Below are positions 1-64,000 of a stretch of 64,000 nt of DNA, piece by piece; the first letter of the stretch is position 1; each line of letters starts with the position of its first letter. Below the pieces are notes generated by a model. It searched no databases and was not told the origin of the DNA. It worked only from the letters and a program-made list of their open reading frames with translations. The DNA is from Vermamoeba vermiformis (Eukaryota). The stretch spans positions 310,001 to 374,000 of the forward strand of contig JBEWZL010000276.1 in assembly GCA_045837725.1 (NCBI GenBank), given 5' to 3'. Position numbers and translations under genes: made by a program.

Positions 1-541
1 ATTCTGGTGATAGTGACTCTGATGCTTCAGGTCCAAGTTCTCCAAAGAAGCCAGGCTAAACAGGCCCACAGACCAAGCAACATTGCCTCATTCATAATCT
101 TATCTATACTAGCAATATATCACTACATATAACATAAATAAACAGATTTTATCAAATACCAAAAGTTGTCCGGAAACAAATAAAGTATGTTGGGCATAAA
201 GTATGTCCAGTACATCCATGACAGACATACCATCCGGGACACTCAAGAACGAGTGGATGTGAGGTCTGTGGTCCAATTTTTTCAGATGGGACAATTGCCA
301 GAGCAACTTTTATAATGCTCCCTACAAGCAAACAGAGTAAATTTCATTATTAGACTTCACTGGACACCCTGTCCCGTGTGGAAATACAATGCTGCTTCCT
401 GTCTGTATCTTTGCCCTACCTTAAGGGCTAACCCATTAGCATATCCAGATATATTTGTTCCATAAAGTACTAATGTTTGAGTCATCTACCAATAGAACCA
501 GATTGTTGATCATGGTTTGTTCCTCAAAACGGAAGAGGTGT

Positions 542-2470
542 TTATTTGCTTTGTTTAATTTCCAACTTGATATTTTGGTGTGCAAATTTGGCAGCCTCCT
601 CAGCGACCTTCATCGCCTCCAACAACTCACTTGAGTTCGTGGTGAGTGGTGCAGTCAGGTGCTGGTTGAAGACATCCTCCACGTAGTGTTCGTTGCGCAT
701 GCCAATCAACATGCAGTCTACAGGTGTTGACAGCACTGCATTGGTGGCCACCAGTGACAGTGAATGCAGCTGTGGCGCACGTGAGGCAAATGCAGGTGTC
801 TGAATGACAGCGCGGTACACGTGACTGGCCTGTTGATAGCGGTGCTGGGCCAGCAGGGTGAACAGTGTGCTCCACAGTCGCTCGAGGGCGCGCTGATACT
901 GCTGCAGCCAGGTCTTGAACTCGCTGCTCTGTGGCAACTTGCCATCATCGCCGAGCACGTGATTCAAGTGCGGGGCAACACTGTCGCGAATGAACGACTC
1001 GAACTTGTAGAGGTCAAAGTACGACAGGTGCTTGTGCAGTGTGTGCGCGACATTGATCTGCGCGTCAGGCACGTGATAGGCCGTGGTGGTGGCATACTCT
1101 TGTTCTAATTTTAGCGCATGTTCGAATGCAGCGTGCAACTCCGTAGTTAAGTCTTTGCCTAAATTTAACGGAGTAAGTACGGATCATTTCCTAATTAGGC
1201 AATCACTCACCAGTGGGCTGGATCTCAGGGATCACGAGCCGCGCGAGCTGACCATCAACCAGGGCATTGAGTGGTCGATTGGACAGCGTGACTAATTTGG
1301 CTTGCTGTCGCAGATGTCAGCGATGACACGTGTCACATGTCACAGTGCGTACCTTGGCGCGCTCCACGAGTGACAGTTGACCATTCGTTGACTGCAGTGC
1401 GTCGTGTTCGAGCAAATTGAGCGGGAACTGAATCACGCGGAAGTGATGTTCGTTGCCCTTGACTTTTTTGGCAATGTTGAGCATGCGATCGAGATCGAGC
1501 TGATCACGTGACCAGACATTCGAGGACACGCCGTAGAATTGAATTCTTCCGCGCGCGACTTCCTTTTCGAGCGCTGCAAATGCCTGTTCGAGCGTCGCTT
1601 CCCACACCTGCAAAGATGTATCTGGCCGGAGATAGTGCTCGGGATTGTGCAGGAGATACACGTCCAATGTTTCCAAATTTAGCCGCGCCAGTGTTTGCGT
1701 CAATTGCTGTTCGATCCAGGGCGCGGAGAGACAGTACCACATCTGCTCGGACAATTTTACCATATCTGGAAATGCCTGGCCCTTCGACTCCTGATCACGT
1801 GCCCACTGCAGATTTGAATTCTGCACATAACCAAATTTGGAAATGACAATCAGTTCGTCGCGCTGCACGACCTTGAGATGGCGCGTCATTTCATGAATCA
1901 CATCGCCGATCACGTGCTCGCTGCCACCGTCGGAATAATTCGCGCTGGTGTCAATCACATTGCAGCCCAGCTCCAGTGCGCGCATGCTAAATTAGGCAAG
2001 TCAGTCACGTGATGAGTGTCAGAACGAGCACGCACAGCGCGTGATAGTGACCGTGATCGTGCACGCGATACGCGCCAAAACCCACGTGACTGGCCGTCCA
2101 GCCCATCGACCAGGGCCGGAGATGTTCCGCGCTGAGTGCTGCGTGGAGCTGACGCGTGGCAGAGTGGTGGTGGCCGTGGTGATGCGCGGTGTTGTTATTA
2201 GCATTGTTCTTATTATTATTGCTAGTAGCGACGAGTTCAAAGCGGCGCTTAGTGCCAGCAACAGATGCACCGCCCGCGAGGGGTTTGGGGGCACTGTGAT
2301 GACGCACTGGCAATACTGTGAGCTCGTGGTCGTGTGGTAAAGTGCGTGGTATTAATAGCAATATTATTGATAATATTTGAAATATTATTAGGGGATTTAT
2401 TGGAGGTACCTTGCTTGAAGAACAGATTCAATTTGGAAATTGACGCTACGACTCGAGTTACACGCTGCAT
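542..2470 (-). CDS. Aldo/keto reductase family protein, multi-exon, with a possible N-terminal targeting peptide
   Basis: GFGAYR, IDTSANYSDGGSE, ISKFGY and LDVYLLHNPE AKR motifs; exons join through GT-AG introns. Confidence 0.8.
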
Positions 2471-2680
2471 GATATGCTCTAATATATTTATATACTGCGC
2501 ACGAATGATCTTCAAGTCGTGTGGTGTTTCAATCGCGACAGACAGAAGAATCAGATTCAGATCTGGTACACGGACACGGGAGTGACTGAAACAGTGCCTT
2601 AAGAGGCGAGTCGAGTGACTACATCAACAACTACCACCACCCGTGTGTTATTGAATATACATTGCTCGTTTTATTGTTCT

Positions 2681-3103
2681 CTAGCGCGGATCGTTGATCG
2701 GCGGCAGAGGTCGGTACTGCGTTACATGCGCGAATAGGCGCTGCTTGATGATGCGTCCATTGCGGGCAGGGACATTCGCGCGCTCGAAGCACACGTAGCC
2801 ATTCTGCAGCGCGAACAGCGTGTGATCGCGACCCATGCCCACACCTTGACCTGGATGTACCTTGGTGCCGCGCTGTCGCACGAGTACATTGCCAGGTCCG
2901 ACCTCCTCGCCTGCTGTCACTTTGAGACCGAGGTACTTGGGATTGCTGTCGCGTCCGTTCTTGGACTTGCCGCCTGACATTTTGGTGGCCCATCTGACCT
3001 GCAGATTGGGCAGTGGTGCCGCACTGAATGCAGAGCAGACTACAGGCCTAGTATTGGCATATTGTTGCGAGTTGAGTACTGTCTTGACTACTGCGCGGAA
3101 CAT
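2681..3103 (-). CDS. MRPL27: Mitochondrial ribosomal protein bL27m
   Basis: [24 protein letters not shown]...[12 protein letters not shown]...GRDHTLFA is the L27 signature, preceded by a presequence. Confidence 0.93.
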
Positions 3104-3314
3104 GTTCTGTAAGGAAGGGATTAGATCTGCTCTCGTGCCAAAGAGTGGTGTATTATTGCAAGGAATATTGCGCGGTAATTATTGATGTATAATGCACACT
3201 AGTGTAGTATTAATAATAGCGATTATAACGAGCGTAATGCTGGGGTCAGGGAAAATAATAATTGAAAATAAATTAATTATTGATAATACATAGTAATATT
3301 TAAAATCATACAAC

Positions 3315-3341
3315 AATAATAATAATAATAATAATAATAAT
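3315..3341. repeat. (AAT)9 microsatellite in an AT-rich intergenic region
   Basis: Read directly from the sequence. Confidence 0.9.
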
Positions 3342-3909
3342 TGATCGTATTGCTTAGCAGTGCACAGGTATTTGTTATTATTATCGGACACTATAATGGT
3401 ACGCTGGATCTGCACTCACCACTATTATCTACTACTATTGCAATGAACTATCAACGGTGATATCTACAATACTATAGCACTAATGGCCTATATTAACAGC
3501 GTGGTTATATATGCACCAGTGGTGTTCACTGTCAGTTTGCAATGAAGTTGTTGTTTGTCAAATCCGCACTTGAACACCACGACTGGTGCGTTTACTCGAG
3601 TCTTGATGCATTAATACGCGATATTATCAATATTAAATACACGGCTTGGTGGCGAGTTATTCGAACCGCACGATGGAGCGTCACTCGCAGTGGTTCAAGA
3701 TCGAGGTACGATGGCACTGAAGGCGGATCAAGTCTCACGCAACGGCGTTAAATTGACCACTTATATATTAATACAAGAGCTCTACCGCTCTGTGAGCTAC
3801 TAATATTCATATCAATACTGCAGAATTAATAATTCTGTACCACGAAATATTTTTTATAAAATTTATTTCCAAATTAGACACGACCCACTGACCACGTGAT
3901 TTCTACCAG

Positions 3910-6165
3910 GGCAATGTCTACACTAAGGGCACACTGCGCATGCGTGAACAGCGCATTGACACGCACTGCAAACAACGCGCAGTGACACGTGTCAAACTGT
4001 GCACTGACCACACGTGCAGCTGTGTCAACCAGGGCTACGAGTGCGCACGTGAGGTACAGGTGTCAGAGGAGGAGGTATACGCGTCACGTGATCAGCTCGG
4101 CAACACGTGTCCGCACTGTGGCTGCAATGGACTCTGTCAAAATCGATCTTTGCAGTTGTTGCACGAGTCACGTGTCAGACTTGAGGAGTGTGGTCCGAAC
4201 CTCGGTTTGACACTTGTCACATGTCAAGCTGTACCACCAGACACAGCGCTAATTGAATGGCGCGGAGTAGTGCTGGTTGACACGTGTCATTTGACAGGTG
4301 TCACTTGCCCTGCTCGACCAACACGTCACGTGTATCACTGCAAGCACGATCAGCTCGTGATTGACAGCACCATATTTGGCAATGAGGCGCGGTTCATTCG
4401 TCGCACTGCTGACTCCCGTTCAGTGAACTGCAGACTCGTGGAAAAATTCATCGGGGAAGAACTCCACGTGATTGTTGCCAGCAAGTGTCACATTGAAGCT
4501 GACACGCCGCTGTATCTCGACGAGAAACAATTCGAGCGGAACAATTTTCAGCCAAGGCAAGGTTCAGCACGTGCCCTGGTGAGCATGGCAGAGATCGATG
4601 AAGATCTGCAAAGTATACTCGTAGATTTGCAGAAATTTCGATTGGCGTCCGAACCAAATATGGACATGGAGGAGATCACCATTGAGGATGAAGTGCCAGT
4701 GCCTAATTTGGAGGTGATCACCATCGAGGATGAAGTGCCAGTGCCTAATTTGGAAGAGTCACGTGCCACACCAAGCACGTCTAACACTGAGCAAGTGACA
4801 CCTGTCACAGTTGATCCAGAATTCGAGTTGACATATGGATACGTGTCACGTGATCCGTTTCAGCGCCTCAAAGAACTTGAAAAGCAGTTGACAGTGTCAT
4901 CCGGTGTCAATCACGCAGATGTCAATCACGCAAGTGTCAATGACCTACTCGCAGCGAATGTCGATCACGTGCCACTCAACATCAATGTGCTGCTAGCAGA
5001 GCTCAAGCAGTGGCGGCGCACCTACGAATTGAATCTCGCTACGAGATCGCTCGTACATATGCCATATTTGGAAGAGTACCACAAACTCGCGGAACAATTC
5101 AATCACGTGCCCGTATTTGGTGCTCAAACTTCGCTGGGGCTCATCGCACTGCTCAAAAATCACGTGACAACAATGTTCCGCTTCAATGGTGGCACGTGTC
5201 GCATGTCATTCAGCGATGCGGAACAACTCCTCACATGTCTCGAACAAGATCTCCGCTGTCCTTACTGTCACGCAGGTCACTCCACCCCTCTGTGTGACAC
5301 GTGTCAATCACTGCGCACCGATCCGTCCGAACTTCACTTTGACAGGTACGCGCCAACAAAACAGTCAATCTTTGCAAGTCTGCGTGCCAAATCGGGCAGT
5401 GAATGGTTGCAAGAATTTGTCGTGAAAGAAATTCCACAGAAACAACCGCTTCCCACGAGTTTGGTGGCACTCGAATTGTGGCACGTGGAGCACTTTGACA
5501 CCGCTAACCTGTCACGTGCTCTGGTGGCACTCACTAACCTCCGCGTGCTGCGATTGAATGGCACGCGCATGCAGTGGACAGCAGCGTTGACAGCACTGCC
5601 ACTCTGGGAACTGCGCCTCAAACATTGCAAGAATTTGTCGTCACGTGACTTGCAGCTGATTGGTGGCATGACGACACTGCGCTGTCTCGATTTGACGGGC
5701 TCAGCGATGCACGTGACACACGCGTTCAGTGAACTGCGCGAGCTGAAAGAGTTGCAACACTTGACGCTGGACGACACTTCAGTGAACGACGCTGGCCTGT
5801 TGCCACTGCTGCTGACCTTGCCGCTGGTGACACTCAGTGTGCAGCACTGTGCCGCACTGCACCTCACGACCCTGGCACACCTGTATCACATGACTGCCCT
5901 GCAACAGCTCAGACTGGCACAGTGCCACGTGAATACACCGCTAGTGACGGTGATGCTGACACATCTGTCGTGCTTGACTTATTTGGATGTGATGAACGTC
6001 AATCTCAAAGTGACACCCAGTCTCGTGGCAGTGCTGTCGTACGATGACACCAAGGTCCGACACGTGGATTTGCGCGGCTGTGCGATGGACAGCGCGGAGC
6101 GGACCAAACTGAACATACTGGGCCCCACCCTGGCCTCCGACCAGCATCGAACTGTGCTGTACTGA
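3910..6165 (+). CDS. Degenerate SET-domain protein with Cys-rich pre-SET-like region, CxxC pairs and C-terminal leucine-rich repeats; 5' exons uncertain (probably ~3670-3790)
   Basis: LIEWRGVV, IDSTIFGNEARFI, VNCRL and LHVIVASKCHIEAD are SET-like; LRVLRLNGT, LRCLDLTG and LQHLTLDDT are LRRs; likely acceptor ctaccag at 3909. Confidence 0.7.
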   Translation, partial: GNVYTKGTLRMREQRIDTHCKQRAVTRVKLCTDHTCSCVNQGYECAREVQVSEEEVYASRDQLGNTCPHCGCNGLCQNRSLQLLHESRVRLEECGPNLGLTLVTCQAVPPDTALIEWRGVVLVDTCHLTGVTCPARPTRHVYHCKHDQLVIDSTIFGNEARFIRRTADSRSVNCRLVEKFIGEELHVIVASKCHIEADTPLYLDEKQFERNNFQPRQGSARALVSMAEIDEDLQSILVDLQKFRLASEPNMDMEEITIEDEVPVPNLEVITIEDEVPVPNLEESRATPSTSNTEQVTPVTVDPEFELTYGYVSRDPFQRLKELEKQLTVSSGVNHADVNHASVNDLLAANVDHVPLNINVLLAELKQWRRTYELNLATRSLVHMPYLEEYHKLAEQFNHVPVFGAQTSLGLIALLKNHVTTMFRFNGGTCRMSFSDAEQLLTCLEQDLRCPYCHAGHSTPLCDTCQSLRTDPSELHFDRYAPTKQSIFASLRAKSGSEWLQEFVVKEIPQKQPLPTSLVALELWHVEHFDTANLSRALVALTNLRVLRLNGTRMQWTAALTALPLWELRLKHCKNLSSRDLQLIGGMTTLRCLDLTGSAMHVTHAFSELRELKELQHLTLDDTSVNDAGLLPLLLTLPLVTLSVQHCAALHLTTLAHLYHMTALQQLRLAQCHVNTPLVTVMLTHLSCLTYLDVMNVNLKVTPSLVAVLSYDDTKVRHVDLRGCAMDSAERTKLNILGPTLASDQHRTVLY
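4675..4754 (+). repeat. Two-copy 42-bp in-frame tandem duplication (ITIEDEVPVPNLE x2)
   Basis: atcaccattgaggatgaagtgccagtgcctaatttgga recurs at 4675 and 4717. Confidence 0.95.
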
Positions 6166-6264
6166 CCGTGCAGCTCTTGTATTGATCTCGCAGTGTATCT
6201 TTTAGTGTAAATAGTTTGTTTATTCAAGCACATTGGGGTGCATAACCTTCATTACTTGCACTAT

Positions 6265-9200
6265 TTAAGGGGCATATTGCTGCAACAGTGCGACAAGAGG
6301 CAACTGTGCGAGCGAGGGATCAGCAGCCACAGCGCGCGTGAGGGCAGGTTGTATCTTGCTCTTGTGATTGAGATTGGCTGCCACTAGCGCCTGAATGACG
6401 TACAGCACCGCGGGGACTGCGTGCTGATGTTGCGCACAGTGCTGCACGAGCTCGTCACAACTTTTGAGTGCCTTGAGGTACTGCAGAGCATTAGCACCGA
6501 GGCTAGTATCACTAGTATACGATCACCCTACCTGTTCAGTGCGGTACTGCCACTCAATCTGCTTCAGGGTCAGTGACACGTAGTCCACGGAAGAATTGCG
6601 GAAGAACCCCCGAGCTCGCGTGAAACACTCGAGGACAGCAGCGGACTGGCCCTGCGAGCTGTAGTGCTGTGCGAGCTGCAGCCACGTGACACGATTGCGC
6701 GGATCAGTGCGCAGGGCCTGCAACAACGCCGCCTTGCTCTGCTTGTCTTGTTGTGGGTGGACGAGTGACAGCTGACGTGAAGTGTCACTTTGAAGCTTGC
6801 GCTCGAGTGTCAAGTGCGACAGCTCAGTGAGCAGTGCTGCAGCGCGCTCTCGATGCGTCACGTGCTCAGTGGTGACAGCCAACAACACGTGTATGTGTGA
6901 CAGCATCAATTTGAAGCACGTGACGTAGTGCGCGGGCAGGTGATGATGTTGACACGTGTCAAACAGCGTGTTGAGCTGATGCACGGTGTGTTCAGTCACG
7001 TGATCTGAGAGCAGTGCAGCGGAATAATGACACGCGGCGAGAAGGAACCACGCGACAGCATCACGTGGCTCGTGGTGCAACAGTTTGCTGGCCCAGGACT
7101 TGGCGCGCAGCACAGCACTCATGCGCACGTGCTTCTTCTCGCGCCCACTCATCAGCAGCGACACCGTGTCGAGTTTGAGGGCCTCTTGCAGTTCTGCTGT
7201 CGCATTCGTGTCGTTGAGTTCGGTACTCCTTTTTTGGGCATTGACCGCGCGGAACAATGCCACACGATTGGAGACCTCCAGCGCTAATTGGGGCTGCAAA
7301 TCAGACATTGCCTTATTTAGAATCAGTCGGCGCAAGTGACCCCAGAGCAGCATGTCATCAGGTGACTTGTGCACGGCCCTGATCAGCTCTTTGACAGCAG
7401 CGGAATAATTGTTCTGGAATCGGTTAGCGGAACATTCTATTTTTAGCATCGCTTACCTTCGCCACGTGCCAGTGCGAGTTGAGCAAATTGACGGCCGTAT
7501 TGAGTGGATCGGTGAGTGACACTTGGTGGCACTTTGACACGCATTCACTGAACATCTTCTCGTCCTCCGTCAGCACCGCAATCACTGCGCCAAAAATAGC
7601 TGCATCGCTGTCACGTGTCACAGTGGTAGCCACGTATTTCTTGAGCTCATCGAGATCGGTCTTCTTTCCTTTTTTGGCAATGCTGTAGCGCAGCTTGATA
7701 CTCAGGGTGTCAATCAGCTTTGCCATATTTGGTGCTGCCTGTCGTGCTTGACCTAATATAGTAACTGCAGCGGGAAGATCGCCAGCAGTGACACGTGCCA
7801 GTGCCAAATTTAGCAATACGTCGACGGATGCAGTCTGGTCCAAGGAGCTATAAATAGCCAGCGCCTCGTCGTTGACACTCGTTGACTGAGTGCGATGAGC
7901 GATCTGCGTCAACACGCGCGCTAAATTTAGCTTCAATGTGTGCTGATGTTGCGCGGAATAACTCTTAATTTCCGCTGCTGTCACTGCTATCCTCAAATAG
8001 CGCAGTGCGGACTGCAGGGAGGCAAGGGCAGTGTCCGATCGATCGGTGCTGCACGCGAGGTCTAAAAATAGCACCGCGAGCTGATTGAGTGCTGTCACAT
8101 CTGTCACGTGCCGGTCCAAGTACTGCACGGCGGCGAGTCTAATTTTAGGAGTGAGCGGCTGTTGACGTTGATGCGTGACATATGTCATCAGCTGCACTGC
8201 AAGCGATTGGTTCGGATCGAGATCGTGGGCATTGACCAAATAAGGCAATACCTGATCCGCGTGGTCCTGCGACAGGCGCGACAAGATGACAGCCAGTGTC
8301 GTCCACGTGGCCGCGTCACCAGGGTCCACGCGCAGGGCATCGCGCAGCACTGACTCGCACAGCTTGACGTGCACTGCGGAGCTATTTTTAGCGCGCAACA
8401 GAGTGCGAGCTGACAGCAGTGCCACATTGCACAGTGCTGCCACCTGTCGTTCACTGAACCGCGCTGCCACGATGAATGCATGCTGTGCCTTATTTAGCAA
8501 TGTGTGATCACGTGACTTGTGTTCGCGAGTGCGGAATAATTGTGCCAGTACGCAGCCGAGGGCTGTCCAATAGCGCGCCAATTTGTCACGTGACGGGGTG
8601 GCAGATTGCTGCTCGAGATCGATCGCTGTTTTGAAGTGTTGTTCCGCTTGTGCGAGTGATTGGTCTGCAGTCACGTGATCGCTGAGTTCGAGTGCAAAGA
8701 CTGCCTGAAAATAGAAGTTGACAGCGAGATCTGCGTACAAATCTGCGCGGTCTTTTTCGAGCTGAATGGCGCGCAAATAGGACTTGGTGCCCGCCACGAG
8801 CTTGTCTTTCACTGAACGGTAATGTTCCGCCACTGCATCACGTGACAGATCGGTGTGGTGATGGCGGAACAAATAGTGTTGCGTGTAAATGTCACCGAGC
8901 AGCTTCCACACGGAGATCAAGTGCGCGTGACCGAGCACGTGCGCTTTGTTCAAAATCTCCTCGGCGAGATTGAGCTGATCACGTGCTTGACGGAATCGAC
9001 CTTCCTTAAATAGCTTGCGCATCAACAACAAGCTGCTGTTGGCCACACCTAGCGCGCGGTCAATACAGCAGTGCGGCTATTAATAGCGCAATGTACTTAC
9101 CTTGAATGGCGAGCTGTTGGTACGCGCTCTGCAGCACGTGATTGGTCACGTGACTCTCGTGCAGACATTTGCTGTACTCGTCACGTGCTTCTTCGATGAA

Positions 9201-12172
9201 TCCGAGGCGCAGTTTGATATTGCCAATTATGGTAGCAGTCCAGTGCGCGTAGAGCTGTTGATCACGTGACTCAGAACTCAATTCTTTGGCCCGTTCTGCC
9301 ACGCGCAGTGCTGCTGTCAACTTGCCTTGACGTCTGCGGGTGACATCAGTACCTGACCACAATGCCCAAATTAGGCAATCGCATACCTGTAGCACTCAGC
9401 GAGCGACAGCCAAGCTTTGAGGTGTCGCGGTTGTTGGCGGAGAAATTTCTGGAAATTGTTGACAGCATTGACATAGTCCGCAGCCCGCTAGTACGCGTGA
9501 GTCACGTGACACATTAAGAGGAACACTTACCAAATATAGCAATCCGAGTGGAAAGAGTGTCCACGTGGCATTGACAGCGTGCGACAGCTCGTTCAGCAGT
9601 GCAATGCAGTGCTGCAAGTCACGTGACGGGTCTTGGAGCCAGGCGGACAGCAGACGAGTGCCAGCGAGCGGACTGACCAGTGCCAGCAACGTGTCATCGC
9701 GTGTCATTGGATCACCGCCGTGGTGATAGTGCACGAGACGACTGTTGGACAGCAACACGCGCAGAGCACGCAGCCAGGACTCGACAGCAAGTGCTCTATT
9801 TTTAGGCACAATCGCCCCGACAGTGTGGTACCACTCGCCGAGCAGACACCACGCGAGTGACACGTGCTGGAACAAGAACGGGGCGTGTGCAGTGAGCGAG
9901 AGATCGAGTGCGGTCAACAGCTGTTGGTGGCACATCTTGCGACTGTCTCCGCCCAGCCAGAACTGCAGTCGCGCCAGTGTCACGTGATATTCTATCGCCT
10001 CTTCGTCTTCGCGGTGACGGTGGCGCAGTGTCACGTGTTCTTTCGCGCGCTCTTGCATCACGTGATCGATGGCACGTGTCAGTGCAGCCTTGGTGTTCAT
10101 CAGTTCGAATAGATCCTCTTTGGTCAGAGTTTTCGCTGAAATTTCCTCATCAGTCGGCATGCGCGCATCACGAGCCTGACTGATCTGCGCAGCGGGAGAA
10201 TTGAGCACGTGATGCAGATAGTGGTTCTGTTCGCGGAGTACACTCGGCAATGCGCGACACCATGCCAGTCGCGTGTGAATCACGTGATAGTCCTCGTCCT
10301 GTTCGTCTACCAGGGCACTCAACTTGGTGTAGAGCTGCGTGGCCGTGCTGAGATCGCGCGTGAGATAGGAGATGTGCGCCATGCCCTTCAAGCCCTGCAC
10401 ATTCTCGCTGTCGTACTTGAGCACGCTGGACCAGATCTGCTTCACGGCCGTCAACTCACTGCGCGCCATGGCACACTCCGCGAGCAGCACGTGATACTGC
10501 ACCCAAAATCGGCTGTGCAGCACTGCTTGGTGACTCGCGCGCTGTTTGATCACTTCGAGGCCGCGCTTGGCCAGTTCAATGGCGCGCACGTAGTTCTTGC
10601 TGTCTAAAAATAGCCTTGCGAGACAGTAGAGTGCCATCAAGCTGTCATTCGTGTCACGTGCCTGTTCCTGGTGGTGTGTCAAAATTGACATTGCTTTGTG
10701 CAACAATTCATTTCTATAATGGGCTGCGTGCTGTGGTCGTCTGATACTGTCACGTGTCAGCTCTGGGACAGGTGTTGCTATAAATAGATACAGCGCGGCT
10801 AAATAGAGCCAGCCCAAACGTTGCGGAGGCAGCAATGAAATACCAAAAATAGGCTCGTCTGTGAGTTCAGTGACAGCAGGATAATAGCGCAAGAATCGCT
10901 GAGTGACACGTGTCACATCTGGCCACGTGATCGGTGTGTCATCACGCTCAAAGAGTGTCAAGTAGTACAAATAAGGCAATGGCGAGTGTTGCGGGTGTTT
11001 GTTGATGAATGTTTGCAAATATTCTATCAGCTGTTTCAGCAAAGGTGCGGCTTTGACAGGTGTCAATGCAGTGAGTTGCAGCTGTCGCATCAAAAATGTC
11101 GTGTACTGCAACAATACTGTCAAATAATTGTCACCTGATTCTGACAGCAGTGTTTTGTACAGCTGTTCCGTCTAAAATAGGCAAGTGTCAATCGATAGTC
11201 AGTGAATGAACTGCGTCCAATCCTACCTGCGCGAAATCACGTGTCAAAATGTCATTCAAGTACTCGTAGCGGCGGTCATTCACTGCGCTGCGTATTTGTT
11301 CGTAACGGGCACGACGATTCTCTTCGCCAATGTCAATCTCTTTCTTGACACTCGCGTCACGTGCTTTATCACGTGTCTCGCTCGCAGGTGCACTCATGAC
11401 ACCTGTCACTTGCGCGATGAGCACCGTGTCATCGACGTCAGTGAACTCTTTGCGCGCCCATATGATGAGCAGCTTGAGTGTCTCTTCGTGCTGACTCTGT
11501 TCGCGCACGTGACGCAGTTGGGACAGTGCTGCGAGTCGCTCTTTGACACCTGTCTCACTCGTGTCCCCGCTCAATGACGCAATCAAGGTCTGCAAATGAG
11601 TCTGGGCCTGTGTTGCCGTCAGTCAGTCCCTCAGTCGCTACACCCCCCACACTACGTACCGCAGTCCAGCTCTTGTTCTCGAGGCAGCTGCTGATCACTT
11701 TGCTGAGCGTGGCTTTGTACTTGGCGTGCGCGGGACTGGTGGGCAATTAGCATCGCTGTGTAGTGCATATGGAGTACTCACCCCATGATGTCGAGGATCT
11801 TGTCATAGGCCTCCGCGAGCTTAGTCTTATTGTTGGTTTTGGAATACAGATCCGCCAGACCCTTTTTTATAAAATATTAGCATATGGTAAATTATTTAAA
11901 AATCTTTTGCAATCGATTTTGTGGTGACAATTATGCCCAATACACACCTGCCAAGCCACAATATTTTTGGGCTCCAGTTGTGTAGCTTGGATGTAGGCCT
12001 GTTCACCCTTCTGCACTTGTCCGAGATTGTATTGCGCCAATCCACTAAATATAAATGCGTTGTAATTATTTTTGTCCAATTCTAAGGCTTGTTGGGCGTA
12101 TTTGAGAGCTGAGGCCCAATCTTTGGCATCTAAAGCCTTACGCGCATCTTTCAGCGCAGCGTTAGCACTCAT
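6265..12172 (-). CDS. SKI3: Large TPR protein, Ski3/TTC37 superkiller complex subunit, multi-exon
   Basis: N-terminus ALKDARKALDAKDW...LELDKNNYNAFIFSGLA...AYIQATQLEPKNIVAWQ; QGKLTAALRV segment; TPRs throughout. Confidence 0.8.
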
Positions 12173-12422
12173 GATCTACGAGTCTATAGATGTGGTGCTA
12201 ATGGTTCAAACGTTTCTACTTTGCGTAACTACAAGCAAACAAAAACTTGTCGTCACAAGCCGCGCACAAACATCAGTCCTCCATGTAACACTATAATAAC
12301 GTCATTTAACACTATAACACAGTTCCGCACTTTATTTCGCACGATAAATCAAACACACTCCCAAAACTGTCCGCATCTATCCTCGAAACAAAGCTTAATG
12401 TCGCGTTCGAACCACTCGAGCT

Positions 12423-14490
12423 CTAGTTTACGGCCTCGAGTTCAGCAATAGCGCGGAAGAACAAATCGAAGATGTTGCCGTTGATGAAGTCGTTGTCGAC
12501 AATATTGACCAAGAAGTACTCGTCGTGCACGTGTTGAATCAGCTGCTTGCTCTCGGACTGCTCCTCGTAGATGGTCGCCCACTTGGAGAGCCACAAGTTG
12601 AAGGCCTCTTCTTTCCAGACCATGAAGCTCTCAGGGTCCACCACCGTGGGCTGCACAATCTCTTTGCCTGGGAACACACCCCACGTGACTGCTGTCACTC
12701 CTTCGGTGTTGCTGTAACTCTCACCCTGTTCATGAATGCACCGAGTTAGACATGACACGTGTCAAACACTGACGCACGACATTACCTTCATGTTGACGGC
12801 TTGGTACGAGCACTGCGGCAGCTCGCGGAGCACGCGCAAGAGTACTTGCAGGTGCTGCGGTGAGGTGAAGAACTCGACGTAGGCCTTTTGATAGACGACA
12901 CCATTGGGACCACCCCAGCCCACGGACTTGTCACTCGAGGGGGCACCATTCACGCGTGGTTGCGAGTTGATGGTCCAGAATCCCTTCTGATTGATGGTGA
13001 GGAGATTGGTCTTGATGATGTTGGTCTCCAGGCCAATGGAGCCCTCAATCCAGGGCAGCTGATCGATCTGTCCGTCGAGGTACTTGACAAACACGCTGCT
13101 AATGTCGTCTGGACTGCGCAACATTTCACCCCACTTGCCGCGCAGTTCAGCGGCTTTGACGGGTGCTTGGAACAAGTGGTAGTCGCTCAGTTCACCAAAG
13201 GCTGGTGAGCGCGAGTCACCCCAGCGACCGTTAGGGAAGTCGTCCCAATTAGCCGTGCGCGACAAGTAGGACTTGCTGCGATTGGCCCAGAAGATGGGAC
13301 GCACGTCTTCTTTGGTGCGCTTCTCGCTGACTGGTCTGCGCCAGGGCAGTTCACGCAAGATCTCGTTGTCAACGAGTCCGAGCTCTTTGATCACTTCAGT
13401 CGTGACGACTTCGCGGTTCAAGGTGTAGAAGTGCAGGCCTGGCACTCCTGCATCCAACAACTTGCGACACATTTCTACGGCGAGTTTGACACCGAGCTCT
13501 TTGATCGCAGCGTCATCGTCCTTAATAGGCTCAATAGCAGTCTTGATTGCTTCGGGCAGAGGTACATTGCACATCTTGGAGATGTTGCGCAGTGAGTGGT
13601 AGCCTTGGATCGGCAAAATACCTGGCAATATTGGGCACGTAATGCCTGCATTGCGGCAGTCTTGCACCCACTTGAGGAAATCTTCGGCAGAGAAGAACAT
13701 TTGAGAGACAACGAAGTCAGCACCTGCATCAACTTTCTCTTTGAGATTGAGAATGTCTTGTTCGTAAGTAGGAGCGTCAGGGTGGCCATAGGGATATCCG
13801 GCGACAGAAATGCTGAAATAGTCTCCAAACTCCTCACGAATTAAGCGCACAAGATCGGCAGCGTATTGGAAATCGTTGGCGGCAGGATTCCAGTTGGGCA
13901 AGTTCTGGGGAGGATCTATTACAGAAATTATCATTAATTGAAGTGCATATGAATGAATTAATAGGGTTTTGCTATATTTAGCAGAATACAAAACGACGCA
14001 AAAAAATTCGATCGGACTTGATCAAAATTTCGATTGCTTACCTCCACGAAGCGCCAAAATGTTTCTAATGCCCTTCTCTTTAGTCTTGTTGAGAACTTCA
14101 ATAATTTCAGCGCGAGTCATTGTGTTACAAGTCAGATGCATGTTGGCAGGCATGCAGCAATAATTCTGAGCGTTTGCGCAAATATCAATCGTCTTCAGTG
14201 AATCTCCATTGCTAGAACCACCAGCACTCCAAGTGACATCAATAAATAGCTGAAAAGTAACGGTTAGTAATTAATTTCCAGCGAATCCAAGCTCCCGATC
14301 GGATTTTGCGTTTAGAAACGATACTTACAGGGCTCAACGTTGCCATTCTATCAAATCGAATATATAAATTGACGGCACCTTCTTCCGTCTTGGGAGGGAA
14401 GAATTCGAATGAGAAGAAGGGTTTCTTCTCATCGATGCGAGCTTGGATCTTCTCGATCAACTTGAAAGAGTTGGCTTTGGGAGTGTTCAT
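12423..14490 (-). CDS. MTHFR: Methylenetetrahydrofolate reductase, eukaryotic type with C-terminal regulatory domain
   Basis: [69 protein letters not shown]. Confidence 0.97.
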
Positions 14491-14671
14491 TGCTATTGAC
14501 TACGTGAACTGACTGGAGTTAGGTGCCTTCAACACGTAAGACTGCAACAAATAACTCCGGGGCCTGTGCAAAAAAACAAAGCCCAGCCTGTCACGTGCTT
14601 CTTTACCGCATTGACCCGAATTTGACTTGAATCGGCACCTTATAGACCCGCACACCTCCGCCAAAGGTTAT

Positions 14672-15721
14672 TTACATATCCAACACGAGTACAGTGTGTC
14701 GTATTCGTTGCAAGAATCGATGGGACCAGTGCCGCGCAGTGAGTGCCGCGTGGATGTGACGCGTCTGTTGGAGCACATCTGTCGCGTACTGGCTGCTGCT
14801 CAGTGCACTGTGCTGTGTATCATCCGCAGCACTGCTCGGCACCTCATTGCGTAGCGGTGTGAGCTCGTCAGCGGTGAGTGTGGTGGCAAAGATGACGAGC
14901 AGTTGCGACGGGTGCACGATCTGGTCTGTGACGCGCAGTTCAGCGATTGAATCGTCGAGCAGGGCTTCAAACAGATCACGTGACTGCTCTGTCAGGGCGT
15001 GATCGGGCGTGTTTTTGACCACTACAATGGGGTACTCGCACGATGTCAGCTGTGATTGGTGAGTTGCGTACTGCCATATTTGGTAATTACCTTATCCAGC
15101 AGCAGAAATTTCAATCGGTCAGTGTCGATGTCACCTGGCACAATGAGCACGTGCTCGCTGTCCTGCACGGCAGTCAGTCCTCAGGTGCAAGTGTCACGCA
15201 CTCACCTTCACGAGCAGCGCTGTCAATGTCTCGATGACACGTGTCAAGTGCCAGTACGATGCAGCCACCAGATTGACACCTGTCCGTTGCGGTGTCAGCA
15301 CTGCTGTCAGTCGTGCCCCCACGCGGTACTGGCGCACCCAATGCAGAGCACGTGGTGCCGCGTGTTGCCAGTGCGCAGCGAGTGCGCGATCAAATTGCGC
15401 GGCGAACTCTGCAGAGGTGAGTCTATTTATAGCTCCACACGTGCTAGCTTTGCGCGTATTTATTGCAGAATGGGAGTGTGGCGCGTGTGATACCCAAGGT
15501 AAGGTCAACAGTACCGCGAGTATCAGCACCCTGCATATTTATTCAGTAATTAATTTCTTGGTAATTATTCGCGCACTGTTGCGAATTAATACGTACAGCC
15601 AACTCAGTTTCCACGACAAGGGCCAATCCGCACTGTACACGCGCTGTCGAAACTTTTTTAATCTTTCCAGCATTGCCGGTGCATCAACAACATTAATAGG
15701 CCCTTTAAATGAGGAAGTCAT
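14672..15721 (-). CDS. Single-pass membrane protein of unknown function (possibly LAP1/LULL1-like), about 4 exons
   Basis: Splices to MTSSFKG...WLVLILAVLLTLPWV (TM segment)...FEALLDD...HRFLQRIRHTVLVLDM. Confidence 0.55.
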
Positions 15722-15940
15722 TGTGATTGACAATCTGCGCTTTGAAATTAATCTCACAAACTTTTTCTACTCCGGCTCAGGTGTTATTGTGCTACGTGAA
15801 ATATTCTGGCGACCTCTACAGTATGCCTCGGTTGTCTGTTGTGTCGCGCAAATATTCTAGGACTAGTCACTGACGGGTGGCCCCTAACGCGGCTGCGTGA
15901 AAAAACAAAAACATTTTGTCTTTGCGAACGAAGAACAGAC

Positions 15941-17110
15941 ATGTCACGTCACAGCAAGAACAATACTTCGCGGCCTATATTTACTTATGCCGAGCGACAG
16001 AAGCTGAAGGACTACGGCACTATTAAACAACGGCTCGGTAAAGATTCGCTGAAGGATTTTGACGCGTGTTCGTTGTGCTTGCATACTTTAGTAATGCCGT
16101 TGGCGTGGTATGGAAATAATATATATTGTTGCATATTAGTGCTCATTTCTCGACAGCCCTTCAGGACACCTGTTTTGCAAGGAATGCATCTACGCTGCAC
16201 TGTTATCACAAAAGAAGGAAATCAAACGACAAACTAAATTATATAAATTACAAATAGAGAAGTCTAAAGTGAGTAGTATTATTTAATTTAAATTTAAGCT
16301 TTCGCGTTGAAAATTCAGTAATAATATTTTTAAAAATTCAGCTAGACTTGGCTTTTGATAAATATACTCAACCGTGCATTTATAAAGTGACATATTGTTA
16401 CGAAAAAATATTCTTAAATGAACAGAAACATTGCCGAAAGGATCGGGTTCACCACGGCCTCAAGCCAGTAGCATGCTTACAATTCATTTTCTAGGAAGCA
16501 GAAGAGATGAAAAAGCAGCAAGAGCAACAAGCACTGCTGGAGAAGTTGGATCAAGCTGAGCGCGGTGAGACGGTAACCGCCGCCACATTAGAAGAAAAGA
16601 AAAAAGTCGCGAGCTATTGGGTGGTATGTCATCATCATATATATGTCTATTAATGCCACGATGCTTGTTTAATTAATCAACGGAACTGGACAGCCCTCAG
16701 TCGCGCCTGATGCGGTGAATGAAACGATCAAAAAGCCCTCAAAACAGACCACGTGCCCCGAAGGCAAGCACGTGCTTTCACTGAAAGATCTGATTGAAGT
16801 GCACTTCACGGTGAATGCGAGTGAGGCAGAGCAAGACAAGTTCAAGTACATGTGCCCCGTGTGCAAGAAGACCCTCAACAACACACCCAAAGTCGTGTTG
16901 ATGAAGAACTGTGGGCACGTGATCTGTCACACGTGTCACAAACAGTTCGGTGAGGACAAGCAGTCACGTGGCGAGGGCAAGTGCGCGCAGTGCAGCGAAG
17001 AGTGGCGCGGTGACAGTGAAGTGATTCCCCTCGCGAGTGAGGGCACTGGTCACGCGGGGCATTCGTCCAAGATTCAGGCCACTGTCGTCACTGTACGACC
17101 CAGCTTTTGA
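15941..17110 (+). CDS. NOSIP: Nitric oxide synthase-interacting protein (RING/U-box-like)
   Basis: MSRHSKNNT...FTYAER...YGTIKQRLGKDSLKDFDACSLCL; C-terminal YMCPVCKKTL...CGHVIC. Confidence 0.93.
16341..16472. other. Candidate structured element in NOSIP intron 2
   Basis: Nested complementarity: GCTA/TAGC, TGGCTT/AAGCCA, CCGTG/CACGG, GTGA/TCAC, CCGA/TCGG. Confidence 0.35.
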
Positions 17111-17252
17111 CAGCTGTCAAACAGGTGTCAGAGGAGCATGACAGCTCATGTAACATAGGTGTAAACTTCAGCGATAAATAATACAAAACAAAAACGACTT
17201 TATACAAGTAAACGCAGTGACAGGAATATGTACATGGCAACACGTGTTGCAG

Positions 17253-18506
17253 TTAGAGGTAGTGCGCAGCGTCGTCTTTGACTGGCTCGCGACGACTGGG
17301 CGTGGGTGTGAGATCAAGGGTCAAATAGGGCCCTGGAGTCTGTGTGTCCTCGAACAGAATGGCCTGAGCTGAGCTTGGGTGGTACTCGTGACTGGGAGGT
17401 TCGTGGTGATAGAGTGGCCAGGAGCCCACATCTTCGATGTCCGACATGGCCAGCAGATCCATCTCTTGCGGGTAGTTCTGATAGTACGCATTCGCATTGG
17501 TGTTCGTGGGCTGCACGTGAGATCGCGGGGCATAAGAGTTGTAGGCAGGTGTGACGTGACTCTGCGTGTTCTCGTGATTGTGTTGCATGACTGGCACGTG
17601 TTGCGCTATGACAGGTGTCACACTTTGATGTGGCACGTGGTTGACATGGCTAGGCACGTGATTGGCATGCCGCACTGGATACACTTCTGCTGTCACCATG
17701 GCCGCTTCAGGCATGTGCTTGGGCTCGTAGCTCGGTGGCTTGATTTGATCACGTGGCTGCGGGGCCAGTGGTACCTCACCAGGGCCAGCACGTGACGCGC
17801 GCAACTGTCTGTTCTCTTCTTCGAGCTCGTGCAGTCGCTCTTGCAGTGCGAGAATGTAGTCGACAGCGAGCGACATGACGAGCGACTGATTCAACTTCTT
17901 GTGGTCTTGACACTGCGGCACGAGGCGGCGCAGTTCTGAGATGGATTCGGTCATCTTGCTGCGTCGTTGTCGCTCTTTGACTTTCTTCATTGCATTGGTC
18001 TCGATCTTTTTCGTCTTTTTTTCTTCGCGCCCTTCTTCGCCTTGCTTGTACTTCCTGCGGATAGAGTTAATAAAAACAGATCGTGAGCAGAAAAATAGTT
18101 GCAAATATCAGAAATAAACCTTGCTAGTATTATCCTTGTCGTAATCAATCAAACAAACGGTTATTTCGAACTATCTCTGGTGTGCATACCATTTTGAGAA
18201 TCCACAAACACGCTTTCCTGTTTTACACTCTTCTGTACATATATGTTTCTTATATTTAGTTTTTGAATTCGATGATGGTTCGCTGAATTTACGGCCCAAG
18301 TCCGACGAATTGTCATTAGATACATCTAGTTCGTCTTCTGAAGAGTTTGTATCCTCCTCATAATAATCCATTTCAGCCATAGTATGGCCTTGATAGCCCA
18401 TCCCCTATTATTTTGTCAATTATTATTCATTACAGCTAAAAGCTTTTTTTCCTACTTGAAGTCCGCTCGTGCTCAGTTCTTGCCGCTGTGCTAGTTTAAC
18501 ACTCAT
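17253..18506 (-). CDS. bHLH-leucine zipper transcription factor, 3 exons
   Basis: KKVKERQRRSKMTESISELRRLVP...KKLNQSLVMSLAVDYILALQERLHELEEENRQL. Confidence 0.88.
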
Positions 18507-19468
18507 ATGCAATAAATATAATGTAATATTATAGAGCTAGTGGTCCGCTCAAGGGCAAAAATAAAATATAAATCAGCTTTCCAATTTTTCAACCAAAAAT
18601 ACTCCGCTGCACGCCGATCGGGCAAGCTGTGCACGTTAACTTCTCACACCGCTAGACTGGTACAAAACTTGGAATATTCCTTGACAGGTGGACCAAGAAA
18701 TATATGCGAATGAAAGCCGAGGAAGGGAAAGCAGTCCGTTGAATTTCATTTATGAAGAAAAGATATCTCCGAGAGTCTCGCAGCTGTAAAGAGTTGCAGC
18801 GATCACTATGTCCTCTAATACAGCTGTCATATTGACTGTGCTCTGACGAATACTTTGTCGTGATGCTGTTGCCGCACTGGCCTTAATCTGTGAATTAGAT
18901 CTGTTAAAATTGCGCTGTATGTACTAAATGTTTGGAGATAATCATACGAATAGATGCATCAACGAGTATTAGAGGAGGTACTAACCAGTTCTGCGAGTGA
19001 TAAGCCCACAAGCAAATCGTGGTGTTCTGTTTTTTGATCTGCAAGGCAAGAACAGAGTTCGCATTGCAGCAACTCGCCCTGAGTTCATATTTATAGATAT
19101 ATTATTATATGGTGCATAATGCTATCACGAATTGTTATTAGAACCTGCACCAATGTCACGAAGCGGATCCAGACTCGAGTGAAGTCACAAAAACCAAGTC
19201 GAAGTCTTAATGCACGCGACGGTCGCATATATTACGTGCCAGAATACAACCGATTAAATACGATATCACAAACATCGCATCTGTTGTTTGCTCGAAGACA
19301 GATCCACTCTGTCCGCGCGTTGCTTTGTACGTGGTGTGGGCATTCATAGTTAATTATAATATTTTTATTATAATATTATTTAATTAATTTATTGGCGCGT
19401 GGTGGTGATAGCTGTGCGGTGACTGAATGACGTCATTTCTAATTTTTCTAACCACCCAAACAGCACAG

Positions 19469-21730
19469 ATGGAGACTCAAAGTACGTCCAACAAGCTGCG
19501 CTTTGATCTCTCAGCTGAGGATATTGCCAAGCTCGCAGACCGATTGATTGAACAGTCGAAGAAGAGATTGGATCAAATAGCTGCAGTCACTGAGCCCACT
19601 TGGGAGAACTGCATCCAAGCCCTGGCCGATGAAGAGGCTGAATTCGCCACATTTAGCTCGATGTGCACCTTCCCTTCACAAGTATCAGAGAGCAAAGAGT
19701 AGGTCTTGCATTAGCAATTTTCATTCCCAGATTTCCTCACCACAATTTATTTAATTCAGAATTCGAGACGCGAGTACTGAAGCCACTAAAAAATTAGAAG
19801 CATATTCTATTGAGAAGGAATTGCGTCCTGATGTCTATAAGGTGTGTAACAATATATTATCAAGTTCGAGCTCGAAAATTTTTTCGTCTTAGCGTCCTAT
19901 TAAATTCCCTATTTAACGCGAGTATAGGTAGTCAGCCAATACAAAGCAAAGAATGAAGTCTTAGAAGGTGAAAACAAGCGTCTATTTGCAAAGATAGTCG
20001 AGACCTTTGAACGCAACGGATTGGGTCTTGCTGAAGAGAAGCAGAAAGAACTCAAAGAGATTAAGACTAGTACGTCATAAGTCCATGCAACTAAGGGGTA
20101 ATTTTGATTAATAATGTGTCTGCAGAGTTGGCAGATCTGTGCATTGAGTTCCAAAAGAACCTGATCGAAGACACGACAGCACTGCCCTTCACCAAAGAAG
20201 AGCTCGACGGACTGCCGCAAGATTTCTTCGAAGGACTCAAGAGCGAGCAGGGCAAGTTCTATGTCTCGCTCAAGTATCCCGAGATATTCCCCGTGCTGCA
20301 GAAGGCCAAGCGTGCCGAGACTCGTCGCTTGATGGACATAGCGCGCGAGGGCCAGTGTCAGAGCGTGAATGTGCCGCTGTTCGAACAAGTGCTGCAGCTG
20401 CGTCAACGTGAAGCCGAGCTGTTGGGCTACGAGAGTCACGCGCACTTCATTCTCGCGATCAGAATGGCCAAGTCACCCGCACAGGTGATGACCTTCTTGA
20501 ACGAGCTCAAAGACAAGCTCGAACAGCCCCTCGTGGATGAACTGGCGCGCTTGTTGGACTTGAAGCGTGCTGAGTGCAAGGCCAACGGTGAAGAGTGCGA
20601 CGAACAGATCCACTCGTGGGACTGGCGCTACTATCAGAACTTGTTGCTGGAGAAAGAATACACAGTGGACGATGAAGTGATCAAAGAGTACTTCCCACTC
20701 GAGCACGTGACGCAGGGACTGTTGGAGATCTATCAAGGACTGCTCGGACTCGTCTTCAAGCCCACCCAAAGCCCGCACGTGTGGCACAGCGATGTCTCAC
20801 AGTACGACGTGTTCGATGCAGACACGCAGCAGTTCATGGGTCACTTCTACCTCGATCTCTTCCCGCGCGATGGCAAGTACACACACGCCGCGGAGTTTGA
20901 TCTGATGAAGCACTGCGTCTACGGCTGGGGCGCAGAACAATTCCCCGCTGCAGCCATGGTCGCGAACTTCACCAAGCCGCAGAACAACAAGCCCTCGCTG
21001 TTGAAGGTACGAATGCTGATCTGCGACTACAATGACATTAACTAAACACTTCGCGCAGCACGATGAGGTCGTAACTTACTTCCATGAGTTTGGACACGTG
21101 ATGCACGAGTTGTGCAGCAAGGCCCGTTACTATCGCATGTCAGGCACGAACACTGAGCGTGACTTTGTTGAGTGCCCGAGTCAGATCTTGGAGAACTGGT
21201 GCTTCGAAGAGCAAGTCTTGAACAAGATCTCCAAGCACTACAAGACCGGTGAACCTCTGCCTCGCGATCTGATCCAGAAGATTATTGCCGCCAAGAATGT
21301 CGGTCAAGCCATGTTCAACCGTCGCCAATTGTTCTTCGGTCTCTTTGACATGTTCGTGCACACCTCGAAAACTGTCGTCAACACCAACGAACACTGGCCA
21401 CGCTTGAAAAAAGAGCTGATGAAGATTGACTGCCCGCCCAACGCTAACGGCGCTGGTTCATTTGGTCACTTGGTCGGCGGATATTCTGCCGGTTACTACG
21501 GCTACCTGTGGTCCGAAGTGTTCGCAGCTGACATGTTCCGTTGCTGGAAGAAATCGCCTGCTGGTGTGTTTGATCCAGCCCTTGGTCGCAAGTACCGCAA
21601 CATCGTGTTGGCTCGTGGTGGTACTGTAGATGGTGGAGACATGCTGCGCGAGTTTTTGGGACGCGAACCATCCCAAGAAGCTTTCTTGGTACACATTGGC
21701 TTGGTGAAGGAAGGTGGTGAAACAAATTGA
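19469..21730 (+). CDS. M3A metallopeptidase (thimet oligopeptidase/neurolysin-like)
   Basis: FYLDLFPRDGKYTHAA, HDEVVTYFHEFGHVMH (HExxH), ERDFVECPSQILENW, YYGYLWSEVFAADMF. Confidence 0.95.
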
Positions 21731-21840
21731 AGCAAAGAAATAAAGCGAGTCAAGTCGATTTCTTTTACATAAGCAGCAGCAGCTTTATTTTCAGGGTACA
21801 GCGCATAGATTTAATAATATTTATTATTTAGAAAGACAAT

Positions 21841-22993
21841 TTACTGCTCTTTCTTGGCCTCCTCCTTTCTTCTTCTTCTGTCTTGCTTAGCCTTTTGGGA
21901 GGTGTGTTTGTAACCGAAAGTACGACCACCATACTTCTTCATTTGTTCGGTGTACTTGCCGTTGTATTGTTCCTTAGCGAGTGAAACCAAGTTGGTGAAG
22001 TCGGTGCTGAACTTGGGGTCGATCTCAGTGACGGCGAGGACAGCAGCGGTCTTCTTGTGAACAACTTGACCCAATCTGGCCTTACCCTTAACAATGACGT
22101 AAGGGATACCCATCTTAACGCACAAAGTGGGCAACCACATGACGATCTGTTGTTAACAAGATCAGGATTAGAACAAAACTGATCGCGAACTAAAACCAAA
22201 TAGTCGTCTGCATACCTCAATAGGGTCGACGTCGTGGGCAATAACAACCAACTTAGCTTTCTTAGACTCAACCAAAGAAGTAACGTGGTTGATACCCATC
22301 TTGACGAACTTGGGCTTCTTGGCATCGGCTTGAGGCTCAGTCTTTTGAGCAGCATCAAGCAAACGCTTCTTCTTGGTGGCCTTATCCTCAGGGCGGTGAG
22401 CGTGCAAAATCTTGAACAAGGTGGTAGCTGCATAACGAAATTAGATTCGATCCAAAAAAATTTATTACAATAATATTTTTAAAATATCCTGTAATAATAT
22501 CGGCGTTGCATTATAATAATTTAATGGTAGATGTATTAGGGAAATAAAATTAATAATAAATACTTACCAGCGTTCTTGTCCAAAGTGTTGGTAAATTGGT
22601 TGATCACAGGGGGGACCTTCAAGCGATTCAACAAAATACGGTGTTGTCTTTGGAGGCGAACATATTTGGGCCAGCGAACGAAGTGGGTCATATTGCGCTT
22701 GGGGGCGACATCTTGACCAATACCGAAGTTCTTGGGGGTCTTTTCGAACAAGGTAGCGTTCTTGACGGTGATCTTGGTGTTAGTCTTCTTTTGGACACCA
22801 CCGCCTTGGGGGCCAGTGGATTGAGTCTTCTTACCCTTGTTGGCTGATTTGGGCTAAATATTATTTAATATTAATAATTATTACCGATCGATAATTTTTT
22901 AAGCGTTATTTCGTCATTATAAATCGCTGGTCATATTCATTACTGCGATAATAAATTATTTGTTCGATTATTAACATTCTTCAACTATACCAT
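21841..22993 (-). CDS. RPL7A: 60S ribosomal protein L7a (eL8), 4 exons; the first coding exon is the ATG only
   Basis: [49 protein letters not shown]. Confidence 0.97.
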
Positions 22994-23176
22994 TATGTCC
23001 GCTGCTTATGTTGCTCAGAGATACGAAAGCGCTAAAAGAAGATGGGAGATACAAAAAGCGGGGACAAAAAATTGGTTTGACTTTTTTTTGACCAAACCGA
23101 CCAATCAGAAAACGGCATCAAAAAGAACGTCAAGCCTAACCCACAAAGAGATTATTTGTGGTATAGTACAATCAGT

Positions 23177-24461
23177 ATGGACAACCTACATTTATTTTTA
23201 TCAAAAGCGAAAGATTCGTTTGAAGACAAATCCGCTTCCTCGATCACCGTTGTTATGGGGAACGAAGCGTCCGATATGGACAGTGTCGTTACGTCTGTTA
23301 TTTATGCATTTTTATGTAACCATATTAGTGGCGGTGTCTTCGTTCCAATTCTGTCTATACCAAGCGAAGACCTTAAATTACGAACAGATCAATTCTATTT
23401 ATACGAAAGACTTGGCTTTAATTATAATCTCATACTCGGATTTAGCGAACCATTGGTAAAGGTAATAACTTATTGAAAAATGCATTTTCTTTTTACTTAC
23501 CTCTCCTTAGCGCCTTGAACAACTGCAAGCCGAGGATAAACTTCGATTTATAATCACAGACCACAACGAAATGAAGGGTTATTTTAAGGTAATAAAGTAC
23601 GTCACACTGTCAGTCTCTAAACGAAACAGAAATTTGCTGGCCTTGTCACTGAAGTCATTGATCATCACGTAGACAGTGGCCTTTACACCAACCAGCCCAA
23701 TGTCAAGGTGCAAATAGAAATGGTTGGTTCCGCAACGAGCCTTGTAGCTGGTAAAGGACGAATGACAACTTGCTGCTGCCGTAGTCTAATAACGTTGTAT
23801 TCAAACAGAGAAGATGATTGCACAGGCCAAACAATTGATCACTAAAGAGATCGCAACGTTGTTATTGGCACCGATATTGATTGACACGATCAATTTAGAA
23901 CCCTCGCGCAATCGAGTGACACCAAAAGACTCTGCGGCAGCTAACACACTCTTAGAAATATCACAAGTGAATCAATTAGAGTTCTTCAATCAACTTCAAG
24001 CAGCTAAATTCAACGACGATGCACTTGGCACTGTAGATAAGTTGCGCAAGGACTACAAAGGTGGTCAAGTGGGCAGCTTCAAGTACGGTATCAGTGCAGT
24101 GCTAGCCTCTGTCGAACAATGGCTCGCAAAAGAGCAGCAATTGACGCAACAATTTGACTCGTTCATGAAACAGAACGGCATTGAACTGCTGTTTGCAACA
24201 CTCGCTTACTACGATAAAGAGAACAAGTTCTATCGTGAGCTGATTGTGTATGGACGCGATGGCCAGCAAATCGTGGACAAATTGCCTGCTGAATTCAAGT
24301 TGCGAGCAATGCACAGCGAGGGCACGAAGAGAGCAATTGAACTCAATCATAACGCTGCTCACCCACTGCTCTTTTATCATATTGAAAACATAGACGTCGC
24401 TAGAAAAGTGTTACAGCCTGCGGTTGATCAAGTATTGAAGTCGTTTTCAGCGAACATTTAA
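23177..24461 (+). CDS. DHH-family exopolyphosphatase (Ppx1/Prune-like)
   Basis: VVMGNEASDMDSV, ITDHN, VIDHH, VGSATSLV, ILIDT, LRKDYK. Confidence 0.9.
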
Positions 24462-24709
24462 TTGGAGCAAGTTGAAGCTACTTTTCAAAGTTGAATCTTT
24501 AGGACTGCGACCTGGTAGTGTTGGGTGCTAATTACATTGGGCCCAGAATTCTAATAGAAGGCAAAACGCCGAATAAAGAAACGAGTTCCCAGCGGTTATT
24601 CAAATTCGCGCCCTTTTTTTTCACAATTTTTAATTTCGGCGGTTCTTTTGTCATTTTCATTTTACGCCACGATAAACAACACAATACAGTACATATTTAT
24701 CAGTGCATT

Positions 24710-26137
24710 ATGAGAGAGATTATTCAACTCCAAGTAGGTCAATGCGGCAACCAAGTCGCCAACAAGTTTTGGGAGGTTGTTCGCGAAGAGCACGCTTTGG
24801 ATGGGGAAGGACGCTTCACAGGCCAAGATGACATATTAAAAGACCGCCTTAGTGTGTATTTCCAAGAGGCTGACAACGCTCGTTATGTTCCTCGTGCCGT
24901 ACTTGTGGATTTAGGTAAAGACAATGCACGATCTGCCGATAAAATTCAATACTAAAGTTAATAATATGAAGAGCGACTGCTTAAACAAGTACCTAACCTC
25001 AACCATACAGAGCCAGGAACTTTGAGCTCCATCCGCGCTGGACCTTTAGGCCGATTTTATCGTCCTGATAACTACGTGCACGGTCAATCGGGCGCAGGCA
25101 ACAACTGGGCTAAGGGTCACTATACTGAAGGCGCTGAGCTCATCGACTCCGTGCTGGATGTGGTGCGCAAGGAGACCGAGAACTGCGATTGTCTCCAAGG
25201 CTTCCAAATGACGCACTCGCTCGGTGGTGGCACTGGCTCTGGCATGGGCACTTTGCTGCTCGCCAAGTTGCGCGAAGAGTTCCCAGATCGCATGATGTGC
25301 ACTTACTCGGTGATGCCCAGTCCCAAAGCAGACACAGTGGTTGAGCCCTACAACTCCGTGCTGTCCGTGCACCAGTTGATTGAGAACGCAGACTCAGTCA
25401 TCTGTCTCGACAATGAGGCACTCTACGACCTCTGTCACCGCACGCTCAAGGTCGAGGGCTCGTACCCGAACATCAACAACTTGATCTCGCACGTGATGAG
25501 TGACATCACTTGCAGCTTGCGCTTCCCTGGTCAGCTCAACAGTGACCTCCGCAAGTTGGCTGTCAACTTGGTGCCGTTCCCGCGCTTGCACTTCTTCACC
25601 GTGGGCTCTGCACCGCTGACCGCAAAGGGCAGTCGCGAGTTCACTTCACTGACCGTGCCCGAACTCACTGCGCAGATGTTTGAGCCGCGCAATGTGATGG
25701 CTGCTTGTGACCCACGTCGCGGCAAGTACTTGACTGCTAGCTGCTTGTTCCGCGGTAAACTGCCAGCCCGTGAAGTGGACGAGCAGATGATGTTGATTCA
25801 GAACAAGAACTCGGCCTTCTTCGTCGAGTGGATTCCCAACAACATCAAGACCTCCATGTGCGACGTTGCTCCTAAGGGCCTCAACATGAGTGGCACGGTG
25901 ATTGGCAACAGCACCGCCATTCAAGACGTATTCAAGCGCATTGGCGATGCTTTTGCAGCCATGTTCAAGCGCAAGGCATTCTTGCACTGGTACACCGCCG
26001 AGGGCATGGACGAGATGGAGTTCATTGAAGCCGAGTCCAACATGACAGATCTGGTGACTGAATATCAACAGTACCAAGAGGCTAGCATTGAAGAGCCAGC
26101 TGAGGGCGATGCTAACGAAATCGAGGCTGATGAGTAA
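24710..26137 (+). CDS. TUBB: Beta-tubulin (divergent), 2 exons
   Basis: MREI N-terminus, [34 protein letters not shown], acidic tail. Confidence 0.97.
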
Positions 26138-26264
26138 GCTCGTGCATTGAGCTGCGGTATTGGTGCGAATTGGAGTGGATCCTCTTCGCGCCTTGTTATA
26201 TAGATGTAATTTTATAAGTGTTAATAGAGTAATATAATAAATACATTTGTTTATTCGGGTGTTA

Positions 26265-28832
26265 TTATTCGAGGTCGTGCAGTGCTTGGAAAGGTGGGCC
26301 TAATTTTTCACAGCGACGTTTGTAAGCTTCAGCGCCGAGCTCTTGGCGATCAGTTTCTAAGGTCATCAATATCTCGCGAATGGTCATAGTCTGGTCCTCA
26401 AGCTGGATCAGAGGGATGTTGTATTGCACGTGGAAGCTGTCAGTGATGCCGAGGTGTTTCATGGCTTTAGATTCAGAACTCGTGGCGAGGACCATCAAAC
26501 GCGTCTTGGGCGGTACTTTGGAGACTAGAGCCGCGTTAGTACTGTTCACGAGTAATGCGTGTACGAGGAACTTACTCAGTGTTAAGAGTGCTTGCAGAGC
26601 TGAGTTCTGATAGAGAGGACCGACACTTGAGTACGAAATGATGCGCTCAATATTGTCGAGAATGATGAGGGCAGTGGGGGAGCGGTACGCGTCGAGAAAG
26701 ACTTTGTTGAGAGTGGAGGCGACGTTAGCTTCCATGCCAATGAGTGTTTCAGGGGAGACGACTTTGATGAAGGGGAACGGACACTGTTTGGTGATGCGCG
26801 CTGCGAAGCCTGTCTTGCCGCAGCCACGTGGTCCTTGAATGAGACACGTGACGAGACGTGTCACAGGACTGCTGGCGACTTGTGTCATGTAGACCTGCAT
26901 CTGATTGAGCAGTGCTTGGTACTCATCGGACCACACGATGAAGGGCTGTGGCATCAGCGTTTGAATGGTGTCGTTGTCCACACCAAACATGGGCTTGACG
27001 TCACTCACTGCCTTGTCAAAGTCAGCACGTGTGACTCGAATCTTGTCTTCGTCCACCACGTGTGACATGTCTTGCAAGCTCGTGTGACGCATCAGCGCGA
27101 AGGACCTGGTCAACTGTCAGAACTACTGCTGATTAGTGGTGAGATCTAGACGTACCAAGCAGCGCGCACAACGTTCTCGAGGTCAGCACCGGAGTAGTTC
27201 TTGGTCACTTTGGCGTAGTCTTCGAGGTGGATCTCGGAGTCCCAGGCCGGTGTGTCGCGCAAGTGTTTGGTGTGCACGCGCAACACTTCCAAACGACCCT
27301 TCTCATCGGGCAGACCGATCTCCAAGTGCAGATCAATGCGTCCTGAACGAATGACTGCCTCGTCAATCAGTTCAATTCTGTTTGTCATGCCGACGAGCAG
27401 CACCTGTGGTCAATGAATCAGTCACGTGATCACACCGCGACACTACAGGCCTATCTCACGTACGTTGTTTATGCTGTCAGTGCCGTCAATCTTGTCGAGC
27501 AGTTGATTCACAATCGTGTCGCCCGTGTTGTTCGTGGATGTGCCTCGCTTGCGACAGATCGCGTCAATTTCGTCGATGATGATCATGTGCAGTTGCGAGT
27601 TCTCTCCTGTGGGAGGGTCAGATCACGCGTCACACTTCCTAATATGGCAATTACCTTTTTGTTTGTACTCCAGTTCAGCCTCGGCAAATAACTCGCGAAT
27701 TTTCTTCTCGGCCTCACCGACCCACTTGTCCAATATCGAAGCGCCGCTCACTTTTTTGATCTTGCAGTTCAACATCTCGCCCAATCGTCGCGCCAGTGTT
27801 GTTTTGCCCGTGCCCGGTGGTCCGTACAGCAACACACCCTTAGTGTGCTTCATTTTGAAGAGGTAATATGTTAGTACTGAGTAGTTATTATTAATAAATA
27901 ACTTACCTTCATCTTGAATTTTTTCACGGTGGTAGAGCTCAACAGTCGCGATGAGAAAGCTTTGCGGAACAAATCGTGGAATTCGCGGCTAAAAATAGCG
28001 TTAGTTGGGTCCATAAATAGCACTACTCACGCACCTCAAGCCACCAATCTCCCACACTTCTGGATCAAAGAACCCTACTTTGATGAGCTGTCGCACGGTC
28101 AGTGAGGTCTATTCCAAATATAGTAATGTCGTTGGTGGCACTTACATTGCGCTTGTCGTTGTCCGGTGCCGCAGCGCCAGTCTCGCTGAGCTGGATGTTC
28201 GAGTCGTAAGAAGCAGTCACCATCAGTTCCGTGTCAGTGTTGAGCACCGCGAATTCGTCGCTCTCAATCTTGCCTGATTTGGACTTGCCGACCACGAGCA
28301 CGGACTTGACGATGACCATAAAGTTCCACTCCTCGTACTTGACTGAGAATTTTTGGTTGGATGTGAATGTGTGTGAAAGGTACTTTTGTTTGAGGTATTC
28401 AGTGAATTTAGTAGTGTCGATGGAGACTTGTTCGGGGCTCTTCTTCTTAATTTTCCAGCTCACTTCCGTAAAAAGCACTGAGGCATCTGGAAAATAAAAT
28501 TTAAATTTCAACTGCCGATTTGAATCGAGTTAAATTTCTAATATTACGAATAGACAATACTTACTGGGGGCTTTGTCGATAATTTCAATCTTGAGTTGCT
28601 CGCCTAAGGAGCAAAAGACGTTGAGGCGCTGCACGGTGTTCATGCCGAGCTGTCCCTCCGCAATGCTGGCATGAGGCTCGTACAAATAGACGAAGAATGA
28701 ATTTTGTCCTAATAGGCGCAAGTATTTGCCTTGCTTCTTCCACGAGATGGCGTCCTTCTCGTTACAATACACCAGGTTTGTATCGTTGAGCGAATTGCTC
28801 GGAATATCAACGATCTTAACTTTAATACTCAT
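26265..28832 (-). CDS. NSF: Vesicle-fusing AAA+ ATPase NSF/Sec18, multi-exon
   Basis: [44 protein letters not shown]2 [17 protein letters not shown]. Confidence 0.9.
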
Positions 28833-28993
28833 GTTGTGCTCTAATTGATACGTTACTTCAAATGACGTCAGTTCGTTGCAACGTTTTTGCCAGGTCTTCA
28901 ATTTTCAAATAAATGACGGCGTCAGGTGTTATTTGAACACTTTCTTTCGATTTTGCACAACTAGCCCGCAAGTATCATGATTTACTAGATTTC

Positions 28994-29766
28994 ATGTTTT
29001 CGAGGTGTTATCTATTGTTAGTACTCGTTGGCAGCATCATTACGCTTGGATCTGCTAGCGACGATATTAAAAGGTCCTAAAATTTTAATAAATTAGCCAA
29101 GTCATTGCTAATACAATATATTACGCAGTGATGGTATTTTAGAGCCTGGAAAAATTCTGTATGCGGAGAAAATAATTGAGGATCAGATCAAGCAGTACGA
29201 GCTTGTGAATATGCAGCCAAACGTGCTATATGACATTAGAATATCATATCCTGCTTATGTAAGTGGCTTAGATTTGAAAATATAACTGACATGTGCTGTA
29301 GACACCCGCTGATTTTACGATGAAGATCTTCAAACAAGATTCCTCAGGGCGACAATTACTAAATATAGAAAGTGTCAAATTCCACACTGACGGTCAGGGT
29401 AACATTGAGGTAATGAAATGTTGAATGACACGTGATTGAACTCCTCTCATTAAAATATCTCTCGGCCAGGGCTTTCAATTCAGTGAAACAGAGTCACGTG
29501 CGCGGTACTGGGTGTCAGTGGCCATGAAAGGCACTGCGGTGAGTGTCAATCCGCAGCTCGTGCGCGTAGTCGAGTACAACATTGGTAAGTACACTCGCCG
29601 TGCTGTTCTTGCCCCACTGACCGATCGATCAGTGCTCGAGCCCATCAGCGCAGTGCTGTGGAATGTCGCGAAGATGGTGCTGTTGTTGGCGCTGCTCTTG
29701 GTAGCGCTCAAACTCGCTTGGCCGAGAATCATCGCACTCGTTAGTATTGAACTCAAGCAACAGTAA
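28994..29766 (+). CDS. Signal-peptide plus C-terminal TM protein, possibly Pga1-like, about 5 exons
   Basis: Splices to MFSRCYLLLVLVGSIITLG...YDIRISYPAYTPADF...RQLLNIE...YNIVLEP plus a hydrophobic tail; family resemblance from memory. Confidence 0.5.
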
Positions 29767-29962
29767 TTGTAAATAAAACAAAGTACTTCTGTCAAATGTG
29801 CAGCTGTGAGGGGTTATATTTAAATTTATCTTAGTTAATTTTATCGTAACCGATTGACGGCTGTCAAAGAATTCTTCGTTGAATTTTAAATTTATGCGAT
29901 TTAAATTTCTAAACTCAAGACCACAATGCGCGCATATATAATAGCACGGTAGAATAGGAAAA

Positions 29963-32900
29963 ATGGCTGGATTAACCCTGGATGCGTTGTTTAAAACGAT
30001 CGAGGAGACGGTTGAATCTCGCGATCTGGATAATTCAAAGCCAGAATTTATCAAGAGGAAGTTATTACAATTAAGCGAGTTACAAACAGCACTCAATAAG
30101 AGAACAGTTGGTCAAGTTTCGAACGAGGCACTTAGAAGGAATATTTCGGAAATTAAAGAAAAAATTATAAAATGCGAGGATGAATTGTGGCTATCATTTT
30201 CAGACGATTATTGCTTAAACGGAGATTTTTCTGATATAATTTCGGTACCTTCAACTTTTACCGCCCCACGCGCCGAATCCACCCTGCCAACCCCTCAAGA
30301 CGAGAGCTTGATGATATTTGGACTACTCGACGAGCTCGATGTGCGCAGCTTGAAATTGCGACTCTACAGACACTTGTCGCAGCTGGCCAATGAACACGCC
30401 ACGCAACACGGCTCACCGCACAACGCTGCGCCCTTGCACAACTGGGCCGTGCGACTCGCGGTGTTCAATCGTCGCAACTCCGCGCTCAATCGCATCAACA
30501 AACAGCTGCAGCGTGTTAAGCGCAAGGTAGATAGCCTGTTCAATAACGGTGGCACTGATTTGCCTTTTTTAGTCATTGAAAGCGTCAAGTCAAGAGCCCA
30601 TGTCACGGTGTCCGCTGATGATTCGTGTGTGCAACAGAGTGTTGACAGCACTGCTCATGCGACACTGCAGCACTGCACAGCAATCGAGCAGCTTCTTGAA
30701 CGATGTACAACAGGTGTTGACGGCGAGTCAAGTGTCATTTGCACCTCACTTTGCGACGCTGTGGAGTGCACTGGACACGAACAGTACTCACGCAAGTGTA
30801 TTCGTGTTGGGACAGTTGTCTTCGATATTGGTACGTGGCTAATGGCATTTAAATTTGTTTTCTCATTCTGTTTCAGCTGTTGTTTGAATCAAGCCCGACT
30901 CAAACACTCATCACCACTGATGTAGCAGTGTCGATCAGTCACGCGTTGTTTAGTTACTTTGTTTCATTGACGCAAGATATCAAAGAGAACATTACGCAGA
31001 TGCTGATCGATGACACTTCACGGCTGTTAATGGAAATGTCACGTGACAGAATGATTCAGCACGAAGATGCAGCGTGGTCTGCGCCACTAAGCGATTGGTT
31101 AACATCGCTGTTGAACAAAGCAGAATTTAGAAGATCAGCGGCGACCTTGCTCATCAATATTTCCTTATATAGAAATTCCCTCACTGATCTTTGTCACGTG
31201 ATAAAGTCGGTAGAGAATCAACAGCCCTCTTCCTGGCTCTTTGAACCCAGCTCACTGGTGCAGATCAACAGAGACTCGTCTGTTTCACGTAAGACTTGCG
31301 TTGATGATCACGTGCCTGGCTAATCACTTTGCAGTTGGGTCGTACGTTCTTGGGCCTGAAGTGCAGATATTGCCACACATCGCTACCGATGGCAATTATT
31401 ATTTCGTGAGAGTCGCGCAAGGTTTCTTCAAGCTCGGCACTGGCGAGGGTGGAACGCATCGCAATTTTGTGTACCATTCAAATTTACAGGCTGGCATCAA
31501 GATGGACGACGGAATAACTCATGCACCTTTGTGCTATTTTAAGAGCAAGGTAGTATGTCTCACTCGCCAACGAGGCCGCAGCGTGTTTATAGTGATCAAT
31601 AGCGAGTCATTGAAAGAGGAAAAGACAATAGAATTGAAAGAAGACTACATTGGCGACAGTGCGCGAGTACTGGCTGATGACGAGCGGATATATGTCATCA
31701 GAGGCGAGACAACAAACACAGCTTCTGAATCGAGTGTGTGGTTGATCATTGACGAATACACACCGAGTGTTGATTGGTCTGCTGTGAGTCACGTGACGCG
31801 AGTCAAGTTGAACGTTACAGGTGACATCGATGAACTAATTGCATCGTCATTTGGCGGTGGTGTGAATGAGCCGTATAGTCCTTCCATGCAGGCACGTGCA
31901 CTTTTTGTTACATTACACCTCTGACGCTGGATTATTAACGTTGTATTTAGATGGACTACCCTGAGACTGTAATGGGCAAGTTCATGTCAATCACTGCCAT
32001 GCCGTCATATCACAGCTTCTCTTTCGAAGAGTTGCGGTGGAATTACCTGCGAAAAACATCGAGTAAGTATCCAATGAACTGTTTTAACCGATCTAATCGC
32101 ATGCAGACATGCTCGGTGTTGAAGAGGATTTAATGAAGCGAATGTTGTTTCATATTCAAGATCATCACTTAATAGTTGCTTTGAGCCTGCAAACAAAGAC
32201 GAAGACCAAAGCAAATGATGCATTTGTATTGACACGTGCATTTTCGCTAAATGACACTACGCCGGGCTCTGAGTGCATTGGCACTCACATATTTGATCGT
32301 ATTGTACCAGTGGATGTTAATCTGCATCCTATCCTGGGTAAGCAGTAGTGTAACATATTAATCACCATCGACTAACTGTCGCAGAAATGGATGGCTTGCA
32401 TCAACTGAACGTGTCTCGAGTCGCTTATTCTACGATGTCAACTCTTCAATCGATGTCAGACCCTAGTTCTGCCATTGCAACGTTTAGATGGATAATGGCG
32501 AACATTAACCAAGAGCTCGAGATGAATTACAACAATTACACGCACCAATTTAACCAATTTGACGATCGCACCTTAGAGCTATTGAATCAGCTGATTCTAC
32601 ATTATACGCAACAGGCATCGACACAGAAGTTAGAGCCATCAACCATCGTTCAGTATTTGCAATTGATTTTGACGCTGTTGCAAGTGCTCAAATCCCGAAT
32701 ATTAATCCGCTGCCGTGTTACCGTGGAGTGGACGGAGGCAACAGTTTCTATTTTAAGAGCTATCAAGAAGAATTTGGAGACACTCGTTGATGGCTTGGTG
32801 TTGCGGAAGTTAGAAGACACACTAGCACGACCTCAAAGCTCAGCTCTCGCGCAAGAAATCAAACGTGAGGCGTGTGAAATACTCACGATCGGATTTGAGA

Positions 32901-35900
32901 TTCTCAATCCGCGCAAGTCTTTTGACGAGGCTCTCACTCACTTGGCGGACATCCTTGCTGTGACTAATCAGCGCGGAGTGAAGAGTGTGACATCAAACCC
33001 TAATTCACCGACTCTTCGCACGACTAAGCCTCTGTTGATCAACTTGATGGCGCGGCGATGGGGAGCGAACTTAACGGACTGGTCTATTCGATGGTTATCG
33101 CAACCTAATTTTGTCGATGTATTGATGACACTAGTGAGCGAGTGCAGTGCAGAAGCCGAGGGATGGACGACAGTAGGTTGGGGCATGGATACTCCACTGT
33201 TTAAAGAGACCTCATCCATGCCTCCACTGCCATTGGCTCTCGTGCGCGGTCTCTTGCCGCTCTTGGCCCTCGAAGACAACGAAAGTGCAGTGACAACCAT
33301 GACACCTGTCACCAAGAGTATCATCAAGAATGCCTGTTCGATTCTCAAATCGGATTGGAATCATCACATCAAACCTTTGGCCAAGCCAGTGACTCCACGA
33401 CCACATCACATCGTGCTGAGTCTGTCCAAACAGAATCTACTCAGCAGATCGTCCCCTGGAACACTCGAGAATGCTTCAAAGAAACCACAAGTCCTAATCG
33501 AAAACAACATAGCGATGCTGAAGCAGACATTTATTGGGACAGTATTGCCCTATCATCTCAATTCATTGGTGTGTTTCTTCGTCTCATCGAAGCAGACAGC
33601 GACGAATTTGGAATATGCGTCTGTCGTGTTGCCATATTTGGTCAAGTTGGCTGGATTATTGGAAAACATTCTCGGTTCAATCAATACGCACGAGAAGATA
33701 TTGGAGCCAGAGTTTTCTGAGGACAGACGTCGCAAATACTCCTGGCTGATCGATTTGCACCACATGGCAATCGATTTGAGCAGCATATTAGGCAAACTGC
33801 TAATTTTGGGCGAGCCTGTAATGGGCGAAGAACGCAAATACAAAGATTGGTTGAAATGCAAACTGTTCTTGGGCGGCCTTCACACGCAATTTGATCACTT
33901 CCAAGTATGTTAATGCCAATAATTATCATTGGAGCTAACACTATGACAGGAAAATTATCGAAAATTCCTAAACGAGCTCATTGCTGACGATCCTAGCGTG
34001 TCCAAATTCTTGCAGTTTATGTTCGCGGGCACTTATCGGCCTCTTGGTGACAAAGGCGGTCCTGAAGTTGACCGTGCCGAGCGTGCAGTCATCGCCACGC
34101 TGTTAAAGCACAATAATGTCGTTGAAGAGGCCTTGCTCATGTCACAAATGGTGGGCAAGATGGAGCCCAAGCAGACCAAGTCCTTGCAGCACATCTGGGA
34201 CAAAGCTTACAAAGTGCGCACGTGGATATTAGAACAGTCGCAAAAGTCCAAGCTCATCACTGCCAGCGAAGAGTAAGTGACATGTGTTCTTGGCGGTTAT
34301 TAATTCAGTCGTAGTCATGTGCGCCATATCAGCGAGTTAGTCACGAAGAAAATGAACTTCTTGCTGCAACTGGCTGCTGCTGCTCCTGGCCCTGCAAACA
34401 GCAGCACTTCGCGAGCGATGAATCGTTCAGCCTCCCACTCAATACTTATCGGTGAAGAGACGGCGTCAAACAAGTCCAAAGTACCTTCTACTCTCAAGGC
34501 ACGCAGTTCGGAGTCGATCACTGTTCCCAAAAACATAATTACCACCTCGAGTGCCACTAAAAGAATTCGCTCGCGATCGGGTCCAGGCTTGTCACTCTCT
34601 TTAGCTTCATTACCCGAGAACGAGGTAAGTGCCATACAAATAATAAGCACTCAACTAATCATGGCAGGTCAATGATGGCATGCAATCACCTTCACCTTCA
34701 GCGTACAATTATTTGAAGCAATCGTTAAAGCGGGAAATTATTCGATCCAAGTCCGAGCGAGTGTTTGATCAGGTACGTCCAGTACACAACTGGTTCTGGG
34801 CTCTTACTTAGTTTCAACAGCATTCCGTTGAGGATGACAAGCAACATCGCTACGAACGAATTAGATACTCTTTCAAGATGTGGCGCAGGCTGAGAGCACG
34901 TTTGAATCAAGAACAAGAGAATTCTCCGCGACAACACGTGCATGAAATATCGGATCTGATCATTTCATTTGCCAAGCAAGACCTCGAGATTGACAAGTTT
35001 TCAGTGATCATGTCCAAACAACGGTCTCGAGCGCAACATCGTGTTACAGGATTTGTGTTCTTGTCCAATCTGTTGGAGGCCTTGCAAAGTCCTGCTCTCA
35101 AGTACTCCATTGTCATGCAGCTCAAAGAGGCCTTGGCCAATCGTGGCGTATGCTACTACTATCTCTCAAAAGTCACAGTACGTAATACATATCGGGTAGA
35201 TTGATGTTCTAAGGCTGAAATAGACGTGTGGCGCTGAACTTACCGAACAGCTCGTGAAAGCTTTTGAGCGCTTCTACGCCCAATTAGTGGCGCTGCTTCG
35301 CTCACAAGATACACCCTCTGCGATGAAGTTGCAACTGCTCATACTTCTCTCGGTGAGATTCCGCGATGACGACCATAACTTCCTGCAAGAAGTTGGCATG
35401 TTTAACGTGCTCATGCGAATGATCACTTCGGCTGTGAAGACACCTGCACCAGTTGAAGCCGAATACAGCATTTCTCCGCGCGAAAAAATTCCAGAAGAAT
35501 CGCGCAAGACACTGCACTACGGCACTTGGCTGCTCGTGCGCATTCTCACTATTGTGTGCATGCGACGCGAGGACCTTCCTAATCAACCAAAGCCCATTGA
35601 TGAACTCCAAAAGCAGATCTTCGAATTGGTGTTTTCACAGATTGAGAAGATGAGTGCTCGCCTGTTCCACGTGCTGCAAGAAGATCAAGTGGGCGTAGAA
35701 CAAGATATTCTGTCCAAATCAGAGTCGCGCAAGAAAGTGGACTTGGAGTCAAGTATCAGCAGCGATGATGAGCTCGACAACAACGCTTTTGGTGGCTTAA
35801 TGTCTCGTCAATCATCTGGCACTCAAATGAATGTAACCGACGGTGATGTGCTGGAGATTGCTGAAGGGGCATGGCTGTGCTATGACTTGGTACTGCTCTT

Positions 35901-38900
35901 GCACATCATCTGCAAGACCTCACTCAAAGCACTCTCGTACATGTCAACACCGCGCCTGATCAAAGTATTGATGCCATTCATGCTGTTAGGCACCTCTCAA
36001 CTGCAAGCCATTACGATCAGCCTGCTGAAGAAGGTGTTGCCGAACATCAAGCCAAAAGTCATGTCTTCCTTGCTGCGCGATGTAGCTCGTGATTATCATC
36101 GCAAAGACGTGCCTCAAGGCGTGCTCGCGTTCATGTTCCAACTGATTGGCATGTCTGTGTGTCCCGCGCTGGTCATTCACCTCAATCCACACACTGCACT
36201 CGCGGCCACGGAGAAGAAGTTGAAAGAACTTGCTGCTGAAGTACGACCTGCTGCAGCCTCGCAGCCCTTCAGCTTTGAAGCACCAATTGGCTCATCGCGC
36301 TCAATGCCCAATCTGTTCAATGTCCCTTTCCCGACAGTCACTGCACCACAGTCGCAGGGATTTCAGTTCACACTCGACTGGCCTCAGTCACAGCCTGGGC
36401 TTAGTCCTCAAAGTCCACCGTCAGGCCCTGCTTCAGTGCCCAACTATGACTTCAATCCATTCGCCGTGACTACGACCAATACCGCGCAATCACCGCCTGA
36501 GCGCCGTATTCGCCGTGCGGGACGATTTAGAACACAACAACAGAGCTCACAGCCCCCACACAGCACCACTTTCAATGCTTTGCCGAGCTTTTCTTCTGCA
36601 CCGCGTCCTCTCATTCGCATTGCCCGCGATGGCCACACGAACATGGCCCTTGCAGCAGACATTATCTCCCTTATTCGATCAGTGGCCTCGACTGATAAGT
36701 GGAAACAACGTGTCAAAACGTCATTGTCCCACGCGTTGAATGGACTCAAGGCTGTCAAGACACCGGGTCACTTGCCACTCACTGCAACGACTGAAGCTCA
36801 AGTCCTGTCACCTAGTGCGAGTGTGGTGTGGGAAGCAGTAGCTGCATTAATGGCTATTGGCAGCGAACAACTCGCACTCAGAGTCGGTTCACGTGTTGGA
36901 TTAATGTTCAAAACAGCGCACAATCTCGACGACACGTACAAAACCGGCACACTGATCGAGCTCAATCCGCTCACTGGCAAGGGCAAGGTCGCATTTAGCT
37001 TCATGGAACAACCTGTCACTGTCAGTCTTGACAAGCTCGAAGTGATTGACCAAGCTGATGATTTTGAGTACAAGCAAGCAGATCTATTGCCCATATTAGG
37101 CAAGTACTTGGAAAGCAAGGAAGATTACTTCAACGACGTCTATTGGGAGAACAATGCCGAGGTGTTGATTTACTGTCGCGTCAAGTCGCTGGTGATCCTC
37201 GGTCTCACGCGCTTGCTCAAGTCAGCTGAAGCAGCCAAAGAGTTCATTGTCCTCGGACTGTTGAGTCCCCTGCTTGACACCACGCTCCGACACGCGCCCA
37301 AGTTGCACGCTCTGCAGCGCTACGAAGTCGAATACTACTCGCTGTCGCTGCTCGAGGAGAGTGTGCGCCATCACAACATGCTGTACAAGTGGAATCAGCG
37401 GCTCAAATCCAATCCGCTCTCCGCACTGCCGATCTTTGTCCCGTACAAGTGGAGCACGAACTATCAGGGCAGCAAGTACATGTCAGTGGAGGGCTGTGAA
37501 GGGTTGACAGCTGTCATCGTGTCACCGAAGGACATGCTCAAGAGACGACGCGCCAGTTCTAATTTGATCGCTCCCTACTCCCTCCCAGGGTTCTACTTTG
37601 AAGTTGAAGTCAACTGTCTCGATGCAGCCAACGGGTACGTGTTCTGATGTTTGTTTTGTACTGCCACTAACCATATTGCAGTGTCATTGAGGTTGGGTTG
37701 TGCGACTGTTCAATGCACCTCGATGCGTGTGACTTTAAGACCTACCACACCTATCGCAACACTGGGCAGAAGTACTGGTCTATCAACAGTGCCCCTGAGC
37801 TGTTCGGTTCTAAATTTGGTCACGGTGATGTCGTGGGCTGTGGCTGGGACATGGACCCACCTGCACTCAACAACAGCAACACATCGCCTCAAACCAAAGC
37901 TGCCCACACAATATCGTACTTCTGGACATTGAATGGGCGCTTATTGGACTATGGGTACCGCGGCATATCAGCACCCTCATCGCGCGGTGCATTTGCCATT
38001 GTGATTGCCAAGTCCGTCAACGGCAAGATTACTGCCAATTTTGGTCAAAAGCCCTTCTTGTTCAATCTCGCAGCCCATTGGTCAGATCGCTGGACAAAAC
38101 TGAAAGCACAACTGCCGAGTCCTGAACACTCCCCTCGCAATCACTCGCCGCGTGAACAACCGACCACGAGCTCCAAGCTTGAGAACGCCGCGCTGTCCAT
38201 TCGCCGCTCAGTCAAACCCAGCCAAATCACCCAAGTCTGACACCAAGACCGTGCACACTAGCGCCTCGAGATTTGCACTAGTGCCTCCTGACACTATTGT
38301 GCTAGGCATGGTGTTGTATGTCACACCACGACCAGTGGCAGATGTCAAATCGGGTGACATGGCACGTGTCATTGCGCAGACAGCAGGACTGGCAGGTGTA
38401 GTGCTCGACTACGATCCAGCACAGTCACTCGTCTTGCTGCACGTGTTGGACCCAGCCCTCGGCATGCACATCACTGCTTGGTACCCGATCTCTGCCGTGC
38501 GGTGTCGTGCTTCAAACACGCGCAACGAATACAACCGCCTCACTTCGAACATCATTCAGCTGCAGCAGCGAAGTATGTACCTGCCCCCATCGACTAATTG
38601 ACCTAACAATTTTCTGTAGATATCGAAGTGTTGCAAGTCATGTGGTCCATTCACGCGCAAGATGCCCTCATCAACATCCTGCAACACAACAGCAATCACG
38701 TGCTCATCTATCGTCAGCTCGGTGAGACAAGTTGTTCGACCCAAATTATCACTTGCGCCGCCCCGACATATGTGCAGCCATGAGCGCCGGAACATCTGCC
38801 GACTCCACGAGCACCGAGGAAGGGGATCAGCCAAGTCCGCAGCGACAAGTTCGGCGCCCGCTCTCCACGCATCAACACAAGTTTGGTGTACTCCCTCCAA

Positions 38901-41757
38901 GAAGACCGGAGGAGAGAGAGTTTGATATGGCCTCGCGGCCCGTCTACCGCGAGGGCGATATGACCGTCAAAAAGAAGTATCGCCTGATTGTCTTCTTGTT
39001 CTTCATCGACTACCTTCGCAAGCCCTCGCGACCCCTCGACATGAGCACCAAGACGGATATTGTCGTGCTCGTGCTGGAGATCATGCATCGCACTGGCATT
39101 GCTCCGAGCCCTGGTGGAGTGCCGCATCTGAACGACATTGAATGGCTGCGCGAAGAAGTTGGACAGCTCTACGATGAACTGATTGTGCGCCACGAGACCA
39201 GCACTTCCAAGGCCAAGCTGAACTACCTCAAAGCACTCGTTGAATTGATGCTCGCTATTCGTGCCATTGGCTGGGACACCTCAGCTGATGACATGGACGT
39301 CTTGTTGCCAGTGACATTGAGGTACGTAACTGATGGTGCAATGATGCGCATGTCTCACCGTGTACTAGTCCTACTCCAATTGCCACGTCAGACACACCAG
39401 TCATCACGACTGAACGCCTAGACAGCACTCAAACGATTGACAAGCCCAAAGTGACGGCCAATCACGTGTTCAATCCAGTGGTGCATCAGAGTGTCTTTCA
39501 TCAGATCAATCTGTGGACACGTGTCATTGAACAGTTGACACCGCACATGACTGACATTCCCAGTGCACTCGTGATTGAAGCGTTCATCTACAACAAGACA
39601 CGCCGCACCTTCAACTTCAAGTACGATACATGCGCATATAGAATGCCCTGACTAACTTCATTTGCAGAGTGGACAATGAGCCACACGAGGGCTCGTTCGA
39701 CATGTCGTCACGTGCGCGAGTAATTCCGCTCAACACATTCACACGCGACAAGCTCACTCTGTATCAAGTCAAAGAGGACAGCAAAGAGGCATTGAAGCTC
39801 GGCGAACAGAGCTATGTGAGTGGTCCAGTGGTGCACTATTCTATTCAGCCCCTCTCAGTCAGTACGTGCTCGCTGTACCTATTGAATCGAGCATCACTAA
39901 CAATTACTCCTGCCGTAGAAGAGAAACAACAGCTGTGCAGCATAGCACTGATTCCACAACTGGACTTTGATCAGAAAGCCAAGTGGATTCAAGACCCCGC
40001 ACTGCCCAATCTCCTGCGCGAGATTGCAGGCATCGATCAATTAGTCAGCACTGCGCTCAGCTCACCGCGCTCACCCGGGCGTAAAATCAAGCCCGGCTGT
40101 TCAGGACTGTGGCTGGTGCTCGTTGAACTCGTCGCGCTGTTGAACTGCAGACTGGACGAGAGCAACGATGTCACGAGTCCTTACGCTGTCTGGCCACATC
40201 TGCCGCTCAAAGAGAGTGAGAAAGTGTTGTACTCAGCCCTGTGGACTGCACTCGACCACGCGACAGACCCCAGCGCGCTATTGACACATTTGACAGCTGT
40301 CATCCACGTCTTGAACGGACTCGTTGAGCCAGTGTCAAACTTGTTCCAGCTCGAAGACGTGCACGATCAGACTTGGCGCACTGGCCACGCACTTCTCGCC
40401 TCACGCGCACTGTTGTTCCGCTCATTGAAGTGGTCCATCATTCAATCCGAGCTCAAATTGATGACTGACAGCGAGATTAGCGCTGATCCACCCGTGACGC
40501 TGGAGCTGAATCGATTCCTCACCGCTGCATTCAATCCGACGCAAAATAGCACAAGTTTAGGTATGCACAGCCCCCAACTAATATCGCACCTGACTAACCC
40601 TCGCGCAGATGAGAACTGCATCTTCCTGCAGGCCTATGCGCAGCTGAAGAATGTCGAGGCACACAAGCTGTTCAATCACAGCAAGTCGTGGCACGTCAAG
40701 TTCAAGAACGAAGAGGGCATTGACAGCGGTGGATTGTTCCGCGAGAGTCTGACATTGATCTGCAATGACTTGCAATCCAATCGGCTGCCCATCTTCATTC
40801 CCTGTCCCAATGCACAGCTCGCGGACAAGGCTGAAGGCAGTGGCCACAATCGCAACAAGTGGATCCCCAACCCCTCGTGTTCACACCCCAGATATCAAAA
40901 GCTCTACGAATTCGTGGGTCGATTGCTCGGTCTCGCGCTGTGGACTGACAACACACTGCCCCTCGATCTGCCTTCATTCGTGTGGAAGCCACTGCTGGGC
41001 CAAGAGCTGAGTCTCGATGACCTCAAAGACATTGACAGCTACTGCGGCGAGTGTCTCTCGTTCTTGACCTCTGATCGCGATGGAGATTTGACTGAGAACA
41101 ACTTTAACGACATCATCTTCGAGTACTTCCAAACAGTGTTGAGTGACGGCACTGTGGTCGATTTGAAACCGAACGGTGCTGAGATACCTGTCACTTATGC
41201 TAACCGACTTGAATACGTCAATCTCGTGCAAAAGACGAGACTACGCGAGAGTGCGAAACAGCTGCAATGGCTGCGTCAAGGTCTGTCGCAAGTAGTGCCA
41301 GTCGGTGCACTGTCACTGCTGTCGTGGTCAGAGCTGCAAGACAAAGTGACTGGTGTGCCGACCATTGACATTGACTTGCTCAGGGTATGGGATACTAATG
41401 CTGCACCACATGTCATATTTACTAATGTCTCTACAGCAACACACGCGCTACGAGCTGTTCGCGGAAGATGATCCAACGATTGTCATGTTCTGGAAGGTGT
41501 TGACAGCGATGCGACAACAAGAGCGACGCTTGTTCTTGCGCTTTGTGTGGGGCCGCGAGACACTGCCCTCACCACTGTACTGGCGCGAGGAGATGGTGGT
41601 CAGCAAACTGTTGGGCAAACACGATGAACTGCCACAATCTCATACGTGCTTCTTTGTGCTGAAACTGCCCACGTACAGCACCGAAGAGATCATGTCGCAG
41701 AAGTTAATTATGGCTATTACGCACACGCAGACTATAGACACTGATTTCAATCTGTAA
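29963..41757 (+). CDS. Giant HECT E3 ubiquitin ligase with a SPRY domain (HECTD4/HERC-like), many exons
   Basis: SPRY: FYFEVEV, FGHGDVVGCG, FWTLNG, ANFGQKPFLF. HECT: VKFKNEEGIDSGGLFRE, FLRFVWGR, LPQSHTCFFVLKLPTYS with the catalytic Cys. Confidence 0.9.
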
Positions 41758-41827
41758 TTATCTCTTGTACACAATGTATATAAAACAAATACTCGTTACT
41801 AATGTACAAGGTCCACCTTTAATTCAT

Positions 41828-44517
<2,690 letters not shown>

Positions 44518-44623
44518 GTTGTTATATATACATGTGGGTCGAAACTGAATCGTTTTTGGTGTAACTATCAGTTTTCCTTGTCGGACAATTAAATTTCTAC
44601 ATCTGACGCGTCAAACACAACCA

Positions 44624-45664
44624 ATGCGTGCTTTATATTTAATTGCTATCATCTGCGTGGCATTTGTCGCCGCTCAAAGCAGTTCCAGCAGCGCCACCAG
44701 CTCCGACTCCGTCACTGACAAAACTGAATTTCATGTGTCAGCCCAAGACGACAAGGACGGCTTCAGCTATTTTTACGTGAATAAGAACGGTAAATAATAG
44801 AAATATAACGCATTGTGAAAGCAAGCTTTAATGGTATACTTGAACAGGAAATGAGATTATGGTCGTTTATGGAGCTAAAGAAAAATTTAGCGCTGAACGA
44901 GAAACTGAAATATTAGAAGATATTAGGTAACATACGGAACAGAAATAATTTTTTTGTAATTTTTAGTTCGAAGTTGAATAGTAACTGATTTATTGAAATT
45001 TAGAAAACAGCACTCAGTTCCTTACGTGACCGAGACTAAATTCCAGTACGTGGGTATTGATAAGAAGACGGAGCAACAGACCTGCTCGCACAGTCACTCA
45101 CACGATCACCATCACCACGACCATGACCACGACCATGACCACGACCACCATGATCACGAGCACGAGCATGAACACGAACACGTGCACGGCCCTGGCTGCA
45201 CTCACAGTCACGAGCACAAACACGAGGACAACAAAGACTCGGCCAAGAGCAGCACTGAGAGTGACAGCAGCAGTGAGAAAGTGACCGAACACAAGCACGA
45301 TGAAGAGAAGAAATCCAGCGCTGAGAAGACAGTTGATCACGAACACGAGCACAAGCACAAAGAACAGCACGAGGACGAGCACGGTCATCATCACTCGAAC
45401 ACGCACGAGCACTCGCACGATCACTCGCACGCCCACTCTCATTCTCATTCACACTCGCACGGCGGTCACTCGCACAGCCACTCGCATTCACACGAACACC
45501 ACGAGCACTCGCATCACCATCACTCGGTAGGTCCCACTGACTAATCACTCCTTCATAATTCTCATTATCCGCACTAGCACCATCACCACGAGAGCTTCGG
45601 TTCCAACAACATCAATCCCAACTCATTTGGTGCTGCCAAGCCTCGTCCTCCACCCAAGAAATAA
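44624..45664 (+). CDS. Secreted histidine-rich protein, 4 exons
   Basis: MRALYLIAIICVAFVAAQ signal peptide; (HD)n, (HE)n and (HS)n tracts. Confidence 0.75.
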
Positions 45665-45749
45665 CTTCGTTCAAGCAATAGATTCACGCTGTTAGTAAAT
45701 TACGTGTTTACCTGATACGACGACGAGTGGTATATACAAAATTTGAGTA

Positions 45750-47280
45750 TTAAGCAATGTTGAGGGTCTGCACACCAAACAGCGATGACAGCGACTCTTC
45801 GTTGTGAATGCGTCGAATAGCCTCACCGAGCAAATAAGCAATGGACTTGACTTGAATCTTGGGGATCAACTTCTCGGGGGTCAGTGGAATGGAGTCTGTG
45901 ACGAGTATCTCATCGACCTGCGCGATGTTAGAATACTGACAGGACTAGTATATGACAAGGACTTGCCTCGCTGGCTTGCAATCGTTCCATGTCTCCTGAG
46001 AGCACTGCGTGAGTGGCACAGGCGTACACGTGTTTGGCACCGTGCTTTTTGAGAATTTCAGCTGAAGTGATCAATCGATTGCCTGGACTGTAGTTAGCGT
46101 AGTACTAGTGATAGCATATTGTCTATTGTCCTCTTCGTACCCGTGTCAATCATGTCGTCAACAATCACTGCATTCTCTTCAATAGTGCCGACAACATTCA
46201 TCACGCGCATTCCGTTCTCAATGCGGTTCTCAAGTAGGGCAATCTTCATGCCCAGATACTTTGCAATTCTTCTAGCGCGACGAGCACCACCTAAAAGTGG
46301 CATATAAGACCCTGTAAGAGCTCAAGTTTGACACGTTGACACGTACCAACATCAGGGGCAACAACGACAGTGTTGGTCTCAGTGAACTTCTTCTCGCGCA
46401 TGTAATCAATCACTAACGAGTCCGGCAACAAATTGTCGACGGGAATGTTGAAAAATCCTTGAATTTGATCGGCGTGGAGGTCTAAAAACAGAATTCGATC
46501 GGGGCCTGCTGCGGTAATCAGATCAGCGACCAACTGGCAAATAGTTAGTTAATAATACATGTATTAAGTGGAACATGTACTGACCTTGGCGGAAATAGGT
46601 TCTCTCGGGCCGTGCTTGCCTAAATTAGGAAATTAGTTCGGACAGCACTAATGTATTCGGCAAATTTTATCAATAAAATCAAGCTGGTACGTTATTTTAA
46701 ACAATAAATGTTAGCCGCTGAAGTACTTACGATCTTGCCTGCTGTAGCCAAAATAGGGAATGACAACTGTAATTCTCTTAGCGGAAGATCTCTTGAGCGC
46801 ATCCAACATGATCAATAACTCCATTAAATTGTCGTTCACTGGTGGGCATGTTGGCTATAATAAAATTAATACCAAATTATTATCGAAACGCAAGGTAAAA
46901 TAATTTACAAATTATCCTTGATATTTTTAAATAATACTGTAACCACAAGAATATAAAATAAGTATTTGTGTTGACAATAATAATATGTATTTACATCATA
47001 AAAATTATTATTGTTCACAGAAATATCAAGATCTGACACTAAATAATCTGTTTTCGAATGCCGGAATGATTATTGATCGTACCTGAATAAGGAATATATC
47101 AGCACCTCGCACATTCTCTTGGATTCTGACACGAGACTCCCCATCCGGAAACCGATCCACGATAGCTTGACCAAGCTCCTTGCCCACTGCCTTGCAAATC
47201 GATTTAGCTAGCGATGGATTCGCATTACAAGTGAATAATTTGAGCATGTTTGAAGAGCTGTCGTTGTCAGATGTGTTCAT
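45750..47280 (-). CDS. PRPS: Ribose-phosphate pyrophosphokinase, multi-exon
   Basis: [53 protein letters not shown]. Confidence 0.96.
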
Positions 47281-47495
47281 GCAATCAATTTTTAATAATA
47301 TTTTGCCTCCACAAGCCAAGCGTCGCAATTCACAGTTGCATCGACCCGACAGCTGCGTTAGGAGTATAGTCCACTCGTGGCAATGCCAATGTAATTCAAG
47401 TCCTATTTATTTACAAGTCGTATTGTACAAAGTTAATCCGACTCGTTCCGCTCCAAACAGTACGATCAGCTCTTATTGGCTAGTGCACATATGGC

Positions 47496-48406
47496 CTAAA
47501 CTCGCTCAGAGAATCGTTGTCGCATCTCACGCAACAGCACGGGCAAGTTGTTGGACTTGTTGTACTTGGCTTCAAGATCGGTTACTTCAACGGGTGGCTG
47601 AGTGTCCTCGACTGATGCACAGAAATTAGCTATTAGCCTAATAGGCCACGCGTAGGTATGTACTTACTCTTGCAGACATCATTAGCATCGAGGCGCATCA
47701 AGAACCAGAACTCGCGCTCAGGTTGGTTGTGGTCGATCAAGGTGAAGGTGAAGCGCATACGAGCGTCTGTTGTTAATAAGTCATATTAATACTCGCAATA
47801 TAGCACGCCAATGAGCCGAAGAGCACTTACCACCAATAGACTCAAAGCTCAAGCCAAGACGTTCTTTGTACAAAGCTATCGCGCCAAGCAACTGTTGGAC
47901 CTTCTCTTTGCGACTGCGTTCAATCTCTTCCATTTTAGCTCTCTTTGCCTCGAGGAGATCTTCTTCGTGCTTGGTCTCGCGCTTGTAAGTATCGAGCTTC
48001 TCAGGCAAACCTCGTTGCTTTTCACGAAGTTTGTCGACAGAGCGCTGCAGATTCTCAATTGCAATATTTTCCTTGTCCATCTCTGCGGTAAACATCAATA
48101 ATACGGTCGATTACAGGATCAACTGCCGAGAAATAAGTCGTACCTCGTCGAATCTGGTCAGCGGTGCCTTGATATTTCTTCTCCAGCTTCAAAAGTTCTT
48201 GCTTTTGCTCTAATTAATTTTATAATTAATTACTCGAATTATTATACGTCACTTATAGATAACAAACCTTCGTGGGTCGCAACGGCTTGCTTGTATTGAC
48301 GAATCCCGTTTTGAACTAATGTCTTTTGTTCAGTCAAGGGCTTGCCGAAAGCATTGCGGAATGATTTCAAGTGCTCGTTAAAGGTGTGTAATTCTTCGGC
48401 GTTCAT
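47496..48406 (-). CDS. SPC25: Kinetochore Ndc80-complex subunit Spc25
   Basis: N-terminal coiled coil, then YKERLGLSFE, MRFTFTLIDHNQPEREFWF and LLREMRQRF. Confidence 0.8.
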
Positions 48407-48587
48407 TCTCGTGTTGTTGGTGTCTGTATCGTTGTACAACAATAATAATCGATTCAAAATTTTGTAACGGTCATCAGACTGTTTCGGCGGGAAAGAGTTT
48501 TGTTGCCAATTTTGGACAGCTAATAAGCTCTAGCGCTCTGTGAATAGTCGTCAATTTTTTTCGTAGTTGTGATTGCGACAACGAACA

Positions 48588-51166
48588 ATGAAGTACTTCT
48601 TTATAGTCGACGAGGCATGTACTCCATTGTTTTCCAACCATCCAAATCCGACGATCGCTCCACTGATGATGGCGTCGACGCATTTCTTTGCGGAGTCATT
48701 TTCAGAGGTATCTTCGCTGCTACTGTGCGAGGACGGTACTAAGATGGTCTTTCAGCGTGTATGTATCGAGATCCGTGATCAAATGTCAAATTCAATATTT
48801 CCAATTTAGAATAATAATTAATAATTATTGTAACATATTATATGTATAAAAACGAATATTCGTAACGTTATTATTCACTTAATCTTGCATTGGAATTTTC
48901 TGACCTGATTTTCAATTAATTTAAATATTCGTTCAGTATTCAACGCTGTATATATTGGTCACTAGCGATCAAGGCGAGTCAGAAGCATTTCTTAGAACAC
49001 AAATCAATACGTTGTATCATTTATTATTGATGGAATATGGTCCAACACGTCTTTACGATCGCAATTCACTTGCCAATGGTTACTGGAACAAACAAGAGCG
49101 GCGGATTCGCAGACTGATCGATACAATGTGCCATTTATGCGACACTCGACAGAGTTTTCTCGTGCAAGCGATCGAAGAGCTGCTGCGAAACAATTCAAAC
49201 TCGGAAGTGAAGAACGACATCAACAACTACCTGCTGCAGGCTTTGAAGAGGACACCTAAGGCCACGCATGCACTGTTGTTCGTAGGCACACAACTGCTCG
49301 CGCAAGCATCGGCACCCAAAGCATTTGAGTTGACTACCGCTGATGTGCTCTTGTTGATAATTTACTTCTACAGCCGATTTCAAGACAACGGTATTGTGCT
49401 ATTATAGTGATCTATGATCTTCATATATTGACTTTTAATAACAGATTCTTCGAGTGACACGGAGACACTTGTTGAAGATGATTCGTCCACTGGTAAGTGC
49501 GCACTCAGTGAATGAACGTCGTATTAACGATCTCGTGCACAGTGTCGAATGAAGAAGGTTATGTTTCAGCTGAGGAAGGCAACGAGGAAGAGGCTGAAGT
49601 AAAGTACGAGTTATTAAAGATAGACTATTAAGACAAGTACTAATTATTGTTGGCAGCATGGAGGCCTTGAGACGCATGAAAGAACAAGTGCAGAGCGGTG
49701 TTTGTGTAGGCACGCACGGCGAGATTGTAAGTCAGATAATCAATTGCGTGAAACATCCACTCATAGCACGACAGGTCGAAGTTATTCAACGCATTCTCAA
49801 GTCTCGTGGATTCTTCAAAGGCGAGGTTGATGGCGTGTACAGCGACATTATGCAGATCTCTGTCGTGGAATATCAGCGCTCTCACCGCTTACCTTCGATT
49901 GGCATGATTGACACTGACACACTCAAGCTCATGGCTAAGGAACAGGGCATTGATGTACGTGCTTAAGGCTGACTACTGATCGTGTAAATTAATCATTTTT
50001 AGCCCGCTGACAAGAAGACTCTTGTGCCCGTGAGAACATTGCAACAAGTGCTGGAGCTCACATTCAACGACGACTCCATTCAGAGACGGCAGTGACTCCA
50101 CTTCATTCACCCCAGCCATGTCCCTGTTCCAATCCAATCTTCCAGTATGTCATTGTTACTGAACGTCTTAAAGCACACCATATTAATATACATTGACTAG
50201 GGATTCATGGAGAAGAGTGCCTTGCAAGAGGTATCACCGGGTTCATCAGTCTCGCCCTCGCCCTACTCCTCTTCACAGTCCTCGCAAGCTGACAGCTCGT
50301 ACCGCACACCACAAGGACCTGGCATCAAGAAGCGACCACAACCAGCACCACAGACGTCAAGTGATGACACGCCCCAGCCCCCACTCTGGTCGCACTTGTT
50401 CTTCCGCACTCCTCGTCATGCCCCGTGCTGGGTGTGCTGCTTTCAACTGCACAAGTCCATCACACTCGTCTTGATCTGTCGCAATGTGCCACAGCCGCTT
50501 GAAGAAGACAAAGAAATGATGGCTAATGCCGCTGAACTCGTGCGCCGCTCACTGATGGTGAATTACGTGGACTTTGTGCTGAGTTTGGAGAACACGCACA
50601 CGATCATCAACTACATCAATCAGATACCTGGTCTCGTGCACTTCATTCTCGTTGACCGTGCATACAACCGTGTGCTCGCGCCAGTGATTACACCGCTGAC
50701 TGGTGCCAACACGAATCATTCGCCTGAGGCCACGAACAAGATGTTTGAAGTGCTGAAGATGAAAGTGTGGGACATGACTTACCAAGCACAGGACTTCCTT
50801 AGTAAAGGTATGTAATGAAATTTAGGTTCGTGACTGTTGGACAATATATTAATCCTTCGATTAGGCTTCACGGATATGATGGTGAAGAAAGGTCATTTCG
50901 TGTACTGCTACAAGCTGTGGTTCGAAGACAACAGCGACAGAATATTGCCAATTAAGGAAAGTATCTCAGTAGAGGCCAAGCCAATCATCAATCGCGAGTT
51001 CTACAAGAAGTTGCAGTCCCGATTGCTGTCCAACAGACAACAACACAAGTTCTACGAGCTGTACAGTCTCTTTTTAGGCTGTTTGCCCACCAAGGTCATT
51101 GAACAGCAGAATCAGCTCTTGATCTCCGTGCTGCTCGGCAGACAGACGAACAACCTGTTAGAATAG
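48588..51166 (+). CDS. HPS1: HPS1-like (BLOC-3, longin-fold GEF subunit) with an internal peptidoglycan-binding-like domain
   Basis: GESEAFLRTQI...LLMEYGP, FLVQAIEEL, HALLFVGTQLL, PGLVHFILVDR, YCYKLWFED, YELYSLFLG. Confidence 0.8.
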
Positions 51167-51271
51167 TGCTCTAGCACAGTGTTTTTGTACAATTGTAAAT
51201 AATAATTGTGATGATAGAACAACCTATTGACACGTTCTGTTTGGTATCTAACACTAATTTTATTTGGACTG

Positions 51272-52328
<1,057 letters not shown>

Positions 52329-52470
52329 GGTGTTAGTGTCTGGTAATATAATTATTTAATATTAATTGAAAGCAAGCCGCAGATTTTTCAACTGAGCGCG
52401 AGGAAATTTCGTTTTTTTTTAAGTTTAATACAAGCCACTAACACACTAATATAACAATACGGCATGGTCT

Positions 52471-54543
52471 TCATTTACGGTTCACCAACAGCTCTTGCAA
52501 CTCATCGAGCACTGCTTTGGTGATAGCGGCATGCTGCAACAACCCCTACAGATCACAGCAAGTTAGACAGGCCTTAAATAATCAACGACTCGATATATGT
52601 GGCACGTACTTTACACTCTTCATATTCCCAGAACTCGCCGAATGCACCAATCAGGTGATAGAACTCGCTCACGTAACCAAGCGCGGCGTACTCGACCAAC
52701 TTGTCGTGCATGCGCAGTTGATACGCGTGGCGCTCTTCTTGCGTGCTCATCGCCTTCAATTTGGCACTGAACTTGTCACCGCCGTGGAGGAACACTTGTC
52801 TGATCGCAAGTGACTTAGTACTAGAGTGCTAATGTATTTCGTATTGAAGTCTACGCACCTGAACTGTTTGTACTGCAACAGACCCTTGTCGCGCTCAGCA
52901 TTGGTGTTCGCAGGCATGTTGTCACAGTCACTCAACGCGTGATCGCGCTGCAACAACACTGTCTCGTGCGGCAACTCTCCTATGTAGAACTCATTGCCTG
53001 TCAGTCATGTTAGCTATTAATTAACGAAGATAAGTGACACTAGGACGTACCGAACAACAAATACGAATCAACTACTGGCTCGCGCGAGGTCACTTGTCCA
53101 TCCTTGTCCTGCGTGATGGCGTAGAATAATTTGTCGGTGAATTTCAGTTCAAATGTGTGACAGATCGAGTAGAGGGTGACGGCGTCGTAGATCCAGCAGA
53201 ATGTTTTTTCAGTGATCGTGAACCAGCGTGCCAAATAATTCCTCAAATACACGAGCAGTGCGGTGGTCTGTGCGTGCTGTTAGAAACAAGTGCGAGGTAG
53301 TGAGTTCAATGAGCCCGTACCTTGTCATAAGGCTGCAAGTACCATTGTTTGGCGGCATTTTCAACAGCGTTAGGCGCGATGGTCATGACTACAATAGCCG
53401 AACGTTCATATCCGTACGTGAAGAGCCACTCAGTGAGCTCCAGATCCGCATCGAACTTGAGCAAAAATGGAAAGTTCCTCGAATTAGCTTGATTGAACCA
53501 TTTGCCCAACAAACTGAGTATACTCAAGTATTAGACATCAACTATATTAATTATATGTGCATACCAAATGCTCGGAGCGTTAGACAGCAATAGTTTGCCC
53601 AATATTTCGGGGTGTTTGGCGCCGTTGATCAGCAAATATTTCAAGTTCAATTGTTCAGCTGCAAATGATCGATTAATACCATGAAATCTCAAGTTATATC
53701 TCGCGCACTACATACGTGTCGATTCAGCCATGATTTTCTTGAACAGCTGCGTGCCCTGTTCATTCTTGTACTCTTCAATCGGCTTGGCTCTGTTGCGCTC
53801 TTCACGTCGCGAGAACACGCGTTCAATCTGATACCATAGACTGCGTTAGTATGGAGCATAGACATCACAACTGGTTTCATGAACGGGCTGCAAGTCACGG
53901 TACCTTGAGCGGCAAGACAGGCTCGATGAGTCGTGGCATGAAGAGGTAGCGCGAGAGGTCGTGGCCGTTGAGCATTGTGTAGCCCTGCGCAATGTTGGCG
54001 AGACAGTTGGCAAAACATTGAAGGCGCTCGTGCGTCGTGTTGTTGATCACTTTCTACGGCAGATCTGCATCAGAATCGTCATAATAATAATGAATAAGAG
54101 ACTTACCATAACATAACCACTCTTCCAGTCAGTGAGCACGTAATGTTCGGGATGATCTGGCTCCAACAGCTCTATGAACGCTTGTTCTGCTTCTTGTGCG
54201 CGTCCAGCCATTTTTTTAACCAGTTTTTTGTCATAATCTTGCATAAATTTGCGTTTCCATAGTGAATTGTCGGAAGTACACACATAGAACTGCTTACTGA
54301 CCTGAAAAAAATAAGAAAATTCAGATGTGGTTCTGTAAGGCAATTTCTAGTAGTCTTAGCTAAGATGAATGATATAGTCAGGCAAGAAAAATATCAAAAA
54401 TAAATCGGAAGCTAATTTGCAGGGTCGATCCAAAGCTCTTTACTTACGGTTGCCGCCTTCGCAATTTCTTTGGCAGATAGATAGGCCAGTACAACAACGA
54501 CCATATCATTAGGCAATATATGCCAGTGGCTTTCGAGTTCCAT
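52471..54543 (-). CDS. F-box protein with an unrecognised C-terminal region, many exons
   Basis: LPNDMVVVVLAYLSAKEIAKAATVSKQFYVCTSDNSLWKRKF after splicing. Confidence 0.75.
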
Positions 54544-54660
54544 CTCTAAAGTGGTGCTCTACTTTAAATTTTTCGTTTATGAATTTTAGAACTGTCAAAA
54601 AAATCTTACGCACGTTGATAATCTTTTTTTTTATTCTTTATAAGAACGATCACGAGTCAA

Positions 54661-55699
54661 ATGAGTGACGAACAATTGGCTACACCGAGTACCAGCAAAG
54701 CTTCGCTTAAAGATCTGAAAGAAACTTTTGATTTTTTTGATAGCGATGATTCACAGACAATTACGCGTCAAGAACTCGAATATGTAGTGCTATTAATGGG
54801 TGGCAGGTATGTATATAATACAATTAAATGTTAATATCGGCTTCGGTTAATTAACGACGATTTATTAATAGTACAACGAAAGAAAATCTGGATGAGCTGA
54901 TGAACATGCTCGATGTAAAGGACCACGATGGTAAAGTAGTAAGTAATAAATTAGTTTCTAATTTATTTTACTATTTTTAACAATATTTGTCAGGAATGGG
55001 CTGAATTTGAACAAGCGTGGAACGATCCGAAGGTCCGCGAGAGGTTCCAAAAAGAAACTAAGAATGTAAGTATGATGCATCGGCTATATAAATAATATTT
55101 TTATTGAAACAATCAATTAGAGTCAAGTTTGGCCGACTGCAGACGTAGGTGAAAAATCCGGCAGAATTATTATCCGAATGGACGTGCCCGGATTAAAGGC
55201 GGATAGGTATATATACTATCACACAGTAATATACTATATATTTATTAACACGATCACATAGTTTAATGATGCAGTTCCACGGCACATGTCTGCTTATTAC
55301 GGGTGAGCGAGAAATCAAAAAAATGGACGTGTATCACTCGCAAGGCATGTAGAATCATAATATGGTTATACGGGCAATATATTAATACTAATATTTGTAT
55401 AAAGAACGATTTGATGGCAAGTTTGCGAGGTAAGTACTGGCGGCTAATTTAGGAACTAATTAATTAATTGGACTTAACGCAGATTAATTGATATTCCGAA
55501 GCCTGTAAAGAAAAAGACATTAAAGGCTAAAGTCAAGAACGGCATATTGACCGTCAAGATCAAAATTAAGCCAGATCAACCAGCCCCCTCCGTTATCTTG
55601 GTCGAATTCAAACACAAAAACAACTCTGAAAGCAATACTAATACCAATAGCGATAATAATAAGGCCGGTAATAATACAGAGGAGTCTAAAGAGCAATAA
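54661..55699 (+). CDS. EF-hand pair fused to an Hsp20/alpha-crystallin domain, 7 short exons, absent from the ORF track
   Basis: LKETFDFFDSDDSQTITRQEL and LDVKDHDGKVEWAEF, then PTADVGE...IRMDVPGL, LLITGER, ERFDGKFAR, KAKVKNGILTVKI. Confidence 0.8.
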
Positions 55700-55719
55700 A
55701 AGTACAGCCAAGTTATTTA
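55602..55719 (+). repeat. Direct repeat copy 1 (118 bp; 3' end of the EF-hand/Hsp20 gene)
   Basis: Aligns to 57603-57719 with 6 substitutions and 1 indel. Confidence 0.95.
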
Positions 55720-56243
55720 TTTTTACTTCAACAAGAACGTCTCACAAACTGAACTTCAGCAAATTAGGATGATCTTTCATTCGTGCGTGAATAGTATTTA
55801 AATTTGATTTGGAAATTGTTGCTATTCGATGTCCTAGTTTCGCATTTATTGGTTTCACACAAAAAAATATCTTCACATAGTGCCGTGCTGAAACGCGCAA
55901 TCGTCCGTCGGAGCCCTTGTAGCGCAATATACTGGCCCCGTGATCGGTGAGATCGTGACACATGGCAGTTTGATTGGGCACGGTGAATGCTTGCAACGCT
56001 TGTGCCGAGAACGTACAGTCTGCGTCAGAGCTCTTTGCACTTCAACCCAGAGAAGCTTTGGGATAGCTACGAGAGTAGTCTGCTTGTCAAATTTAACGAT
56101 GAACGAGACTGCCTTCGGATTGGCAGCGACATTCAACCCAACAAGGAGTCCGTGGCTTTGGTCGTCAGAGTTCAAAAAAGTGTTCCATATCGCCTGAAAG
56201 CACAGAACAGAAACAGCCGCAGTTGTTTATTTTGCTTCAATTA

Positions 56244-57077
56244 TTAAGTACAATCAGCAAAACACAATGATTGAGTCCACTCCGGTATTTGGCAACGGAG
56301 TGGATTGTTTTGCATACGGCAATATAAAAGTGACTTGGGTTGAGTGAAATCAGAAGATATTCCTCTGAGCTGATTATTATCAAGATAGAGATGCAGAAGA
56401 TTATATAATTGGTGCAAAGACGATGGAATTGTGCCTGAAAGTTGGTTGCTACCAGCGTACAAATGCAAAAGACTGTGTAGTTGTCCCAAAGACGATGGAA
56501 TTGTGCCTGAAAGTTGATTGTTGCCAAGATTCAAATATTGAAGACTAGTCAATTGTCCCAATGGCGAAGGAATCACCCCTGAGAGTTGATTGTAGCCAAG
56601 ATTCAGTACGTCAAGAATATTTAATCGACCCAGTGATGAAGGAATCGTTCCAGAGAGTTGATTGTTGTAAAGATTCAAGTGTACCAGATTGCTTAATTGT
56701 CCCAAGGGCGGTGGAATAGTCCCCGATAATTGATTGTTGCCAAGATACAAATAGCGAAGATTAGCCAGTTCTCCTAATGACGAAGGAATCGTTCCTGAAA
56801 GTTGATTGCTACCAAGATCCAACTCGACGATAGTTTGGGTGTCATTGCATTTCACTCCGAACCAAGAGCAAAAAGACGTTGGAGACAACCAACCATAGTT
56901 TGTTGTCCATCCTCTTCCTTCGGTTGATTTGAATAAGTCGATCAAAATATCTCTTTCATTACGATCACGAAGTTTGTTAGCATTTGTGCAATCGTTGAAA
57001 CAAGATAAAACGAGAGCCAATGACATAAAGAGATTCAAAATGGTTGAACGGGTTACCATGGTTGAGCCAAGCTTCAT
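56244..57077 (-). CDS. Intronless secreted LRR protein with plant-type 24-aa repeats and an LRRNT cap
   Basis: Signal peptide, ERDILIDLF...GW...FCSWFGVKC cap, repeated LxLGxNQLSGTIPSSLGxL. Confidence 0.9.
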   Translation of the reverse strand: MKLGSTMVTRSTILNLFMSLALVLSCFNDCTNANKLRDRNERDILIDLFKSTEGRGWTTNYGWLSPTSFCSWFGVKCNDTQTIVELDLGSNQLSGTIPSSLGELANLRYLYLGNNQLSGTIPPPLGQLSNLVHLNLYNNQLSGTIPSSLGRLNILDVLNLGYNQLSGVIPSPLGQLTSLQYLNLGNNQLSGTIPSSLGQLHSLLHLYAGSNQLSGTIPSSLHQLYNLLHLYLDNNQLRGISSDFTQPKSLLYCRMQNNPLRCQIPEWTQSLCFADCT

Positions 57078-57602
57078 AAGCAGAGGAAAGTTTTACAATA
57101 TTTACCCTTGTTTCTTTGTTTTGCTGGTTGTTTTGTTCGTAAATTGAAACAACGTGTGAAACTGTTCATAAAAAATAAGTGGTTGTGAACCTTGCTTTTT
57201 GGTCCACTTGCACCGCGTATTTGAGAGGTTTTCGTTCGTAAAAATTTTGGCATAGCAGCGGTTATTGTGCGTTTCGGTCAAGTTTCGGCAATTAGACTAT
57301 TTTACTAAATTTTAAGTCCGACTGTATCTCCGCCTTTGAGCACCGAGTAGCGGACACGAGGGGTGGGAGTCCAGCCGTTGTCTTTGCCTTTGAGATAACA
57401 GTCAAAAAATCGTCGCAAATCTTCGAGGCAAAATGCCGATGCCCCGAGATTCACTATATCCGTTTTTCTTTCTCCAATATTCCCCGTGGCTACCGAGGAT
57501 CTTTTTAGCAGCTAAACCTTTTTATATCTCCTATTTTTTTCTTCGCTTCGTCGTTAGTGGTTCAGCTGATCTCACTAAGAACAGAACAATGAATTTCAAA
57601 AA

Positions 57603-57719
57603 TCGAAATCAAACACCAAAACAACTCTGAAAACAATACTAATACCAATAACGATAATAATAAGGCCGATAGTAATACAGAGAGTCTAAAGAGCAATAAA
57701 AGTACAGCCAAGTTATTTA
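57603..57719 (+). repeat. Direct repeat copy 2 (117 bp)
   Basis: Near-identical to 55602-55719; ends 10 nt from the PPR stop codon. Confidence 0.95.
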
Positions 57720-57729
57720 CTTAGTATTG

Positions 57730-59974
57730 TCATTTCTCTTCAGCGCTCTTATCTTTGCGCTCAACGCCGTTCATGAATTCTTTCAGCCACGTGACTTTCT
57801 TCAATTTGGTGCACACTTCATTCAATGTGCGCTCTAATACTGCATCCGGCTTAATATTTCGCTCTTTCATGTACTCGAACACTTGTTTCAATCTAACATA
57901 GTACTATTAGTACAACTCTGATAAGGCAATGCTATATCACGACGCACCTATTAGTATCACCAGTCATGTCGCAGGCAATAGCGAGACCGTTCAAAGTGCG
58001 CGCATCAATTTCAAAGTTGTTGTTGATCATTTCATCGAACAATTGGAACGATTTTTCTGGCTCACCGAGCTTAGCGTAGGTAGGGATCATAAGCGCATAC
58101 GTTGATGTGCCTAGGTAATGTTAATATGACATAATTTAGTATAACAGTATTTGATGACACACCAATTTTTCTGTTTTTTCTCATTTCCGCTAAATATTTC
58201 TCCATTTCAGCGCGATTGACGTGCGAATAGACGCGCAGTATAGTGTTATATAATACAGTATCGAGATCAATCAGCTCTTTGTTGCGCTCAATTTCATTTT
58301 CAATAATCACTTCGGCTGCTGCATAGTCCTTGGCTTTAATGCACGAACTCAACAGCAGATCCAATGTTCTGAAAATCATTAGTTTACTAAGTAATTGATA
58401 TACTGCTGTATACCTTGTATCAGGCAATATTTTCCTCGGTTTAATTTCTTTGTTGTAAAATTCGACTGCTCCGAGCGGATTCTCAGAGTTTCTGTAGACA
58501 CGCAGCACGGTGTTGCAGGCACGAACATCTAATATGAGTCACGTGTATTAATACCAATAAGGTCGTACGATGATTGCACGTACCAGGTTTGAGTCCCATG
58601 CCGTTCATGAACTTCCAGTACAACAGCATCTTCTCCTCGTCAAAGTCACGTTCACGCTGCTCATCGCTCTCATAGAGCTGCATCATCGAGCTGAAGGTCG
58701 ATTGGTCCGGTCTCAAGCGTTCTTCTTTGATGCCTGCAAATGTTATTGAGATTAGACAAAGTTATTCTTGAGATGTCAAAGTGTCAAAAATGTCAAATAG
58801 AAGCACGTGTAAGAGGCGACATTGGAAGTGTCAAAGTATCATTTCCTAATTAGGATATCACATATGACTTACGTTGAAATATCTTGAGTGCGTTCTCCTC
58901 GTCGCGTTCATTGGCGCAGGTCTGCAAAATGAGGTTGTAAAAGTGCAAATTGCCTTCAATGTTGAACTTCTTCATCTCATTCAGCACGATGAAACAGCGA
59001 TCAACGTAATTGCCTGGTGTGATGGCCTTAGCACACGCCTATTTACATGGTATCGTTAGTCCCACACCCTTTATATTAAAGTGCGTGTCTATTATCCATC
59101 ACGTACTTGTAACAGCCAAAATAACGTGCCTCGCGTGGGTTTCAAACCAATTTTCTTCGAACTGTTGTACAGCTTGAATGTTTTGTTCACGTGTCCGTTG
59201 TCCGCGCACACACGTATCATTTGGTCCCAGACCCTAATATACAATCATCGTTATTAATACGATCGTTTTGTTGCTAGATCTAGCGCACTTACCACCGCGA
59301 GTATTTGACGTTTTGAAGCAATTTCTTATTTGCAGCGTGATCTTTCATAACGGTGGGATACAGTTCCCATACTTTATGTACATCACTAGCTTCAAACGCT
59401 TTTAATAGGTCCTTTCGTGTTTCTGAAATAAAACTATTAGATCTGGATCCGATCGTGAACTGAGTTCACCAACATTAACTTATGAAAATTAATTTTAATT
59501 ATTTTTGCGACGTTAATAGTAATCACATTAGGGTAATTCATATTCGGTTTAATTAATATTAGATTATTCTAAAATAATTAAAAATTATTTTCTAGATCGC
59601 AGCTCAGCTAACGATGCATTACCTGCCACTAATTTGTTCGATTCTTTTCTAACATTAAATCTCCTTTTTTCTTCGTCTTTTTTCTCTAACTCCTTTTTAT
59701 CTACAATACCCATCACTTTATTGTAAGTTTTGTTACCAAGCACTGATTTAACTGCCGATGGTTCATATGCACGCTCTGCCTTTAGTTTTTTCTTCTTTGC
59801 TAAGGAGCTCGGTTCTTTTTTGTCACTTTCATTGTTGGATTTGCTCGTGTACAAACGAGTGCTGATCGTGCCACTGAATACGGACGCAGTGTTGGCACCG
59901 ATCGTCCATCGATTAGTAGGCCCTCGATTGACTATAGAGCGCACTATTAGCGATGGCTTGAGCAGTTGTGCCAT
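57730..59974 (-). CDS. Pentatricopeptide repeat protein, probably mitochondrial, many exons
   Basis: RPDQSTFSSMM, MNGMGLKP, DTVLYNTILRVYS, MKERNIKPD; presequence-like N-terminus. Confidence 0.8.
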
Positions 59975-60074
59975 TGTTCAAAAATTATGAAAAATAAAAG
60001 TGGATCTGATCGAAGAAAGAACAGGTCAGGTAAAACACGATGCATTCGCTATGGTGATATTTATTGACATTATC

Positions 60075-61101
60075 TTACACTTGTTTACGTTGTTTATGGT
60101 CCTGTTTGACCTGTTCTACAATGTTTTCATCATCGCTGTCCAACACATCTTCGTCAAAACTCTCCATACTTCCTTCTTCACCCTCTTCGTCTTCTCCTTC
60201 TTCCTCGCTCTCTTCTTTGACGGCAGTTTTAGCAGTCTTAGTATTGTTAGGCTTATTCGCAGTCGCTGCTGTCTTTTTTGGTGCCGCGGCAACAGGTTTA
60301 GCAGATTTGGGCTTAGGAGGGGCGTCATCTTCGCTCTCTTCGTCGCTAATATCATCACTATCTTCACCCTCAACATCATCACCTTCCTCATTGCTCTCTT
60401 CGTCAGATCCGCCCTCTTCTTCTATTTCGATCGTGATCTGCCCATTAGGTCCGATTTTAGGTGTGTGACCACGCTCTAACATGCGCAAATATGTTCGTCG
60501 TTTGCGTTCTGACAATGAAGCCAAGATCTTATCGTCTTGTTGCTCTTGGTTTGATTTAACGAACGGGCTGAAAAAAAGATGAGATTCAGATCGGATTCAG
60601 TTGCGTAATTCGTTCAAATCAATAATTGGGTTGTTATAATTAATGCCATATAATACACTTACGAAATAATTTCAGCTCGTTCAACGCATTTAGCGCAGAT
60701 CTTCAAGTCAGTCGCGCATTTTTCGCACACAATATGATAGGCTCTGTAGACAGTTTTTTGTTCGCATCGAGTGCTATCGTATATAATTATATTAGCAAGA
60801 TCAATTATATTAATTAAATAGACATTTAACCGGTTAATTTTTATTTTTCTTATGATCGCGATCTTGTAATTATTAATTTCACAATTTAAAATAATACGTA
60901 CCATTTTCTAGGAGCGGACAATGGCTTATATTTTCTGTAGTTTTTCTTCCACTCTAATTTATCTGTGCATCGTTTACACAATCCTTCGATCGGAGTCTTC
61001 ATGATCTGCGCTGTTTTTTTGCTGTTAGGATTGTGACGGAACTTGAATGCGTTTTGATGACGCGGCGGGTTCTTTCTAACGTTTCCTCGTTCTGTTGACA
61101 T
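60075..61101 (-). CDS. C9orf85/DUF2039-like zinc-binding protein with an acidic tail
   Basis: HQNAFKFRHN, GLCKRCTDKLEWKKNYRKYKPL, AYHIVCEKCATDLKICAKC. Confidence 0.85.
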
Positions 61102-61355
61102 TTTATATGTGGTCTTCTCTTTGTTGCAACGGATCTGGACTAAAAAATTGAAAGCACGCACTTATAAAGAAGAACTTCGTAATTGATTCGATTAATACAA
61201 TTCAGGCATCGACAACGCACTATTCCATGCTCTCGCAAGTGAAATAAATAAGATTTCCGTTCATGAAGGCAAAAGTTCACTTTATTTCTATTTTCTAGCC
61301 ACGTCAAGTTGGATCAACCACAACTGTACACCGCTAAATAATACAAAATATTAAT

Positions 61356-62780
61356 ATGAGCAAGCCACACATTTTAGTCCTTGGCGCAGGTGTTATTGGC
61401 CTTTCAACTGCTTTCGATCTGCTCTCGCTTCCTGGCCAGCCTTATCGCGTGACTGTCCTCGCTGACGGATTCACTCCTTCAACTACTTCAGGTATGTATT
61501 ACTATCCAATTGATTCTCCAAATAACCGACAAAATATCGGTGGATCTGTCAAATTACTAAAATAATTCACTGAAAATTGCCTAGTAATTGATCTACTCAT
61601 TCTAATGGTACATCATTTAATTCATTAATTTTAATTATATTTTTAGACGGTGCTGGTGGCATTTGGTTCCCTTACAAAGCTGAACCGATCGACAAAATCA
61701 TCAAGTGGTGTATTTCAACCAAGAAACGATTTGAACAATTTTTGAAGGAGAACGAGCCTTGCGGTGTTGAAATGGGCACTGGGTACGTATTACCAATTCA
61801 ATACGACACGATTAAGACGCAGATCTGACGTGCGAACAGTTACTGGTTCGAACACGGCCACGAGCCTCAGACCGAGCAACAACGCATTGCACACGAGTGG
61901 TGGAGACCCTTCGTGACCAAGTGGCGCAGACTGCAGGCCTCAGAAGTGCCGAAGAGTGTGAGCTATGGCTACTTCATGGAAGAAGTGCCTCTCATCATCA
62001 CACCGCAGTACATGAAGTGGATGATGGGCAAGGTATGCAATTGACGTTTTTAGACATATTGCCTTATTTGGTAACTGATCACGTGCCTGACAGATCACCA
62101 AACTTGGCGGCAAATTCGTGCAAGGGCACGTCGAGTCCATTCAAGCGACGATCAACGAGTTCAAGAGCCAGCAAGTGACATGTGTCATCAACTGCCTCGG
62201 ACTCGGCGCAGCTAAAGTGCTCGGCGACAAAGAAATGAGCCCTATTCGCGGTGTGCTCGTGCGCGTCAAATTGCCCGAAGGTCATCCCGTGAAACATTTC
62301 TACTTTGACGACGAGAACCCTGAAGGCATTGTCTACATCTTCCCGCGCAAAGACGTGTGCATATTGGGTGGCATGGCTGACAAGGGCAACTGGAGCACTG
62401 AGGCTCGTCTCGATGAAGTGCAAGGCATTATCAACCGTTGCTTGAAGTTGGAGCCGAAATTGGCTGATGCCACTGTTGTCGATACCTGGTACGTAGCTCA
62501 TATAGAAATACAGTAGAATGACCATTTGACTGACATTGCGCGCTAGGGTTGGTTTGAGACCTGGCCGCACTGGTGTTCGCGTCGAGGCTGACACGTCCTA
62601 CCAAGGCGCATTAGTCGTGCACAACTACGGTCACGGTGGCAGTGGTGAGTAGTGCCAATGCTATATGATAGGGCTAGTATTAATGTTGGTTGTAACGCAG
62701 GTTGGACTGTTCAATTTGGCTGCAGTGAAGAAGTGACCGACATTGTGCAGTCACATTTGAAGCCCAAGAGCAAGCTGTAA
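61356..62780 (+). CDS. DAO: D-amino acid/D-aspartate oxidase with peroxisomal PTS1 (-SKL)
   Basis: ILVLGAGVIGLSTA, INCLGLGA, GLRPGR, VHNYGHGGSGWT, C-terminal KSKL. Confidence 0.92.
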
Positions 62781-62837
62781 TTCATGTTATAGTCTCTATA
62801 TCACTATTAAACCACTTTGTAAATTCAAATCAATTGT

Positions 62838-64000
62838 TTATTTGGTTTTGCTTCGTTTAACTTCCCGTTCTTCTTCGTTGTTTGATTCTGGATCGCGCTT
62901 TCGTTTCTTGTCATTTGCAGTGTCATCATTGTTGTTGTTCACTTTATACGTCACAGTAACTTGTTTAATATTGGTGCCGTATCTTCGTCCAACAACAGAG
63001 CTGCGCTGGAACTGTTGCAAAGAGTTATTCAACGCAATCAGATCTGCACTGCTCGCTTGAGGAGGCACGACGACATCTGGCTTAGGCTTTGGTGCCTCTT
63101 TAACCTGTGGAGCATGTGTTGGCTTAGCAGGTGTAGACTTGGGCACGGCAACTTTATCGTCTGATTTCACGGGCGAAGAAGATCGGCCGATGTCACTGGT
63201 AGTCGTCACAATCTTCGCAAACGCGGAGGCTTTAGGAGCCTTTTTCTTATCGTCCTTGCGCTTGTTCTTCGATCCTTTCACTGTACCAACGAGTGGCTCG
63301 TCTTCTTCTTCCTCGGGCACGAGTTCTTGCAAGTTCATCGGCAGTGGCAGCCAGAACGATTTGTACAATTTGATGAGCGTGTAAGGCAGTGTATTTGAGT
63401 AGCTAGTCGGGTTATAAATGTGGTACCTTGATATAATCATGTAGTACTTACAGTGGACACAACACTTCGTCCATGAATGTGCCGAATGAGCCTCGTTGCG
63501 TGAAGTCCATAATCGCTGACACGGACTGCAACAACGTCTTGACTTCTTTGCGTGTCTCTTTTGACATGATCAAGTCCTCTTCTGAACTCTCTGTGCGGTC
63601 TTTGCCGAGCAGTGCTGTGTTCAGTTCAAATCGAATGATCGTTTGTAATAAAAATCTATAACGTGATTAGAAAGATAAATCTAATTTAGGGATAGCACGT
63701 ACATTCTAACTTTGTTTTGCACGTCAACATCTTCCCCGTTGTATTGTTTAGTCAGCTCTTCTAATGACTTGAACAAATGTGATTTCACGGCCTTGGTAAC
63801 CTCTTTAACGCCCTTTGTCGTCACTGCATGTCTGATGCACACGGATAATTGGCGCTCTACATGTGAAACATTGGTGTCCGTACAAAATCGCTCAAAGTTG
63901 CTCGTCAGAAAAGACTTGAGATCTTTGAAGGCAGGGAAGTCAAACACCATTTGATCGTTCGTAGCGTTGTCACTCATCTCTTTCAATAAGGTCTTGCTGC
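62838..64000 (-). CDS. Treslin/Sld3-like replication initiation factor, 3' part only
   Basis: Splices to KVRIFLLQTIIRFEL and FGTFMDEVLCPLY...TLPYTLIKLYKSF, resembling the Sld3/Treslin domain as remembered. Confidence 0.6.

Follow-up and report, generated by a model that had tools for sequence, protein, structure and literature searches.

Short symmetric DNA words densely packed in the exons of a gene subset of Vermamoeba vermiformis

Here, we analysed a stretch of 64,000 nucleotides from Vermamoeba vermiformis (contig JBEWZL010000276.1, positions 310,001 to 374,000), hereafter the window, and all counts reported below come from this one 64-kb window of the genome. Its first part holds genes for an aldo/keto reductase, a SET-like/LRR protein, a TPR (SKI3-like) protein, MTHFR, an Rtf2-type RING protein and a bHLH transcription factor, several of which are packed with the palindrome CACGTG, while other regions of the window are sparse in it (Table 1). 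CACGTG sites lie almost exclusively inside transcribed sequence, at 5–10 per kb in coding DNA, with a local maximum of about 10 per kb. The SET-LRR gene additionally carries four perfect 12-mers and five CC-W6-GG words; in the TPR gene, whose intron at 7414–7456 is supported by RNA contigs, the motifs lie within coding sequence in both stop-free frames.

Table 1 Motif-dense and motif-sparse features of the window
Feature	Position	Strand	Remarks
Motif-dense block	545..18107	.	97/135 CACGTG and 16/20 TGACA-NN-TGTCA of the window
Aldo/keto reductase gene exons	545..1991	-	8 CACGTG; 8/10 opportunities realised
Exon-like intron, 48 nt	1305..1352	-	TGACACGTGTCA at 1324-1335 and two more TGACA; run X5 spliced RNA contig
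SET-like/LRR gene, one exon	3916..6162	+	23 CACGTG (24 with 3893 just upstream); Pfam LRR_14
TPR (SKI3-like) gene, several exons	6526..11622	-	42 CACGTG; about nine CTA-W4-TAG
MTHFR intron, 60 nt	12726..12785	-	TGACACGTGTCA at 12753-12764
MTHFR main exon	12786..13915	-	Conserved, high read depth; 0 CACGTG vs. 0.1 expected; contrast
ORF, unknown family	15147..15857	+	4 CACGTG; perfect 12-mer at 15235
Rtf2-type RING gene exon	16673..17107	+	5 CACGTG; 5/5 opportunities realised
bHLH transcription-factor gene	17256..18053	-	6 CACGTG; C-terminal half His-Val-rich
AAA ATPase exon, isolated, outside dense block	26268..27116	-	5 CACGTG; 5/5 opportunities realised
Sparse contrast: 807-aa ORF and HECT ligase	35224..41468	+	GC, GC3 similar; 3 CACGTG in 4.2 kb of ORF; 3/15 opportunities realised

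The over-abundance of the motifs is confirmed. The window contains 135 copies of CACGTG, compared to 22.9 ± 4.8 expected and a maximum of 37 in 100 dinucleotide-preserving shuffles; against a first-order Markov expectation, the counts are 97 vs. 10.4 in 0–18 kb, 32 vs. 9.8 in 18–46 kb and 6 vs. 4.4 in 46–64 kb. A sequence-only reading of the window had reported 24 copies in 3890–6070 and eight in 6680–7135, and our recount returned the same numbers, spanning 3893–6061 and 6683–7126. It had likewise placed the 12-mer TGACACGTGTCA at 1324, 3983, 4278, 5295, 6950, 10904, 12753 and 15235, and these eight copies (0.01 expected) sit at exactly these coordinates. TGACA-NN-TGTCA is present in 20 copies, including all nine centre variants named before, one of them shifted from 17109 to 17108. 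Its spacer is strictly 2 bp (alternative spacers of 0–12 yield 0–3 copies each), its halves co-occur (odds ratio about 29, p = 2e-6), and permitting one mismatch raises the number to 37 (4.4 expected). The single CACGTG claimed for tubulin was found again, and the insert at 55.7–57.6 kb, described as motif-free, lies in a span without any CACGTG (46027–57788). CACGTG spacing is marginally more even than random, with CVs of 0.60 and 0.74 where the random 95% ranges begin at 0.64 and 0.73, a borderline signal.

Such numbers could have an ordinary cause: codon or dicodon bias, His-Val-rich amino-acid repeats, decayed dispersed repeats or an artefact of the assembly. The preferred codons for His and Val are indeed CAC and GTG, the tail of the bHLH protein is rich in His-Val, local duplications exist (e.g. 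a 42-nt tandem repeat at 4667–4750), and an order-4 Markov null comes close to the observed count (106.6 vs. 135; order 3: 61.3). The order-4 null rests on the pentamers CACGT and ACGTG, present in 88 and 87 copies next to 81 CACGTG in the dense ORFs, and thus largely contains the motif. The excess also persists in amino-acid-preserving shuffles. Across the 9,921 nt of nine dense ORFs, the 81 CACGTG compare to 24.2 in a synonymous shuffle, 7.7 upon codon permutation and 39.5 (maximum 53 in 500) when codon-junction dinucleotides are also held, with an excess in every frame even when protein, codon usage and junctions are fixed. For the SET-LRR gene alone, the first two values are 6.9 and 2.3 against 24 observed, which are distributed over the frames as 9/10/5 and fill 24 of 27 opportunities. 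Sites in frame 1 depend on CGT, a minor Arg codon; dense genes contain 53 CGT codons, of which 30 fall within a motif. A descent from degraded repeats finds no support either: flanks are random past ±3, palindromes end at 12–16 nt, and a search for dispersed repeat families returned none beyond the motif itself. Orthologue alignments show substitutions at the sites, not insertions, and the same sequence recurs at ≥99% in run X5 RNA contigs as well as in two metagenome runs that stem from other studies. We thus consider an ordinary cause very improbable. After masking of the two main motifs, palindromic hexamers are close to expectation (342 vs. 332), so that specific words are favoured and not symmetry itself.

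The pressure acts at the DNA level, independently of frame and symmetrically on both strands. As the sequence-only reading had proposed, its target is the DNA rather than codon usage or a single peptide, since all frames are used (40/37/15 for frames 0/1/2; n = 92 sites in 12 ORFs) and the excess resists shuffling. In the same frame order, position −2 holds a purine in 32/40, 34/37 and 13/15 sites, and position +2 a pyrimidine in 31/40, 35/37 and 12/15. This flank rule is symmetric relative to the transcribed strand, and its independence from frame fits a dimer that reads duplex DNA. Packing of CACGTG bends codon choice and amino-acid content in the dense genes, and the imprint on proteins claimed before is readily seen: His is nearly doubled (4.9% vs. 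2.6%) and His-Val dipeptides rise to 11.8 from 2.3 per 1000 residues. Motifs had also been claimed for introns, and two of the eight TGACACGTGTCA copies indeed lie inside introns confirmed by spliced RNA contigs.

Self-complementary sites might alternatively act in the transcript, pairing within or between molecules or binding an RNA-binding protein to control stability, localisation or splicing. Nearly all sites are transcribed, two are central in short introns, and a palindrome reads identically in transcripts of either gene orientation. However, flank preferences that are symmetric about the core in sense orientation are expected of duplex DNA and not of a single-stranded RNA site, RNA duplexes from AT-rich 10-mers would be very weak, raw RNA reads show no preferred starts or ends, and nine of eleven confirmed introns lack motifs. 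An action at the RNA level therefore appears improbable to us.

The pressure is also gene-specific, strongly so even at synonymous positions. Amino-acid contexts capable of CACGTG are realised in 81 of 97 cases in dense genes, but in only 7 of 34 in sparse genes. Dense genes spell the word in 36/39 His-Val, 30/39 [SPTA]-Arg-[VADEG] and 15/19 x-Thr-[Cys/Trp] contexts, sparse genes in 5/9, 2/20 and 0/5, respectively. Neighbouring sparse genes of similar base composition show no pressure at synonymous sites either (7 vs. 6.3), and codon usage outside the motif is equal in both sets, with similar GC and GC3. The sparse region at 35224–41468 nonetheless holds two copies of TGACAGCTGTCA (37505 and 40291).

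But could the motifs have arisen without any function? A molecular drive, i.e. a sequence-specific methyltransferase combined with short-patch mismatch repair or another form of biased gene conversion, would steadily turn near-cognate words into motifs, with protein constraint and codon selection setting how far each gene is filled. Such a mechanism has been proposed for cyanobacterial HIP1 and for E. coli Vsr at CCWGG. Such a drive would account for the occupation of all frames, the rough doubling of encoded peptides and the near saturation of opportunities, as well as for conserved proteins (MTHFR main exon, tubulin and mitoribosomal L27) offering almost no CACGTG opportunities. A uniform drive should, however, also fill the synonymous opportunities of sparse genes, and their remaining unfilled despite equal background codon usage counts against it. 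Moreover, CpG observed/expected is about 1 throughout, and the dense segment shows no shortage of the deamination neighbours CACATG/CATGTG (6 in 18 kb vs. 19 in 46 kb).

Comparison with relatives bears on both readings. Relatives about 84% identical in DNA retain motifs, showing that the motifs persist, and the 12-mer of the MTHFR intron is kept together with 8 nt upstream in two relatives (centre CG to GG) while the remaining intron has diverged. Across three orthologues of the SET-LRR gene, motif-encoded residues are kept in 102/123 cases vs. 1145/1641 for others (permutation p = 0.012); the TPR gene and its only close relative show no extra conservation of such residues (32/36 vs. 429/493, p = 0.44). 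In one relative with both genes on the same 559,355-bp contig, identity is 67% for the dense SET-LRR gene and 89% for the sparse 807-aa ORF. The dense gene thus evolves faster in this compared pair, which is also what a blind drive held back by protein constraint would predict. The dense TPR exon, at 88% identity to the nearest relative in the database, may speak against a drive. In favour of it, one SET-LRR site resembles a multi-base gain in the lineage of the window (SRD here, where the three orthologues have ADD, PDD and SDD), and certain gains and losses are CpG transitions (Thr to Met, Val to Met). The drive further parallels what is reported for bacterial uptake sequences (PMC2817400). 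Altogether, we regard it as unlikely but worth serious consideration.

The sequence-only reading had inferred a eukaryotic HIP1-like system. The motif is, however, not a single HIP1-like word: the exons in question are jointly enriched in at least five symmetric families, namely CACGTG, TGACA-NN-TGTCA, CTA-W4-TAG, CC-W6-GG and TTCA-N-TGAA, the additional ones having been chosen after inspection of k-mer tables. In the nine dense ORFs, TGACANNTGTCA occurs 12 times (synonymous shuffle 0.7; codon permutation 0.0), CTAW4TAG nine times (0.1; 0.0), CCW6GG ten times (1.4; 0.3) and TTCANTGAA seven times (0.3; 0.2); across the whole window, CTAW4TAG reaches 15 vs. 0.60 and CCW6GG 27 vs. 2.05. A drive would demand several specific enzymes for these unrelated words, two of which are AT-rich, and several DNA-binding proteins fit multiple families better than one methyltransferase. 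All five appear similar to sites that dimeric transcription factors bind. The likeness of TGACA-NN-TGTCA to TALE-homeodomain dimer sites, suggested before, is borne out by three copies identical to TGACAGCTGTCA, which is described as the canonical site of the TGIF1 homeodomain, two copies of which bind it (PMC6158717).

Why should genes spend their codons on such words? Our preferred, though tentative, explanation is that the arrays are protein-binding sites maintained by selection as a gene-body mark. Most likely, the short symmetric words that crowd the exons, and a few of the exon-like introns, in a gene subset would be recognised in duplex DNA by sequence-specific proteins acting as dimers, with a bHLH/bZIP-type protein as candidate reader of R-N-CACGTG-N-Y, a TALE-homeodomain-type protein for TGACA-SS-TGTCA and MADS-type proteins for CC-W6-GG and CTA-W4-TAG, a matching of words to factor classes that follows textbook knowledge in part. 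Selection may keep the arrays so as to give particular genes a regulatory or chromatin address, and each synonymous choice, along with many of the amino-acid choices that the protein tolerates, would be spent on spelling sites. We infer binding, readers and role from (i) the frame-uniform flank rule, the five families, the strict 2-bp spacer and the synonymous gene specificity, and (ii) the SET-LRR residue conservation, the kept intronic 12-mer and the slightly even spacing. On the other side stand the null result for the TPR gene, the faster-evolving dense gene and the borderline nature of the spacing signal; 5–10 sites per kb within coding sequence, visibly at the expense of the proteins, are, to our knowledge, also unprecedented for regulatory sites.

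Our literature search returned no description of such exon-saturating palindromes for a eukaryote. Uptake sequences, which belong to natural transformation, are asymmetric words, and no uptake bias is known from the present eukaryotic host; the words described here, in contrast, are symmetric and several. Like those of Pasteurellaceae and Neisseria (USS/DUS), they accumulate at the DNA level, double the encoded peptides, favour poorly conserved genes and encode residues about as conserved as others; for the bacterial sequences, doubled tripeptide frequencies, a preference for poorly conserved genes and encoded residues conserved like others are reported (PMC2817400). Cyanobacterial HIP1 (GCGATCGC) is likewise a short palindrome well over chance, intragenic in all frames, conserved and somewhat regularly spaced, and two papers describe two cognate methylases, conservation in evolution and a distribution that is quasi-periodic (PMC4390886, PMC13756078). 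HIP1 is, however, one word with cognate methylases, whereas at least five words populate the nuclear genome of a eukaryote, which has spliceosomal introns and in which neighbouring genes differ sharply in density, locally up to the maximum given above.

Motif-based marking is familiar from animals, e.g. the pairing-centre and X-recruitment motifs of C. elegans, the MSL recognition elements of Drosophila and the PATC signals that license germline genes in C. elegans. These marks are also short words concentrated in particular domains or gene sets, where they recruit chromatin machinery or block silencing; they are mostly non-coding and not known to override codon or amino-acid choice. With sites of dimeric transcription factors, the present words share identical cores, spacers and symmetry: CACGTG is the class-B E-box/G-box of bHLH and bZIP proteins, CC(A/T)6GG and CTA(A/T)4TAG correspond to the SRF-type and MEF2-type MADS consensus, and TGACAGCTGTCA is a TGIF/MEIS-type site. 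Ordinary sites of this kind, however, stand singly or in small promoter or enhancer clusters and do not reshape codon or amino-acid usage, whereas the motifs described here run through coding exons at densities that ordinary sites do not reach.

The 64-kb window contains 135 copies of the palindrome CACGTG, compared to 22.9 ± 4.8 expected from dinucleotide-preserving shuffles (maximum 37). The copies are unevenly distributed, numbering 97, 32 and 6 in three segments of the window; the first 18 kb holds 97 of the 135, while the right-hand third (46000-64000) shows essentially no excess (6 vs 4.4). That third also has a lower GC content (0.37-0.46) and few long ORFs. The local counts of the sequence-only reading proved exact (24 in 3893-6061 and 8 in 6683-7126), and its perfect 12-mer TGACACGTGTCA was found eight times, each copy where that reading had placed it, with 0.01 copies expected. 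The more general form TGACA-NN-TGTCA has 20 copies, including every centre variant named before. Its spacer is strict: TGACA and TGTCA half-sites face each other at 2 bp in 20 cases, compared to 0-3 cases for each other spacer between 0 and 12 bp. With one mismatch permitted, 37 copies were found where 4.4 were expected, and the centre is CG, GC, GG or CC in 17 of the 20 exact copies. At 4-12 kb, 64 of the 82 ACGT tetranucleotides lie inside CACGTG, and throughout the window this motif is preferentially flanked by a purine at -2 (109/135) and a pyrimidine at +2 (111/135). Within individual sites, the symmetry of the flanks at ±1 and ±2 does not exceed the prediction from marginal frequencies (46 vs 39.6; 21 vs 15.8). 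No inter-site distance up to 600 bp is favoured, and CACGTG keeps no fixed spacing to separate TGACA half-sites beyond overlapping forms. Sites are spaced slightly evenly: their coefficients of variation, 0.60 and 0.74, fall at the bottom of what random placement gives.

The DNA of the window is eukaryotic: eleven introns (43-313 nt) are delimited by spliced contigs from the RNA run X5, ten of them GT..AG and one, in the 5' part of MTHFR, without these ends. Among the genes are MTHFR, tubulin, a HECT ligase, a bHLH factor, a TPR (SKI3-like) protein, an aldo/keto reductase, an Rtf2 RING protein and mitoribosomal L27. Some ORFs are dense in CACGTG (6-10 per kb in aldo/keto reductase, SET-LRR, TPR, ORF 15147, Rtf2, bHLH and AAA ATPase). 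In 12 dense ORFs, the 92 copies occupy all three reading frames (40/37/15), in agreement with the different frames noted in the sequence-only reading; the third frame requires a Cys or Trp codon. A purine stands at -2 in 32/40, 34/37 and 13/15 copies of the respective frames and a pyrimidine at +2 in 31/40, 35/37 and 12/15, and orienting the sites by the sense strand leaves these preferences symmetric. From this flank rule, common to all frames, it follows that R-N-CACGTG-N-Y is the word recognised, and on duplex DNA. A role of the words at the RNA level fits poorly with this strand symmetry, and we consider it very unlikely.

Features and side observations by window position
Feature	Position	Strand	Remark
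Intron carrying a CCTAATTAGG copy	1159-1210		RNA-confirmed; copy 11 nt from the 5' splice site
Palindrome CCTAATTAGG	1190, 42302, 42688, 43563, 58845		AAATGA next on one strand in 3 of 5
Tandem duplication in SET-LRR	4667-4750		42 nt; copies 95% identical
15-nt repeat in SET-LRR (TGTCAATCACGCAGA-like)	4894-4925		copy number varies in X5 RNA contigs (9 nt out, 15 nt in)
Opposite-strand joins in MTHFR	12560/12674; 14232/14510		17 and 24 X21 reads
Skipped stretch, MTHFR 5' part	14250-14329		ends CT..CA on + strand, not GT..AG; reads have an additional letter where the ends join (X21: T; X5: G)
bHLH protein	17256-18053	-	basic region KKVKERQRRSK
AAA ATPase	26.3-27.1 kb	-	dense, apart from block
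LRR-repeat ORF	56247-57092		low GC3 (0.37)
PPR-like ORF	58074-58538

Could the excess simply follow from composition or codon usage? Nine dense ORFs (9,921 nt) contain 81 CACGTG, compared to 24.2 after synonymous-codon shuffling and 7.7 after codon permutation. Even the strictest null, a synonymous shuffle which also retains codon-junction dinucleotides, yields only 39.5 (maximum 53 in 500 shuffles), and the excess is present in each frame. An ordinary compositional explanation is ruled out by these coding nulls and is left with a practically negligible probability. Nor does composition explain why genes are dense or sparse, as the two sets have overlapping GC (0.52-0.57) and GC3 (0.58-0.68). 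Among the nulls run for the Markov-type check proposed in the sequence-only reading, only an order-4 model nearly absorbs the signal (106.6 vs 135); the synonymous and junction-preserving shuffles leave an excess. The order-4 null takes its expectation from the pentamers CACGT and ACGTG, which are scarcely present outside the motif (88 and 87 copies in the dense ORFs, next to 81 CACGTG).

Amino-acid contexts that can be spelled CACGTG by synonymous codons are used in approximately 80% of cases in dense genes, namely 36/39 for His-Val, 30/39 for [SPTA]-Arg-[VADEG] and 15/19 for x-Thr-[Cys/Trp]. Away from the motif, Arg is encoded by CGT in only 14% of cases and Thr by ACG in 23%. Frames, flanks, shuffles and opportunity use all agree with the earlier claim that the pressure acts on the DNA, and they place it there instead of on the protein. 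The accompanying claim of an imprinted protein sequence was borne out as well, since histidine is raised in dense compared to sparse genes (4.9% vs 2.6%), as is His-Val (11.8 vs 2.3 per 1000 residues).

Several structural readings were rejected. A dispersed repeat, MITE or double-hairpin element does not match CACGTG flanks that are random beyond ±3, and long or double hairpins do not match arms of at most 7-8 nt and perfect palindromes ending at 12-16 nt. Apart from a 42-nt tandem duplication, all similarity returned by repeat finding was centred on the motif, without longer families; the degraded repeats that the sequence-only reading had named as a refuting condition do not account for the motif. 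Orthologues differ at motif positions by substitution without gaps, contrary to an insertion reading. An assembly artefact was dismissed since the window sequence is at least 99% identical in X5 RNA contigs and in two metagenome runs of other studies, one from water and one from an aquifer.

The pressure is specific to particular genes. Sparse ORFs at 35-41 kb (GC 0.52-0.55, GC3 0.58-0.64) carry only 0-0.8 CACGTG per kb. The sparse set is close to its junction-preserving expectation (7 vs 6.3) and realises 5/9 His-Val, 2/20 [SPTA]-Arg-[VADEG] and 0/5 x-Thr-[Cys/Trp] opportunities, although dense and sparse genes do not differ in codon usage outside CACGTG. TGACA-NN-TGTCA is enriched in the sparse set, too (3 vs 0.1). 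Conserved proteins, among them the MTHFR main exon, tubulin and L27, offer almost no CACGTG opportunities. A relative carries orthologues of both the dense SET-LRR gene (67% identity) and the sparse 807-aa ORF (89%) on one contig of 559,355 bp; judged from this single gene pair, the dense genes may be the weakly constrained ones. Bacterial uptake sequences are described as favouring such genes in a passage of PMC2817400. Protein constraint does not account for the synonymous opportunities left unused in sparse genes. The motifs could also be written by a conversion drive like those of HIP1, Vsr or uptake sequences. Such a drive would account for saturation, peptide doubling and the liking for a fast-evolving gene, but it leaves these unused opportunities unexplained and requires several specificities; we regard it as a strong competitor of the gene-body mark proposed below, though somewhat less probable. 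A deamination-repair cycle gains no support from a CpG observed/expected ratio near 1 or from the nearly equal density of CACATG/CATGTG (6 in the 18-kb dense block vs 19 in the remaining 46 kb).

Raw RNA depth from the run X21 (mates summed) is approximately 280x for MTHFR and 0.1x-16x for dense genes, values which are not usable as expression because the reads are mostly 90-95% like the window and fast-evolving genes recruit fewer of them. Within 1-20000, 3,023 of 4,712 aligned X21 reads have 90-95% identity and 52 at least 99%; the species label, which X21 shares with the probable source run, therefore spans clearly diverged lineages.

CACGTG and TGACA-NN-TGTCA are not the only enriched symmetric words. 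With both masked, CCAAATATGG, CTAAAAATAG and GTTCAGTGAA are among the words of 8 to 10 nt with the strongest excess in the dense block. A blind scan for half-sites facing their reverse complement across a spacer ranked TCAC|GTGA (19 vs 1.1) and GACA-N2-TGTC (18 vs 1.2) highest, followed by GCTA-N4-TAGC (5 vs 0.10) and TTCA-N1-TGAA (8 vs 0.42), while direct-repeat pairs under the same design were AT-rich and microsatellite-like only. Window-wide, CTA-W4-TAG occurs 15 times (0.60 expected), 13 of these in the first 18 kb, and CC-W6-GG 27 times (2.05 expected). All five families (CACGTG, TGACA-NN-TGTCA, CTA-W4-TAG, CC-W6-GG and TTCA-N-TGAA) lie 3- to 90-fold above both coding nulls in dense ORFs, where together they occupy 847 of 9,921 coding bases (approximately 8.5%). 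Exact significance is overstated for the last three, which were picked after viewing k-mer tables; enrichments as large as 13- to 25-fold will hardly disappear. CTA-W4-TAG occupies both stop-free frames of coding sequence, encodes unrelated peptides (LKIE, AIYS, LNLA, LFLD, PKIR, AKNS and others) and uses the rarest Leu codons, CTA and TTA (4% each). Palindromes as such are not in excess: with the two main motifs masked, 342 were counted and 332 expected. With at least five symmetric families co-enriched, the picture of a single HIP1-like word was abandoned.

In sequence, the words match well-known sites of dimeric transcription factors: CACGTG is the class-B E-box or G-box, and CC(A/T)6GG and CTA(A/T)4TAG are MADS sites of the SRF and MEF2 type. 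The proposed likeness of TGACA-NN-TGTCA to a TALE-homeodomain dimer site is upheld by the exact 2-bp spacer and by three copies identical to the canonical TGIF1 site TGACAGCTGTCA, to which two copies of the homeodomain bind according to a section of PMC6158717. The CACGTG core with its symmetric flanks fits the E-box/G-box form of bHLH/bZIP factors. One gene of the dense block encodes a bHLH protein. The basic region of this protein has the Glu and Arg-Arg of E-box readers, but the His of class-B factors is replaced by Lys. His-Val abounds in the C-terminal half (HVPSHVNHVP...), so that the protein is imprinted by the word such proteins usually bind.

Other recurrent words remained in the masked block (501-18200), in several frames: GCGGAACA (11 vs 1.4; 15 in the window), ACCAGGGC (8), GATTGACA (18) and GCACTGC-type words. 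AAAT[AT]AGGCA occurs 10 times in the window, often followed by AT. At least two further copies of CCTAATTAGG apparently lie just inside GT-starting introns of minus-strand genes, and this palindrome possibly marks a small family of introns or an element conserved within introns.

Relatives provide a view on the persistence of the motifs. A metagenome scan with MTHFR as query yielded four contigs of 1.1-4.6 kb, two of which (L003, 63% identity; L004, 41%) have no informative flanks. The other two, L001 and L002, share approximately 84% DNA identity with the window over the MTHFR 3' part and retain two of its three window CACGTG; third codon positions within the retained copies are unchanged in 4/4 cases, compared to 0.65-0.72 for third positions in general. 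Both have TGACAGCTGTCA in place of the window's TGACAGCAGTCA, a synonymous difference. In the 60-nt MTHFR intron, they keep TGACA-GG-TGTCA (window centre CG) together with 8 nt upstream, while the remaining intron sequence can hardly be aligned.

Four homologues of the SET-LRR protein are present in the database (97, 67, 69 and 69% identity), all with 26-39 motif-compatible peptides per 1000 residues at mostly common positions; at most three per peptide class are private to any relative. Motif-overlapped residues are identical in 102/123 cases (83%) compared to 1145/1641 (70%) elsewhere (permutation p = 0.012). This extra conservation was not repeated in the TPR exon when compared to P0129, a single close relative with 88% identity (32/36, 89%, vs 429/493, 87%; p = 0.44). 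Among differing letters compiled for 40 of 1,231 places, none of the 14 read differences at 761-1500 falls in a motif (approximately 0.6 expected, which makes this zero uninformative). The 97% identical SET-LRR protein P0121 has extra EVHVSEE repeats, and CAGGTG and TACGCG of the window match His-Val there. Named relatives of MTHFR are only 50-56% identical at best and come from unrelated groups. The opposite-strand joins in MTHFR are probably cDNA strand-switch artefacts.

Taken together, we tentatively infer that dimeric DNA-binding proteins would read arrays of symmetric words on duplex DNA, and that selection would keep these arrays as a gene-body mark on particular genes. This reading draws on the symmetric flanks common to all frames, the strict spacer and the several factor-like words, on the lack of a general palindrome excess and the gene-level on/off pattern at synonymous sites, and on the conserved intronic copy and slightly even spacing. 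In a bolder form, which we regard as unlikely, a combinatorial address code of transcription-factor-type palindromes would run through the coding sequence of a gene class, overriding codon choice and reshaping proteins, and would recruit a gene-body chromatin state, e.g. facultative silencing or licensing of stage-specific, fast-evolving genes. If true, such a code would be the eukaryotic counterpart of HIP1 and uptake sequences, with regulatory function and gene-level targeting. The remaining probability belongs to mechanisms other than an array mark, drive, RNA or composition.

Literature searches on eukaryotic HIP, the 12-mer and CACGTG or short palindromes in coding regions returned no description of such a system for a eukaryote. 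A eukaryote with genes that devote approximately 8.5% of their coding bases to symmetric words resembling protein sites would be a clean natural system to address how much non-coding information coding sequence can hold and at what cost to the protein, and whether selection for binding or transmission bias writes the words; dense and sparse neighbours provide a built-in experimental control.

Bacterial HIP1 and uptake sequences are known examples of short words saturating genes and distorting proteomes, and their cause is still debated. As for HIP1, a palindrome here lies many-fold above chance (CACGTG, 135 vs 22.9), inside genes, in all frames and beyond codon usage (81 vs 39.5), and to this extent it resembles the HIP1-like system that the sequence-only reading proposed. 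HIP1 sites are, in addition, conserved between relatives above background and modified by cognate orphan DNA methyltransferases; with regard to conservation, the motif residues here differ from the others in SET-LRR (83% vs 70%) but hardly in the TPR exon (89% vs 87%). A single genome-spread word is not what we observe: HIP1 is one dominant word spread over the genome, whereas these 64 kb hold at least five families, distributed 97/32/6 by segment for CACGTG, and sparse genes at chance level (7 vs 6.3). Uptake sequences (USS/DUS) are asymmetric words read by the uptake machinery of naturally competent cells, in contrast to symmetric words in a eukaryote. They approximately double their encoded peptides, similar to His (4.9% vs 2.6%) and His-Val (11.8 vs 2.3) here, and sit mainly in poorly conserved genes, as in our one gene pair (67% vs 89%). 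Compared to both bacterial systems, we thus observe several words resembling transcription-factor sites in an organism with spliceosomal introns, at higher local density and in neighbouring genes that are either dense or sparse.
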